Shown here piece after piece: positions 1-64,000 of a stretch of DNA of 64,000 bases. A program made the position numbers and the translations under genes. Within the stretch, counting starts at the first letter, position 1, and the number at the start of each line of letters is the position of its first letter. The stretch is from Takakia lepidozioides (Eukaryota > Plantae > Bryophyta). The DNA lies in the NCBI GenBank assembly GCA_030704615.1, contig CM060732.1, positions 81,220,001 to 81,284,000 of the forward strand, read 5' to 3'. Below the pieces are notes generated by a model that saw only the letters and a list, made by a program, of their open reading frames with translations, was not told where the DNA came from and did no database searches.

Positions 1-140
1 GGAATCTCGGTCTGATTTTTGGGGAAAACATTCCTTTAGGTGCCATATAATCAGATTGTGGAAGGCTTGTATATGGGAAAATTCAACTTGATACTTGAAT
101 TTGGTGGTCGAACCAGCTTATCCATGCACAAATTATTAAA
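1..140. repeat. Internal segment of the same repeat family as 40850-40990
   Basis: ggtctgattttt...ggtgccatataatcagatt...attcaact...tccatgca aligns by eye with 40855-40990. Confidence 0.7.
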
Positions 141-397
141 AAAAATGAGAGGCCCCTGGACAAGACTGTCAGGGATTGCATCCCACACATATCATATAAA
201 AGACCGAGCAACAGTGAAAGTTGGGGTGAATGCAAAGAAAACGAAATGTACTTACCCAAAGCACAACATGCTTGCAACCCAGCAATTGCCATGAACTCGC
301 TGCTGCTTCTGAGAGCAATTCTGACTGACTGCAGACGTCCCACCCTCAAAATAACAATTAGTATTTTAACATATAAAGAGACTTAGGGTCTTTAGTC

Positions 398-585
398 TTA
401 ACCCCTAAAGGATGAGGTAACCCCAATCGACCGGTTTCAGATTTCATCCATGTGTAGTTTTTATGGATGACAGTGGATGGAAGTGAACCCTGAATGTAAT
501 GGTGCACATTAGGGAGGAGCACATGTGAGAATTACAACGCTCTAAAATAACTAAAGCTCTACTCTTTAGAATTTTCCAAGAATCC
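398..585. mobile_element. Left end of a piggyBac-like non-autonomous element (TTAA + CCCCTAAAGGATGAG)
   Basis: TTAA at 398-401 is followed by CCCCTAAAGGATGAGG, the reverse complement (2 mismatches) of GCTCGTCCTTTAGGGG-TTAA at 41189-41208. The block 465-580 is similar to 40466-40585. Confidence 0.5.
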
Positions 586-725
586 TAACCCTTCGCGCAA
601 CAATTGAACATTGTCATGACAGTGCCCTCACACCCAAAGGAGGTGCAGTAAGTATATCGTCCTCTCATTATTCACATAAGTTACCCTTTAGTTGGGTGTA
701 ATTTCATTGATACTAGGGTAGCATG

Positions 726-1135
726 TGCCGTTGGCCCAAGTGTCCAGTGTCATCTAAGTCCAAGTGCAATCCCCTATGTATCTTGAGACCCTCACGTTTG
801 GGAGATCTAGGCATAGGGTAACCTGCGCCATTGGCCCATGTGTTAAGAATTGAAAAGTCCAAGTGCAATCCCCTATGTATTCAAGTAGCGTCTCCTATGC
901 CGTTGGCCCATGTGTGAAGAATTGAAATCTAAGCCCAAGTGCAATTTCTTATGTATCCAAGTGGGTCTCTTATGTCAAGGCCCAAGTGCGACCTCTAGTG
1001 TAGCCTATGCTGTTGGCCCATGTGTGAAGAATTGAAATCTAAGCCCAAGTGCAATCTTCTATTTCATGTATCCAAGTGCATCTCCCGCGTACAGTCCCAG
1101 TGTCCAATGTCATCTAAGTCCAAATGCAATCCCAT
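726..1135. repeat. Degenerate tandem repeat region
   Basis: Recurring motifs ccaagtgcaatcccctatgtat and gttggcccatgtgtgaagaattgaaatctaagcccaagtgcaat (exact copies near 903 and 1012). Confidence 0.75.
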
Positions 1136-1150
1136 ATCTGATCATTTTTA

Positions 1151-1235
1151 TTTTTTTTTTTTTTTTTTCAGAGAGCCTACGACCAGATTTGAACCGGAGA
1201 CCTTTCCCTTGATATCTCTCCCGTCGAGGCTCCAA
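1151..1235 (-). mobile_element. Short tRNA-like retroposed sequence / SINE head with poly(A)
   Basis: Minus strand reads TGGTTGGAGC (A-box-like)...GGTTCAAATC (B-box)...AGGCTCTCTG followed by an A-tract (T-tract at about 1151-1168 on +). Confidence 0.35.
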
Positions 1236-1689
1236 CCAGGAATGCCCACTTTGCCATTTTTTTTGTGAATTTTCAGCGACCAAAAGTACTTGGAACTCGA
1301 CATCTCCCACCGCATGTCCAAAAATCATGAGACCAAGCCCGTGCACCCCTCCTCTCCTCGTCAAGGGCTTTCCAACGGTACCAAGCACCAGGGGCTGGGG
1401 CCTTGCGGTTCAGGACATCTCAACGTGACGAAACAAAACAAAACAAAACAAAACAAACAAATCATCTTACTTCATATATTGATTAATTTAACCAACATGA
1501 CAGACCAAAAGCTTCGATTTTGGGATGTTGGACGGTTACTGGAAGCAAGAGAAAAAGACCTCACTTTCTTGAAGGGGATTTCAAGAGAGTTTTTTGGCTT
1601 GTTTGAGATTGGCAGCTCAAGTAGTTACCCCCAACCTTGAACTCCAACATGCACAAACCGATGTTATAGTCTGAGGGAGTCAAGCCGCA

Positions 1690-2085
1690 TCAATCAATAA
1701 CAACATACCCAAATACCTTACAATCACTATATGAACTTTCAAGCAGCCACCATAGGATTGGATCTTGGTGGGTTAAGGCTAGCTTTTGACAAAAGGCTAG
1801 CTTTTGACAATATTCATGCAAGTTCGTCAAGGGCTCCATCCAAAGCCACACCACGAGAAACAAACAAACATGTCCAAATTTAAGATGCTGAACAAACTTG
1901 TGCACAGGGCTGCCCCTCTCATCAAGCTCATTAAAATTCATATTCACTTCCATCTTCAAGCTTTGGAGAAACTCCACCACCCAAACCCAGAATTAGGACA
2001 GCACTCTGATTTCCATCCACTGTCACCAGAATCAGTCAAAAATCACCCCTTCAGTCAAGTGCAATTGTGGGCTGACTTCCCACCT
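1690..2085 (+). pseudogene. Highly degraded L1-type reverse transcriptase remnant
   Basis: Collinear degenerate motifs across frames: LAFD (KAFD-like), cagggctgccc (QGCP), QLWADF (QLFADD-like). Confidence 0.3.
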
Positions 2086-2135
2086 ATGCCGGGGTAGACC
2101 CCACTATCATTTCATGTGGACATGCCAAAGGAAAT

Positions 2136-2318
2136 GCACTCAACAGTACATGATGGTCAATACACTCAGGAAATGGTGGATGGTCTGAGTAGCTACATTG
2201 AATGAATGAAGCAAGACACTTGAATCTTGCACTCAACAGTACATGATGGTCAACACTCTCAGGAACTGGTGGATGGTCTGAGTATCTACACAGATCAACG
2301 GATGAAGCAAGACACTTG
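2136..2318. repeat. ~94-bp tandem duplication just 3' of the DYW stop
   Basis: gcactcaacagtacatgatggtcaa...gaagcaagacacttg occurs at 2136-2222 and 2230-2318. Confidence 0.85.
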
Positions 2319-2341
2319 TATCTTTCCAAGAAAACATCCTT

Positions 2342-3445
2342 TCACCAGTAATCACCACAAGAACAAATCTCATCTTCAAAGTGGTGGAAAGCAGTTAGCA
2401 TCCCAAACAACAATTGCTCGGCCAACAATCTTTGAGATGAATTTGGTGGAGGTGTGGCAGTCTCCACACATCGAAGATTCTTGATGAGTCGTGCTGATCA
2501 GCCCAAAACCAATGGCCAGCTTCTCACTGTGGAGGCAAAGAGAAAATTCTTTTCCTCCACATCATGCAATACAAAGCGCGTGTCAAGCACATACCCCGCC
2601 TCCTTCATCTGCCCAGACAATTGTCTCAGCTCAGCATGGATTTCCTTAATTTTGGGATGCAACTTGTCATCTACAACAAAGGTGTGCACTTTGTTGCCAA
2701 CCTCAATGCAACAGCGACCTGGCTCCTTTCCAACCCCTCTGACCTTCATCATTCTTCTCACCTTTGCAGTATCATCCCACGCCCTTTCCCACGGCTGCCA
2801 GGCTTGCACAAGCATTGCAAACGCACATAAACGTGATGTGGTTGCACTTCACCCCTTCCTCCATCATTGGCATACATGTCCACCAGGCCAGTGTTCAGGA
2901 TGACATCTCGTACAATTCCAGCTTTGACGATGTCACCATGGACCTCCAGAGCTCCCAGGCTTGCACACGCATTGCAAACACAAACAAATGTGATGTGGTT
3001 GGTTTTCACCCCTTCGCACATCATTTGCTCATAGGTCTCCAAAGCCTCCATCCCGCACCCTTGTCGTGCATATCCTGCAATCATCACACTCCAGAACACC
3101 ACATCACGTTCAGCCATGCTGTCGAACACTCCACATCCTCGATGCACCCACGTTTGACATACATGTCCACCAGGGCAGTGTTCAGAATGAAATCTGGTAC
3201 AATTCCAGATTTGACGATGTCACCATGGACCTCTTTGCACTTTTCCAGGGCTGCCAGGCTTGCACACGCATTGCAAATGCAAACAAACGTCATGTGGTTG
3301 GGCTTCACCCCCTTCGCAGATCATTTGCTCATAGGTCTCCAAAGCCTCCATCCTGCGCCCTTGCTGTGCATATCCTGCAACCATCGCACTCCACAATACC
3401 ACATCTTGTTCAGCCATACTGTAGAACACTCCCTTCATAAAATGC
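2342..3445 (-). pseudogene. PLS-class PPR-DYW (PG-type) RNA-editing factor pseudogene
   Basis: P/L/S motifs (VVLWSAMVAGYAQQG, TFVCICNACASLAALEK, NTALVDMY), E/PG box KEPGRCCIEVGNKVHTF, HSEKLA, GDCHT and terminal CSCGDYW* (stop 2342-2344). Multiple frameshifts and deletions. Confidence 0.9.
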
Positions 3446-4559
3446 ACCTAATCACCAGAAAATTCAATATGTCTGCTTTCCCAATGCTTTAGAAAAGGGC
3501 ACCTGCATAAACCCTATATGCTCCAAAAACATAGTGTGCACCAAAACCTGAAGCTGTAAAGTGTCAGATGCCCACTAATATCTAATGATAATAATCACTA
3601 CATGTACCCTCAAAACACTGGCAGGTGGATCATGCAGCAATGGCCCATACCACTGCTACATACAGAGTACTTTCGCCTGGCATTCCACGTACGTGTCTAA
3701 GAGAGATGGACAACTCACACACAACAAGTCCATGCTTGTGTGAGGCGGGGCGCTGGGGTCTATGGCCAGAAGGCTACAACAAACATACTTCTATGAGTAG
3801 ATTCTCTCACTTCCTCTCTTTCCCTCTTCAGGAACATGAAGAACATTCTCCTGCACCTCTGTTCAACAACTTGAAAATCTATCCCCACATTCATTCCAGC
3901 ATCCTTTTGGCGCAGATAAACTAGAACTGCTTGCCCACCTGGAGGCCCCTACGGGTTTTCTTTAGTCGGTGGATGCTGGAATTACTTATGGCTGGTGAAA
4001 TTCCCATCAGGCGCATGCGCTGCATTCACAAATCAGATAACCACCACATATCAGAGAGAGTGAGCTGCCTCCAAATCTCATAGATCAATACAGCAACCTA
4101 GGGAGCAATTTATATCTCGAAGGGTGCCAATTGACAATGTCGTTGGAATAGCTGGAATTGGGTTATCCGTGACTTACAAAAGCAGCCGACCATTGGTGGT
4201 TTTCACTGTTGGGGGAAGCCTCCTGGGAGTGAAAGTCTCCGAGCTTTGATTGCAGATGGCAGGGCAGCCCTTGTGATGAACTGATTATGGAACAAAAGCA
4301 AGAACCCTGATTACTACAAACTGCAAAGGTGGTCATCCCTAACACTCGGCTCATCTTTTCAGTTGTCGACATGTAGGGGTGTCATAACTCCAAACCCGAG
4401 ACAGGAGGGAGGTGGAGACTTCAGCAATGTGTGAGACAATCTGGCATCTACATGTATCAGTGAGGTCCGCAGGGTCCACGCGCCCAGCTTCTTCTACGGA
4501 TGCATTGATCTAGAGATGATTGATCGCTGCCGACTCTGCGAGGCTCCCGTACACAAAAC

Positions 4560-4640
4560 TGACGACGACGACGACATGGCTGACGACGACGACGTGCATG
4601 ACGACGATGACATGGCTACGATGGCGTGGCTACGATGATG
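4560..4640. repeat. (GAC)n-based imperfect microsatellite
   Basis: gacgacgacgacgac...gacgacgacgac...gacgacgatgac. Confidence 0.8.
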
Positions 4641-5024
4641 TGGCGAAGAGCATTATGGCACCCTATTCCTACTCTACGCTAAACTAGTCGCCGACCTTCA
4701 GTCGTCGCTAGAATTTTCATACATGTTTTTCAGCAAACTGTAGCCCTTACTCATGAGACTTCATCCAAATTGGATGAAGTTTACCAGGAAATGTCTTTTA
4801 AGTTTTCCCAAATTTTATATTTCGGGAGAAGGATTTCTTGGATGCAAAATCCCTACAGTCCGACGTTTCCAAAATATTCGCGCACTCATCCTCGACAGTT
4901 TTGCCCATTTTGAGGCCGTTTCCAGGGTGAGCTCTGGGTGGGCCTCAACTGTTTCGCTGAAACATGCCCTGGGGTTCCCCTCAGGAAACTGCAGCGTGTA
5001 CCGCAAACTCTCGGTCCTCCAACG

Positions 5025-5288
5025 TGTCTTTGAGCTTGCCTCACTGCCCTCCACAGCCACAGCTTCAAACCTTTCAATCTCGGTAGCTTCCTCCTTCTCC
5101 GTTTCCTTGCTGTAAAGGCCCACCTTCTGCAATACGGCCCCTACATCGACATTGTTCTTGATGGCGATAAAACACCCCGTTATGGATGCGGCCGACACTG
5201 ACAAGTGCACCCCTATCGCTACCCTGCCATACTTTGATAACAATTCTTTCAGCCCTGCCGCCGAGAAAACTCCTGCCATGACACCCAT
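5025..5288 (-). pseudogene. DUF1279/FAM210B-like membrane protein, 3'-truncated
   Basis: LKELLSKYGRVAIGVHLSVSAASITGCFIAIKNNVDV matches the plant DUF1279 N-terminus. The conserved C-terminal (K..FP.RVPIT..LTP) part is not found; the ORF runs into unrelated sequence to 4815. Confidence 0.6.
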
Positions 5289-6019
5289 GCCAGATAGAGA
5301 AGAAAGACTCAAGGAAACCTCGCCTACTGGAGAAGACAATCTTCTTAATTTGTCACGAGTCTCTGGCGATTGTCTAACTGATGTGCACGCGGGTACGAGC
5401 TGATCAAAATGATGGTCCAACCGACAAGTTACCCACAGCAGATACGCTCTCCGACGTATAGCACCCACCAGAACCATGTGGAAGATGAGGGCAGTCGAAG
5501 TTTTGCTTCAAGCGGGGAGGGAGATCCGTTGTTCTATCGCCCCACCTCTCTCAATACCCACCACCACCCCAGCCGTGCTTTACCTCTTTGTGTTGTTGTG
5601 GATCTACTGGTTTTTCTCTTTATCTATCTCTCTGGTTCTGAAGCATTTGGTGATGCGTAGTCTTCCAGAACAAGCTCTGATTTGCTGCCTCGCTGCTGTC
5701 AAGTGTGAGTGGATTTGAGGGCGTCTCATCAGAACGCATAGATAGATAGATAGAGGCGCCTTCCTATGGAGGAGAGGAGGAACCTTAGGCGGCGTAAGGT
5801 GCCATGCTCACAAGTTCCTCCATGTAAGGCTCCATCCTCTCTAACTAAAACATCCTGGCCGGGTCTTTACGAATGTAACACCATGGGGATGACCCACCAT
5901 AAAATTGAACGTTGTTCTCAGAATTGGTCGCGAGTAGTGCGGAGCAACGTGAAGCCCTAGTAGTTCGATGCAAATAGAACCATCCAAAAAGGGCTTAGCC
6001 ACATATACAAAAACATGCA

Positions 6020-6240
6020 CATCGGCTGGTAAGTGCACAGTATGTCGCCCTGGTGGTTCGGGGTTCAAACCCGCTGCCCTGCCCCCTGTGTAGGATTGTT
6101 CATGACGGTATGGCTGGGCATTGTTAGTCCTGTAGGTCTCCATGGCCCATAATTGAAAGGGGGTTAATCCGTCCCCCTCCTCAAGGGCCTGAATTGTGGG
6201 CGGTCGCTCCCTTCCTTTATAAAAATGTTTAAAAACAAAT
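6020..6240 (+). mobile_element. tRNA-derived SINE copy 1
   Basis: A-box-like TCGGCTGGTAAG, B-box GGTTCAAACCC, ~190-bp body shared with the next copy, A-rich tail. Confidence 0.7.
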
Positions 6241-6289
6241 TAATAGGTGATAAAAAATTAATTAATTAATTTTCCAAAAAAAACATTTG

Positions 6290-6505
6290 AAGTGCACAGT
6301 GTGTCGCCCTGGTGGTTCGGGGTTCAAACTTCAAACCCGCTGCCCTGCCCCGAGTGTGGGATTTGTTCGTGAAGGTATGTCTGGGCATTGATCGTCCTGT
6401 TGGCCCCATGGCCCATAATTGAAAGGGGGTTAATTTTTCCTCCTCCTCAAGGACCTGAATTGTGGGCAGTCGCTCCCAGATTAAAAAAGTTTCATTAAAA
6501 AAACA
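6290..6505 (+). mobile_element. tRNA-derived SINE copy 2 (5'-truncated, tandem)
   Basis: aagtgcacagt...gtcgctccc is colinear with 6031-6210, has a small duplication in the B-box (ttcaaacttcaaac) and an A-rich tail. Confidence 0.7.
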
Positions 6506-7306
6506 TTTTTTTAAAGTAAAAACTTTTACATTTACATTAATTTCACATTTTACGGTCAAATTTTCTAAATTGTATCATTGACAGAATGTGTATTTAGTTT
6601 CCAGTTTATACGGTCAGATTTCCTCGATCCCGATTGGCTTGCAGATACGGAGTTTTTAGTGGGTAGGGTTTTGCACGTTTGCACCCAAATTTGGCAAACT
6701 GGTTTTAGGCGCTTTTTTTTTTCATTTATTGTTTTCGATTCAAGAATATGTAGGTAAAAAATATTTGTATGTAGATGGATTTTTAACTCTGACTGTTGTC
6801 CTATTTTCGAGGTGAAACTCTATTCATCTCAAGAGTAAAAATGACAGTTGACAGAATTTACTGAATGAATTCACTCCAATCTTGCCAACATATACTTCAA
6901 AGCCTTACTCTTAAAACTGAGAGCAGACTTTGTAAAAGAATAGTTAGAGTAAATGATTGTTGTACAAAATTGCTGTAGTCTCAGGCCAACAAAGGTTGCA
7001 ATGTGCCGCGTCTGGGTCCAAACTAAATGAAAATTGGGGCAGCTGTTTATTTTGAACCCACACGATGATGTTCTTGGAACAGAATATCAGAGTAGACTGT
7101 CTTGGCCTGCCCTAACAGTCCATCCTAAGTACTTTCTAAACAGCCTGTCTCTGTTGAATAGTGGCAGTCAGTATAATCCGGTCAATATGAATCTGCTGTT
7201 AGAAGAGAGTGAAGTGCAAAAATGCAGTACCGGGCGAAAGTAAAAAAGTGTTCAGTTTCGGAGGAGTGTCAAAAACACTGGACTTCCGCCTGTTTTCCAA
7301 ATGGTG

Positions 7307-10300
7307 TCAAAGAAGTATCCCCTTCAGGCCTTGCAATCGCTTGCGAACCTCATTGGCAAGCTCAATGATGTGTTGATCCACACAGCCTGCAGCATGCCCC
7401 CAACATAGATCCCCCTTCTGCCCAATTACAACTGGTACATGATGAGCAGACAATTCGATGATTTAGAATAGAATAACAGTCGGAAAGAATGCAATCTTCT
7501 GTCAAATTATAGGGGTATAACTAGTTCATGCACTTACTCAATATTTCCCTCACGTTATCGCAGAATTGTCCATGGGAGATCTGGGTACGCTACTGCACCA
7601 GATGCGACTGGATTTGGTGGGAAGCGACAAGCAACCCACATAAGTGTGCAATTACAGCTGTGACAAGACCAGACCGGGAACAATGCATAGAAAATAAGAA
7701 ATGCAGCCCTTACTCACCAATTTCGTAGAGAGCTTCTTCTAGCCGGAACAAGTACTCATAATTTGGGCCTGCCGGACCTACAGCCTTTGCGATTTGGCTG
7801 CAACATCCACCAGAATTGTAAGTAACTCTTACTTCCAATGCAGCTTTTCTTAACAGCAGTGCCGAACTCATCTGTATGTCTCTAATAGGATACCAACAGC
7901 AACCCTTAAATTAGTACTTTTCTTTGACTTGTGGCTCATACCACTACCTTAGGTACAGTCAGGTGTATGATATTCAGCTCAGGCAAATTTCACAGGGAAT
8001 GGCCTATCACTATATCAAATCCCCCTTTACCCTGAGCCCGCCCCTTTGAGTGTTATGAGACCACCTCTTAGTTACAGATATTTGAAAGCACATGTGTTTG
8101 CATATCTTGGCAAAGGTCAGAAATTTCACCTGGCCATGTCTTCCAAAGGAGCTGGTCCCAAGTAATACTGATTTTTCACTGGGTTTGGAGATCCAATGTA
8201 CCTGTCACAGAACATAGCAGCCCAGCTTCAGACATTGCGCTCATCTGGAATTGCAGCTTAATGGAACTTTGCAATGGGATAACAAGAATGCCATTCTTCA
8301 TCGAGAAGAATTGTGTGATTTAATTTCTACATTCTACCGCAGTAGGATAATAAACCTGCTTTAAGCATCTCCAATCCATACTTGTGTTGGCAAGAGGCAG
8401 TGAGACTTACACAAGGACACCAGAGATTGCTGGCTTGACTGAGGACGACTCCTGCATCACAGTTACCAGTCAGCAATTTTAACTTAATGCCAATTATGAT
8501 GCTGCAGAATACAGCTACTCGCTAGAACTCCCATTCCCACCCCAGTTCTACACAGAAATTCAGCAACCTCGGACATTACTGCGCCACTGGATGCGGTTTG
8601 TCTATTTGTCTGTAATGTTTTCCACATCCATAGCTAAGTAATTAAGCAAGTACCAACGGTGGTCGACCCTGGAATGGATCTCATGGTGTCTAGTAAAATG
8701 TCAACGCCAAAGAATAATTATCTCTCAATACCGTAACGTGAGGTTGTGCACAAGCACTACCACATTGAATTTCATGAACCCTGGCAAGCTTAAAACCCAC
8801 ACTGGCTTCGAGCGGGTTGCTATCCCACAGACGCTGAAGGGTAATTCATCGCCAGAGTTCGCAGGATTAGTAGATCTCTTGCTTCATCACAGTAAAAACA
8901 AAGAAAGCTTCCATGAAACTGTTGTGGTACAATCATGTAACATGTTACTAGTGACCCATTCCCAGTAACAAATGGAATGAGGGTGCAGCAGGGGTTACTG
9001 TGAAGAAATCAACAAAGGTTCTCACGTCATACTCAAACTCCCTGAGCTCCAGATACTGTGACAAATCCATGCCAAAACACAAACTGCAATTAGATGCGTT
9101 CACTGCATGGCCCAGTGAGGTTTACAGTCACCAATGAAAAACAACCATGCAAGTGCCATACGGACAAAATGATGGCATGCAAACTCTGCTCTGTGTTGGG
9201 AGGAGTACTGGAACTTACAGACAAGACAAGCTGCTCCTCATCATGTCCTGACACCGAGTATGCAGCACCCCACTGTACATTGCAGTATGTCATCTGTTAG
9301 TGCACATGGAATAAATTTTAATAGAGGTGAACTACATGTGGAGATACTGGTCTACATGAAAAAATCCTCATCCACCGATCAATGAGCTTCATAGTTCAGT
9401 GAGTCAATGGGCTTCACAATGCAGGCAAAAGATAGTTCAGTCATAACTATCTGCATACTTTGCCATGCTACATCGGGATTTATCCAATCGACTGAGGTAG
9501 TCACTAGAACCAGGAGTACAGTATTATTGTAAGCAGATTATGGGGTACCCCCTGACTCAATCAACTATTGTGCTGGACTGCAATCTACTTGATATACCAC
9601 TGACTAGGATCTATCACAATGCAAGCCAAGATCAACAAGGAATGTTCCGACTAAGTGCATGATGGAAACGAATCTTGTTATTTTTGCATGGACTCTAAGA
9701 TGCAAGCAAGCGAAACTCGCCGTGATTGCTCCCTCCTGTGGTTCGAGGGTGACTGTACGGCCTGGGTATTCAGGTGTGCCTCGATGATCTGTGCTAGCTG
9801 CAAAAGACAAGTCGACAGACACAATGAGCACAATCTGTATGAGAACTTTATAAAAGTGGCGACCATCTCCCAGTGATTAAAGGTCTTCTCAAAAGACCAA
9901 TACCCCTCTCTCTTCCTCTCCTATCCCTTCTCCTGTTGCGTTCATTTGACATGTAGCCACTTGCATGGCCACATGTGCTACATTACAAAAGGCTGAGCAA
10001 AAGTAGGGTGGCATAAAACATAAAGCCAGAAGGAGACACAGTGCACACTAAACCCAATACAGACTTGAATGGAACATTTCCCTTCACTTTCCACACTGTC
10101 TTGCATCCAGATGAGGAGACAGACTCTGCTCCATCAGAGAGGAAAACTTAGCCTGATCCAGTAGCCAAATGTAGTGTTTTGAAACACATTGCATTGCTTC
10201 AGTCCTCCACATTGCAGTTGACCTTTCTTTTCAAATAGAAATTGCTGTATTGATTACTCAGTTGACATCAATTCACCAATCAGTGAACCATAGGACCATC

Positions 10301-10507
10301 CATTTCCTCAAGCAATAATTCTCCCCAATAAAACTCTCAACCTGTGGGTAGCTTTACTATTCTGGAACCCCAGAACTTCAAAAACTTCAAACATATACCT
10401 TGGTTAAAGACTCGTCGATAACCCTTGATGTAGCCCACTACTCGCTCATCGTAGTTAAAGCCTGCCTTCCAAACCAGAGACCCATAGCCGAATACCCACA
10501 GCACCAT
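7307..10507 (-). CDS. GGCT2: ChaC-like gamma-glutamylcyclotransferase (GGCT2 family), 8 exons, 189 aa
   Basis: Exons 10507-10399, 9797-9721, 9272-9219, 9055-8999, 8451-8411, 8201-8130, 7797-7718 and 7386-7307 sum to 570 nt in frame. Motifs [63 protein letters not shown]. Introns are GT-AG except intron 2 (GC-AG). Confidence 0.93.
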
Positions 10508-11154
10508 TTCCTCTTCTAGTCCACGCTTCTGTACACAACAACATGTCAAATTCAAGACAGGCTTTACCATTTTGTCAAAGTGCAAGACGCTTTTGCAGAA
10601 ATCTGCGCAGCAATTGCACAGGGCCATGGAGCATGGCGAGGACAGGACAATGAAATACCTTCCAAAATACAGGTCATGAATCTGATATTGTACACAGTAA
10701 AACTGATGGTCACGTCTCTAATCCAAATGAATCCGAAATTGTTCGAATTGGCTTTCGTCATTGAGGACGAGAATCTCTGATGAAGAACGAACTTGTCCTG
10801 GAAAGAAATCAGCTTTTTCTCCTGGAAGAGAAGTAGAAGTTTACATGGTTCTGCTAGTTTCACGGCACCAAGGCAGAAAAGAACCCCATGTATTGAAGTC
10901 TAGTTTGAGAGACCGGGACCGACTGCCACCACCTGAAGGCAGGCTGGCACGGACATCGAACCTTAACTTCTCCAGACTGGGACAGGCACAGAACATGGTT
11001 CTCAGGGAACACCTGGCAACTTCATTTAGCTGGCTTTGGTACTGCTTTCGTTCAAAGACAGGCTTTGCCCCTATGAAGTGTAGGTGTGATGACTTGGGTA
11101 CTCCATGAACCGTTCATTAGAGCTTGACAGATGCCAGACCGGGTAATCTAAAGT

Positions 11155-11850
11155 ATCTGTGGCAGAACTTGGAAGATTTGACAATGATGAGAATCTTATA
11201 GGCCTGCCGTGTGGCGACGGAGGGAAATGGAAAAGCATAAATGGCGGACGCACATGTTCGTCAATCTCCAAAACGCCTGCATATTATTCGCCTAAGGCAG
11301 AATGGAGACTAGATTCTAAAGATATAGTCGAACATAAAAAAGAACTGAACGGCGGCCATCTGCACAGAGATGTAACGAAGATGTGGTATGACACATCAAG
11401 TTATCTGCTCGGATAGTCTCCAATTGTATGAGGTGCTATCCACCACGATTGGTAATCAACACCCAGAGGCAGAACCAGCTGATGTGCCGGGTCCTTCATA
11501 CGTCCTTCAACTTCCATAGAACGAGACAGCGTAACAGATACAGTGAAGCAGTAGCAAGGAGTCCTACAGTAAGATAAACACAGGGATGCGTAGCAGTAGA
11601 ACAAGATCGGTTTTCATGTGTGGACATCGTCCGTCGAAGTATACCTGGCCTGGACTCGAATGTCAACTTGCTTCAGTATAAACAAATGCGTAACACCGCC
11701 CCCTCCACACCGGAGTCCAAGGAGAGTGCTGGCCACAATATTTTGTCTCTGGTCGTTTGCTATGGCCGGCTGGATATGAACATTAGCTTGAAAACTTTAT
11801 GAACCAGTAATTCTTCTGCCTGTCTGTGAGAGGACTACCATGAACCATCT
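11155..11850 (+). pseudogene. Possible degraded F-box gene remnant upstream of GGCT2
   Basis: LWQNLEDL..MRIL*...KWKSI (F-box-like) and a later SSVEVY motif, with many stops. Confidence 0.25.
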
Positions 11851-13059
11851 GGAAGTACTTCCTCGCCAGAATGCAGTAAGGGTAACGTGATCCAAAGAGA
11901 CGACTACCTCCCTCTCTCTCTCTCTTGTCGCTAACAAAAATTAACGTGCATGGGAGGAAGGATGCACTGCTTCTTCTGTGAGTGAGACAAGTTTACTGCA
12001 TACAAGATTCTGTCTTTGAGATGCGAGACTGCTCGCAAGCCTGGTTGATATATCCGAGATGGATTGGCCCCGAAAGTAGGCATTTAAAGGAGGCGAGACT
12101 TGCCTACTGCGGCCATCGCACGGACAGCTTCGGACACAAATCCAACTCAACTTAGGCCCTACCCAGACTGCAAAACTGACCTGCATTATTTAACTTTTCC
12201 TTCAGAGAAAACATGATAAGTCTGTGGACAACGTCCCTGCAGCTCATGCCCCTCTCACTTACGTATCACTAAGCGCCTACCGAACCGGCCCCACAGGTCC
12301 AGCAGCATTGAACATCAAACTAAACTCCAGTCAGCTCCACTGATGCACCGCAAATGCTCTCAAAATCTCTCCACACAAAAATCTCCAGAACCCGTAAATT
12401 ATACTGAACTCGCAGCCCTCTCTCAGCAATGCCTCCGACCTCCGATCCTCCAACAAACAAAACTGTCGCTATGCAACACGGATCCACAACGGTTCTGCAA
12501 CCCGCCGAGCTTTTCAAAGGAGACGACCATCGCAGCAACGCGCATCTCTCAGAGAATCTCTACATCCATCCCTCATCCAACCCACATTCATCACTTGGCT
12601 GTCAGCGAACAATCTGCGTGTGGTCCGAAGTTACTAAAGTCGGTAAGCTACTAACCGTCTCACTAATCCACGGCCAACCGCAAAAGCGTCCCGGTACAGT
12701 GCGACCGACTTTGCTTAGTACTTCGGTTTGACTAACCGAGAAGATTACCGCGATGTAACTCCGAAGTTACCAGCCATAAAGTAAACGGTGACCGGCCGTA
12801 TATCTGAAAGACGGCACGACCTCTTCCACCGTCGGATGCAGCATCAGCCGCATGCGGGCCGTTCGTACATCCCATCCCAGCAAAAGAAGCGGCCAGTACG
12901 TAAAAAGCGGGACGCAGTGGGGAGATACAGTGAACCTGGTCACAAGGGGGGGGAGTTTATTATGGTTCTTTAAACGCCACATGCGGCAAGTTGACAAATA
13001 GATACCGCGGTTTTGGTACTATTTCCGTATTATTTAAATTAAATTAAACTTTTTGCACC

Positions 13060-13800
13060 GGATGATAAGCTATCGCTTTACGCGGAAAGGATGGATGAAA
13101 CTTACCCACAATGGATGGGTGGATGGGATTGGCGATGGATGTCCCTTCTTCTGCGGCCACCCATTTTTTTAAATAATTTATTTTAGGAGTTATTAATTTA
13201 TTTATGTTATTTAAGCAGCCGGGGGTCGAGTAACGGTCCGACAAGTGAGTGTCCGTCCAGCTTCGTTGCCCGTGTCTCGTGACTGCGTCATTTCTGGGCT
13301 GTCTTTCCCGTCCTTTCCGTCCATCCATCCGTCAACGTCACGTCGCAACCACAGCTGGTTATCGCCAAACAGACGTAACGAACAGAGACGTCTCGCGCCC
13401 ACTTCGTCCGTCCACATCCCCGACTGCGCGGTTTCCGTCGACCGCGGGGCTGGTCTGCAAGAAGCAGGGCAGGCGCAGCGGACAGCGGTGCCATGTGGTG
13501 AGCGCGTGTCTGCATCCGGTCGTGATAACGACTAGGAGCAGACAGCGCCGGTGGACGGAGGGGAATAGAATCCAGGCACGCGTCGCACCCACCTCGTACT
13601 GTAGCGTTCATACACATCCAGGATACGTTCATCGGTGTTCATCCAACCGATGCAGCAGAAGTAGCAGAGTTCGACACGTGCCGAACTTTCATTGAGTGAC
13701 GGAGATTGCAGGGTGGGGCGTTTCATTGGTCGGGCTTTACGGCGTTGTACATTGACTGGATGATAACGCCTTGGTGGTTGAGAATGTCTGTTCATCCTTG
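13060..13800. repeat. GC-rich interspersed repeat with GGATG/CATCC subrepeats
   Basis: Many ggatgg/ttcatcc motifs. Similar motif usage, including ccaccaagg(c/t)gtt, occurs at 51895-52445. Confidence 0.4.
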
Positions 13801-14403
13801 AGACAGGCGAGGAGAATCCTGTACCGCTCAGAATTCATATCTTAAGAAGAACAAAATGCATGAATAATTGTTTTTTATATTTTTTGAAAAGGGAATGAAT
13901 AAATGATTATACTTGAATTAAAGAATAGTGCCTGCCGAATTTGCTCTCAGGTTTTTTCTGGTTTTTATTTTTCATGAATTTTCATTTTCAGTTGTACCCC
14001 AGCGGACGCCTTGCGATTTGGGCGATGTCAACTTGGCAAACAATCAATAAATAAACTAACTAACTAACTACCTTGCTTGATATATCGGTATGAACTTATC
14101 CTTATTTACACATAAGTACATATTAAGTGCATATAATATGCTGACTTCTGTCAGATTAGTAGGCTTAAGCACTTTTATGATGTTTGCTTTGGAATTTTGG
14201 AGTTTCTTGAATTACTATTTCAGTTAGGTGATATATCAAATAAAGTAAATGATTACTATAATGCTAGATATCATGGCGCCTTTGTCTTTTGCTTGAACCG
14301 GTTTGTCCCAAAACCTTGGAGCTTGCTAATTTATTAGTAAGTGTATTATATCACATATATTTGCCCAATTTAGGGTGTTGAGTCTTATGTGCTTTCTAGT
14401 ATT

Positions 14404-14542
14404 GTAAAGAACTGGGGCTGATTTCTCTTTGTTGATATTTGCTCGTTATACAGCGTAATAGCCAGCCACGTTATACTTACAAGAAAGTATAATGCACACC
14501 TCATCGCATTTCTTTTATGCAGGGGAAGGCCTCTTTTGTCGG
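14404..14542. repeat. Dispersed repeat, inverted partner of 34840-34955
   Basis: taaagaactgggg(c)tga...tata(c)agcgtaata..gccagccac...gtataatgcac...ttgtcg matches the reverse complement of 34840-34955. Confidence 0.7.
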
Positions 14543-14995
14543 GCCTTCCTGGATTTTCGGGCCCGCGCCTCCGACTGCAGGAATGCCCTCCACTCAAGGC
14601 TTTCCCTTATAAAAATAAAAACTTGACCCATCGTCCAAGTAATTCTCTCCCAATGGGCTTATTACTGTAGCTTTAGTGGAAGGCGACTGCTGAACCACGT
14701 GGTTGACCAAACCTTGGCGCACACATAAGTTGATGGATTCTGTAGCCCATTGCCTACTTCATTCCACAGGATTAAAAAGCAAAACTTTTGTCCAGCTTCC
14801 ACGTGGCCGATTGACCTCTATACGCAGGTTACGGTGTATCCAATGGGCGGCAACTTCTACCCAGGTCTCCGCACAACCAGGATACCCCCGACGCTGCCTC
14901 AAGGATGCTTCTTTATTGCCATGAGGCTTAACACACGGCCCAGACCGTGTTGGAGATTCCAACGATCAGTGAACAGGGTAAAAATAAGACCTGAC

Positions 14996-16422
14996 TAGGG
15001 AATAGCAAAAAGGCCGTGTCGCGGGACTCCATAAAAATGATAGTTTTGGGCTGGCCTGGGGCGCTGCCCGAGGGTCCATGGACCAAGCGAGGTCTGGGCC
15101 TGGGACTGGATGTCCTGCACCCCAGTCCATACAGGGAACTCATTGGGAACAAATTTCGGCCGCTGCCCATCCTTTCCTATTGTCCTGGGGTTGCAGTGTC
15201 CTGGGGTTGCAGTGGCTTGGGCTTAGAAAGTCCGGGAAAGATTCTTTAGCCCTGGGTAAATATTCCCTGGACCCAGGAAAAGATTATTTACCCTGGGATA
15301 TGAAGACACCCGTGAAATATTCCAAACGAATATTCATAGATTGCCTTGGACTTCACACTTTCATCATATCCTTTGCATATGCTCGACACTCTTTCGGTTA
15401 ATGTAATGTTTATCTGCAATCCTGCAGTGTCTGCACCAATGTCAGAATTATTCTTGCTTGTGTATTTCAAGGTTTTTCATGTACAAAAAGTAGGCAACAT
15501 GCTTATCTGGAATCTGCACGAGTGTCCTTTAGGAGACTATATGGGTAAGCTCTTGGCAAGGGATTTGGTCTCTGTGTGCATGCTAAATCTCGGTAAACTT
15601 TGAATAGTGATTCCATTCTTTTCAAAGGTTATAGAGTCAGTAGGGATAGCAAATTGTAGCTATTGGGGCACTGCATGGTAAGTCTTCCAGAATCTGAAAG
15701 TCCTTATGAAGTAGTCATTGGCCACGATTTGAAAAGGAGGCTGACTGGACAAGGACAAGTGGTGAAAAATCAAATTCCCCTCTATCCTCCTTCCCAACAC
15801 GCTTTGAAGAATGTACCTATGGTGCAAGTAGCCCTCGGAACCTTGAGAAGGCAACATTAATACTGTGATCCACCTATATCTTTTACCACGATAGCTTCTC
15901 CGCACCGTTCCAAGTGGGATTAGTCTTTTTGTTATGGGGCCTGGTAGTACTAGCCGAGAGGTAGTAAGCGATGCAGCTCATGTCAGTACTCCAATTTTAC
16001 CAGAATTGCCACCATTTGGCATTTGCTGCTGGAGCTCTGGAAATTAGCACACCTCGAAAGCTTTTGCTATAGGCTTTTGCTTTGGTACATGGGCAGAGGG
16101 TAGTGTGGCAAAAGGTGTCAAGTATTGCGAGGAGCAGGCTAAGGTGGGAATGACTTCATATTTGCACAACCTTGTGGTTATAAAGAATATTCCTTGGGTC
16201 CAGGGAAGATTTACCCAGGGTAGAGAATCTTTCCCGGACTTTCTAAGCCTAGGCCACTGCAACCCTAGGACAATAGGAAAGGACGGGCAGCGGCCGAAAT
16301 TTGTTCCCAATGAGTTCCATGTATGGGCGGGGACCTAGATAGACCCTCGGGCAGCGCCCCAGGCCAGCCTAAAACTATCATTTTTATGGCGTCCCGCAAC
16401 ACGGCCTTTTTGCTATTCCCTA
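14996..16422. mobile_element. Non-autonomous foldback element with ~230-290-bp TIRs (TAGGGAATAGCAAAAAGGCC)
   Basis: 14996-15280 is the reverse complement of 16191-16422 apart from indels. Termini match the 17.2-kb element at 17/20 nt. No TSD is visible (cctgac vs ggcaac). Confidence 0.85.
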
Positions 16423-16461
16423 GGCAACCCATTAGGCCATGGATTATGTGAGGGGGAATGC

Positions 16462-16544
16462 CCGGGCCGCGGGCATTCACAGGCGTGAGGCCCGGCAGGG
16501 GGGGAGGACTGGCCCGAACTCCTGTGAATGCCCGAGGGCCCAGG
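16462..16544. repeat. GC-rich hairpin / mini inverted repeat
   Basis: CGGGCATTCACAGG (16470-16483) pairs perfectly with CCTGTGAATGCCCG (16521-16534), and the arms extend imperfectly. Confidence 0.8.
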
Positions 16545-17309
16545 CACTCCCTGACGTGGCGCCCGATTGGCCCACGTGTCACTCAGCCTCCCTCTACTGG
16601 AAGATTGTTGCGGAAGGTGGTGCTGCACCGGAAGGTTTTACACGTGGCGGGTTCATAGGCCCTCAGTTCCGGAAGATAGACCTTCCCTTCCATGAAACGG
16701 AATGTGTAGGGTAAAGAAGCGTACGTCCTGCTTTTAATCTAGCAATCTGATTGGCTGCGAATTATCCCATATCGATTGCCCATATTTAGCACCCTGTATA
16801 GTATATAAATGGGGGTGAGCTGCAATGGTTTTGGGTGGGCTTAGGGGGTTCTGCGCATGGCGGATGGTCACATCCTGGCAGGGCATACCCTCAGGGGAGG
16901 TGTCGTCTGAATACAAAGGGTGAAACACCAAAGGCGTTATGTATAGGGAAAGGGCTGCTGATGAAGCCCTTCTAGCGTTTAAGAATGAGTAAACCAGGGG
17001 CTCTAGCCTGAGTAGGGCCAAGTCCTCGACCCGCCTAAGAAACCAACCTGCCCCTGCTTACCCGACGAGTGTGTGCGAGGTGGTGGGCTCGCTGGCCCAG
17101 AGAGGCTCCGGCATACTACCAGATCTATCCCCCATTGGGGGATAGAAGGTGGGGATCGCTCCACACCTTCTGTTCCCTCCTCATGCTCCCCACCTTTAGG
17201 ACCATGTTCCCAAACAATTTCCAATTTCGCTCCCCTGTTCCTGCTCCTCAATCCATGCTCCCCATTGGGTCAAGGAGCAAGCGGGGATCAAGGATAGGAG
17301 CGAGCCACG

Positions 17310-17562
17310 TAGGGAATTCCAAATAGGCCTTGATGTGAAATGCATCGCAATTCACTTGATCACCCCCCTAAAAGTGCACAATCCAATTGAATTGCAAAAT
17401 GACAATTCAATCAAATTGTCAACTCGCAATTCAATTGAATTGCAAACTATAAATTGTTACGTATTTTTATATATAACATTATATATTTATATATATATAT
17501 ATATATATATATACGAGAGTATAAGCTGAATATATATGTTGCCCGTCTATTCCTGCTGCCCG
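17310..17562 (+). repeat. Left TIR of the 17.2-kb element
   Basis: TAGGGAATTCCAAATAGGCCTTGATGTGAAATGCATCGCAATTCACTTGATCACCCC... includes the palindrome GCAATTCAATTGAATTGC and a (TA)n tract, and ends ctattcctgctgcccg. Confidence 0.92.
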
Positions 17563-17739
17563 TCCATCCTTTGCCTGTGGTAAGGCCTGAGTCACGAGAT
17601 GAGTCGTGTAGCCTAAAGAAGAGAGAGGAGGCCTAAGGGGGAGCGAGAGCGAGAGAAGGGGAGAGAGGGAAAGCGAGAGAGAGACGAAGTGACAAAGTGC
17701 TTTTAGGGCAAAGGTGCCCCAAAAGTTGGAGGATCAAAT

Positions 17740-19440
17740 CTGTTGGAGGACGAGAAGTATCGAGAGAAGAATGCAACAACAAGAGAATTGTGGAGCGGTG
17801 GTGGCGTTGTGTACTTTGGCAGCCTTCTTGGATCACCAAATGACAAGATTTGTCCATGAGTAAGCACATTCTCATATTGGCATGAGTTCCCCCAATCATT
17901 GATAAACATATAATTTTAGCTAAAGTTGTACTTCGTGTGTACATGCAGGTGACTCATGAGCTTTGAGGAGAGAACTTTAGGGGTAGTAGAGTGGGTTACC
18001 AAACGCTCCTCAACACACACACTGAAAGAAAGAGCTTGATCACATGGTTTGTCTTCAACCTGCCCACACTGTGTACTGTGGTTTGCTAACACATTTTAGG
18101 ACAGAGTAGTTGTTGGTTTCAAAATACCTTTGGTTCATCTACTTGATAGCATATGTGAAATTTAGTGACCTAAGTCCTATGGGGAGTGTGTGAGTGGATG
18201 CAGTGATTACAGAATTAACAGCAAACAGCTACAACAAGGGCAAGGTCGAATGCATTGGCACTGGGGCTATTAAGCAGAGATAAGACAGATCTTATGAGCA
18301 TGGAAAACAACCATTTGGACGGTGACAAAGTAGTGGATGATTTAGTACTTTATGTGGAAGCAATGTTGAATGAGGGTGCCACAATGAAATCAATCGCCAT
18401 TGCCCTGTCTTTTGATGATGTACGACCGTTGAAAAGATTGCTATCAGAAGTCCAAGGGTCTCATTTCAAAGTTCATCATCAATTGAGTATAGATCGGTGA
18501 CATTGACATTGACAAAGGCAGAGTTTGTCAAGACGTACGTTAATGCAGAGATGGAGAAGTGGAGATTCATGGATCCTCTTCGTGCCAAAACGTGTGCTTT
18601 AGCAACCAAGCGCTACAAAAAAAACGAAAAGTGTGAGTGTCATTTGTCCAATATTTCATGCAATGTTTCTATTCAACATGCAAATTGGACTCTAAGACGT
18701 GTAATTTGTTTCCATGTTGTGTAGACAAGAAACTACACAATGACGACAATCCAAACACGGAGGATGAAGAAGGGACAAACGATGATGGAGGAGAGGAGGG
18801 AGAGGAGGAAGAAACAGAAGATGGTGAGGATGAGGAGGAAGAAACAGATGACGACGATGCAGATGAGACTGAAGTAACAAAAGGAGTGCAGTGAGCATGA
18901 TGATGATGAAGATGAAGGAATGTAGAACAAATCGAATCAGTATCTTTTTTTTTGGCTACCGTCACTTTGTAAGTATGGAGAAAATTCTAAGACTTGTTTG
19001 TATGTTTCTTCTTATTCTCTTTTTGACATTCTAGTTGCCTGAGAGCAGTGCCCAAATAATGGTACAAAGATACGGACTACACTACTCCATTGCAGCGAGG
19101 CTATGTCGCTATTGTCCTACCTAGAAGAATGTGGTTTGCAGGTTGTGTAGGCGCCGGATGGTTTTCCTGGCCTCAAGTATAGCTCCCAGGAACCTTTGCT
19201 AAAGGGGTGCATACGACATGAAAGTTGTAGGCCGAGGCTATGTACATATTTTGAGGCTGTTGATACAGTGACTGCTTTAGGATGAAGCATGTGAATGGGT
19301 ACATAATTGGGAGTCCAATTCACTTACTCTTTGGCCATGTTGGTGATCTGGTGCTTGTGTATTTGCAGGATTTTAAAGAGAAGTATGCAGACGTGATTGT
19401 GCCAAACCCACCAGAAGCCATTCAGCAGCTATGAAACAGG
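17740..19440 (+). pseudogene. Possible element-encoded accessory gene (HTH-like segment plus acidic tract), degraded, spliced
   Basis: ORF pieces ATMKSIAIALSFDDVRPLKRLLSE (HTH-like), AEFVKTYVNAEMEKW and a D/E-rich stretch at 18740-18920. Splice-like signals are present; no confident family. Confidence 0.35.
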
Positions 19441-19899
19441 CAGTCAATGCTTCAGGATGTGGCCGAGCTAGACCTTTTGTGACTGTGGTGGTTGGTTTTT
19501 TCTCCAATACACAGTGTCTTAAACCAGCTCTTATATCTATTTGACATGGAATTTCGGCTTAGGGGCATCAATTTAATCTGGTGCAATATTTTACTCACAC
19601 TGAGAACTTCATTTTTAGTAACCAGGTTAGATGCCTTTTTGTGATTTGTTATCTACTGGACAGGGTGTATTGCTCTATAGGTATGATCATGGCAAACAGG
19701 GGGTTCTTGTTAGAGACACAAAAACTCCAAAATGATGTGAATATGCACCAACAAATTAATGGCCTTAGTGGTTGCTGCTTGGCTGTATAGCTCCAAGGAT
19801 CTCCTGACGTCTACATGGAACTTTGCCTCGAGCAGAGGCTTGCAGAAGGAGTGGGGCTTCAATAATCAATTGATTGTCGTCCAGAAAACTTGTTTCTTG

Positions 19900-20360
19900 A
19901 AGGCAAACTGCTGGAAAGTGTCTCTACATCTGCGAAGTCCAACTAATGCAAATAATTCTACGGCCTTGCAACAAATGAAGTCATCCAAACACAGTCAGCT
20001 AAGGAGTTCACCCCCTCTTCCGAGTACGGGTATTGTGTCAACCTCCAGTTTTTCCCTGGAATGTCAAGAAAGCAGATCACATCATTCATGGTTGAAGGGA
20101 AAAATCATATCGTTCCCATACCCCCTCTGCATTCATACTCCCCCATCGAGTTTCCCTCAAAGTCGATGATGGAGAAAATTGGGTTTGGCATCGTCGTGAA
20201 CTCCTCAAAACCGAAACTGTGTCTTGTGGTGATGATCTGACACACTACCATCCTGACCTTCTCGAGGACACTGGCCCGGGTACTGGGCCGCACGTTGTAG
20301 TTGCGTGCAATAGCATACACGCGTCCATTACACTCAACCACCCTAGGAGCCTCCAAGTCT
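19900..20360 (-). pseudogene. Captured F-box/beta-propeller protein C-terminal fragment
   Basis: PRVVECNGRVYAIA...FEEFTTMP...YECRG resembles plant F-box-associated repeats. Stops follow. Confidence 0.45.
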
Positions 20361-20589
20361 GCAAGAAATGAGGTATCATGTTGCAGTTGGGCTGTGTGTT
20401 CGATAAAAAGAGTTTAATATATCAACTCTTAGACGTTGATACTCTTACAGTGGTATCATGTTTGGTATATGTACATAGCCATATATTGGCACAGTAAGGG
20501 CTTGGCAGTATGAAATTGGTTAGTGTCTCAAGGTGCAGATGAAGCTCACATGCAAATATATTCGGATTGTAAGCAACACCCACCAGTCA

Positions 20590-21164
20590 AACTCATCCTC
20601 AGAAGAGATTGAGACCCCAAAATTTCTCAGGGTTGTTGGTGCACATGCTTTTGTCAAGGGCTTGATATCATCATCGGTCAACTCAAAGTCAAAGACATCA
20701 AGGTTCTGCTTCAATCTCTCCATCTTGTCTGACTTAGGAATGATAATTGTCTTGCGCTCAATGCCCCAGCGCAGCGCAATTTGTGTCGGTGTCTTGTTGT
20801 ACTTTCAAGCCAATCCCTGTAGTGTATTTGTAGTGTGTGTGAGAGAGATAGGGAAGCGAGAGATAACGCCTTACATAGACTAGTGAACGGAATCACAACT
20901 GAAGTCAATAATTCATAAGGGAGCACTTACGGAAGATGCAGACCTGAAGAACAACGTCATCAAGACACGAAACGGTGCCAAACAATTCCGTGTTAGCAAC
21001 CCCACCACCCAATGGGGTGTGGGCAGTGACAGCTATCCCATGCTTATGGTAGAAATTCACCAATGATTCATGATGGAAGTAAGGATAGGTCCCGATTTGG
21101 TTGACCAGCTGGCTTAATCTTTGAATATGCAAGGCAGTCCTTGGTCAAAAAGATGTCGTAGTTA
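20590..21164 (-). pseudogene. Captured aldo-keto reductase (S6PDH/M6PR-like) 3' exons with intron
   Basis: VNQIGTYPYFHHESLVNFYHKHGIAVTAHTPLGG..NTELFGTVSCLDD | KYNKTPTQIALRWGIERKTIIIPKSDKMERLKQNLDVFDFELT. Intron 20943-20817 is retained. Frameshift and stop present; the N-terminal half is absent. Confidence 0.88.
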
Positions 21165-22739
21165 CTGCCAAACACATGCCAATTAGAAAGAAGAGAGCCC
21201 ATCCTTGCTCGCACAGGGTCCAAGAAAGATGATGCTGGCTTGCTGGTCTACAATTTCTATCAAACAATACATAGAAGAGAAAGGTGTAGAAAACTGCAGA
21301 GATGAGGATAAAATAGTACAAGAAGGAAAACTAGACCGGGAGAAAAGAGAGGAAGTGCAAGGATTCCCCTAGGCTCAGTCCCAAACATTACATCCAGAAC
21401 ATAATCAAAACAAGACCTTGTCAGTTCCTGAAGTTCGCATAGCATGGACTTACAATTGCATCTGTCTCGCCAACAATATGTCGCTCCGTTATATCTCCTC
21501 GATGCAAGGCCAGCAAGCACGAATCTGCATTGTGGGTTGAACTCTCACCTAAGGTTAAGTTGGCAAAATAAAAAGGGTGGAAATAGATGGAAATACAGAA
21601 CATAATTTTGGATGGGTGTTAGGGACAACTTAACACACCAAATTACCGTTATTATGGTTATTTTGAAGATGTTAGAAGGGGAATGGAGCCCTTTGAAAAA
21701 GTTAAGAGGCTAAAAAGATAACCACCATGAAGCCCATTATTGAAAGCGAACAATCGAAACACGCATAAGTTTAGGAGATTGCGCCATAATGACAGTAGCC
21801 AAAATTGAATTGAAATCATTTCATCGATGATACCATTGTTTCTCAATAACTCCAAGGAAGTCAGCAACTCACTTCCTAGTGATGGAAGCATAAGGAAGGA
21901 GACTTCTCTCGTGTTCTTTTCAGCGAGTGAAGCCAAGTGATAATTCTTGGTCCATGTCTGCTGAATTACAAAGACAGTGCACACACACCAACAAAGGCAT
22001 TTCAGGGAAGGTGTCTCACTAGCATAACTCGCCCTGAACTCATCGACAACCATACTGGGTGGCTTTCACTTCACACTGCACCTACAAAAGTAAGTCTCCC
22101 CGGGACTTCAATGCTTCTCTATGAATTTACCACTTCCCTCTGTTCCCCCCTTCAACTCATCATGATGTCAATTGCATCCCCTCTCTCTTCTCCCATACCA
22201 CAACCTCTCTCAATTTTCTATGTCAACGAGAGGGGAAAGAACGAAAGAGAAAGCAGAAGTTTGTTGCAACCACAGGAGTGCGACACAATGTAACACCTAG
22301 AGAACAATGAGCATGTCAAAGAAATCCAAACATTGCTTGGCGATGGAGTGCCTCATGCATGTAGAATGCTAGTCAATTTGTTCCTTGTACTTGAGGCCCA
22401 CTACCAGGGAATTTCTCCATACAATATCGTTTCTTACATGTCATAGTTACAGTATCTTCATTTTGTTGGCGCCCTCTGAAAAATGACAAGCATTTATGCT
22501 CACATGTATACACTTTCTCTGAAGTGGCCATATTGTATACCTCAAGTAAGCCAATCCAGGTGTTTTTTTCAGAAGTTTAAAGTTCAAGTAGGTTACTGAA
22601 GAATTATGCCAGCACACAATGGAAGACTGCTGACCGTGTGACACTTGAGCATTGGTCACAAAACCCTGCCAATTCCTCACAACGTGTAGGGAATTCCAAA
22701 AATTACCATTGTTAATGGATCTCAACTCACAAATGCACC

Positions 22740-22892
22740 AACCTCTATAGGTATACCAAATAGGATCACTACTACCTAATGATGATACCTCTACTAGCAT
22801 ATATAGCTAAGTTTCTTTGTAAATGAAGCGTTATACCTCTGCTGGTATACTAATCAGGGCTACTACCTCATGACAATACCTCCACCTAAATG
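22740..22892. repeat. Two units of the element-internal ~95-bp satellite
   Basis: atacctct..ggtatac.aa.cagggctactacctcatgac.atacctc, same unit as 27195-27900. Confidence 0.85.
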
Positions 22893-23942
22893 CCGTGAAG
22901 CTTTACAGAAATCATATGCAAGTGGGCCTCTCTCCCACCCTCTCCCCCAAGACTAAAACATATTAGAGCACTTCATACAGCGCATAAGAAAGTAAAATTA
23001 GCCAGTAAATATTTTATAGTAGAGTACTCCACTTACCATATTAAATATGCAGTATAGCAGCATTCCATTAATGGGTGCAAGAAGATACGGGACCGCAGCT
23101 ATACCTCATTGTCAAAATCCTCATCCATTGATGACGTCTGTGCAAAAGTCACGAACAGCTGGAAATGTAACAATCGACAACAAAAACGGATTCTCATCCT
23201 TGGGCCACAACTAGATGGCACCTCTCCAAAGCCAACACAAACAAAAGGGGGCCAGCAACACTTGCCCCAATGTTGCCCCTGTCTCTTTTCCTTCCTTGTT
23301 GAGCTCTCTTTTCAGTCAGGACAAACTTACAGAGACATACTCCCACTCTCCCCTCCCTTTGACACTATTACGTCTCTTTTTACTTCAATCCTTCTCAACA
23401 GATATAAACAAACATAATCAATGGAAGACAAGTTCCCTCCATCTCTCTATCCTCTTCCTTTGCATCTCTTCTTTTTCTTCAACCCCTTCTCATACTTTGT
23501 TGATTTGTTCGTTCATAAAATCTCATCCTTTCGCCACAAGGCACCCGTTGCACACACGCTTGTTCAACACTTGTCAATTCTCTAACACACGATTGGATCT
23601 AGCCGGACTCCATGGAATCTTCAGATTCAAACCCTCTATAATCTACCAAGACTTGCACTTGAACTCACACTCAAACTGACATTCCAACTTGCATTTAACC
23701 TCGCACTCAAACTCAAACTCGCACTCAAACTTTCACTTTCATTTGGACTTGCACTCGAATTCTCATATTTACCATAATTCACACCCTCACATATACTCAG
23801 CAAATTTGTAACACTTAACATTCAACCAGACGTTAGACTCACAGTACCACTCCAAGAGCACTTCAATTATCTATGATACCACAAATTCAACCCCTCTGTT
23901 TGAGCCATGACTCACACTCAAACAGCCCTTCACCTCCATATG

Positions 23943-26795
23943 TCATGCACGACCATGACTACTATCCATGGTAGAATAGTTAATCTTCGTCATCATCATT
24001 GAGGCATCCTTGTTTGGGGAAAGATATAGAACTTGAAAGCAAGTGTTTGCTTGAATGCATGGATAGTTGTGTCGATTGAGAAGTTGTATATTGATGTCTT
24101 TGCCGCCAAAGTACTCTAATCCAGTGATAAAAATAGCCAATCGAGACCTCTCAGCATAGGTCATTTGATCCACACAATCTCGAAACCAATTCTGTTGGAG
24201 GGGCAATATAGATACATCGAATCTGTACTTCCTCAAGAAATCACTTGCTTCAATTGCACAAGCGCCATTGAATATAACACGTATTGTATCAGGAGATATG
24301 CCTTTCAAACGGTCTTTCATTCGATCCTTCATGGTGGGTGCACATGGTGCTTGTTCCACAACCATGTAAAACCCCTCTTGCATTGCCTTCACAATCAAAT
24401 TGCGTCCATTGAAAAGATGACTCCAAACAATGGCTCCAATCTTGTGCTCCACTTCAGATTCCCAAATTTCTTCTGTCATATTGAAATCCGAGAATGTCCA
24501 AGCCAAGTCTTCATGCGTCTCATCCTCTTGTAGTCTTTGAATCAATTTCATTGCCTCCTCTCTTGATTTTCTAAGGCAATTTAAGATTGACCATTTTGTA
24601 GCCCAGCCCAGTCAAAAATCACGTTCTAAATCCTTTTTCATTTTGGACTCCACACCAACGGACATGTTTTTGGACCCGGGGACTTGGTCACAAAACATGA
24701 CCAAAGTTGCGAATGAAAAAGGTCTTGAGACTTCCAATTCGTTCGATGCGAGCATAAAGATCAAATGCCCTAGCATTTTGGCCTGCAATATACACAAACA
24801 AATAGTAAGAATCAACAATGATATCTAACATTCAAACACAACTGGGTGTATCTTCAAAAATAATTCATGCATGTCAATAAAACAAATGACTTTGCAATCC
24901 AAATCTCACCGCATCCAATTGAATGTCTATGCGTATGACCTCAGAATCCAATTTTGGATGCAACAACTTTCCTTGAAGATTGTCAGGATATTCAAATATG
25001 GAATTGTAGCTTTGTGAACCAACAACAAAATCATCAGTCTTTGCTAGTACAATTCAAGTTTGTCATAAAATACAAAAAGCACAAAAAACATCCCTAAGTA
25101 TGCAAAATGTGCATCAAAGCAAATGATTACAAATAATCTTAAGACATGAAAAAAGTTTATGTTTAGTGCTTACGAAAGAGGTGGACCAAAATTGCTTCCT
25201 GCAAGTATTTGTAAGCCATGCATCACGCAAATCATCTTCATCGATAGTCAATCTTTCTGCAATGCCGCTGGAATGAATAAATTCAACATTTGGTCTATAG
25301 CAAGCTCTTTGATGTTTGATCTCATTCCATTGAAGGTTGAAAGCTTGAAGCTCCTTCGTTTGGGTCACCTTGAAAAACAACACGGAAATTTCAACAACTT
25401 CGAAATGTCCAATTCTAAGTGAAAGCAAGCTTACAAAATTAAATACGATCATGACAGTGCATGAACTCACCGGAATCTTGGTAATACTTATGTTGGAAAA
25501 GCCCAACCATCTTTTGTAGGGCTTGAAAACAATTTCACTCATATAATACCAATCTCCAAGGCTGCTAGTCGGAATATTGCCACTTGATTGTTCCATCAAT
25601 CCAAACGAAGACACATCACTGTTTAATCCCACGGTGTGAAGGGTCGTAGAAGGCCTTACCCCATTTGAACCTAACACGCTTTGGTACTTGTGATGTACTA
25701 TCAGCTTCAATTTGAGATGTTGTCATACCATAAGGCCTTTGGACCCTTCGAACATCTTGGGGCACTTGAGTGAGATGAACATCTTGAACTTATGACGGGG
25801 CCATATGAGAATGAGGACAGAGATTGAGAATCTTCAATCTCCATAGGTTTGATTTGTACACTACCACATCGCCGTCCATGGGCATTGGACTTTGTTTCAT
25901 TCTCAACCTCTTTACACCTTCTATCCCTCTTCTTAGGTGGATTTCTTAGGAATTGTTGATAAGCAACAATTCCATCACTTGGGAATGTGCTTACATCAGG
26001 AACATATGACACCTCGCTGTTATCAGGGATATAAACAACAAATGTTGTTGCTGCCAATTGGCCCCATAGAGCCCCACGTTTTCGGATCAATGGCTCTAGA
26101 AAACATTTGTCTGTTGCTCTCCTGGTCCGTTTGAAACAACACTGTCATACGTGGTGTAGGTGTTTGACGATGAGGCTCAAGTTGTGCAAAGTGGGCAGCA
26201 ATCTGAAACTCCACTGTTCCAAGACAGAATGGCTCGGGATAGATTTGCCCACCCCACTGAAGGTTTGCTTTGAGAGAGACCAAAACAACTGGGTTGTCTG
26301 GAACCCAGTTGGAAATCAATGGCATCAAAGCCTCACGATAGGTTGACCACTCTGTTGACCTTGGAAGCATATGGATGTGCCGTTGAATATCTTTGGGAGG
26401 CACATTAGAAGATGCTTGAGGCTGTCTTCTTCGTTGTGTTCTCGACTCACAAATATTTTGAGGAACAGAAACATTCAAGTCATTGACAGTGTCAATTTGA
26501 GTACAAAGACTTGGTACATTTGCCATAGCTTGGACGCCATGACCTTGGCCTTGGGGTGGTGCTGGTACATTTAATCTTGAAGAAGATCCAAATCTGGGTG
26601 GATATGCAAAACGCTCACCCTCTTGTCGAATATGCCCTACAAATGCACTTATTTGACACGGGATTGTGGCAAGTTCGGTATTGAAGAATCCTCAGTGTTT
26701 TGTGATGCACAGTCAGGGTCAATATCCTGCAAGTGATGCGTCCAATCTTCATCTTGTTTGGACATTTCTATATCGTGCACGCCTTTGTGAACCTG
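23943..26795 (-). pseudogene. Transposon-borne HECT E3 ubiquitin ligase gene (spliced; premature stop and frameshift)
   Basis: N-lobe-like RPNVEFI..G....D....RDAWL and KMLGHLIF. C-lobe ERSRLAIFITG...CIQANTCFQVLYL retains the catalytic Cys. In-frame TGA at 24612-24614; frameshift near 26023-26090. Confidence 0.8.
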
Positions 26796-26859
26796 CCAAA
26801 AAAGTAAGAATTGAGATCCATTGAGATCTGTTCATTCCAAAGAAACTAAGTCAAAATTA

Positions 26860-27900
26860 GTCTATATGTAGGTAGAGGTATCGTCATGAGGTAGTTTCCC
26901 TGTTTGGTATACCTACAGAGGTATAGCGTTTGATTTACAAATAAATTTTGTTGTCCTTGAAAGCTAGTGAAATCTCACATATATTTTAGGGTTTATCCAA
27001 TGCCATGTTAAGGTTTAGAAACATCCACAACATTACGCAACTAGCAATAAGAAAGTGGGTAAGGTAACATGTGTTCACTAATTTGGGCATTCATATGGTC
27101 TTATGCGGATACGTCTGAACTTTTGCTATGTGGGAAGTCATTTTTCAGCTGCGACCAGGGGCATATAGACTGAATTATCTTAGGTTTCTTTGTCTTCCAG
27201 ACACTATATCTCTGTAGGTACACCAAACATGACTATTACCTCTTAACGATACCTCTACATGATATAGCATGATTTATCTTGAGTTTCTTTGTCTATCAGG
27301 CGTTATACCTCTGTAGGTATACTAAACAGAGCAACTACCTCATAACGATACCTCAACCTGCATATAGGCTGGTTTGACCAAGTTTCTTTGTAAATCAGGT
27401 GCTATACCTCTGGTGGTATACTAAACAGGGCTACTGTCTCATGATGATACCTCCACATAAATATAGATTAATTTGGCCAACTTTTCTTGTAAAATGAAGT
27501 ACTATACCTCTGTAGATATACCAAACAGGGCTACAACCTAATGACGATACCTCTACTAGTATATATAACTAAGTTTCTTTGTCAATCAAGTGTTACACCT
27601 TTGCCGGTATACTAATCAGGGCTACTACCTCATGACAATATCTCTACATAAATATACACTGATTTTGATATCAAATTTATTTGTAAATCAAACGCTATAC
27701 CTCTATAGGTATAGCAAACAGGGAAACTACCTCATGACGATACCCCTACCTATATATAGTCTAGTCTCTTTGGAATCAAGCGCTATACCTCTGTGAGTAT
27801 ACCAAACAGGGCTAGTACCCAATGACGATACCTCTACCTACATATAGACTAATTTACCAAAGCTAATTAAGTTCCGTTGTAATCAAGCGCTATACCGCTA
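26860..27900. repeat. Internal ~90-100-bp tandem satellite (about 8 units) plus one inverted unit
   Basis: Unit starts near 27203, 27303, 27402, 27502, 27593, 27695, 27783 and 27890. An inverted copy lies at 26860-26947. Confidence 0.9.
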
Positions 27901-28739
27901 CACTTGTGCAAATGGCCTCCATTTAATAGAGGTTGTCATGAAACTTGACTTGGGCATCAAAAAGTAGACTCCTAACCTATCATGCCAAGTGATACCATTC
28001 ATCATCATACCTATCATACCTATCATCATCATGCCAAGTCTAAGGTTGTTGACCACTTATGTGAGAAAAACAAATGTTACATGGAAGCATAAAAATTCTA
28101 CTTTGTGGTTGTACATGCTACATTAGTGTTCCAGAACCTGGAGAGATAGACCTCTCGGTGGCTATGGACCTTTGCAGCAGTTGGAGAAACCATGACTCCA
28201 ATCAACAAAACACAAGTTATCATATTTGAAACCCAAGCTACATGGCATATAAGAGACAAGGGTGCAGCTATTAGTCTTGGTTGAGTATTTGTGTCTCCAT
28301 GAGTGTATATTCAGAATTTTATTACTGTATGCAAAATTCTTAAATTATGAATAGAGGGTTCTTGAAAATGAGACAAGTTGGCCATCATTGTCCCATATGT
28401 GGGGCAGACAAAGATTGTTGGAGAGAAAAGGCGGCCTCGTGAGCCTCACGTTGTGCACTTCCCAATGAAACCCAACAACTTCATAGCCCTCCAGAGATTG
28501 TGCTTCCCAGGTCCTGCCCCCAAGTAGTCAGGTTGGGAGATGATAATGGTTTAGGGTGTATGGTTCAGTATGGACAATAGATATGATGAAGGGAAAAAAT
28601 GATTTTTATTAAACAGAAATCCTCAAAGTACATGACATAAAACAATTATTTTTTAACGTGATTGTCCTACTTGTTCACTTAATCACAATTACATTCAAGA
28701 GCTTGTGTAATTGAAAGTTGGAGAGCTTCCCTTCTTAAC

Positions 28740-31547
28740 ATGGTATTACCAATGAGGTCCAATTGGTCAAAATATTTATGTTCATGCGTTGCCAAACCAC
28801 AATACCGAGACTACATGTAGTAGTGGAGATGAAAACAAGAGATCGAATCCTTCCCAACCTTTCTAATTTCATAAGCTTGTGCACGGACACGAACCATGTC
28901 AGGAATGAGTTCAGCTCCTTTGGTGGGAAGGTCATGCAAACCACCTGCACATCGCCACCTTTGATTCCCACGAGGCCCCAAGTCTTGGTTACCAATGTGT
29001 TGGGGACTTCCCTAAATCGTGGGTCATCAACAAGGTGGCTGGTCCATCTACATAATCAAATACATCACCACATTAGAATAACATTCCAATGTAAATTGTA
29101 GCTTAACAATGAAAGTACAAACAAGAGAAAACCATGAGCTTACCCATGCAAACATTCATACTCGCGAAAGAAACGAGCAGAAACATGTGATCGACGATAT
29201 CGACCGTTTTCATTAATCGTGCGAACTTGATGTCCATTCCAAATCTTCACGTATTCATCAACAGCTTCTTGTACTATGGGCATATATACGTGAATAAAAG
29301 ATTCTCGTTGCCACGGATCGTCCATATCCAATAATCCATCATTGACCATTGCCTGGACGCAATTTTTGTAGTAGAACATTACCTTCTCCCATAGATGCCA
29401 CCAAAAGTGTTCAATCCTCTAATGTGGTGATCACACCACACAAAATATTAGAAATATGCACAACATCACACACTCAATGATTAATAGAGATGAACCGAAA
29501 AATATAAAGTTGATATGCAAGATAGAATTGTATAGAGCACTAACCTGATTGTGTGTGGAAGACCCAATCAAGTACGGATTGGGTGTTTCAGAACGTGTGG
29601 TTCAATGTGTTGTTTTATGAGAGTCTTTTGAAAATGGTTTTTTCTTTCTTGTTTCTTGCAACGTTCAATTTGTCATAAGCTGCACCACGAATTACACACA
29701 TGTTTTAGTTTGCCTACAATTTTGTGCGATATGTAATGCAAGCAAACGTCTTGCATGTGTATCTTCAAAGAACATTAAGATGCATGAGATAAAATACTTA
29801 CAGTCAATGTGCCATAGAGCCATAGGCATTGTACCGAGTCCTCCGAATTGCCTGTGCCCTTCTCCTACGCTCATAATGGTAGGGTGAGATGATTTTCAAA
29901 GCTTCCCCCACCTTCCTTCGAGGAATCTGCAAATTTGACCTCCTTAAGGCAGATTGCATTGTTCTCATTCCCCACTTTGTCCCATTCTCTTCAATAGGAA
30001 GTAACTATTGAATATTTTTACACAAGCGTCAGAAGGGTTAGTTTGAAATCGCAGCTGATTGGTGAACACATATACGATACAAATAAGAAATATGCAAAGA
30101 TAGAATAATACCTTAGTTTGCCTCATAGTAGGTTAGCAAGCTGCTTGTCACCTCTTTTCGCAACTTGCGGCGATGCACCTTCCAGTGATCCTTGCCATCC
30201 CCATAGATTCTCTTCAAACGTGCCAAGTCTTGTTTGTAACCCCTAATTGGTTTGCACTGAGCAAGTTTTTTCCTCACCCACTTACTAGTCGCATTCGCAC
30301 CCACGACATCATCCAAGGTCTTAGCTGATAAATCGCCCCTTCCCCATTTGCGAATCCCGAAGTGGTCGTACACATCTTCATCGAACAATATTGCCAACAA
30401 TGGTGCTCGCTTCTTCTTGCTCTCCATGGCCATAGAACCACCCTGTGCCATTTCCCACATTCGCTCCGTTTTCAATTTGAACCTGTAACGCGCCTTGTTG
30501 TCGTGTACCCTATTTCTCTTATCTGCATCCCCATAGATCTACATGTCCGTCCTATGGTAATTCTGCTTTCTCTTCTTCCCATCCGTAGGGCGACCTGGCT
30601 TACCTGGAAGGAGGCAAGGACCTCCACACTTCACCACAAGGTGGTTGTGGAAGTTATGCTTGTCCTTCTGACCCATGGAAGGTCCTTCGCCGCAGATCAA
30701 ACAAAACCAATGTCCATTCTCCCGTTTGTAGTGCACCTCCTCTTGTGCAAACGATCCATCTAAATAACATAGATAGTGGATGTGTGAAATTAGGCATACT
30801 AGGGTTTTAGAAATGGAGATTTCACCTACATAATGATACCTTTGTAAAGATATTTGTCTCTAGGCATCTATTATACTTTTGTGTTACCACTACACCTATC
30901 TTACACATAATGCTAATACCTCTGTACAGAAAAAGACACATTTTAATACCTCTGTGGAAGTAAAGACGTTGCATACAATCCAAGCAATAAAAGAATGAAA
31001 ATGTACTTGAAACTAGGAGTCCCCTAGGAGTCCCAAGAGTTGTAAGTAAGCATGAACTTACTTCCTCGTCCTCCTAACATAGATAGTGGATGTGTGAAAT
31101 TAGGCATACTAGGGTTTTAGAAATGGAGATTTCACCTACATAATGATACCTTTGTAAAGATATTTGTCTCTAGGCATCTATTATACTTTTGTGTTTACCA
31201 CTACACCTATCTTACACATAATGCTAATACCTCTGTACAGAAAAAGACACATTTTAATACCTCTGTGGAAGTAAAGACGTTGCATACAATCCAAGCAATA
31301 AAAGAATGAAAATGTACTTGAAACTAGGAGTCCCCTAGGAGTCCCAAGAGTTGTAAGTAAGCATGAACTTACTTCCTCGTCCTCCTGGCACTCCTCGCCC
31401 TCCTCCTGTTAGCGCCAGGTCTGTCGAGGTAATAGGAGGTGTTACGACGTCACTGTTTGCTACAACAGACACAACCAAAGATAAAGGGGCTTCATGACGT
31501 CTTGATTTCAATTTGATACGCTTCCCTGTTTTGTTGGATCTTCCCAT
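28740..31547 (-). pseudogene. IS3-like (IS3EU/integrase-core type) DDE transposase gene with introns, defective
   Basis: Exon 1 ATG 31547; exon 2 from 30760 with Zn-finger-like WFCLIC..H..H...C and KPGRP. Then WGMRTMQSALRRSNLQIPRRKVGEALKIISP..RRRRAQAIRRTRY..ALWHID|SYDKL and LIGSSTHNQ|RIEHFW..GLLDMDD...VYMPIVQEAVDEYVKIWNGH. Stops at 30539 and 30113; the region for the middle catalytic Asp appears deleted. Confidence 0.82.
30765..31385. repeat. Near-perfect 310-bp tandem duplication in transposase intron 1
   Basis: 30765-31074 vs 31075-31385 differ, by eye, only by one inserted T. Confidence 0.95.
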
Positions 31548-32339
31548 TTAGATACCTTCATGTCTCCTGAAAAAAACAATGTTGTTTGAAAAGCTCGGTG
31601 CTCCGAGCTCGTAGCACTGGATCTCTATTCCTGTCTCCACATAAAGACAATGTTGTTATAGGGCAGAGAACACACCCTGAAGTTGTCTATTGCTGCCTGC
31701 AGGCTCTTGAGATGTGGATCTCCTTTTTGCAGATTGGCTAGCAACCTAAGCTTGCAGAGACAATAAACACTCAACATAAACACTGACCATCAACCTAAGC
31801 TTAATTCCAAGCATTACAGACCAGCCATGACACAAATACTAACCCCTTCACTCCAATTGTTCTTCATGTGTTTTGTTCACAGATTAGTTTACCAGTTAGG
31901 GCCTTCTAAAGAATACAAGCACTGCTGCAAACACAGTTGTTGGCTATCAAAGTGGTTCAAGTTACACCATTCCAATGCAAATGACACTAGAAACAGATCA
32001 ATTGAATGAAATGACACTGACAGGTTGAGTCCGAGTACAAGTGCTCAAAAATTAAGAATGGTTGCTCGATTCAAGCAACTTAGTTTTTGTAAGCTGTATA
32101 ACTAGCATGAATGAGGTTCACTTGTAGAGTCAGGCACATTTAGCACGAGAAAAATGAAGCCAACCAGCTCCCTAAACTCCTTTCCTAACATTGTTACCCA
32201 TGTTGAGCACCACATCTGAAATAAGACTGTCTCAAATTGATTCAGATATGTACCTTGTCACGAGTGGTGCATGTAGCTTCCCTGTACCCACAGTAAACCC
32301 TAATTATTGTTACAATTTGCTCAAAGGGTTTAGTTAGAA

Positions 32340-32880
32340 ATCAGTGGACTCCAGCCATATTGTCCCACACTCCCTTTTGCATCCTGGATACCCCCACATT
32401 TGGCATACATGTCCACAAGGGCATTTTCAAGAATGATACTTGGTACAATCCCAACTTTCCTGATGTTAGCATAGACCTCTTTGTCATTTTCTAGGGCTGC
32501 TACGCATTGTGAAGGCAACCAAATGTTACCTAGTTGGGTTTTTATCTCTTTCAACATCATTTGCTCATAGGTCTCCAAAGCCTCCATCCCACAACCATGT
32601 TGGGCATATCCTACAATCAGTGCGAACTCCATGACACCACATCTTGTTTAGCCATATTGTCAAAGACTCCCTTTGCATGTCAGCTTTCATATCAGCACAT
32701 GGACTTCTTTGCCCTTTTCCAGGGCTGCTAGGCTTGCATACGCATTGCAAAGGCAAACAAATGTTACTTGGTTGGGCTGTACCCCTTTCAGCATCATTTG
32801 CTCATAGGTCTCCAAGCCTTCATCCTACAACCATGCGGCATATCCTGCAATCATTGCACTCCATGATACCACATCTTGCG
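32340..32880 (-). pseudogene. Captured PLS-PPR fragment
   Basis: GYAQHGCGMEALETYEQMM...ENALVDMYAKCGGIQDA, with frameshifts. Confidence 0.85.
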
Positions 32881-33679
32881 GTAGAAGACCTTAGTTCAAA
32901 ACACAGGAGAAATGGAGACATACCCTTCGAGTTGGAATCATGCCGCTCGTAGCCCACCACCTTGCACACCTGCTGTCGTTGCAATGTCTGAACAGGCAAC
33001 CCCCTCTTATGGTTATTCTTTCCTAAAGTCCTCTCATAGGTAATGGCACCATAACACTGGTTGTTCACTGCAAGTACGAAGCCTTCTCATATCTTCAAAA
33101 CAACTCCGTATCTAGCTCAAGGATTTTAGAAAAGAGCTCAAAAGGTTCATAGCAAAAGAGTGGCCCTCACTTGCACCCGTCCCAAGAAAATTGTTTTCCT
33201 GAGGATGTGCGAGGTGACTGGCAAATGCTATAGCTATCCAAAATGAACCAATAAGTAGTCGGGTCCGAGGGAATACGACCAACCTAATTGGCTACCATTA
33301 TGTAAGGGAGTCAAAAGTGTAGACCACTTGAGCCAAAAATCACCTAAGTGTCTGTGCGGGAAGGGGTTGTCAAATTTACAACACAGCTGAAGCCAACATC
33401 ACTGGTTCCTTGGGAAGATATCACATAGAAGATACCTTAAAGTCTCTTCTTCCTAGAAGATGTGACAATAGCCATTGTTCTGCTATTTCTCCCTAGTTCA
33501 TGTAGTGCAAAGGCAGCAGCTCACTTGCCAGCATTGAACATTTAGGGTAAACCATTTGCATCCTCTTCTATACATGGCATGATGAAAAGCTTCTCATCAG
33601 AGCCCTCGAGAAATTTTGGAAACATTGGCTCGAAACTACAAAAACCTGAATTGCTTCGAGGAACAAAGCCTAGGCTCAC

Positions 33680-34200
33680 TTTGAGAATCCGCGTATTAAT
33701 CGACATCAGACTTGAGGGCGCTCAGCTGACCTTCCGACACAACTGTGATCATTGATAGTTATCAGAACTTTGGCCTGGAATGCAATTGCATATGCATTTG
33801 GGTTGCAAAAAACCTCAAAGAAAACACCATCATCTCCTGTTTGCCGGTACTCCATTGTGTCCCATCTCCGTGGCCTCGTGGCCTTCTCCTTCTCTTTAAA
33901 TGTCGTCAGGAGGCCGACGATGGCAGAGCTTAGACCCTTGGCTGCGTCTACTGAGAATAGCAGAGTGAGCGACGTCTCCCCGATGTGGAAGGTGATGGGG
34001 GGTTTCGCTGCGAGAATCAAGCAGATTCTTCCGATCAAAATTGCGGAAGGCCGAACACAATCCAAGCCTAAGACCAACTAAGAAAAACACAACTACTTTA
34101 CAGCCCACCGAAAACTTTGGATCAGCTCCACTGTCCCAGGTCCTCACTTCCCCGCTCACAAGTCTCTAGAAACAAAGAGAATCTGTCAATAAACACCATG
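33680..34200 (-). pseudogene. Captured intronless gene similar to a conserved cyanobacterial/plastid-type hypothetical protein
   Basis: FSVDAAKGLSSAI..LL...MEYRQTGDDGVFFEVFCNPNAYAIAFQAKVLITIND, then a frameshift to ..VSEGQLSALKSDV. This recalls the cyanobacterial motif MEY..TG.VFLEIFCNPN..P.PFAAKVL.T (from memory). It lies directly inside the right TIR. Confidence 0.55.
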
Positions 34201-34251
34201 GCTCCATTCGTAGTACAACAGTCGATTTATTTCCCCTGTCCCATCCCTGGC

Positions 34252-34525
34252 CGGGCAGCAGGAATAGTTGTATTTTCAGCTTATACTCTCGTATGTGTAT
34301 GTGTATATGATGAATATATATACATACATATACATTATATAAAAAATACGTAAGAATTTATAGTTTGCAATTCAATTCAAGTGAATTGCGAAATGACAAT
34401 TCAATTGAATTGCAAATTAGGGTTATTTTCAAGCTGGTTTTTTTGCAATTGAATTGCGTACTTTTAGTGGGGTGATCAAGTGAATTGCGATGCATTTCAC
34501 ATCAAGGCCTATTTGGAATTCCTTA
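34252..34525 (-). repeat. Right TIR of the 17.2-kb element
   Basis: Reverse complement of 17310-17562, ending GGCCTATTTGGAATTCCTTA before TSD GCCACG. Confidence 0.92.
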
Positions 34526-35739
34526 GCCACGTTCCACATGGTGAAGAGGGGAGCGGGGACCGGGAATAGGGGAGCGAGTCGCATTCCACATGGCGAGGAG
34601 GGGAGAAGGGACCGGGAAGAGGGGAACAAGGACAATGGACAGGGATAGGGGAGCGGGCCTAGGAACAAGGAGCGGACAGAGGAGCGGACATTGGGAACAG
34701 GAGGAGCGGAGCGAGGATCTCTTCTCATTGGAAATAGGGTGGGCCATCGCAGTCCCTGAAATGTACTAACAGTGCTTATCGATCTTGACAGGGCGCCCCG
34801 CCGGAACATCGCCGGTACGGCCATCCCCGGCTTGCGTGCCGACAAGTCTTCTCCGTGCATTATACATTTTTGTATTTCCCTTGTACTCTACTTGTGGCTG
34901 GCTAGTATTACGCTATATAATGAAACGACGAAGAGAACTCAGCCCAGTTCTTTATGCCTGACGTTATGGTCACGAGATGGTTTTTCTGCCATTTACAGGG
35001 AATTTCCCTGTAACCTTCATAATCTCCCTGACAGCTGGACATTTTACCCGCCGCGGCCCCTACCACCACCCGTGGAACCCTACTACTTTAAATGTAACTG
35101 CTAAACGATATGGGATAATAGCAAATTGGGAATAGTAAATCAAACCAAACTAAAGGATAATAGAAAGTTCAAAGACAAGAAGCTTTGTCACTGAATCATG
35201 ATCTGTTTCATCAAAATAGTTTGATATATGGTCTTGCAGATTGTGGTAACTGTGTACAAATTTCTAAACTACAAAGTAAATCTATTCAATTGTTGGAGTC
35301 TCTGTAAACTCAGAACTACTGGCATCTACATCTCTTTTATCATTCCAGGAGCAAGAGTCTTCTCTTTCAGAGTTGTGGCATCCTTCATCTTGATAACAGG
35401 ACTAACCGGAGTCAAAACATCCTTCAGAAGACTAGCTGCCATATTAGGATCCACAATCGTGAGCGTTATATTACTTATGAAACTGGTGGGGCTGACCGTA
35501 ACGACCAGCTCCTGGGGGAAGGCGGAGCCCGCCTTCCCGCCGCCAGCCTCTGCTAAATATCTTAGTCATGACTAAATCCATAGGGTTTCACCATTTTCCT
35601 ACTTTCCTCAAGGGCGTTACCCCTCTTTGCAGCGGATCCACTAACTTACCCCTAGCTAGGTGTTTAGCACCGTCTCCCGCCATAGCTCGTCCAGTGGCCC
35701 TTGGCTCTTCCTTGCAGCCTCGCAACACCCCTGCTTCAC

Positions 35740-38700
35740 TCTACCTCGTTTATAAGACTCGCCTCTTCTCTACGCGTCTTTTAAGCTATCTCTTGTCTTT
35801 TTAGCGATTTATGGGCGAATATGTTCTGCGCCTGCTTGGTACCTCCTCTCTCGCCGGGCCCGCCGCATCAAGCCTCAGGATGCTCGTTCCACCCGTCAAC
35901 TCAAAGCTCACTACACCAGCAGCTTCAAAGGCCACCTGACGGTGTATACGCTTATCCAAGTTCTATTTACTTTCTCGATTCTTACTCTGGCGTTTTCAAG
36001 CTCCCCTATTTGGCGTTGGAAGGTCTACCACCCACCTCCTCTCTATGCTATGGAATGGTTACTCTACAGCTATGTCTATAGCGGCGCTCCACTCTACTTT
36101 GGGCGGACGGATTCTTCCCCACCCCCCATCCGGTGCACAAACCGAGCAGTCCCGTACGGTGCACAACTCTCAAGCAATGGTGTCTCTGACCTAGCGGATC
36201 TTATGTGCTACAGAATGCCCACGGGGAGGGCAGCTATCTATCTTGTGGCATGAAGGCAAGCCTCATCATTTGGCCCTCAAAGTCCCAGCCAATTCGCCGG
36301 ATCCAGCAACCAGCAACTCAATGTCTATTCCCCATCAGGAAGCATACTCATCCCTCACTCATAATTTATGCCTCTCCTTCCTTTATTACAATCGTTTCCA
36401 CACTTCCAGCTTTGCGTTCTCTTCAATTCATGCCCTACAGTGCCCACACATATCACCACTAAAAGACTCTACTCAGTACTCAAGCGTTTGATCCTATTTG
36501 CCTGACTCACCCTTAAAATCCGTCCAACACCTCAAATCCTTTGCTCAAAAACCCCTCCTCTATATGTCCCAGCCATCGTCCAAGACCTTCTGCCCTACCA
36601 TAACCCACCCCACTCCCACTGCAGATCCCCACACCACCTATTTCATACCCTACTGCTGCACACTGAACCTTCTCAGCCTGCCTAAGCTCTCGATATCAGC
36701 GTTGCTACCCTATTGGCACCTTGCTACACATCCAGCCTCTCTGCTCCTGCACCCAGCAGCTTACTCGCTGCCCGCCAACTCTGCAAATTGCATCCACGAC
36801 CACAATATTCTATTAAATAAGTCCCTCAATTGCCACATTTCCTCTACACTCTCCCTCCCACAGTTGCACTGCCCCGCCCTATTTAATTACATAGCCACTC
36901 TGGCACCTCCCCCATCTCCTTTATACTACACTAGCTACATCCTCTCTCGTATAGGCTCCTCCCCCCCCCCTCCTCTCCTTTGTAGCTGTGCCCATACTCA
37001 CCACCCTCCCCGTCCTCCTCCCTCAATTCGCCCCAATACACAGTTCACTGCCCTCTGTCCAGCTTCTCTGCCTCAGCTCTGAGCTTACTAGCCATCCCCC
37101 ATCCCAGCCCTGCCAGTGCTCGCCCTCTGCCGAGCCATCCATCCTCACCAGCCCTGGTGCTCACATCCCTCCCCCCCCCCCCCACATCCCCACAGAAACA
37201 AAACTCTGACATGCCTCAGCCGAGCTACCCCTGGCCTTTTTGCACCCCACAGCCCATTACCTCCCAGTCATGCCACCCCTCCTTACTCTTTACAATACCC
37301 AGCATCCTAAAACAACCTACCAATACCAACCTATCTCTCCTCCTCCTATCCTGCCAATCCCTCCCTTCCCCTAGTCGCCTGGCCCCACAACTCTGCCTCT
37401 GATCTGTGGCTTGACCCTACTAACCCCACTTGGTTCCCCAATTTATATGCCACTAGCTTTCTCTCCCAATAGGTGCCCTTTACTTTCTTCCCAATGTCAT
37501 GTTGCCTCACTTTGTATATTCCCATTATATGCCTTACATTGCCATCACTATATGCCCCTTGCTCTAACTCCCCTCTCTCTTTTACAGGCTGCGTGCCAAA
37601 TCTCCACTCCATACATTACATATGTCCCACATATGTTCCTGTTCTCCATAGTCAACACCCACCTCTTCCCTCAACTTGGAGAGCCCTTTGGCTTAAGGGA
37701 AGATCTTTCTCTTCCCCTGATTCACTTGCCTACTTTAACAATTTTCCCTCCCAGGCTTGCCCACTATCACCACCTGCTCAACCCTGTCACATCCAATCAG
37801 TACTGCCTTGTATTCATGCTCAAGAGCCCAAAGCGGCCCCAACTATCTCACCCTCTCATGCTGCCAAAGCATTATGCTATTCCACCCTACCCCATTGCCC
37901 CAAAACACTGCCATTGGCATATTCTATGGCCTCAGCTCAATCCTCGGTTCCCTCACTCTATGTACTCAGCCAGTACCCTCCCTTACCCATTCCACCCAAT
38001 TCACAACCCCCACACAGGTGAGTGCCACGGCCTATCTCTTATCATCCCTCCTGCCCATCTGCTTCCCACCCCCAGACCCCTTTTCCCTACCATGCTCTCC
38101 AGCTTCCCTTCAGCAACTATCTGTCCAACCCAACCCCCACCCAGCTATCCACAAACCAACCAACTTTAATCCTATCTGCCTAGACTCTGCTAGACCCCTT
38201 TTGAGCGGGCCCTCTCCCAAGTCTATTCCCTGCCCCCTCCCCCTTTGGGGCTACCACATTCATGATAGCTACCCCCCTAACAGTCTACCCCCCTCTTTAC
38301 AATCTCGCCACAATGCCAGTACCTTTCTTAGCATATACAATATGGTCTTACTCTACACTACATCTTGTTCTAACCCTTACTTCCTGATTGCAGGCTATCC
38401 ATACAACACTTACCACACAGCACACTCACACGTCCCCCTATGGGACTCTCCCACACAATGGTCCTATATATTCCACTAAGTCAGTTACATATACCCCGCA
38501 TATGTCCACTTAAATAATTTGCAAAAAGCTTCCACACCTCTAGCAATTACGCACATATGTTCCGCATAGGTACACTTGCCACACCAAATCTAGCACCACA
38601 ATCTCTCACCACATTACTCTTGCAGCACCCTGCCCTGTCATCCCACAGAGCCCTCTACCCATTCCGAATTCCATCTCTCTAGCAATCACATATCACATGT

Positions 38701-38810
38701 AGGCCACACTGCCTACCCACCTCACAAGCTCACTCACAGGGTCCAACACTGCCTCACCATTTCAACCCCACCCCCTGCCCCCTCCCAACATCCTTGTCAC
38801 ACCACCCTCC
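35740..38810 (+). mobile_element. Old, degenerate C-rich LINE-derived sequence (continues at 40107-40460)
   Basis: Same strong C/A strand bias as the LINE at 41240-57450. No intact domains. Confidence 0.4.
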
Positions 38811-38814
38811 TTGC

Positions 38815-40106
38815 CACTATAGGAAAAAAAGAGGTTTTGTGACGCCCCGGCCACGCCGCGGCGTCGCAAAACAGCCAAGTTTCGGGCATGCGGGAGGGGC
38901 CAATTTTGTGACGCCCAGGCATCGCAAGCCCGTCGCATGGGCGTCGCCAAAAAAACGTCGTAAATTTGCGACCGATGGGGGTCGCAAATTTGCGCCACCG
39001 CAATTTGCGATGCCGGCGCGACATGCGACACCCGGACATCGCAAAAAAATAAAAATAAATCCTACTCTGCAATGCCGAATTAGCAATGTTCGAGGGTCGC
39101 AAAGTACGACACCCGGACGTCGCAGTTTAAGGGGGTACATTTTGAATTTAGGTGGGAAATTTGAATTCGAAATTTGAATTTCAAAAACTTGTTGACCATT
39201 GAGTCCGGCGTTGACCATCGGTTATGTCCAATGACGATATGTTCATTGTTCTACATATATTAGGCAATGCATACTTGAACCGAGGACCTCCACGTTATAA
39301 TATTTCTAAGACATTACAGACTAACCAACACACTTACGATACATATATGTATCACAAAAGCAATCTAAATAAATAAATATATATATATATCAAGATTTCT
39401 TTCAAGTTCCTTCTAAGGGGGTCCCTCTTGTGACGTCGGGGAGTTGCAACCTCCACAGCCTTAGTAGCCCTAGCCCCAGCCCCAGCCCCCCAGCCCCCAC
39501 CCGTCGTCGTCCGTTGTTGTTGCAAGCCCCATCGTCAAACGCCCACCAAGCGACATCCTTGTGATGACCTAAACTGACTACAACACCGTTGTGACCCCGA
39601 CGCCGTTGCGACCCCTGGCGTCGCCCTGGCGTCGCAGGCATTACCCTAGCGCGGGGCGCCCCTAGCGACGCGCTTTTGTGACGTTGAGGGCCGCAAAGCC
39701 CAAAAAAAATAAAAAAAATAAAAAATCCCCATTGTGGCTATGCCGTTGCGACCCTGCCCCGGCGTCGCAGAGGCGCGGGGGGTGGAGGATTCGCCCTCCC
39801 TAGTGACGCTTTTGCGATGCCAGGACGTCGCAACGCTCTATTTTTTTTATATTATTTTTTTATTATTTTTTAATATATTTTCGGTATTGCGTCGCAAGAA
39901 AAAAAAATCCGTCACAGTGGGGCCCCCTTTCCCGTTCATGCCACCTTGCGACGGCTGGGTGTCGCAGCGGAGGATTGCGATGCCAGGGAGTCGCAAAAAA
40001 AACGCCGCGGGGTTTGGCGTCGTAGGCTCAGCGCCGCGCGGGGCGTGGGGGCGGGCTGTCGTCGGCACGACCCCCCCCCCCCCCCCCCCCCATTTGCTCT
40101 ATAGTG
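38815..40106. mobile_element. Non-autonomous CACTA element (1,292 bp)
   Basis: Termini CACTATAG...CTATAGTG, 3-bp TSD TGC (38812-38814, 40107-40109), and many GTCGCAAA/TTTGCGAC subterminal repeats. Confidence 0.95.
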
Positions 40107-40460
40107 TGCCCAGATTTGATCCATATGCCATGGCAAGCCCTGAAAGAGATTACCTGCCAACTCACCAGCCCACTTCCCACAATCCAATCCCGCATCCCCA
40201 ACCCAAGACCAAGTCAATCCTACTCCTACTTAACACCTTGCCACATGCAATACTCAGTATGCCAACACATATGCCCGAGCCCACACACTATACGACACAA
40301 AAGATAACCTGCCAACAATTTTCTCCCATCCCACGATGCTTGACCATCAGAATTCCCACTGTCAAAACAAATGTCACTGGGCCCTGCCCCCTCAACTCCA
40401 TTTACAGCTCATTCCCTCTGCCTGCACCCAATATTAACCACCAAACCACACGCTCCAGTT

Positions 40461-41208
40461 CCCATGGATGATAGTGGATGGAAGTGAACCTTGAAGATGA
40501 ATTGTAGATGTCAGAGAGGAGCACATGTGGGAATTTACAGCGCCAGAAAATCATAAAAGCTCTGCTCCCTAGAATTTTGCAAAGTGCCAGGGTTTTAGGA
40601 AATCCAGTGTTAGAGCACCATTGACTTGCCTATGTGACAGCCAAATGGGCAATCTTTAAGATAACATCTAGGGCTGAAAATTTATCATAATGCCAAAAAA
40701 TTTGGACAAAACACCATGAAATGTTACTGTGCACTTACTTACCAGAGGAATTGGAAAACAAATATTACCTGATGGGTGTACTTGGGAAAGAAGCCAAAAC
40801 AAGATAATACACCCCCAGATTTCACATACAAAGCAGCCTATCTGATTTTGGAAATTTTGGTCTGATTTTTTTGGGGAGGCAGTAGTTTAGGTGCCATATA
40901 ATCAGATTATGGAGGGCCTTTGTCTAGAAAGATTCAACTCAATACTTCAATTTTGTAGTCAAACAATTTTTTCCATGCAATTTTTGAATATATTTACAAA
41001 TTGGGGCATATTAGTTTTGTATAATCTCCCGAATGCAACGGTCAATTTGCCTATATTTTTGACAGGACATGGATCTAGTAGATATGCACATAAGTATAAG
41101 GTTCATCCCCATGGATGATGGGGGGGTAAGAAGTTACACCCTCGTCCATAAGGTATGTACCCTTTTTTAGTGGGCCCACCAAAAAATAGCTCGTCCTTTA
41201 GGGGTTAA
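40461..41208. mobile_element. Right portion of a piggyBac-like non-autonomous element
   Basis: Ends GCTCGTCCTTTAGGGG+TTAA. Internal blocks match 465-580 and 1-140. Confidence 0.5.
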
Positions 41209-41821
41209 TACCCAACTCTTCAAGTTGGATTAATTACCCCCCCCCCCCCCCCCCCCTGCTCTAGATCCCACTACCTCCGCACTACCAACTCAAGCGCCGA
41301 CTCCCAACCTCGAACCACCACACCCAACCTCACCCACAGTACACAGTGAAGAGCTGTTTACTGACAAAGGCATGCCACCACCTTGTCATGCGTTTACACT
41401 TCTTAATACCTCTCCTTACTCCAGCACCTCTCAGCCGCCGCACAGGCACAAAAGGCTAACGGCTCTAATTACCACACCAAGACGACCCTGCCTCCAGGCT
41501 ACCTCACACTGCAGCCATACTGCCCCCACGTATATGTTGCAGCCACACTCAAAGCCAGCCACTTCCTCCCCTCCACCACCTTGGCAATTTTGCCTCAGCC
41601 CGCCCTCTCCGCTCTCAGCACACTGCCCATCTCCCTCTTTTTCACAGCTCCCAACTGTTGGCTTTTCTCTACGTATGTCTCTTTCCAAACTTGGTAGTAC
41701 CCAGAAGAGTGTAGGCAGTATCCAAAAGCACCGTCGTCTCCTCTCTACTATAGTTACCCGAAGCAAATGAGCTAGCTCACTCCAGCTCGCGGCGCTCTGC
41801 TCCGCGTCCACAGCTAGTCAC

Positions 41822-43770
41822 ATGGATAAGGATTATGACATGGACATCCGCTGGGAAAAAGGCATGGATGTCAGCGACATGCACCCCTCCGACGAATTTT
41901 TCTTTGCAGCAGAGAATGCCTCTCAGGCCCGTTCCACACAGAGCCCTGCGTAGGCCAGCAATGAGCAGACTCTAGCAGTTCAAGCAATCACCACCCCGTC
42001 ATCTGCAACAACCCGGGAAACAGTGAGTCCTACCTCAAACTGCAAACACCTCGTCAGTGCAGCTCCCAGCCACCACCCCCCACTCCAATCGGTCAGCTAG
42101 CAAATCCAAAAGCGAGGCTGGCAGTAGCCTTGCTGACTCCAAAAAATCCAAAGGCACAGGCACACCAAGTCCCTCATCACATCATGGCTCCCTATTTCTC
42201 TCCAACATACAGCAATACTGGATGGGCTATCCCACACTCGAGCAGCATGTGAGGGACTCGGCGTTGCCCCTGGTAGCTGAGGACCGCTCCTCGTTTGAAC
42301 TCCAACGCATTGGCCTTTGCAACTCGGAAATTCATGAAATGCGCCACTGCCCCAAGGCTTACCCGCACTTCCCCCAACTACACTACCCTTCAGTGAGGCA
42401 CGATGGACGAGAACGCCAGTTTCTCTCCCTCACGCAGCTCCCCAAAGGCACCCAAATTGACCCCGTATCGGGCCTCTCAGCTTCGCCCGCGCACATTCTG
42501 ATTCGCTTTGATAGCGACACTGACATGCCCAAGGAACAAGCGCTCTACCCGGCCCGCAAACACCTTAAAGCCATGAACATCCCACTTGGCAAGGTCCTCT
42601 ACTCTCCGATCACAGCCTACACCAAGCGAGGGAGTAAAATGTGGAACGATTTTCTCAAGGTGGAGCTACTGCACCCAGCCACGGATGGCATCGTACTCCT
42701 CCAAGGCAACCACGCATTCGTCATGACCATGGCATCCGGGGAGCAGATGCAAGGTAAAATCGAAAAGGCATATGACCTCCCCGCCTCACCCGACCACCAC
42801 TCTCTCTATTTGGCCAGTGATATCCTACTTGGCAAAATAGCCAGCAAGCTAACCATGCATAATTTCATCATGGAAACGCACCAACATGGAGACGAATTCA
42901 AAATCGTACAGGTTCAGAAGACAGGCCCAACATCAAAGTTTTGTTTCATCTATCTTGCTGCAACAGACTCCAAACAATGCATGTTAGAACAAGGGGTGCG
43001 AATTGAGCATACGTTGATCAAACCACAACTACGAACATAATGCTCCAGTATAATTGGTATCACTGCAACACCACAGGAGGCCATTGCCGAGTGCAATGCC
43101 CTCACTCTGGTGGCAAAAAATCTCAACCCGCTTCATTCACAGTCGGCCACGGAAGATGCCCTCTATGGCATCTTTGGCAAAGACAACGCTGAGCACATTC
43201 ATTTCAACGCAATTGACAGGATGGAGAAAATTTGGCACACAGGGATGGCTCAAATCACCTGCAAGAACCCTAGTGTATATGCCAATGGTGCAACCGTCCA
43301 CCAGTTCTAGTTATCGACAGACTCGTCAAATTCGAGCCTCACACGAATAGCCTCAATGGGGCTACCCCACCAGTGGCCGAAATTCTGGAAAGACTGAGAG
43401 TGGCTAACATCAACCAAGCGTTGGCCGACGCTGTCAACTCCCTCACCATCAAATCAACATCGACTTCCAAGCATGGGCACGAATTCCTAATGTCGGAGAT
43501 TGACAAGAATCTGGCTACGCACGCCATCTCTATTAAAACCGAATTCAAGGGTGATCCAGGGCGAGCATGGAGAACAGGGTCGCCCTCACCATGGCAACCC
43601 AGCACAAAGCTCACCACAATTACCTTGTGTCTCTCCAAGACTCCATCACCAAAAATCTTGGAGCTGATCTAGAAAACTTCTACAACCACGCTAAGCTAGT
43701 ATTGGACAAACTGCCTCCCCCTCCAGGGGTGTCTACACAAGTCTCCCCCAACACCAAGGCGGATGTGTAG
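41822..43770 (+). pseudogene. LINE ORF1-like region with RRM-like segments
   Basis: 327-aa ORF 42057-43040, followed by KNLNPLHSQSATEDALYGIFG...GMAQITC (RRM-like), broken by stops. Lies upstream of the APE domain. Confidence 0.55.
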
Positions 43771-45101
43771 GGTAGGGGCCCCTGGCTCTGATCGAGCTCC
43801 CGCTATCCACTCCCCTGGACTTCTTATCCGGGCCAACCACCATTGCCAAAGCATCTCTCCAGCTGCTTCCTGACCCTGCGCCGCCCACGCACACCCACCA
43901 CGCTCAGTTGACAAGCACTCTCACCATGCATGCCAACACGGCTAATGCCTAAGTCTACGACAGATCGCCACGGCCTAGTTCCTGCCAGCAGAAAGCGCCA
44001 GCTCGCTCTCCCTCTCTTAGTGCTCACTTTGCTCACACAACTTCTCTCTCTCACTTTTTGCCACAGCCACTCTGTAATTCTCAATTCCAATATGCAATGT
44101 CATGATCTCTTCTCTACTTCCCTGCTCTGCCCCACACTTGTTCAAAGCACCCCCCTACTCCACCACCCTCCCCTCTTTGCCCCTGTCGTGATTCGGTGCT
44201 GCCATTGCGCGCGTGATGAACACTCTGGACCACCTGCAATCCATGACGAAAAATACCATGCCCGCGTCCCTACCAACACACCCTGCACTACCCGCACTCT
44301 TAGCTACTACTCCCCACATAACATCCGGTGCAATGCATGGCTTCCCCACTGTTCGTTCCCCAATATACACAACCACACCCTCACGCCCTGCCTCTTCCTG
44401 CCACCCTCTCACCTCCTCCGCCATCACCCCAGAGTGAGCAGCTTTCCGCTCCCTGCCCACCAAGCCGTGCCCGTCACAATAACCCATCACCCGCCCTGCT
44501 CCTGGCACGTGGCCGATGATCATACGCGCCACATACCCCCTATTCAAAAATCCCAATAATCCCGCCTGGATAGCCCGTGGCACCTTCACCGTCATTTCCC
44601 CCACTCACGAATGCCCTCATCTACATTCATCCTTACCCCCACTCATCCAGTCACGCAACTCATCCCCCCTGACCCTCACCACACTTTCATCCAGATCCCG
44701 TCACTTCATTACACCCATACCACCCTACAACCACCTACTCTACCTTCCCCCCCTAGCTACCATCCTCCGCTAACACCCCTACCCTTTCCCTCCACCCCCC
44801 CCCCCACTAGCCACCTCCCCCACCCTCCGATCCCAACCCTCAAGCCCATACCTTGGGCCCCTCTACATACCTCTTCCACCCACTCAACCCCTTCCCAACA
44901 CTCCACCCCCTTTCCAATCCACCACACCATTACATTAATTATCCAACAACTCTTCAACCCCCCGCCAGCCACTCATAAACCCCGCCATACATCCCAAACC
45001 CTACCTTCCATGTACTTCCCCGAGGTCGATATCCCCTTGATAAGTCAAAACACTTTTATCATCACCTCCCCAAACCAAACAACCTATACACGGACATTTG
45101 T

Positions 45102-45152
45102 TTGACCCTTCTACTTCTTCGCTATGGGGACATACACCCAAATCCCGGACCT
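45102..45152 (+). other. 2A-like (StopGo) motif LLLLRYGDIHPNPGP upstream of the LINE endonuclease
   Basis: Translation of ORF 45102..45569. It matches D(V/I)xxNPGP with the upstream Leu-rich helix but has His where Glu is canonical. Confidence 0.65.
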
Positions 45153-48100
45153 TCGACCCTCGAGGAAATCATCAGTGAGTCCCCCATCGATGCACAATAC
45201 AGATATGCATTATACTTTCAGCCGAACACCATGTTACTAATGCATAATTATAGACATATCACCGACCACTTTGCTCCCTTCTTCCCCCGTGACCCATCCA
45301 CCCACCACCCACCAATGGCCCATGTTACAACCTTTGGACTCCCCACTAATCCCTGTCCAGCACTATCTAAAACCCTAAAAAACCTCCAAGCATTCCCACA
45401 GTCCCACCTTCTATTTGCTCTCATAATACTCATCTCTCCCTTGCCGGATACGTGTAACAGCTTTCTTCACTCCCACTCTTCATCCCTCCTCCGTCCCTTC
45501 CTTTCAAAACTACAAGACCTGCCCCCGCACCCCCTACACACCATCCACTCCTCCCTAAATCTTCTATAGTCCCACCCGGGTATAAAGCCCTCGGAGACCA
45601 CCTGACTACCATCACCACCCCAGATCCGGACGCCACCGAAACCACTCAAAAATTCCCATTCCTCTCCAAAGACATTCTCTTAGCCACACTAAGAGCCACC
45701 ACCCCCCTTTCGATTTCTCCCCATCCCAGCCACCTACCCCACCCCCACCCCCCCCTATCACTACCCACTCCGTCTCACCATCCTCTCTGCCCACCACTAG
45801 CAATAGCTCCCTTAATATCACCTCATGGAATGTAGGCTCCCTAGCTACCAGTATACAGAGCCTCATCCACCTCCACTACAACAGATCCGGGCTTTTACGT
45901 CTGCTATTTTCCAATCGTATCAGCCTTTCATGACTGCATGACTGCCCAGTCAGATAAACCCAGTCAATTGTGACAAATGAGTCGTAAGCGCCATAGAGTC
46001 GCATCTGCGAGTCGTGGAGCTCACTGTTGACGTGGCAACGAGGACGCCTAATCATAGTCATTGATATGACCATAGTAAATGACTGCGAATCCATGTCAGC
46101 TTCACGTGGAACGGAAGGGATATGCCACGTGTCACGTAAAAGGGAAGGCGACGGGGTCTTCACGACTTGCATATACGACTTTCGCGGATTAACCCCATGA
46201 CAACACGTGGAGAATACCAGGAACTACACGTGGCATGACAAGGTGACTTCCGGGATTAACCCCAGGACAACACATGGATTAGATGGAGCAATGATGACAC
46301 GTGGCATGACAATATGGAGCGGGAGGGTCTTTCATGACTGGCATATATGACTTCAGACGTTTAATCCCAGGTCCACACGTGGAGTCAAATTATGCAGGAT
46401 GGGGGTGGGGTGTGTCGTTATGACTGGAACATATGACTTCCATGGCGCACTCTGGATACTGCACGGGCACGCGTATGGGCGAACACGAGGGTGAAAGTGG
46501 CACGTGGCGGGGCTCTGTGGAGGGAGGTAGTCGTGTACATGACCCGTAGCATTGAAACACGAAAGCACCATTGAAAGCATAAACGAAACAACCATTGAAA
46601 CATGAAAGCACATTTGAAATTGGAACATCGATTCAAATACAACGTGACTTAATATTCAGAGATCCGTTCCATAATCTAATCCGCTGCTACAAAAATGCAC
46701 AAAGCTGCAAAGTCTTAGTAGACTTCCAAATGCCTGAGCAGAAATGCATACACTGGCTGGGCTAGACTTGTTACCCACCTTCAACTGGCCATCTAGCCCG
46801 AAAATGGCAGACTATATGAGCAAGCTTTCACGCAATATAGCAACAACAAACATTGACATATGTGAAACCAAACTAACATCATCGCTAAGAATGTCTAAGC
46901 ACCATTACATAAACTTGATGTGTGCAAATGGAAAATTGCAGGTAGGGAACCCTTACCCCCCCTTCTGGCAAGTCAAGGACTGGATGTTTTGGGAGTTGTC
47001 TTGTGATAGGTAGCGCGGTGGCTGCAAGCATCGCACTCCACGACACCACATCTCATTCAGCCATAGTGTTGAACACTCCTTTACATCCACATCCTCATCT
47101 CTGTTACCTGTTTTTGGATACTTTCCTGTTGTCACCTTGGTAGTATCATGTCAAAGTCACTCCAAACTAGATTCACTCAACCAACTAACTTGCAGAATTC
47201 AACATGGAACACTGGCAGTATCAGCCAAAGTCACTCCAAACTATCAAGGTTCACTCAACCAGCTAACTTGCAGAAGTCACAATAAAAATTTTAGGGCCGT
47301 AAAACAGGGTGAAACGTGTTGAAGAGGTGCCTTGATTAGCAATGCATATCAATTGTGCCGTGCTGCTGCGGCTTCCATTGATATAGCACAGTGGCATACT
47401 GCAGATCATATCTGAATTGCCCTTCGTGGATTCCAGTGAAAGACTATTCATGGCAGACATGATCTTCCTATCGATGGAATGTGAACTGACACTTGAACAG
47501 ACTATGACTCTCACCTCATTTACAAACTATCCATTCAACTTGACCTGTGGGAAGTCAAAGGTGTTTCCCTAATCAACATAAACTTTGGTGCTGCACATAC
47601 GTTTGCAAAAAATTCTGGAAGGGATGGCTTCCCTCGGGTCGTCCAGGTATTGCCACTTTATATCATCTCTCCAGATGGTTAAGCTGTTGAACTGAGTAAT
47701 AGAAAATGGCCATCTGGGACGAAGTTATTCCCTGGTAGATATGCTATTCAGATGTTAAAACTGCTAAGTTGACTCCGGTTTCAAAGACAAACCAACAGCA
47801 AAGAAGCTAAGACTGGACAATAGATAATATCCCAAGCAATCACTGGTTAGCAACAGGCTGCCTGTGCATGCCAACTACCAATCCAAAGTGGGTAGTGAAT
47901 GAAAACCAGCAGATAAGGGTGTATGAGCCGCTTGTCATTATACAAAATCCCACACAACATGCCCACCTAAGACAGACTTACAATCCTCATGAATCATGGA
48001 AAGGAAGAGATTCTGAGACTAACAAATCTGCCATGGCCAAGACAGCCGTGCACATGAACAAAGTAGGATCCATACCGGTGCAGAGTTGTCGATGCAAGCA

Positions 48101-48656
48101 GGATCAGGCTCAAGATCATCTTTGGCAGCTATGAACAAGCAAGGCCCTTAACCCATTGGTCTCCCATGTGGCTGCCACATTATTCAATAACTCTGCAGCA
48201 TGCTTCCATGATGCCTCATCCGAGCTGCCATGCCATACCATCAGGAACATTCCCTCTCAGCCCCTTTATCCACATGTATTAGCCTCGCTCTCTTTCTGCT
48301 AGAGGAGCAGTCTGAAATCAACCTCACATGCCCTAAATAATGGACATAAATCCACATTCAATTCCATGGCAATTTGGGTCTAGTCTCATATATCCTGGTG
48401 GACTGAAACCTCGCAGCCAGCTCTAGGGTGTTATTGGGAATAAGCCCTTAAATGGTACATCAGATTGCAAAGAGCCGGTCACTTATGCTGCACTGGTTCA
48501 TCAGAGGACATTGATTCATGCAACGGCATCCATTTAGCAGGGGATTCTTTACTGGCTTAGTACAAATACAATTGACAGAAGGACACCTCTGGGTTAAGTT
48601 CAAAGGAAACAAATTATCATTTTCCACCAATTGAGAACCAATTGAGAACCAGTCAC

Positions 48657-49830
<1,174 letters not shown>

Positions 49831-49979
49831 TTACCTAATCTAGTCATTTAGGGTTACGGGTTGAGTAGAAGCCCATGTTAAGTTCAAGGTCCTCATCACC
49901 TAATCTAGTCGAATTGAGTAATACAGTGGTGTCAAATGGAGGCCCATACTTGGGCATCTATTACCAGCACAACAACAAC

Positions 49980-51465
49980 CACCTTCCAGAATTTTGCAAA
50001 CATGTCCACCAGGGTATTGTTCGGAATGACATCTGGTACAATTCCAGTTTTGACGATATCCCCATGCCCCTCTTTGCCCTTCTCTAGGGCTGCCAGGCTT
50101 GCACGACGCCACATCTTGTTCAGCCATAGTGTTGAACACTCCCTTTGCATCCTAGATGCACCCACATTTTGCAAACATGTCCACCGGGTGTTGTTCAAAA
50201 TGAAATCTGGTACAATTCCGCTCTGAAGATGTCGCCATGGACCTCTTTCCCATTTTCTAGAGCTGCCAGGGGCAGTGTTCAGAATGACGTTTGGTACAAT
50301 TCCAGCTTTGATGCTGTGAGCTGCATTGTTCCTATTTGAACTCAGTTAAGTAAGCCGCCAAAAGATCAAGTTGTTCTCCAACAGCTTTCAGGTGTGATTG
50401 GGGCAGTCCTTGAAGCACCAAAATTTTGGCATTAAACTACCGTTGCACTACCCACATGAGGAGCTGCCCTCTCCTCAACAGCTTGGCAGTCTTGCCGAGT
50501 CCAACTATCATCACATGTAGGGTTTGTAGTTCCTATTCAGGCTCAGCCACTCTGGTATCTAAAGGGCGAATTTTCTCAGTAGAATCCTTTTGCTGCACTG
50601 TCAATAGTTCAAGTGCCTCTTGTGCGTGACCTGGCTGAGCTAATCCATCCATCATCCCATTCCATGAGATCACATCACGCTTGGGCAATTTTGCAAACAC
50701 TTCCCATGCATTTTCCACACCCCCGCATTTGCAATACATGCTGATGAGGGCGTTCCCCATACTGACATTTGACTGAAATCCAGCTCTAATGATGCCCTCA
50801 TGGAGCTGCTGCCTTGCTCTATCAACAATGGGCTGGAAATGCATTCAAGATGCACAGAAAATGACCTTATCTGCCTTCACACCTTCTCTTTGCATCAGAT
50901 TCATTCGATTCACAGTAAACTTATGCACCCGATTGTCAACCTCAATGCAGCTGTGCCCTGCCTCTTTTCTGACACCTTTGTCCTTCATCATTGCTCTCGC
51001 CTCTGTGGGATCACCCCACCTGCCAGCTGCAGCCCCACACTTGGCATACATATCAACGAGAGTATTCTCCAGATTCAAATATGACTATGTTCCAACATCG
51101 ATCGCAGCATGTACCTCTTTGCCTTTTTCCAGGGCTGCCAGGCTCGCACATGCATTGAGAACGTAAGTGAACATTACTTTGTTGGGCAATAGCCCTTGCT
51201 CAATCATTTGCTCATAGGTCGCAAGCGCATTTGGCTTTAAGCCTTTTTGTAGCATCAGTTCAAATAGTTGCAGGGCCTCCCCAAGACACCCCGAGCATAT
51301 CCTGCGATCATAGCACTCCAGGAGATCACATTTCGTTCAGCCGTATTGTCAGAAACCTGACGTGCATCCTTCATGCTCCCACATTTGGTGTACATATATG
51401 CAAGGGCAGTCCCCATGACGACATCTGGGGCAATTCCAACTTTGATAATGTCAGCATGGACGTCC
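49980..51465 (-). pseudogene. Mosaic of captured PLS-PPR/E-domain fragments
   Basis: NALISMYCKCGGVENAWEVF..RDVISWN, NTLVDMYAKCG, GVRKEAGHSCIEVDNRVHKF and NVISWSAMIAGYA, in scrambled order. Confidence 0.88.
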
Positions 51466-52854
51466 TCGCTGGCAAAAAAGTGGTCTGCTTGGGACAACAG
51501 GGGCATTAGTCAACTAAAACACATATGGTCGCCTGCAGGCTTCCTGCATATTGACACAATTAGCCCTATACTGGGGTCAATCAGAGCCAAGGCCGGGCTT
51601 CAGACGGTCATAAATTCTATACCTCAAATTCACCTTCATGCCCCAATTCTAGGGTTTGAGTCCCTGTCCGCCCCCTATCCCACTAGCTCTGCTCGTCGTC
51701 TCTCATGATCAGACTCGACACTAAAACAAAACAAACATAGTTCCGCCCTAATCGGTATCTCTCATGATCAGACTCGACACTATAAGAAAGCAAACACAGC
51801 TCCGTCGTGTTTGTCGTCTCTCACGATCAAACTCGACACAAAGAAAACAAACAGATGGCAGGGGAGACAAAAAAAATGCTAAGTCCCCTCTACTCATGAC
51901 TGGATGGATGAATATAGCGATAGATGGATGGATTTTGGGTTTTCCATCAATACATCCATCCATTCATTTATTTTTCCATTTTTTGGCCATTTTAATTTCA
52001 TCCATTCATCCAAAATGAATCTTTAAATGAGTTTCACTGTCAGTTCATCCAATATTGCCAGCTCAGCGTTTGCATTATTATTTGTTCCTATGTTCATCCA
52101 ATAGTTGCCAACAAGGCGTTTGTTGTATTATTCGTTCATACGTTCATCCAGTACACAAAAGTTATGTTTGATACATTCATCCAATAGTTGCCACCAAGGT
52201 GTTTGTGTATCATTCGTTGAGATAATACAGTCGTTTTGTTTCACTAACCTTAACCAACAGTCGATTAGTTTATTGTTAATCTGCTGGATCAGTGAAACAG
52301 TAGTTAAATATTTGTATTACTTATTATCCTCATACTTAACACTGCGACCTAACAACCCTAAATTCGAGCACTTTCATCCTAATTCATCCTAGTTCACTCA
52401 TCCTAATTCATCCTAATCATTCATTCATCCATTCATTCCTTCATTCACAGGGTGTGGCTTAGTGCCCGCGAGCAATGATATGTTGACACGTCGTCATTTG
52501 CAATCCCATCCTGCATATGTTTCATCCATTTATGTCTGCATCGTCCACGTAGACACTCCTTGGGCAACCGGCAATCGCCACGTGCAGTCGTGAATACTGG
52601 CAGTCATACATTCCCATGCCCACGTCATCCTGTTGCAGTTTTGGCCATGACTCCTAGTCGTATCTACCATCTTCCCCCATCTGGTCAATCGTGTTTGACC
52701 GCAGATCTTGACGTGGCGGAGGTACAAGGTGGCAACCAGGACTTCTGGTGGTCACAAATGGCAACCAAGACTGCCCCTTTGCATTTTGTAGACATATATG
52801 CTACGACTTGGCAAATGTGGCAGACGTTAAAGCCAGGATCTGTTGTAGTGCCTC

Positions 52855-55800
52855 ATCATTGACTCCCGCACCCACATCATCCTATTATAAAAAACCAAAC
52901 TGCATACTAGTAACACTAACAGCTCATACATTAACAAACTTCTTCCGGACTACTACTTGTTATACAACAACCCACTCACTACGCCACAGTGCCTCCTCAG
53001 ACGCTCAACACCTTATAAACCCACAAGAGGTGGGGTGGCATTTGGCATCTTGCGCTCCCCTAGCTCCACCACTAAGATAACCATACCCATCCATCTTCGC
53101 TCCCACCTCCAAATCCTACACCTTCACCCCCCGGCCCTCTGCCCTATTCTACTCATTCATCTCTACATGCCATCCCACGTCGAGGACCTCTCATCCATCC
53201 CTGAAATTCTCAATACCATATCCGCGACAATTACTCACCCCACACATCAACATGACCACATCATAATGGCCGGGGACTTCAACAGAGATGTTGCACTCCT
53301 CGGACACACTTTCAATGGCATGCACCGACCACCCTCCATCGAGGACTGAGACTGGGCCCACTTCACCTCCCACCATCACCTCACATATATCACCTCAGAC
53401 CACCACTACTCTAGACAAGGTGGCCTCAATTATCCCTCACTAAGCCTCATTGATGGATTCTACCTTCGTACCAGCGAGGCCATCCCTCCTCATTTGCAAA
53501 GCCATGTACATATTGATAGCCTATGTAATTCCGACCACTACCCGATCTCCCTTTCCGTGCCACCATCACTCTCCTCTTTCGACCAGTTCCCATCATATAG
53601 GCACCACCCCTTCAACCACGTCTCATCTCACCTCTACCCTATAGTAATATAGCGCATTCAAATCCCATTTCCACCCAACTGCCTCCGCCTTAACTCACCC
53701 TCTCGCACACCCTATCCAACTCGGACCTTTCCCAACACCCGGAAACCACGTGGCTTGCAGCTGAATGTACCCTCACATCCATCCTACAACTCATGACCAC
53801 CAGCGTGCTCGCCACTTGCTCCGCTCCCCCAAAACTCCTTCAAACCCCCCGTTCACAACAAAACGGGGGCTACCTTACACGCACTCAAAAACGCGAGTGG
53901 ACCTCCCATCTCAAACACACCACACCATACGTCGCGCCCTCACGATTATCCCCAGCACACCCACCTTCATCGCACTCAATAACTGGTTCACCGAGCGTAT
54001 CTTGTGCTTAAACTCTATCCCCCTCTGCCAACCACTTTTACCCCCGCCGTCCGACCCCACAGCCATATCAAACACTACCCTTGGCATGACATCGACAGAT
54101 TCTCCTTAGATAAACGTGGGGCCCCTGAGGATACCATCCTCTCGTTCTTCACAATAGCTATTTACGACTCATGCCTCAAATCCCTATCCAAATCCAAAGC
54201 CCCCGGTCCTGATTTCATCCCCAATGCCATACTCCAAGCTCTAGATCATCATTTTCATTCTCTCTTATTCAAAATTTTCCACCTATGTTATCGCCTACGA
54301 TGTATTCCTCCACCTTAGAAAGATGGCCGTACTATCCTTCTCTACAAAAAAGGGGACCCCACAGATCTCGGCAACTACCGCCCTATAGCTTTAGCCAACA
54401 CCATATACAAACTCTTCACTAGTACGCTAACCACAATGCTCTCCTGTTATGGAGAGCAGCACCACATTCTTAGTGACCCCCAAGAAGGCTTCCGCGCCAC
54501 TCGTAGTACCACTCGTCAAATACAATATGTCCTATCCGCACTCGAAGACGCCAAACTCACTAAACATGACATCTATCTCTTGTACATTGACTTTAAAAAT
54601 GCCTTTGGATCTCTTGATCACGCCCGACTTCTCGCCATTATGACGGACCTGGGCTATCCCACTGACGCTATACAACTCATCGACAACATCTATACCGGCA
54701 GCTCCACAGAATATTCTGGTTCATACTACGGTTCCACTCCCCCTATCCCAATTGTGAGAGGCACTATCCAAGGAGACACCCTAAGCCCTTACATGTTCAT
54801 CATCTTCCTAGAGCCCCTTCTTAGATGGATCGACCGAGGTAAGATAGGCTACCGATATAAAACCTCTAACAATACCATCTCTGTTGCGGCCTACACAGAC
54901 GACCTTGCCATACTTGCCCACACCCCTCAACATATCAACCGACAAGTAGACAAACTATTTAGATTCAATCAATGGTCTGGCATGGAGCTCAGCCTCTACA
55001 AATGTGCTGTCACCGCAGCTACCCATCATAGCAAACTCACCAAAGCCACGACAACCTCACACTGCAAATTGTACAACCACTACCAAAACAAAAATTTCCC
55101 CTTCTTAGGCCTTGACGAACCCTACACCTACCTAGGCATACAACTAGTCCCCTCCCTTACTTGGCACCTACAAAAATCCACTACAATCGATAAATTGATT
55201 GACAGAAGTACGGCCCTCCTCAAATCCCCGGTATCCATCCGCCCCAAACTCTCCCTCATTCAAACCGTACTCAAACCACAAGTCTAATACTCTTTCCACG
55301 CAGCCCCCTTCTCTCTCCCATATCTCAAATCAATTGACAAACACTTCATTCAGCTCACTAAATGCATCTGCGGCCTACCCACCAGCACCCCCAATGCTCT
55401 TACCCAGCTCCCCACCGACAACTATGACATAGGTACTATCCCGCTATTTACCTCCTATGCCCGCACCCTGGGCAAGCAACTTCAAGAAGCCCTCAATGAC
55501 CCTAGCCGGCTAGGCCTTATCTATAGAGGTCTCTTTCAATTCCTGGCTACCAAATATAACGGCCTCCACTCCCTACCCACCCTGCACCCCCAATCTTGCC
55601 CTCTCCTACCACTAGAACCCTCTCCGCATACAAACCGATCTACCTGGCTACCCCAACACCATCTCTCCTCTTGAACAAGCCTGGCTTGCTAGCCCACTCC
55701 TCTCCGCACTCGAAGAACAACATCCCCGCCAGAAGACGACCATACTTGCCTACTTTAAACTCAGACACATCACGACTCTCACCCAACTCACCACAGCCTC

Positions 55801-57450
55801 TGGCTGCAAACTTTTCTCACCCCAAGAATTCACTCTCAAATACTCCAAAGCAATTGTTAAGACATGCCGGTTTTTGTCCATCCTTCAGACCCTTTCCTGC
55901 CACAGAACCCCCTTATGCACCCTCGACTGTGACTTCCCATGTAAACTCTTCCCACACCACAAACTGGACCTCCTACCCCAATACCGAACCAACCCAACCC
56001 CCTCTATTCTCAGTAAACTTGCCGGCCCCCCACCTCACCCCCACCCGTATATTGATCCTAGCCACCCCGTATCACCAAGGCATTCTTCTCTCCCCTCGAC
56101 ACCGGGCTCCCTCCCCAGACCTACCCCCCCCTAGCTCAGTCACATACTACTCTTCCTCCGGACATCTTAACACTTCTTATAGAATCCTTTCACATTACAC
56201 ACTCCTACTATTCTAGCCCGCTTACATGCCCTATGACGCTTTCGTCATACTCTAGCCCTCATCCTAGGGACTGTTTATTTGGAGCCATAGGCTCTGCATC
56301 CCAGCATACCTGGACTGGCCATGGCCTTGCACACCCCACCAAGGGCCCCATCTACAAGATGCACTTCAATAGGCACGGCTCGCAGCACAGTCCGCCCCCT
56401 CTAATGCCACCATCCTCCTCCTTTCTCACCAACAAATGCCCAATGGTCCACACCCCCTCCACCAACTGCCGCCCGGAGTCACGCCCCTAGCCGTTATGGA
56501 CCCAGGGCAACTCCAATATTCGCACATCCAGCCCCTCCCCAAATACCTACAACACAAAGAACCTACCTTAACCCTCATTCTGCTGGTCCACCGCCCCACC
56601 TTCTCTGCTATCATACCCAATGTCTTCCCAGCTCGCCTTCTCCACCTTCTCACAAACACGCATGGCCTGAAGGTCACTATTTTCCCGATCCCTCCTACTC
56701 TCCCCGGCACCCCTCGCCCCATTCCTCACATGAAAGCAACTAAGTCGTGGTCTCAAATGCTTTCCCGCCCACCCCTCCCCCCTATCCCCCCTATCCCCAC
56801 TGATCCGCCAGTTTCTCGCATGAAACTTCCTCTCAAATACCCACCTGCCCACTCCCACTACACGGATGGCTCCCTCATTGCTTGTCCCCGGGCTGGTTAC
56901 GGCATATACCATGCCGCTACCAACCAATGAATCGCCCTACGACTTCCAGGCCCGGCCACCATCCTCCGCGCCGAGCTCATGGCCATTCATGATGCCATTA
57001 CCCAGCTCTCCTCATCCCCCCCCCCCCCCCCCACACTACATCTTTACCGACAACCTCACCTTACTTTTTCTCATCCGTAACCACCTCTCCCACCCTTCCT
57101 CTCACCATTACCACTCTGACAGGAACCTTTTCTCCGCCATTGCCCATCTTGCCATCTCCTTAGACCAACCCATATACTTCATTAAAGTCCGCTCCCACAC
57201 CGGCATCACCGGTAACGACATGGCCGACTTCTTCGCCCAGAAAGGGGCTACTTGTCCCGAGGTGAACCCTACGTTAGAATCCATACACGTTGCCCATACG
57301 CACCCCTTCTGGTTCATCCACCCAGTTCCAGGTCCCACTTTGCCTCGCCCTATCCGCAATCTCTCAACCACCCTTACCCACGAAGCCCATAAACAAGCCT
57401 TGACCTCCGCTAGTCTCACCAAGCTATATGTCCAGAAATGGACACACTCG
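52855..57450 (+). pseudogene. LINE ORF2 continuation: APE, RT, RNase H
   Basis: HIILL*KTKL, IIMAGDFN, SDHYP (APE). YRPIALANTIYK, QEGFR, YIDFKNAF, RGTIQGDTLSP, AYTDDL (RT). HYTDGS, RAELMAI, IFTDNL, KVRSHTGITGNDMAD (RNase H). Confidence 0.9.
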
Positions 57451-60400
57451 GAGGGCCCAGTGGTGGCAGCTCACATGGTTAGGCCATGTGTTGTACTAGA
57501 AGTAAGTACAATGATAGTAACAAGAAGTAAGGCCAAACTAATACCTCCAGTAGAAGAGGAAGAAGATGATAATGGAAGTGGCAATGATATGCCTGAAGAT
57601 GAAGAGACTTGGAAAGATGAGAGGGAACTGCACAAGGAAGTGGCAGATACTATAAGGGAAATGCAGAAGAGTACTGATATTCCTGTGGCAGATTCCTCTG
57701 ATTCGGATGGAGAAAAAGAAGGGAGTGAGGAAGAAAGGAAAAAAGAAGATGCAGACATGCAAAGTAATGAAGAGACTTTGGCTGCAGTAATATGTCAGAC
57801 CAAAGCAGAAATTACCATTGGACAGCTATTAGCTGTGGCACCTTATTGTAGGCACAGGCTGTATCAAGCAATCAATCGAATTGCCCAAGAGACAGGAAAC
57901 ACAGACCTGAACAGCAAGGTGACCAGTTATAATGTGAAGCCGGAAGGGCGAGAAACAGTCATGGACTTTGATGATTCTATGCCAGTAATCCAATTGAGAA
58001 TTGGAAGCACAGAACTAACTGATGTACTGATAGATGGTGGTTCTGGAGTAAATATCATGACAGACCAATTAAGGAAGAAGCTTGGTCTAAGTAACATGAA
58101 ACCAGCCCCATTTACAGTAACAATGGCAGATCAAAGAAGTGTACAGCCATTGGGTTTAATAAGAGGAGTTAAGATACAGATACATAAAATGATCTTTATG
58201 ATCACAGTAACTGTATTAAAATGGATGAAGTCATGGAGGCTTACTCCTTATTATTGGGACGTCCGTGGCTGAAACAGGCCAGGGTATTCCATGACTGGAA
58301 TTCTCAGTTACTAACCGTGCATAATGGGATACACGAGATACAAATTACCACAAAGAAATCTAGTAGATTACCTGCTACAAGAAGACCTCGAGGAGTCAGA
58401 GAGTATGACTGGAGAGGAGGACTGGATGAAGAGCAGAAAGCTACCCTATTTGCTGCACACCCAGAGTGGGAGCAGGTTGCAGAGATGCGGCTGGAAAGCC
58501 TAAGTTGTTTGAGAGGTATCTGCTGTGGTGTAGTGACAGCAACACCAACTGAAGAGGAAACCAGCATTTACCCATCACATTTCTATGAAGAAAGAGAAGG
58601 AGAAATAGAAATCCTAGAAGAACCAGCCACTGTGAGCTTACAGGATGAAGTGGTGACTGGTTGGACAATCACAGCTGATGAGCAGGTGAGGGAAGTAAAT
58701 GTGGGAACTAAGGAGGAACCGAGGATGGTGAAAGTAGGAGCTGATTTGGAGCCGGAATTCTTCGAAGAAGCTAAAAGCTTGTTCATCAAATACAGAGATG
58801 TATTTGCTTGGAGCTATGAGGATCTAAAAGGGATACCACCTGAAGTCTGTCAGCATAAGATTGAACTGGAACCAGGGTCAGTACCAATCAAGCAGGCGAG
58901 GTATAGAATGAATCCCAACTACGCACAGAAGGTTGGAGAAGAGATAAAGAAGTTGGCTGAGGCTAAGTTTATATACCCAATAGAGTATACAACTTGGTTG
59001 TCACCCATTGTTATAGTTCCCAAGAAGAATGGCAAACTAAGAGTATGTGTGAACTATAAGAAGCTGAATGCTTGTACGAAGAAAGATCCTTTCCCTTTGC
59101 CATTCACAGAAGCAGTATTAGACACTGTGGCAGGCCATGAGATGTACTCATTCATGGATGGCTTCAGTGGTTATAATCAAGTGCAAGTGGCAGAAGAAGA
59201 CCAAGGAAAACAGCTTTCATCACAGACTGGGGGGCTTATGCATACAAAGTCATGCCCTTTGGACTTTGTAATGCACCAGCGACCTTTCAGAGAGTGATAA
59301 GTGAATCTTTTCATGAGTATCTGGATGATTTCATGCAGGTATTCTTGGATGATTTCAGTGTGTACAGCTCTAAGAGTGAGCACTTGCATAAATTGGAGTT
59401 ATGTTTGGCCAGATGCAGGATGAGAGGTCTGGGCCTGAATCCAGAGAAGTGTACTTTCTGTGTGAACTCAGGGGTGCTTCTGGGACACATTGTGTGTAAG
59501 AAGGGACTCCTTGTGGATCCCAGAAAGACAGAGTCCATTAAAGCCTCTCCACCACCAGTGAATGTTAAAAGTCTACGGAGATTCCTTGGGCAAACCAGTT
59601 ATTACAGGAGATTTGTCAAAAGGTATGCACAAATAGCAGCACCATTGAGCAAACTACTGAAGAAAGATGCAGTGTTTGCCTGGACAGCTGAATGTCAACA
59701 GGCATTTGAGGAACTTACACTGTCAGTAACAACTACACCTGTGCTGATTAACCCTCACTGGCATGTAGTATTCCATGTTCACTGCGATGCATCAGGAGAA
59801 GCGTTGGGAGCGGTGTTAGCCCAGAATGTTACAGGGAATATAGATTCACCTGTGTACTATGCTAGCCGGTTGATGAACAGTGCTGAGAGGAACTATAGCA
59901 CAACGGAAAGAGAAGCATTGGCAATGATCTATGCAGTGAAGAAATTCAGGCATTACCTGTTGGGCAAGAAGTTTATGTTCTATGTGGATCACCAGGCTCT
60001 GATATACCTGGTAAACAAACCTCTGATAAGCGGAAGAATAGCAAGATGGTTGATAATCTTGCACGAGTTTGAGTTCGAGGTTGTTTACAAGCCTGGGAGA
60101 CTGCATCTTGTGGCGGATCATTTGTCACGATTGTCAACAGGAGAACCAGCCACAGGAATAGATGATCAATTACCAGATGCGAGTCTCTTTGCAGTGGAGG
60201 TGCAAGGAAGTGCAGATGACTGGTTAGATTGGCAGTGGCCAATCAGATACTACCTTGCTCATGGTCAGTGCCCACCTAGTTATGGTAAGGAGCAGAGGAA
60301 GAGAATCGCTATCAAAGCTTTACCTTATACTATGGTAGGAAGCAGAATGTATAAGTTAGGACCTGATGGAGTACTAAAACGATGCTTGTACCACCATGAA

Positions 60401-61608
60401 GTAAATAAAGTTTTGGCGGAAGTTCATAAAGGAGTGGCTGGAGGTCATTTTGGAGAAGAGACTACCAGTAGAAAGATACTACTCGCAGGATACTGGTGGC
60501 CTACTTTGTTCAAAGATGTACACGAGTATTGTCAGAAGTGTGATGAATGTCAGAGGCTAGGACCTTTGCAGAGATCTGGAAGGATGGCCTTGCATCCTAC
60601 AATGCCTACGGAACCATTTCAGAAATGGGGACTAGACTTTGTTGGACCAATTAACCCACCATCCAAGAATACACGAAACAGGTACATAATTACAGCCACT
60701 GATTATACTACAAAGTGGGTGGAAGCTAAAGCTTTGAGGGACAACACAGCCAAGTCCACAGCAAGGTTCCTGTACGAGAACATACTTACACGATTTGGCT
60801 GTCCCTTAGAATTTATCAGTGATCAAGGAAGTCACTTCATGAATGAGACCATTGAGTTGTTGACTAAAGAGTTTATGATTGTGCATAGAAAGAGTACAAC
60901 ATATTACCCACAGGGTAATGGGCAGGCAGAGGCTACCAACAAAATACTATGTACTATCTTGGCTAAGATAGTCAATGCAAACAGAACGGATTGGGATACA
61001 AAGCTGCTGACAGCTTTGTGGTCATACAGGACTTCATATAAAGTCACCACTAAGTATACACCATTCCAATTAGTTTATGGTATGGAAGCCTTACTTCCAG
61101 TGGAATTCCTGTTACCTACCATGAGAACGGAGTGGGGAAAAAGAATGGAATTGCAAGACTCCATCAAGGTCAGGAAACATGAATTATACCATGTGGAAGA
61201 AGTACGTGCTGATGCAGCTGATAATATGACCAGAATTCAGATGAAGCGAAAGGAACAGTTTGATGAAGGCAAGTTAAAGACTTTTAAGACGGGGATTTGG
61301 TTCTATGGTTGCAGAAGAAAGGAAAGATTCAAGCTTCTAAGCTTAAATCACCATGGAAAGGACCTTATGTCATACAAAAGATGTATGATAACAACACCGC
61401 CATGTTACAAACCATTAACAAAGAAATGCTGGGAAGAGTCAATGCAAATAAGTTGAAGGGGTACAGTGGTATCCATGACAAACCCTTGCAGCATGATTTG
61501 CATGTTGAACCGCAAGAGCAGTCACGGGCTGCACCAGTGTTACGAACGGAGTATGGAGCACTTGTCGCTAGGCCCAGCATATATGACCAGGGCGGGCAAA
61601 ACAAACGT

Positions 61609-61880
61609 GACACAGCCTATCACAGCCCATCAAGGCAAAGCACAGCCTATCACAGCCCATCACGGCGCAACACAGCCTATCACAGCCCATCACAACGTGA
61701 CACAGCCTATCACAGCCCACCACAGCGTGACACAGCCTATCACAACCTACCACAGCGTGTCACAGCCTATCACAGCTTACCACAGTGCATCACAGCCTAT
61801 CACAGCTTACCACAGTGTCACAGCCTATCACAGCGTAACACAGTATGACACAGCCTGTCACAGCTCAACACAGCCTACTA
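61609..61880. repeat. 30-bp tandem repeat (7+ copies, 10-bp subunit cacagcctat) after pol
   Basis: cacagcctat recurs at 61611, 61641, 61671, 61701, 61731, 61761 and 61791. Confidence 0.95.
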
Positions 61881-62307
61881 AAGTTACACGATCCATAGAA
61901 TCAGTGACAAGTGGACGCATAATAACTTCAGGAAAATGGCTGACGGAAGAGAAAACGGAAATTACTTTAAAAATAGACACGTGGAGGTCAGGGCGCGACA
62001 CACAGCCGAGAAGGAAGTGCAAGAACAGGTGTCAAAAAGAAAGAGGACAAGAACGGCCGTCAAAAGGAATGAAAGGCGGGCCCATTAATGAATACGGAAA
62101 AAGGGAAACGGAACGAACGGCAAGTACAGAAAAGCGGAATTCTTGTCACATGTGTGATCCTAGTGGACTATCCAACAGGGAAAGTCCACTAAAGAAAACC
62201 AGAGAAAGGATCAAGAAAAGGGAGGGAAATTGAGCGCAAGAGGCGGCGTCGTTCTGAGTAACGGGCGTCTCGACGGGACAGACCATCAATGCTATAGCTT
62301 GGAAACT

Positions 62308-64000
62308 ATGGAGGAACTAACAGACTATACGCTCGCAATATTACTTACGCAGTGGCATAGACACGAAAGGACAGAGCGGAGCTTTTCTCTTGAGCGATGC
62401 TTGCAAGCCCCGCAGGCTTACAAGAAATTACCCATAGCTTTCTGCGGCAACCATACGTTTATGCTTTGTGCACTACAGGCATTCCTGCAGTTGTTACAGC
62501 CAAAACAGTTCTGTGAGTCTAAAATGAAGAGAGTGAGAGGAATGGAGGAAATCAGGGTGAAGAGCACCACAATTCTGCAGAAACAAACGATTGCTACCCC
62601 ACAGGCGATACAGATACTGGAGGAGCTGAGATTGCAAGGATTGCAAAGCCTAGATTGGACATACACCATAGACAGTACATGTTACAATTTTTGCAGAACT
62701 TTGAGCCAAGGACAGGAACAACAACGGTGAAGGGAGTTGAATTAATGATTACTCCCCTATACCTCCAGCAATTGTTTCGATTGCCAGCAGGTCAGGTGCA
62801 TGTGGAGGAACACAGGGCAAGACTGCAAATAGGGGACTTATTCCAAGAAGGGAGTTTCTTTAAAACTCAGGGTTATGCTTGTACCAAGGCTGTGTACCCA
62901 GGGTTAAAAGAGGTAGGCCAGGTATTGAACGTTCTGATTGCCATGAAACAGAACCAACAGTATTTGAGCAGATCCTTCACGGAGGAAATACTCAAAGGCC
63001 TGAAGGGACAAGAGGTACAATGGGCGGACATAATGTACAACGCACTGGTAGAGGAGATGAAAAGATTACAAGGTACTACCGCAAAGTCTCCTATCATAGT
63101 GTCTGGCCCAATCATTGCTCAAATAATCCTTGATTCTGGCATACTTGATGCGCAAGAAAGAAAGGAAATGGGAGTGTTTGAGCCAGAAACAACTGCAATG
63201 GAAGAGCAAGGCTCTTCACACAGTGAGGGTGGACTAGCAGGGCAACCCGAGACTAAGAGGCAGAGACGGGGAAAGACTGTAGTGGCGGATCCACTGGCTT
63301 CACGGATTCCGCATGATAATGTTTCCCAAGCTCATGGCCAGGAAGGGGCACAGCAGCACAGAGAAATGCTATTACTGGAAGCAGGACCTTCAGAGAGGGA
63401 GGAGGAAGTTACTTCTGTATCACAACCATCACAGCCAGCTGATCGACTTGTCACAAGGTCACAAGTTATCCATGCAGCTCAACCAGAAATAATTGATTTG
63501 GAAAGAGAAGGGTTAGATATTCCAACTACAGAACAGATAGTGGCAGAAATGGAGAAGGGGGACCTTCTCTATGAATATTCTGGTCTGGTCAAGGAGACAG
63601 AGATCCCAGAGGTGCAACAGTTGCCCAAGGGAAATCCTGAGGTGCATATAATACACACACCTGTGTCGGAGGTACCACAGGCGGAAGGTCATGACACTGT
63701 AGCACCGGTGATAGATGAAGTAGTTCAGGAAGAAAATCCGGTGGGACAATGGCCTGAATGGTTCGTGAGACATCACACTGTTGAAGATCAGGAGGAACAG
63801 CAGCAACCTCACCATGATGACCCTCAACAGGCAATGCTGATGAGTTCCATAGGCAGGACACTTAATTTGTTGGGGACTTATGTCAAATCCCATGTTCCAA
63901 TTACCCAATTGACAGCCTTGAGAGAGGAACTCAGGAAGGAGTTTGAGGCTCGACTAGCCACTGAGTGTGCAAACAAGGTCGATGAAGAGGTCACTCTCAA
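62308..64000 (+). pseudogene. Extra sense ORF downstream of gypsy pol (function unknown), interrupted
   Basis: ATG 62308 and coding-like AG-rich sequence to the window end, with isolated stops; acidic/coiled-coil-like C-terminal part. Confidence 0.5.

Follow-up and report, generated by a model that had tools for sequence, protein, structure and literature searches.

The 17,216-bp stretch at positions 17310-34525 of the window (the whole 64-kb stretch of DNA analysed here) raises the question of what kind of mobile element it represents, and whether the gene for a HECT-type ubiquitin ligase found beside its transposase belongs to the element or is a passenger.

Termini and target site

The stretch is a single, TIR-bounded insertion unit of approximately 17.2 kb, delimited by the following features:

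17304..17309, no strand: left copy of the TSD, GCCACG, matching 34526-34531
17310..17566, plus strand: left TIR, starting TAGGGAATTCC, with subterminal CAATTCAATTGAATTGC-like repeats (self-comparison and gapped alignment)
34248..34525, minus strand: right TIR, ending ...GGAATTCCTTA
34526..34531, no strand: right copy of the TSD, GCCACG

A first-pass annotation had proposed the TIRs, a perfect GCCACG TSD and flanks that rejoin into one repeat unit, all of which are confirmed by the alignment of the arms, the identity of the flanks and an intact unit nearby. The outermost parts of the arms (17310-17389 against 34446-34525) are 94% complementary across 80 nt, while gapped alignment over their full length of ~260 bp yields identity at 223 of 246 ungapped columns. 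Each arm holds one exact copy of the terminal 54-nt stretch at 17313-17366, and these are its only two occurrences in the window, against an expectation of zero. The element ends are TAGGG...CCTTA, and thus display the TA..TA termini stated to be a hallmark of IS3EU. Furthermore, the terminal 20 nt of the left TIR fit the motif TAnGGnnTnCCAAAnnGGC, which is kept in all 14 ends of seven elements.

In silico excision of the element together with one TSD copy yields GAGCGAG, five further nucleotides and TTCCACATGG. The sole intact match to this rejoined pattern in the window lies at 34572-34593, one repeat unit (45 bp) to the right. The rejoined site is compatible with a TSD of 6 bp and of 8 bp alike; we favour the 6-bp reading because of the TA..TA termini and because the related elements L009 and L010 are flanked by perfect 6-bp TSDs (TACCAT and CAGGAG, respectively).

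Placement of the element

The core by which IS3EU/GingerRoot transposases are recognised, namely the rva_4 domain with the motifs LWH(I/M)D.(Y/H)(D/K)KL, HG.IDG, (V/I)R.D.G.E and (S/T).HNQRIE..W, is found in this family of elements, and the nearest atlas clusters are likewise rva_4. The core motifs LWHID-SYDKL, HG.IDG, VRSDFA.E and GSS.HNQRIE.FW agree with the published alignment in its IS3EU and GingerRoot rows but not in its IS3, IS481 or IS481EU rows; the motifs in the window are the same as those of IS3EU-1_CGi and the Selaginella GingerRoots SL_GR-020/005 (PMC10045372, supplement). The initial assignment to an IS3EU-type superfamily has therefore been borne out: placement as an IS3EU/GingerRoot-type DNA transposon is supported by the Pfam match, the motif-level comparison, the termini and the 6-bp TSD. 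The accompanying suggestion that such elements are undescribed in plants was wrong, since GingerRoot, which forms one lineage with IS3EU (Kojima & Bao 2023, PMC10045372), was described in 2019 from the lycophyte Selaginella lepidophylla, in a study that also gave hits from 18 moss species and the capture of gene fragments (Cerbin, Wai, VanBuren & Jiang, PMC6839031), and the present host is itself a moss.

The transposase remnant

The transposase gene is represented by a core on the minus strand and a displaced N-terminal exon:

28697..30013, minus strand: remnant of an IS3EU/GingerRoot DDE transposase gene (Pfam rva_4, sequence reading, comparison with the cores of L008, L009 and L010, sister-copy contigs)
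29048..29143, minus strand: transposase intron, GT..AG on this strand, removed by splicing in a contig from run X7
18339..18494, plus strand, opposite to the core: N-terminal transposase exon (helix-turn-helix-like), identified as a homologue by tblastn
30116..31386, minus strand: region upstream of the remnant, with ORFs and an exact tandem duplication of ~310 bp (30765-31075 / 31075-31386)

Positions 29143-29418 (minus strand) match Pfam rva_4 (PF24764; E 8e-12), and the motifs WHID|SYDKL and GSSTHNQ|RIEHFW are readable across GT..AG introns. In this respect the spliced transposase of the first-pass annotation stands; its implied intactness does not, as a deletion has taken out the segment around the second catalytic Asp, further frameshifts are present and the N-terminal exon is inverted. 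Relative to sister copies, the gene has lost 8 nt (29831), 63 nt (~29666), 67 nt (29624-29626) and 1 nt (29600), and the missing letters are present in sister-copy contigs. The X7 contig joins 29047 to 29144, skipping 96 nt with the plus-strand ends CT..AC; X7 was taken as an RNA run by guess, and none of the DNA runs shows such intron-less joints.

The exon at 18339-18494 was identified by tblastn with the corresponding regions of L010 (5307-5615), L009 (3043-3318) and L008 (3643-3852), at E values of 1e-4 to 2e-9. In these three elements the exon immediately precedes the core on the same strand, whereas the window copy is inverted. A Pfam search with the N-terminal transposase pieces of the window, L009 and L010 returned no match; the features that set Ginger1 and LTR integrases apart from IS3EU/GingerRoot are an HHCC zinc-binding N-terminal domain, a GPY/F domain and a chromodomain. 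No homologue of the 30116-31386 ORFs was found in the related elements.

The HECT-like gene

Downstream of the transposase core, and like it on the minus strand, lies the second gene:

23946..26691, minus strand: multi-exon HECT-like gene (Pfam HECT, predicted structure, collinear exons in relatives)

A co-oriented HECT gene had been proposed before, and its strand and Pfam match agree with that proposal. The last exon (23946-24611, minus strand) holds the C-lobe and matches Pfam HECT (PF00632) at E 1e-7, exceeding the curated cut-off; the match covers profile positions ~172-299 of 306 in relatives and starts at 136 in the window exon. The predicted catalytic Cys codon, assigned by motif (..NTCF..) and position, is at 24039-24041. 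An AF2 model of the HECT piece (pLDDT 75.6) retrieved only HECT domains among its top 50 Foldseek matches, and VIA-align superposes model residues 115-220 on the HECT C-lobe (Z 14.7, rmsd 1.9-2.0 Å over ~102 residues); as modelled, the fold of this part is that of a HECT C-lobe. The Cys of the TCF motif is kept by 90% or more of the 13 family members and by all six element copies, and at position -4 most relatives have Tyr or Phe where the window copy has His.

The gene first annotated is thus present, and has a recognisable C-lobe, but it is broken in this copy: the C-lobe motifs carry substitutions, and a frameshift near 26130-26145, judged against four single-ORF homologues, had been missed. 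The N-lobe, the E2-binding part, was not detected by Pfam; the upstream exons show conservation across the family but no Pfam match, nor was any known domain found in the N-terminal region. A PDB sequence search with the HECT protein gave no match, and phmmer, run exhaustively against 1.84 billion representatives, returned only 36 short relatives, none of them a full-length or canonical host E3. The HECT exons keep the same order in their homologues in L002, L008-L010, L015 and L017. No contig of X7, the one small, probable RNA run, covers the gene, and we found no paper describing a transposon-borne moss HECT gene.

Related elements and the two-gene module

Complete elements of this moss lineage measure ~8.7-12.7 kb and contain two co-oriented, intron-containing genes between their TIRs. 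Look-ups seeded with the HECT gene led to three long contigs, in each of which transposase exons precede HECT on the same strand, with both genes enclosed by TIRs. When the transposase was used as the seed, HECT was found within 10 kb at three of five loci, including one on the Ceratodon purpureus V chromosome; it is absent from the other two (L013 and L016), so not every copy requires the ligase in cis. The pairing of the two genes recurs in TIR-bounded relatives, with perfect TSDs in L009 and L010. Such TSDs are wanting in four of the seven TIR-bounded elements (L015 matches at 4/6 positions; L017, L008b and L013 have none), and all 14 ends of these seven begin with TA. A full transposase core with its motifs is found in the sister elements L008 and L010, while in L009 N stands in place of the second Asp. 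The sister copies form a multicopy family, and X7 contains spliced contigs with an intact transposase core.

The HECT gene, including its non-HECT N-terminal block, is collinear across elements that are otherwise ~66% alike or unalignable in DNA, and occurs in three moss sources (the window, ERZ25073694 and C. purpureus). Transposase and HECT distances are correlated (Mantel r 0.86, p 0.006) among six elements, of which five come from a single assembly. In comparisons between families dS has reached saturation, with a dN of 0.39-0.63 for HECT; dN/dS is near 1 in one close pair, and several related copies have in-frame stops in exon-by-exon translations of unjoined exons. As judged from these sequence comparisons, the HECT gene and the transposase move and evolve together in related elements from three or more moss genomes, and the HECT gene shows the signature of long-term purifying selection.

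Captured fragments and repeats

Three further features lie within the element:

20523..21144, minus strand: captured host gene fragment, aldo/keto reductase, two exons and an intron (Pfam PF00248)
26838..27855, no strand: array of ~100-bp repeats between the HECT and transposase genes, with inverted relatives at 22741-22894
32333..32824, minus strand: captured PPR gene fragment (Pfam PPR / PPR_2)

The two aldo/keto reductase exons match PF00248 at E 2e-9 (profile 236-288) and E 0.008 (profile 158-198), and the PPR fragment is 62-87% identical to PPR-like repeats elsewhere in the window (families D4-D6). Capture of host genes, as originally claimed, is borne out by both Pfam matches; with an intron-retaining host fragment, PPR repeats and a degraded transposase, the copy has the features of a pack-type element. 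In the bins at 27300-27899, word depth in the DNA runs is several-fold that of the adjoining HECT gene, which suggests that the array is a high-copy repeat, probably a secondary insertion.

Interpretation of this copy

We consider it very probable that the stretch is one IS3EU/GingerRoot insertion of a moss lineage with two genes, transposase and HECT, and that it is a decayed, non-autonomous copy. Intact members would encode a DDE integrase-type transposase (N-terminal HTH-like exon plus rva_4 core) and a highly divergent HECT-type E3 ligase. The transposase of such a cut-or-copy DNA transposon would recognise the conserved 20-nt ends and integrate with a 6-bp stagger, hence the 6-bp TSD. From its letters, the window copy is dead through transposase deletions, the inverted N-terminal exon and the HECT frameshift, and it may be mobile only with transposase supplied by intact sister copies in the same organism.

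Membership of another integrase-related superfamily (Ginger1, Ginger2/TDD or Polinton), or of the plant MULE, hAT, PIF or CACTA groups, is very improbable. TSDs of 6 bp are indeed listed also for Ginger2/TDD and Polinton (PMC6839031), but rva_4 is the sole Pfam match of the transposase, no MULE, hAT or PIF domain was found, and both the motifs and the termini are those of IS3EU/GingerRoot. It is also unlikely that at least two partial elements in opposite orientation have been bracketed by two TIRs by chance, which would make the boundaries wrong. The N-terminal exon reads inward from the left end, opposite to the core and HECT, the region at 30116-31386 lacks an equivalent in relatives and includes a recent 310-bp duplication, and 17.2 kb exceeds the size of the relatives; however, the perfect TSD and the exact restoration of the local repeat unit argue that the present ends inserted together, and the gene order is equally well accounted for by an internal inversion that arose either after insertion or already in the source copy.

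Could HECT be passive cargo without a role, derived from all or part of a host E3-ligase gene that a single GingerRoot lineage took up at the DNA level? Capture is frequent, with host fragments in 22 of 77 GingerRoots of S. lepidophylla, where it goes with loss of the transposase (PMC6839031), and the window copy itself carries two captured fragments. The absence of HECT from L013 and L016 and the near-neutral close pair point the same way. Against this stand the lack of any canonical host HECT E3 among the 36 relatives retrieved, the collinearity of the whole gene in elements of dissimilar DNA, its correlation with the transposase, the preservation of the protein between families saturated at synonymous sites, and the presence of the same gene in all three sources. 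We thus regard passive carriage as improbable.

Comparison with known systems

The element HECT shares the C-lobe fold with canonical HECT E3s (NEDD4, WWP1/2, SMURF, HUWE1, E6AP, UBR5 and HECTD3; Z ~14-15, rmsd ~2 Å, ~100 residues), as well as a Cys in ..TCF.. some 32 residues from the C-terminus and, in most relatives, the aromatic residue at -4. It differs in its low identity to them (~20%), in an N-lobe that Pfam does not recognise and in its location inside a transposon. Plant DNA transposons that keep a gene related to protein modification or silencing are known: the Kaonashi MULEs carry a ULP1 (deSUMOylase-like) protease and VANDAL elements encode VANC, an anti-silencing DNA-binding protein. 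Both belong to the Mutator superfamily, and so differ from the moss element in superfamily and enzymes; neither is known to have a HECT ligase.

GingerRoot (PMC6839031) and IS3EU (PMC10045372) resemble the window family in core motifs, TA..TA termini, 6-bp TSDs and TIRs of at least 100 bp; GingerRoots, of 4-13 kb, also share its bryophyte hosts and DNA-level capture of host fragments, often with transposase loss. The window copy is larger and has longer TIRs. A second, HECT-type gene is mentioned in neither paper, and "HECT" and "ubiquitin" each occur zero times in the GingerRoot text. Fungal IS3EU families carry TET/JBP dioxygenase and alpha-kinase genes beside the transposase, for which escape from silencing has been proposed (Kojima 2025, PMC12730594). 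They share with the moss elements the superfamily, the 6-bp TSD, ends of the TAYGG..CCRTA type and conserved enzymatic accessory genes, and differ in host kingdom and in the enzymes, a dioxygenase and a kinase as opposed to a HECT ligase. Moreover, TET/JBP genes move between superfamilies (PMC12730594), whereas the moss HECT is seen here only beside rva_4 transposases.

What is new, then, is the divergent transposon HECT gene, the superfamily itself being already known in mosses. The ligase may be a ubiquitin or ubiquitin-like ligase retained for the benefit of the element, its most likely target for modification or turnover being either the transposase complex itself or a host factor involved in silencing or chromatin. 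Tentatively, and with more doubt than confidence, we suggest that bryophyte GingerRoot/IS3EU elements ancestrally encode it as a second, functional gene that serves in counter-defence or transposition; it could, for instance, ubiquitinate a host silencing or chromatin protein or recycle the transposase-DNA complex. If this is true, it would be the first HECT borne by a DNA transposon, with a role analogous to that of the TET/JBP genes of fungal IS3EU and of viral E3 and F-box suppressors.

Element boundaries and superfamily membership

The two arms of the terminal inverted repeat (TIR) of the element at 17310-34525 are 94% complementary over their first 80 nt, and a gapped alignment extends the similarity to 257 nt of one arm and 278 nt of the other, 223 of the 246 ungapped columns being identical. 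Within the 64-kb window, a terminal stretch of 54 nt (17313-17366) has two and only two occurrences, one per arm, where none are expected. The element ends in TAGGG...CCTTA and carries the identical 6-mer GCCACG on both flanks. Removal of the element together with one copy of this 6-mer yields GAGCGAG, five further nucleotides and TTCCACATGG, a pattern whose sole intact match in the window is located at 34572-34593, one repeat unit to the right. Since the rejoined flank restores a neighbouring repeat unit, the insertion precisely interrupted a local tandem unit. The TIRs, target-site duplication (TSD) and rejoining flanks reported in the first-pass annotation are thus confirmed. The rejoined site is equally compatible with a TSD of 6 or 8 bp and does not decide its length; the 8-bp reading (AGCCACGT) was dropped in favor of 6 bp on the basis of the family termini and the TSDs of relatives.

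The minus strand at 29143-29418 matches the Pfam family rva_4 (PF24764, 'integrase core domain'; E 8e-12), and across GT..AG introns (marked by slashes) the transposase reads ...ALWHID/SYDKL... and ...GSSTHNQ/RIEHFWWHLWEKV. These motifs are those of the published cores of IS3EU-1_CGi, printed as 'VWHIDSYDKLKP ... GKSTHNQRIEWFW', and of the Selaginella GingerRoot elements SL_GR-020 ('LWHMDSYDKLA ... GPSTHNQRIEHW') and SL_GR-005 ('...GSSTHNVKIEAFWRHLYEKV') (PMC10045372 supplement). IS3EU and GingerRoot form a single lineage with a bootstrap value of 99%, and complete IS3EU families always possess TA..TA termini and usually 6-bp TSDs (Kojima & Bao 2023, PMC10045372). As judged by comparison of core motifs, Pfam family, termini and TSD, the element is a member of IS3EU/GingerRoot, and the IS3EU-type assignment made at first pass is upheld. 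The accompanying belief that such elements were undescribed in plants was wrong, as GingerRoot was first described in 2019 from Selaginella lepidophylla, with matches in 18 Bryopsida species (PMC6839031). That report gives 6-bp TSDs, mostly TA..TA ends, TIRs of 100-150 bp and lengths of 3.9-12.9 kb as GingerRoot traits, and gene capture is also among them (PMC6839031). The element itself is a real transposon, and its superfamily is already known, also in this host group. To our knowledge, GingerRoot/IS3EU elements have been little studied, and in plants only their DDE motif has been characterised.

Two-gene pairing in related elements

Related elements, whose transposase core is 70-80% identical to three annotated Ceratodon purpureus proteins, were collected by two seedings. 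When the search was seeded with HECT, all three HECT proteins on long contigs (ERZ25073694) had co-oriented transposase exons upstream, while the second seeding picked transposase matches irrespective of HECT.

Related loci and their gene content
L010 (HECT-seeded): complete element of 8,669 bp, ends TATGG..CCCTA, TSD CAGGAG, both genes
L009 (HECT-seeded): 12,730 bp, TIRs of 1,866 bp that are 99% identical, ends TACAG..CCGTA, TSD TACCAT
L008 (HECT-seeded): 10.4-kb TIR-bounded element, both genes
L015 and L017 (transposase-seeded): TIR-bounded elements, both genes
L016 (transposase-seeded): transposase only
L013 (C. purpureus chromosome 2): 3.7-kb TIR-bounded element, transposase only
L014 (C. 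purpureus V chromosome, CM026426.1): HECT and transposase remnants, head to head and not co-oriented, 5250-6326 (minus) and 9714-11085 (plus)

The motif TAnGGnnTnCCAAAnnGGC is common to all 14 element ends. The proposed module of transposase and HECT ligase between TIRs held for L008, L009, L010, L015 and L017, but not for the L013 element. Likewise, TSDs were present in other copies at L009 and L010, but no perfect 6-bp TSD was found at L008b, L013, L015 or L017. No TIRs were found within 20 kb of the L014 remnants, and neither HECT piece at this locus is annotated. No transposase context could be read from the JGI contigs L002-L007 or from the short contigs of P0025 and P0036, two distant HECT relatives.

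Contig L008 contains two GingerRoot-type elements, head to tail (1-2660 and 2657-13097), the right end of the upstream copy (...GGCATTCCATA, ending at 2650) being 6 bp (GGTATG) from the next left end. The 6 bp that follow the second copy (CATACC) are the reverse complement of this spacer, not a direct repeat. With so short a spacer between abutting ends, the arrangement is reminiscent of circle junctions and tandem dimers in the bacterial IS3 family. In L009, the segment at 4119-4391 carries VRSNFAAE for the VRSDFA.E of relatives, and CIGGAS for their CIDGAS; these changes suggest that even a young-looking copy with near-identical TIRs may encode an inactive transposase.

The HECT gene

The last exon of the second gene (23946-24611, minus) matches the HECT family PF00632 with an E-value of 1e-7 and 32 bits (cut-off 23.9). 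Using phmmer against 1.84 billion representatives, this 222-aa exon retrieved only 36 proteins at E <= 1e-3, all of them short ORF fragments and none a canonical HECT E3. Not one of the ten relatives whose clusters were checked bears an NCBI or UniRef name, and the family is therefore currently invisible to annotation pipelines. The exon has no match in the PDB by sequence, and a fold search was required: the PDB fold matches of its AlphaFold model (pLDDT 75.6) are all HECT domains, with residues 115-220 superposing on HECT C-lobes (Z 14.7, rmsd 1.9-2.0 Å, ~102 residues). The Cys of the ..TCF.. motif is kept in at least 90% of sequences.

Pfam recognition in the relatives is confined to the C-lobe, and no Pfam domain was found in the N-terminal parts of either protein, in the window or in relatives, the proteins being searched exon by exon. 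The N-terminal region of the HECT protein includes a conserved block of ~130 aa with a KRTKKRK-like basic patch. This block returned no usable match in an ESM-Atlas feature search, and its AlphaFold model, built from a 6-row alignment, has a mean pLDDT of 53.6, too poor for a fold search.

Across six elements, the pairwise identities of the transposase and HECT exons correlate (Mantel r 0.86), with 4 of 720 permutations as high. Between families, dN ranges from 0.39 to 0.63 in HECT and from 0.1 to 0.35 in the transposase, while synonymous sites are saturated, so that dN/dS is not computable at this distance and the conclusion is qualitative only. The closest pairs have dN/dS values of 0.34 and 1.5. 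This combination is consistent with selection acting in the active lineage and with neutral decay of copies once inserted. Taken together, the linkage, the co-divergence, the saturated dS with a kept protein, and the fold and sequence evidence argue that HECT is an old component of this moss GingerRoot lineage, maintained by selection, rather than a gene recently captured from the host.

No paper joining HECT with IS3EU or GingerRoot was found in a search whose scope excluded Repbase Reports, where an earlier mention is possible; the GingerRoot description mentions neither HECT nor ubiquitin (PMC6839031). The HECT accessory gene, supported at the family level, thus appears to be undescribed.

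Decay and rearrangement of the window copy

In relatives, intact transposase cores read WHID/.YDKLAMYGL.VHGCIDGASH...VRSDFA.EH...NPFLVGSSVHNQ/RIEHWW, while in the window copy the distance from YDKL to GSSTHNQ is only ~110 nt. Public contigs of the same organism, aligned to window positions 23900-29899 (6,000 letters), served as sister copies for comparison.

Breaks in the transposase gene of the window copy
After 29831: 8 extra letters in sister copies, a frameshift immediately before LWHID
29802-29666: 76 letters in the sister spliced contig, comprising 13 nt of exon and 63 nt absent from the window
29624-29626: 70 letters in sister copies replace 3, in a segment that includes the second catalytic Asp
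After 29600: 1 extra letter in sister copies

The HECT gene of the window copy switches frame near 26130-26145, a region that is read in one uninterrupted frame in four homologues. In its C-lobe, LSPNK replaces the LP(P/L)YK of relatives, and His replaces their Tyr or Phe at position -4. Furthermore, in L008, L009 and L010 the N-terminal, HTH-like transposase exon directly precedes the core, while in the window it is found at 18339-18494 (plus), close to the opposite terminus and in inverted orientation to the core. The resulting order is N-terminal exon (forward), HECT (reverse) and core (reverse), all other recognisable element genes being on the minus strand. This is the expected outcome of an inversion of the core-HECT block, with a composite origin of the element as an alternative account of the same order. 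The window copy is dead, defective and rearranged, and for this reason the locus itself matters less.

A strongly acidic ORF with a Glu/Asp run (18637-18891, plus) is situated just downstream of the inverted N-terminal exon, in the 5' region where L010 and L015 carry a weak NAP-like ORF; the acidic ORF may belong to the N-terminal part of the transposase or represent a small third gene. An array of ~100-bp tandem repeats separates transposase and HECT (26838-27855), with inverted copies at 22741-22894. In the DNA runs, the word depth in several bins of this array is several-fold that of the neighbouring HECT gene, and the array is probably a distinct high-copy repeat or MITE that inserted into the element. 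A ~310-bp tandem duplication with 100% identity (30765-31386) is located on the upstream side of the transposase remnant, and is either very recent or an assembly effect. Both the array and the duplication look like secondary features.

Copy number and probable transcripts

Two DNA runs from the same organism contain 147 and 351 contigs, respectively, at 85-99% identity to 23900-29899, and pieces of both genes at 95-99% identity are present in a 'plant metagenome' run from a separate study. The element family is multicopy. In run X7 (33 million letters), whose RNA nature is a guess, one contig omits 29048-29143 (96 nt, GT..AG on the minus strand), and a contig of 832 nt is spliced at 29802 and includes core segments deleted from the window copy. 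Neither splice joint was found in the DNA runs. Together, the two contigs provide good evidence that an intact sister copy yields a spliced transposase mRNA, and sister copies appear to be transcribed. HECT is not represented among the X7 contigs, an absence of little weight in so small a run.

Captured host fragments and surroundings

The suggestion that the element also captures host genes was borne out by two fragments inside it.

20523-21144: captured aldo/keto reductase, two exons with an intron
32333-32824: captured PPR repeats

Other features of the window are as follows.

2764-3492 and 49900-51700: PPR-like arrays of 113-124-nt units, 62-87% identical to the PPR fragment of the element
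4818-5477 (minus): host exon encoding a DUF1279/FAM210-like protein
54436-55287 (plus): 283-aa ORF resembling, by eye, a fragment of a non-LTR retrotransposon reverse transcriptase
56866-61456 (plus): interior of a Ty3/Gypsy-type LTR retrotransposon, with ORFs of 468, 358 and 734 aa
61576-61852: repeat array with a 10-bp period, after the Ty3/Gypsy interior

The PPR-like arrays are candidate relatives of the parent of the captured gene. The best named matches of the DUF1279 exon are from C. purpureus (66%) and Sphagnum (59-62%), with angiosperms at ~50%. These values, like the transposase identities to C. purpureus proteins, identify the host as a moss distinct from those species. The Ty3/Gypsy ORFs contain protease, reverse transcriptase, RNase H and integrase-like sequence. 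An Rfam search over the whole window gave no match.

Proposed mechanism and implications

The conserved ends are bound by a DDE integrase-type transposase, which joins them to a target cut with a 6-bp stagger; the window copy would need transposase supplied in trans to move. The HECT protein is a predicted thioester-forming ligase that would be kept for its benefit to the element. In the role that we rank highest, it would modify a host silencing or chromatin factor or target it for degradation, for which plant VANC and ULP1-MULEs provide parallels. Fungal IS3EU elements, with their TET/JBP and alpha-kinase genes, offer another (PMC12730594). The protein might instead act in the turnover or disassembly of the transposase-DNA complex or, ranked third and proposed because of its NLS-like patch, in nuclear or chromatin targeting. 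This order is a proposal, between whose members present evidence does not discriminate.

A second gene, here a conserved one that co-evolves with the transposase under long-term purifying selection, would alter the annotation of autonomous GingerRoot/IS3EU members. With it, the ubiquitin system would join the host pathways for which DNA transposons bring their own enzymes, so far represented by fungal DNA demethylation, the SUMO proteases of MULEs and anti-silencing by VANC. The family lends itself to testing, with intact-looking copies and probable transposase transcripts in mosses, among which Physcomitrium and Ceratodon are tractable.
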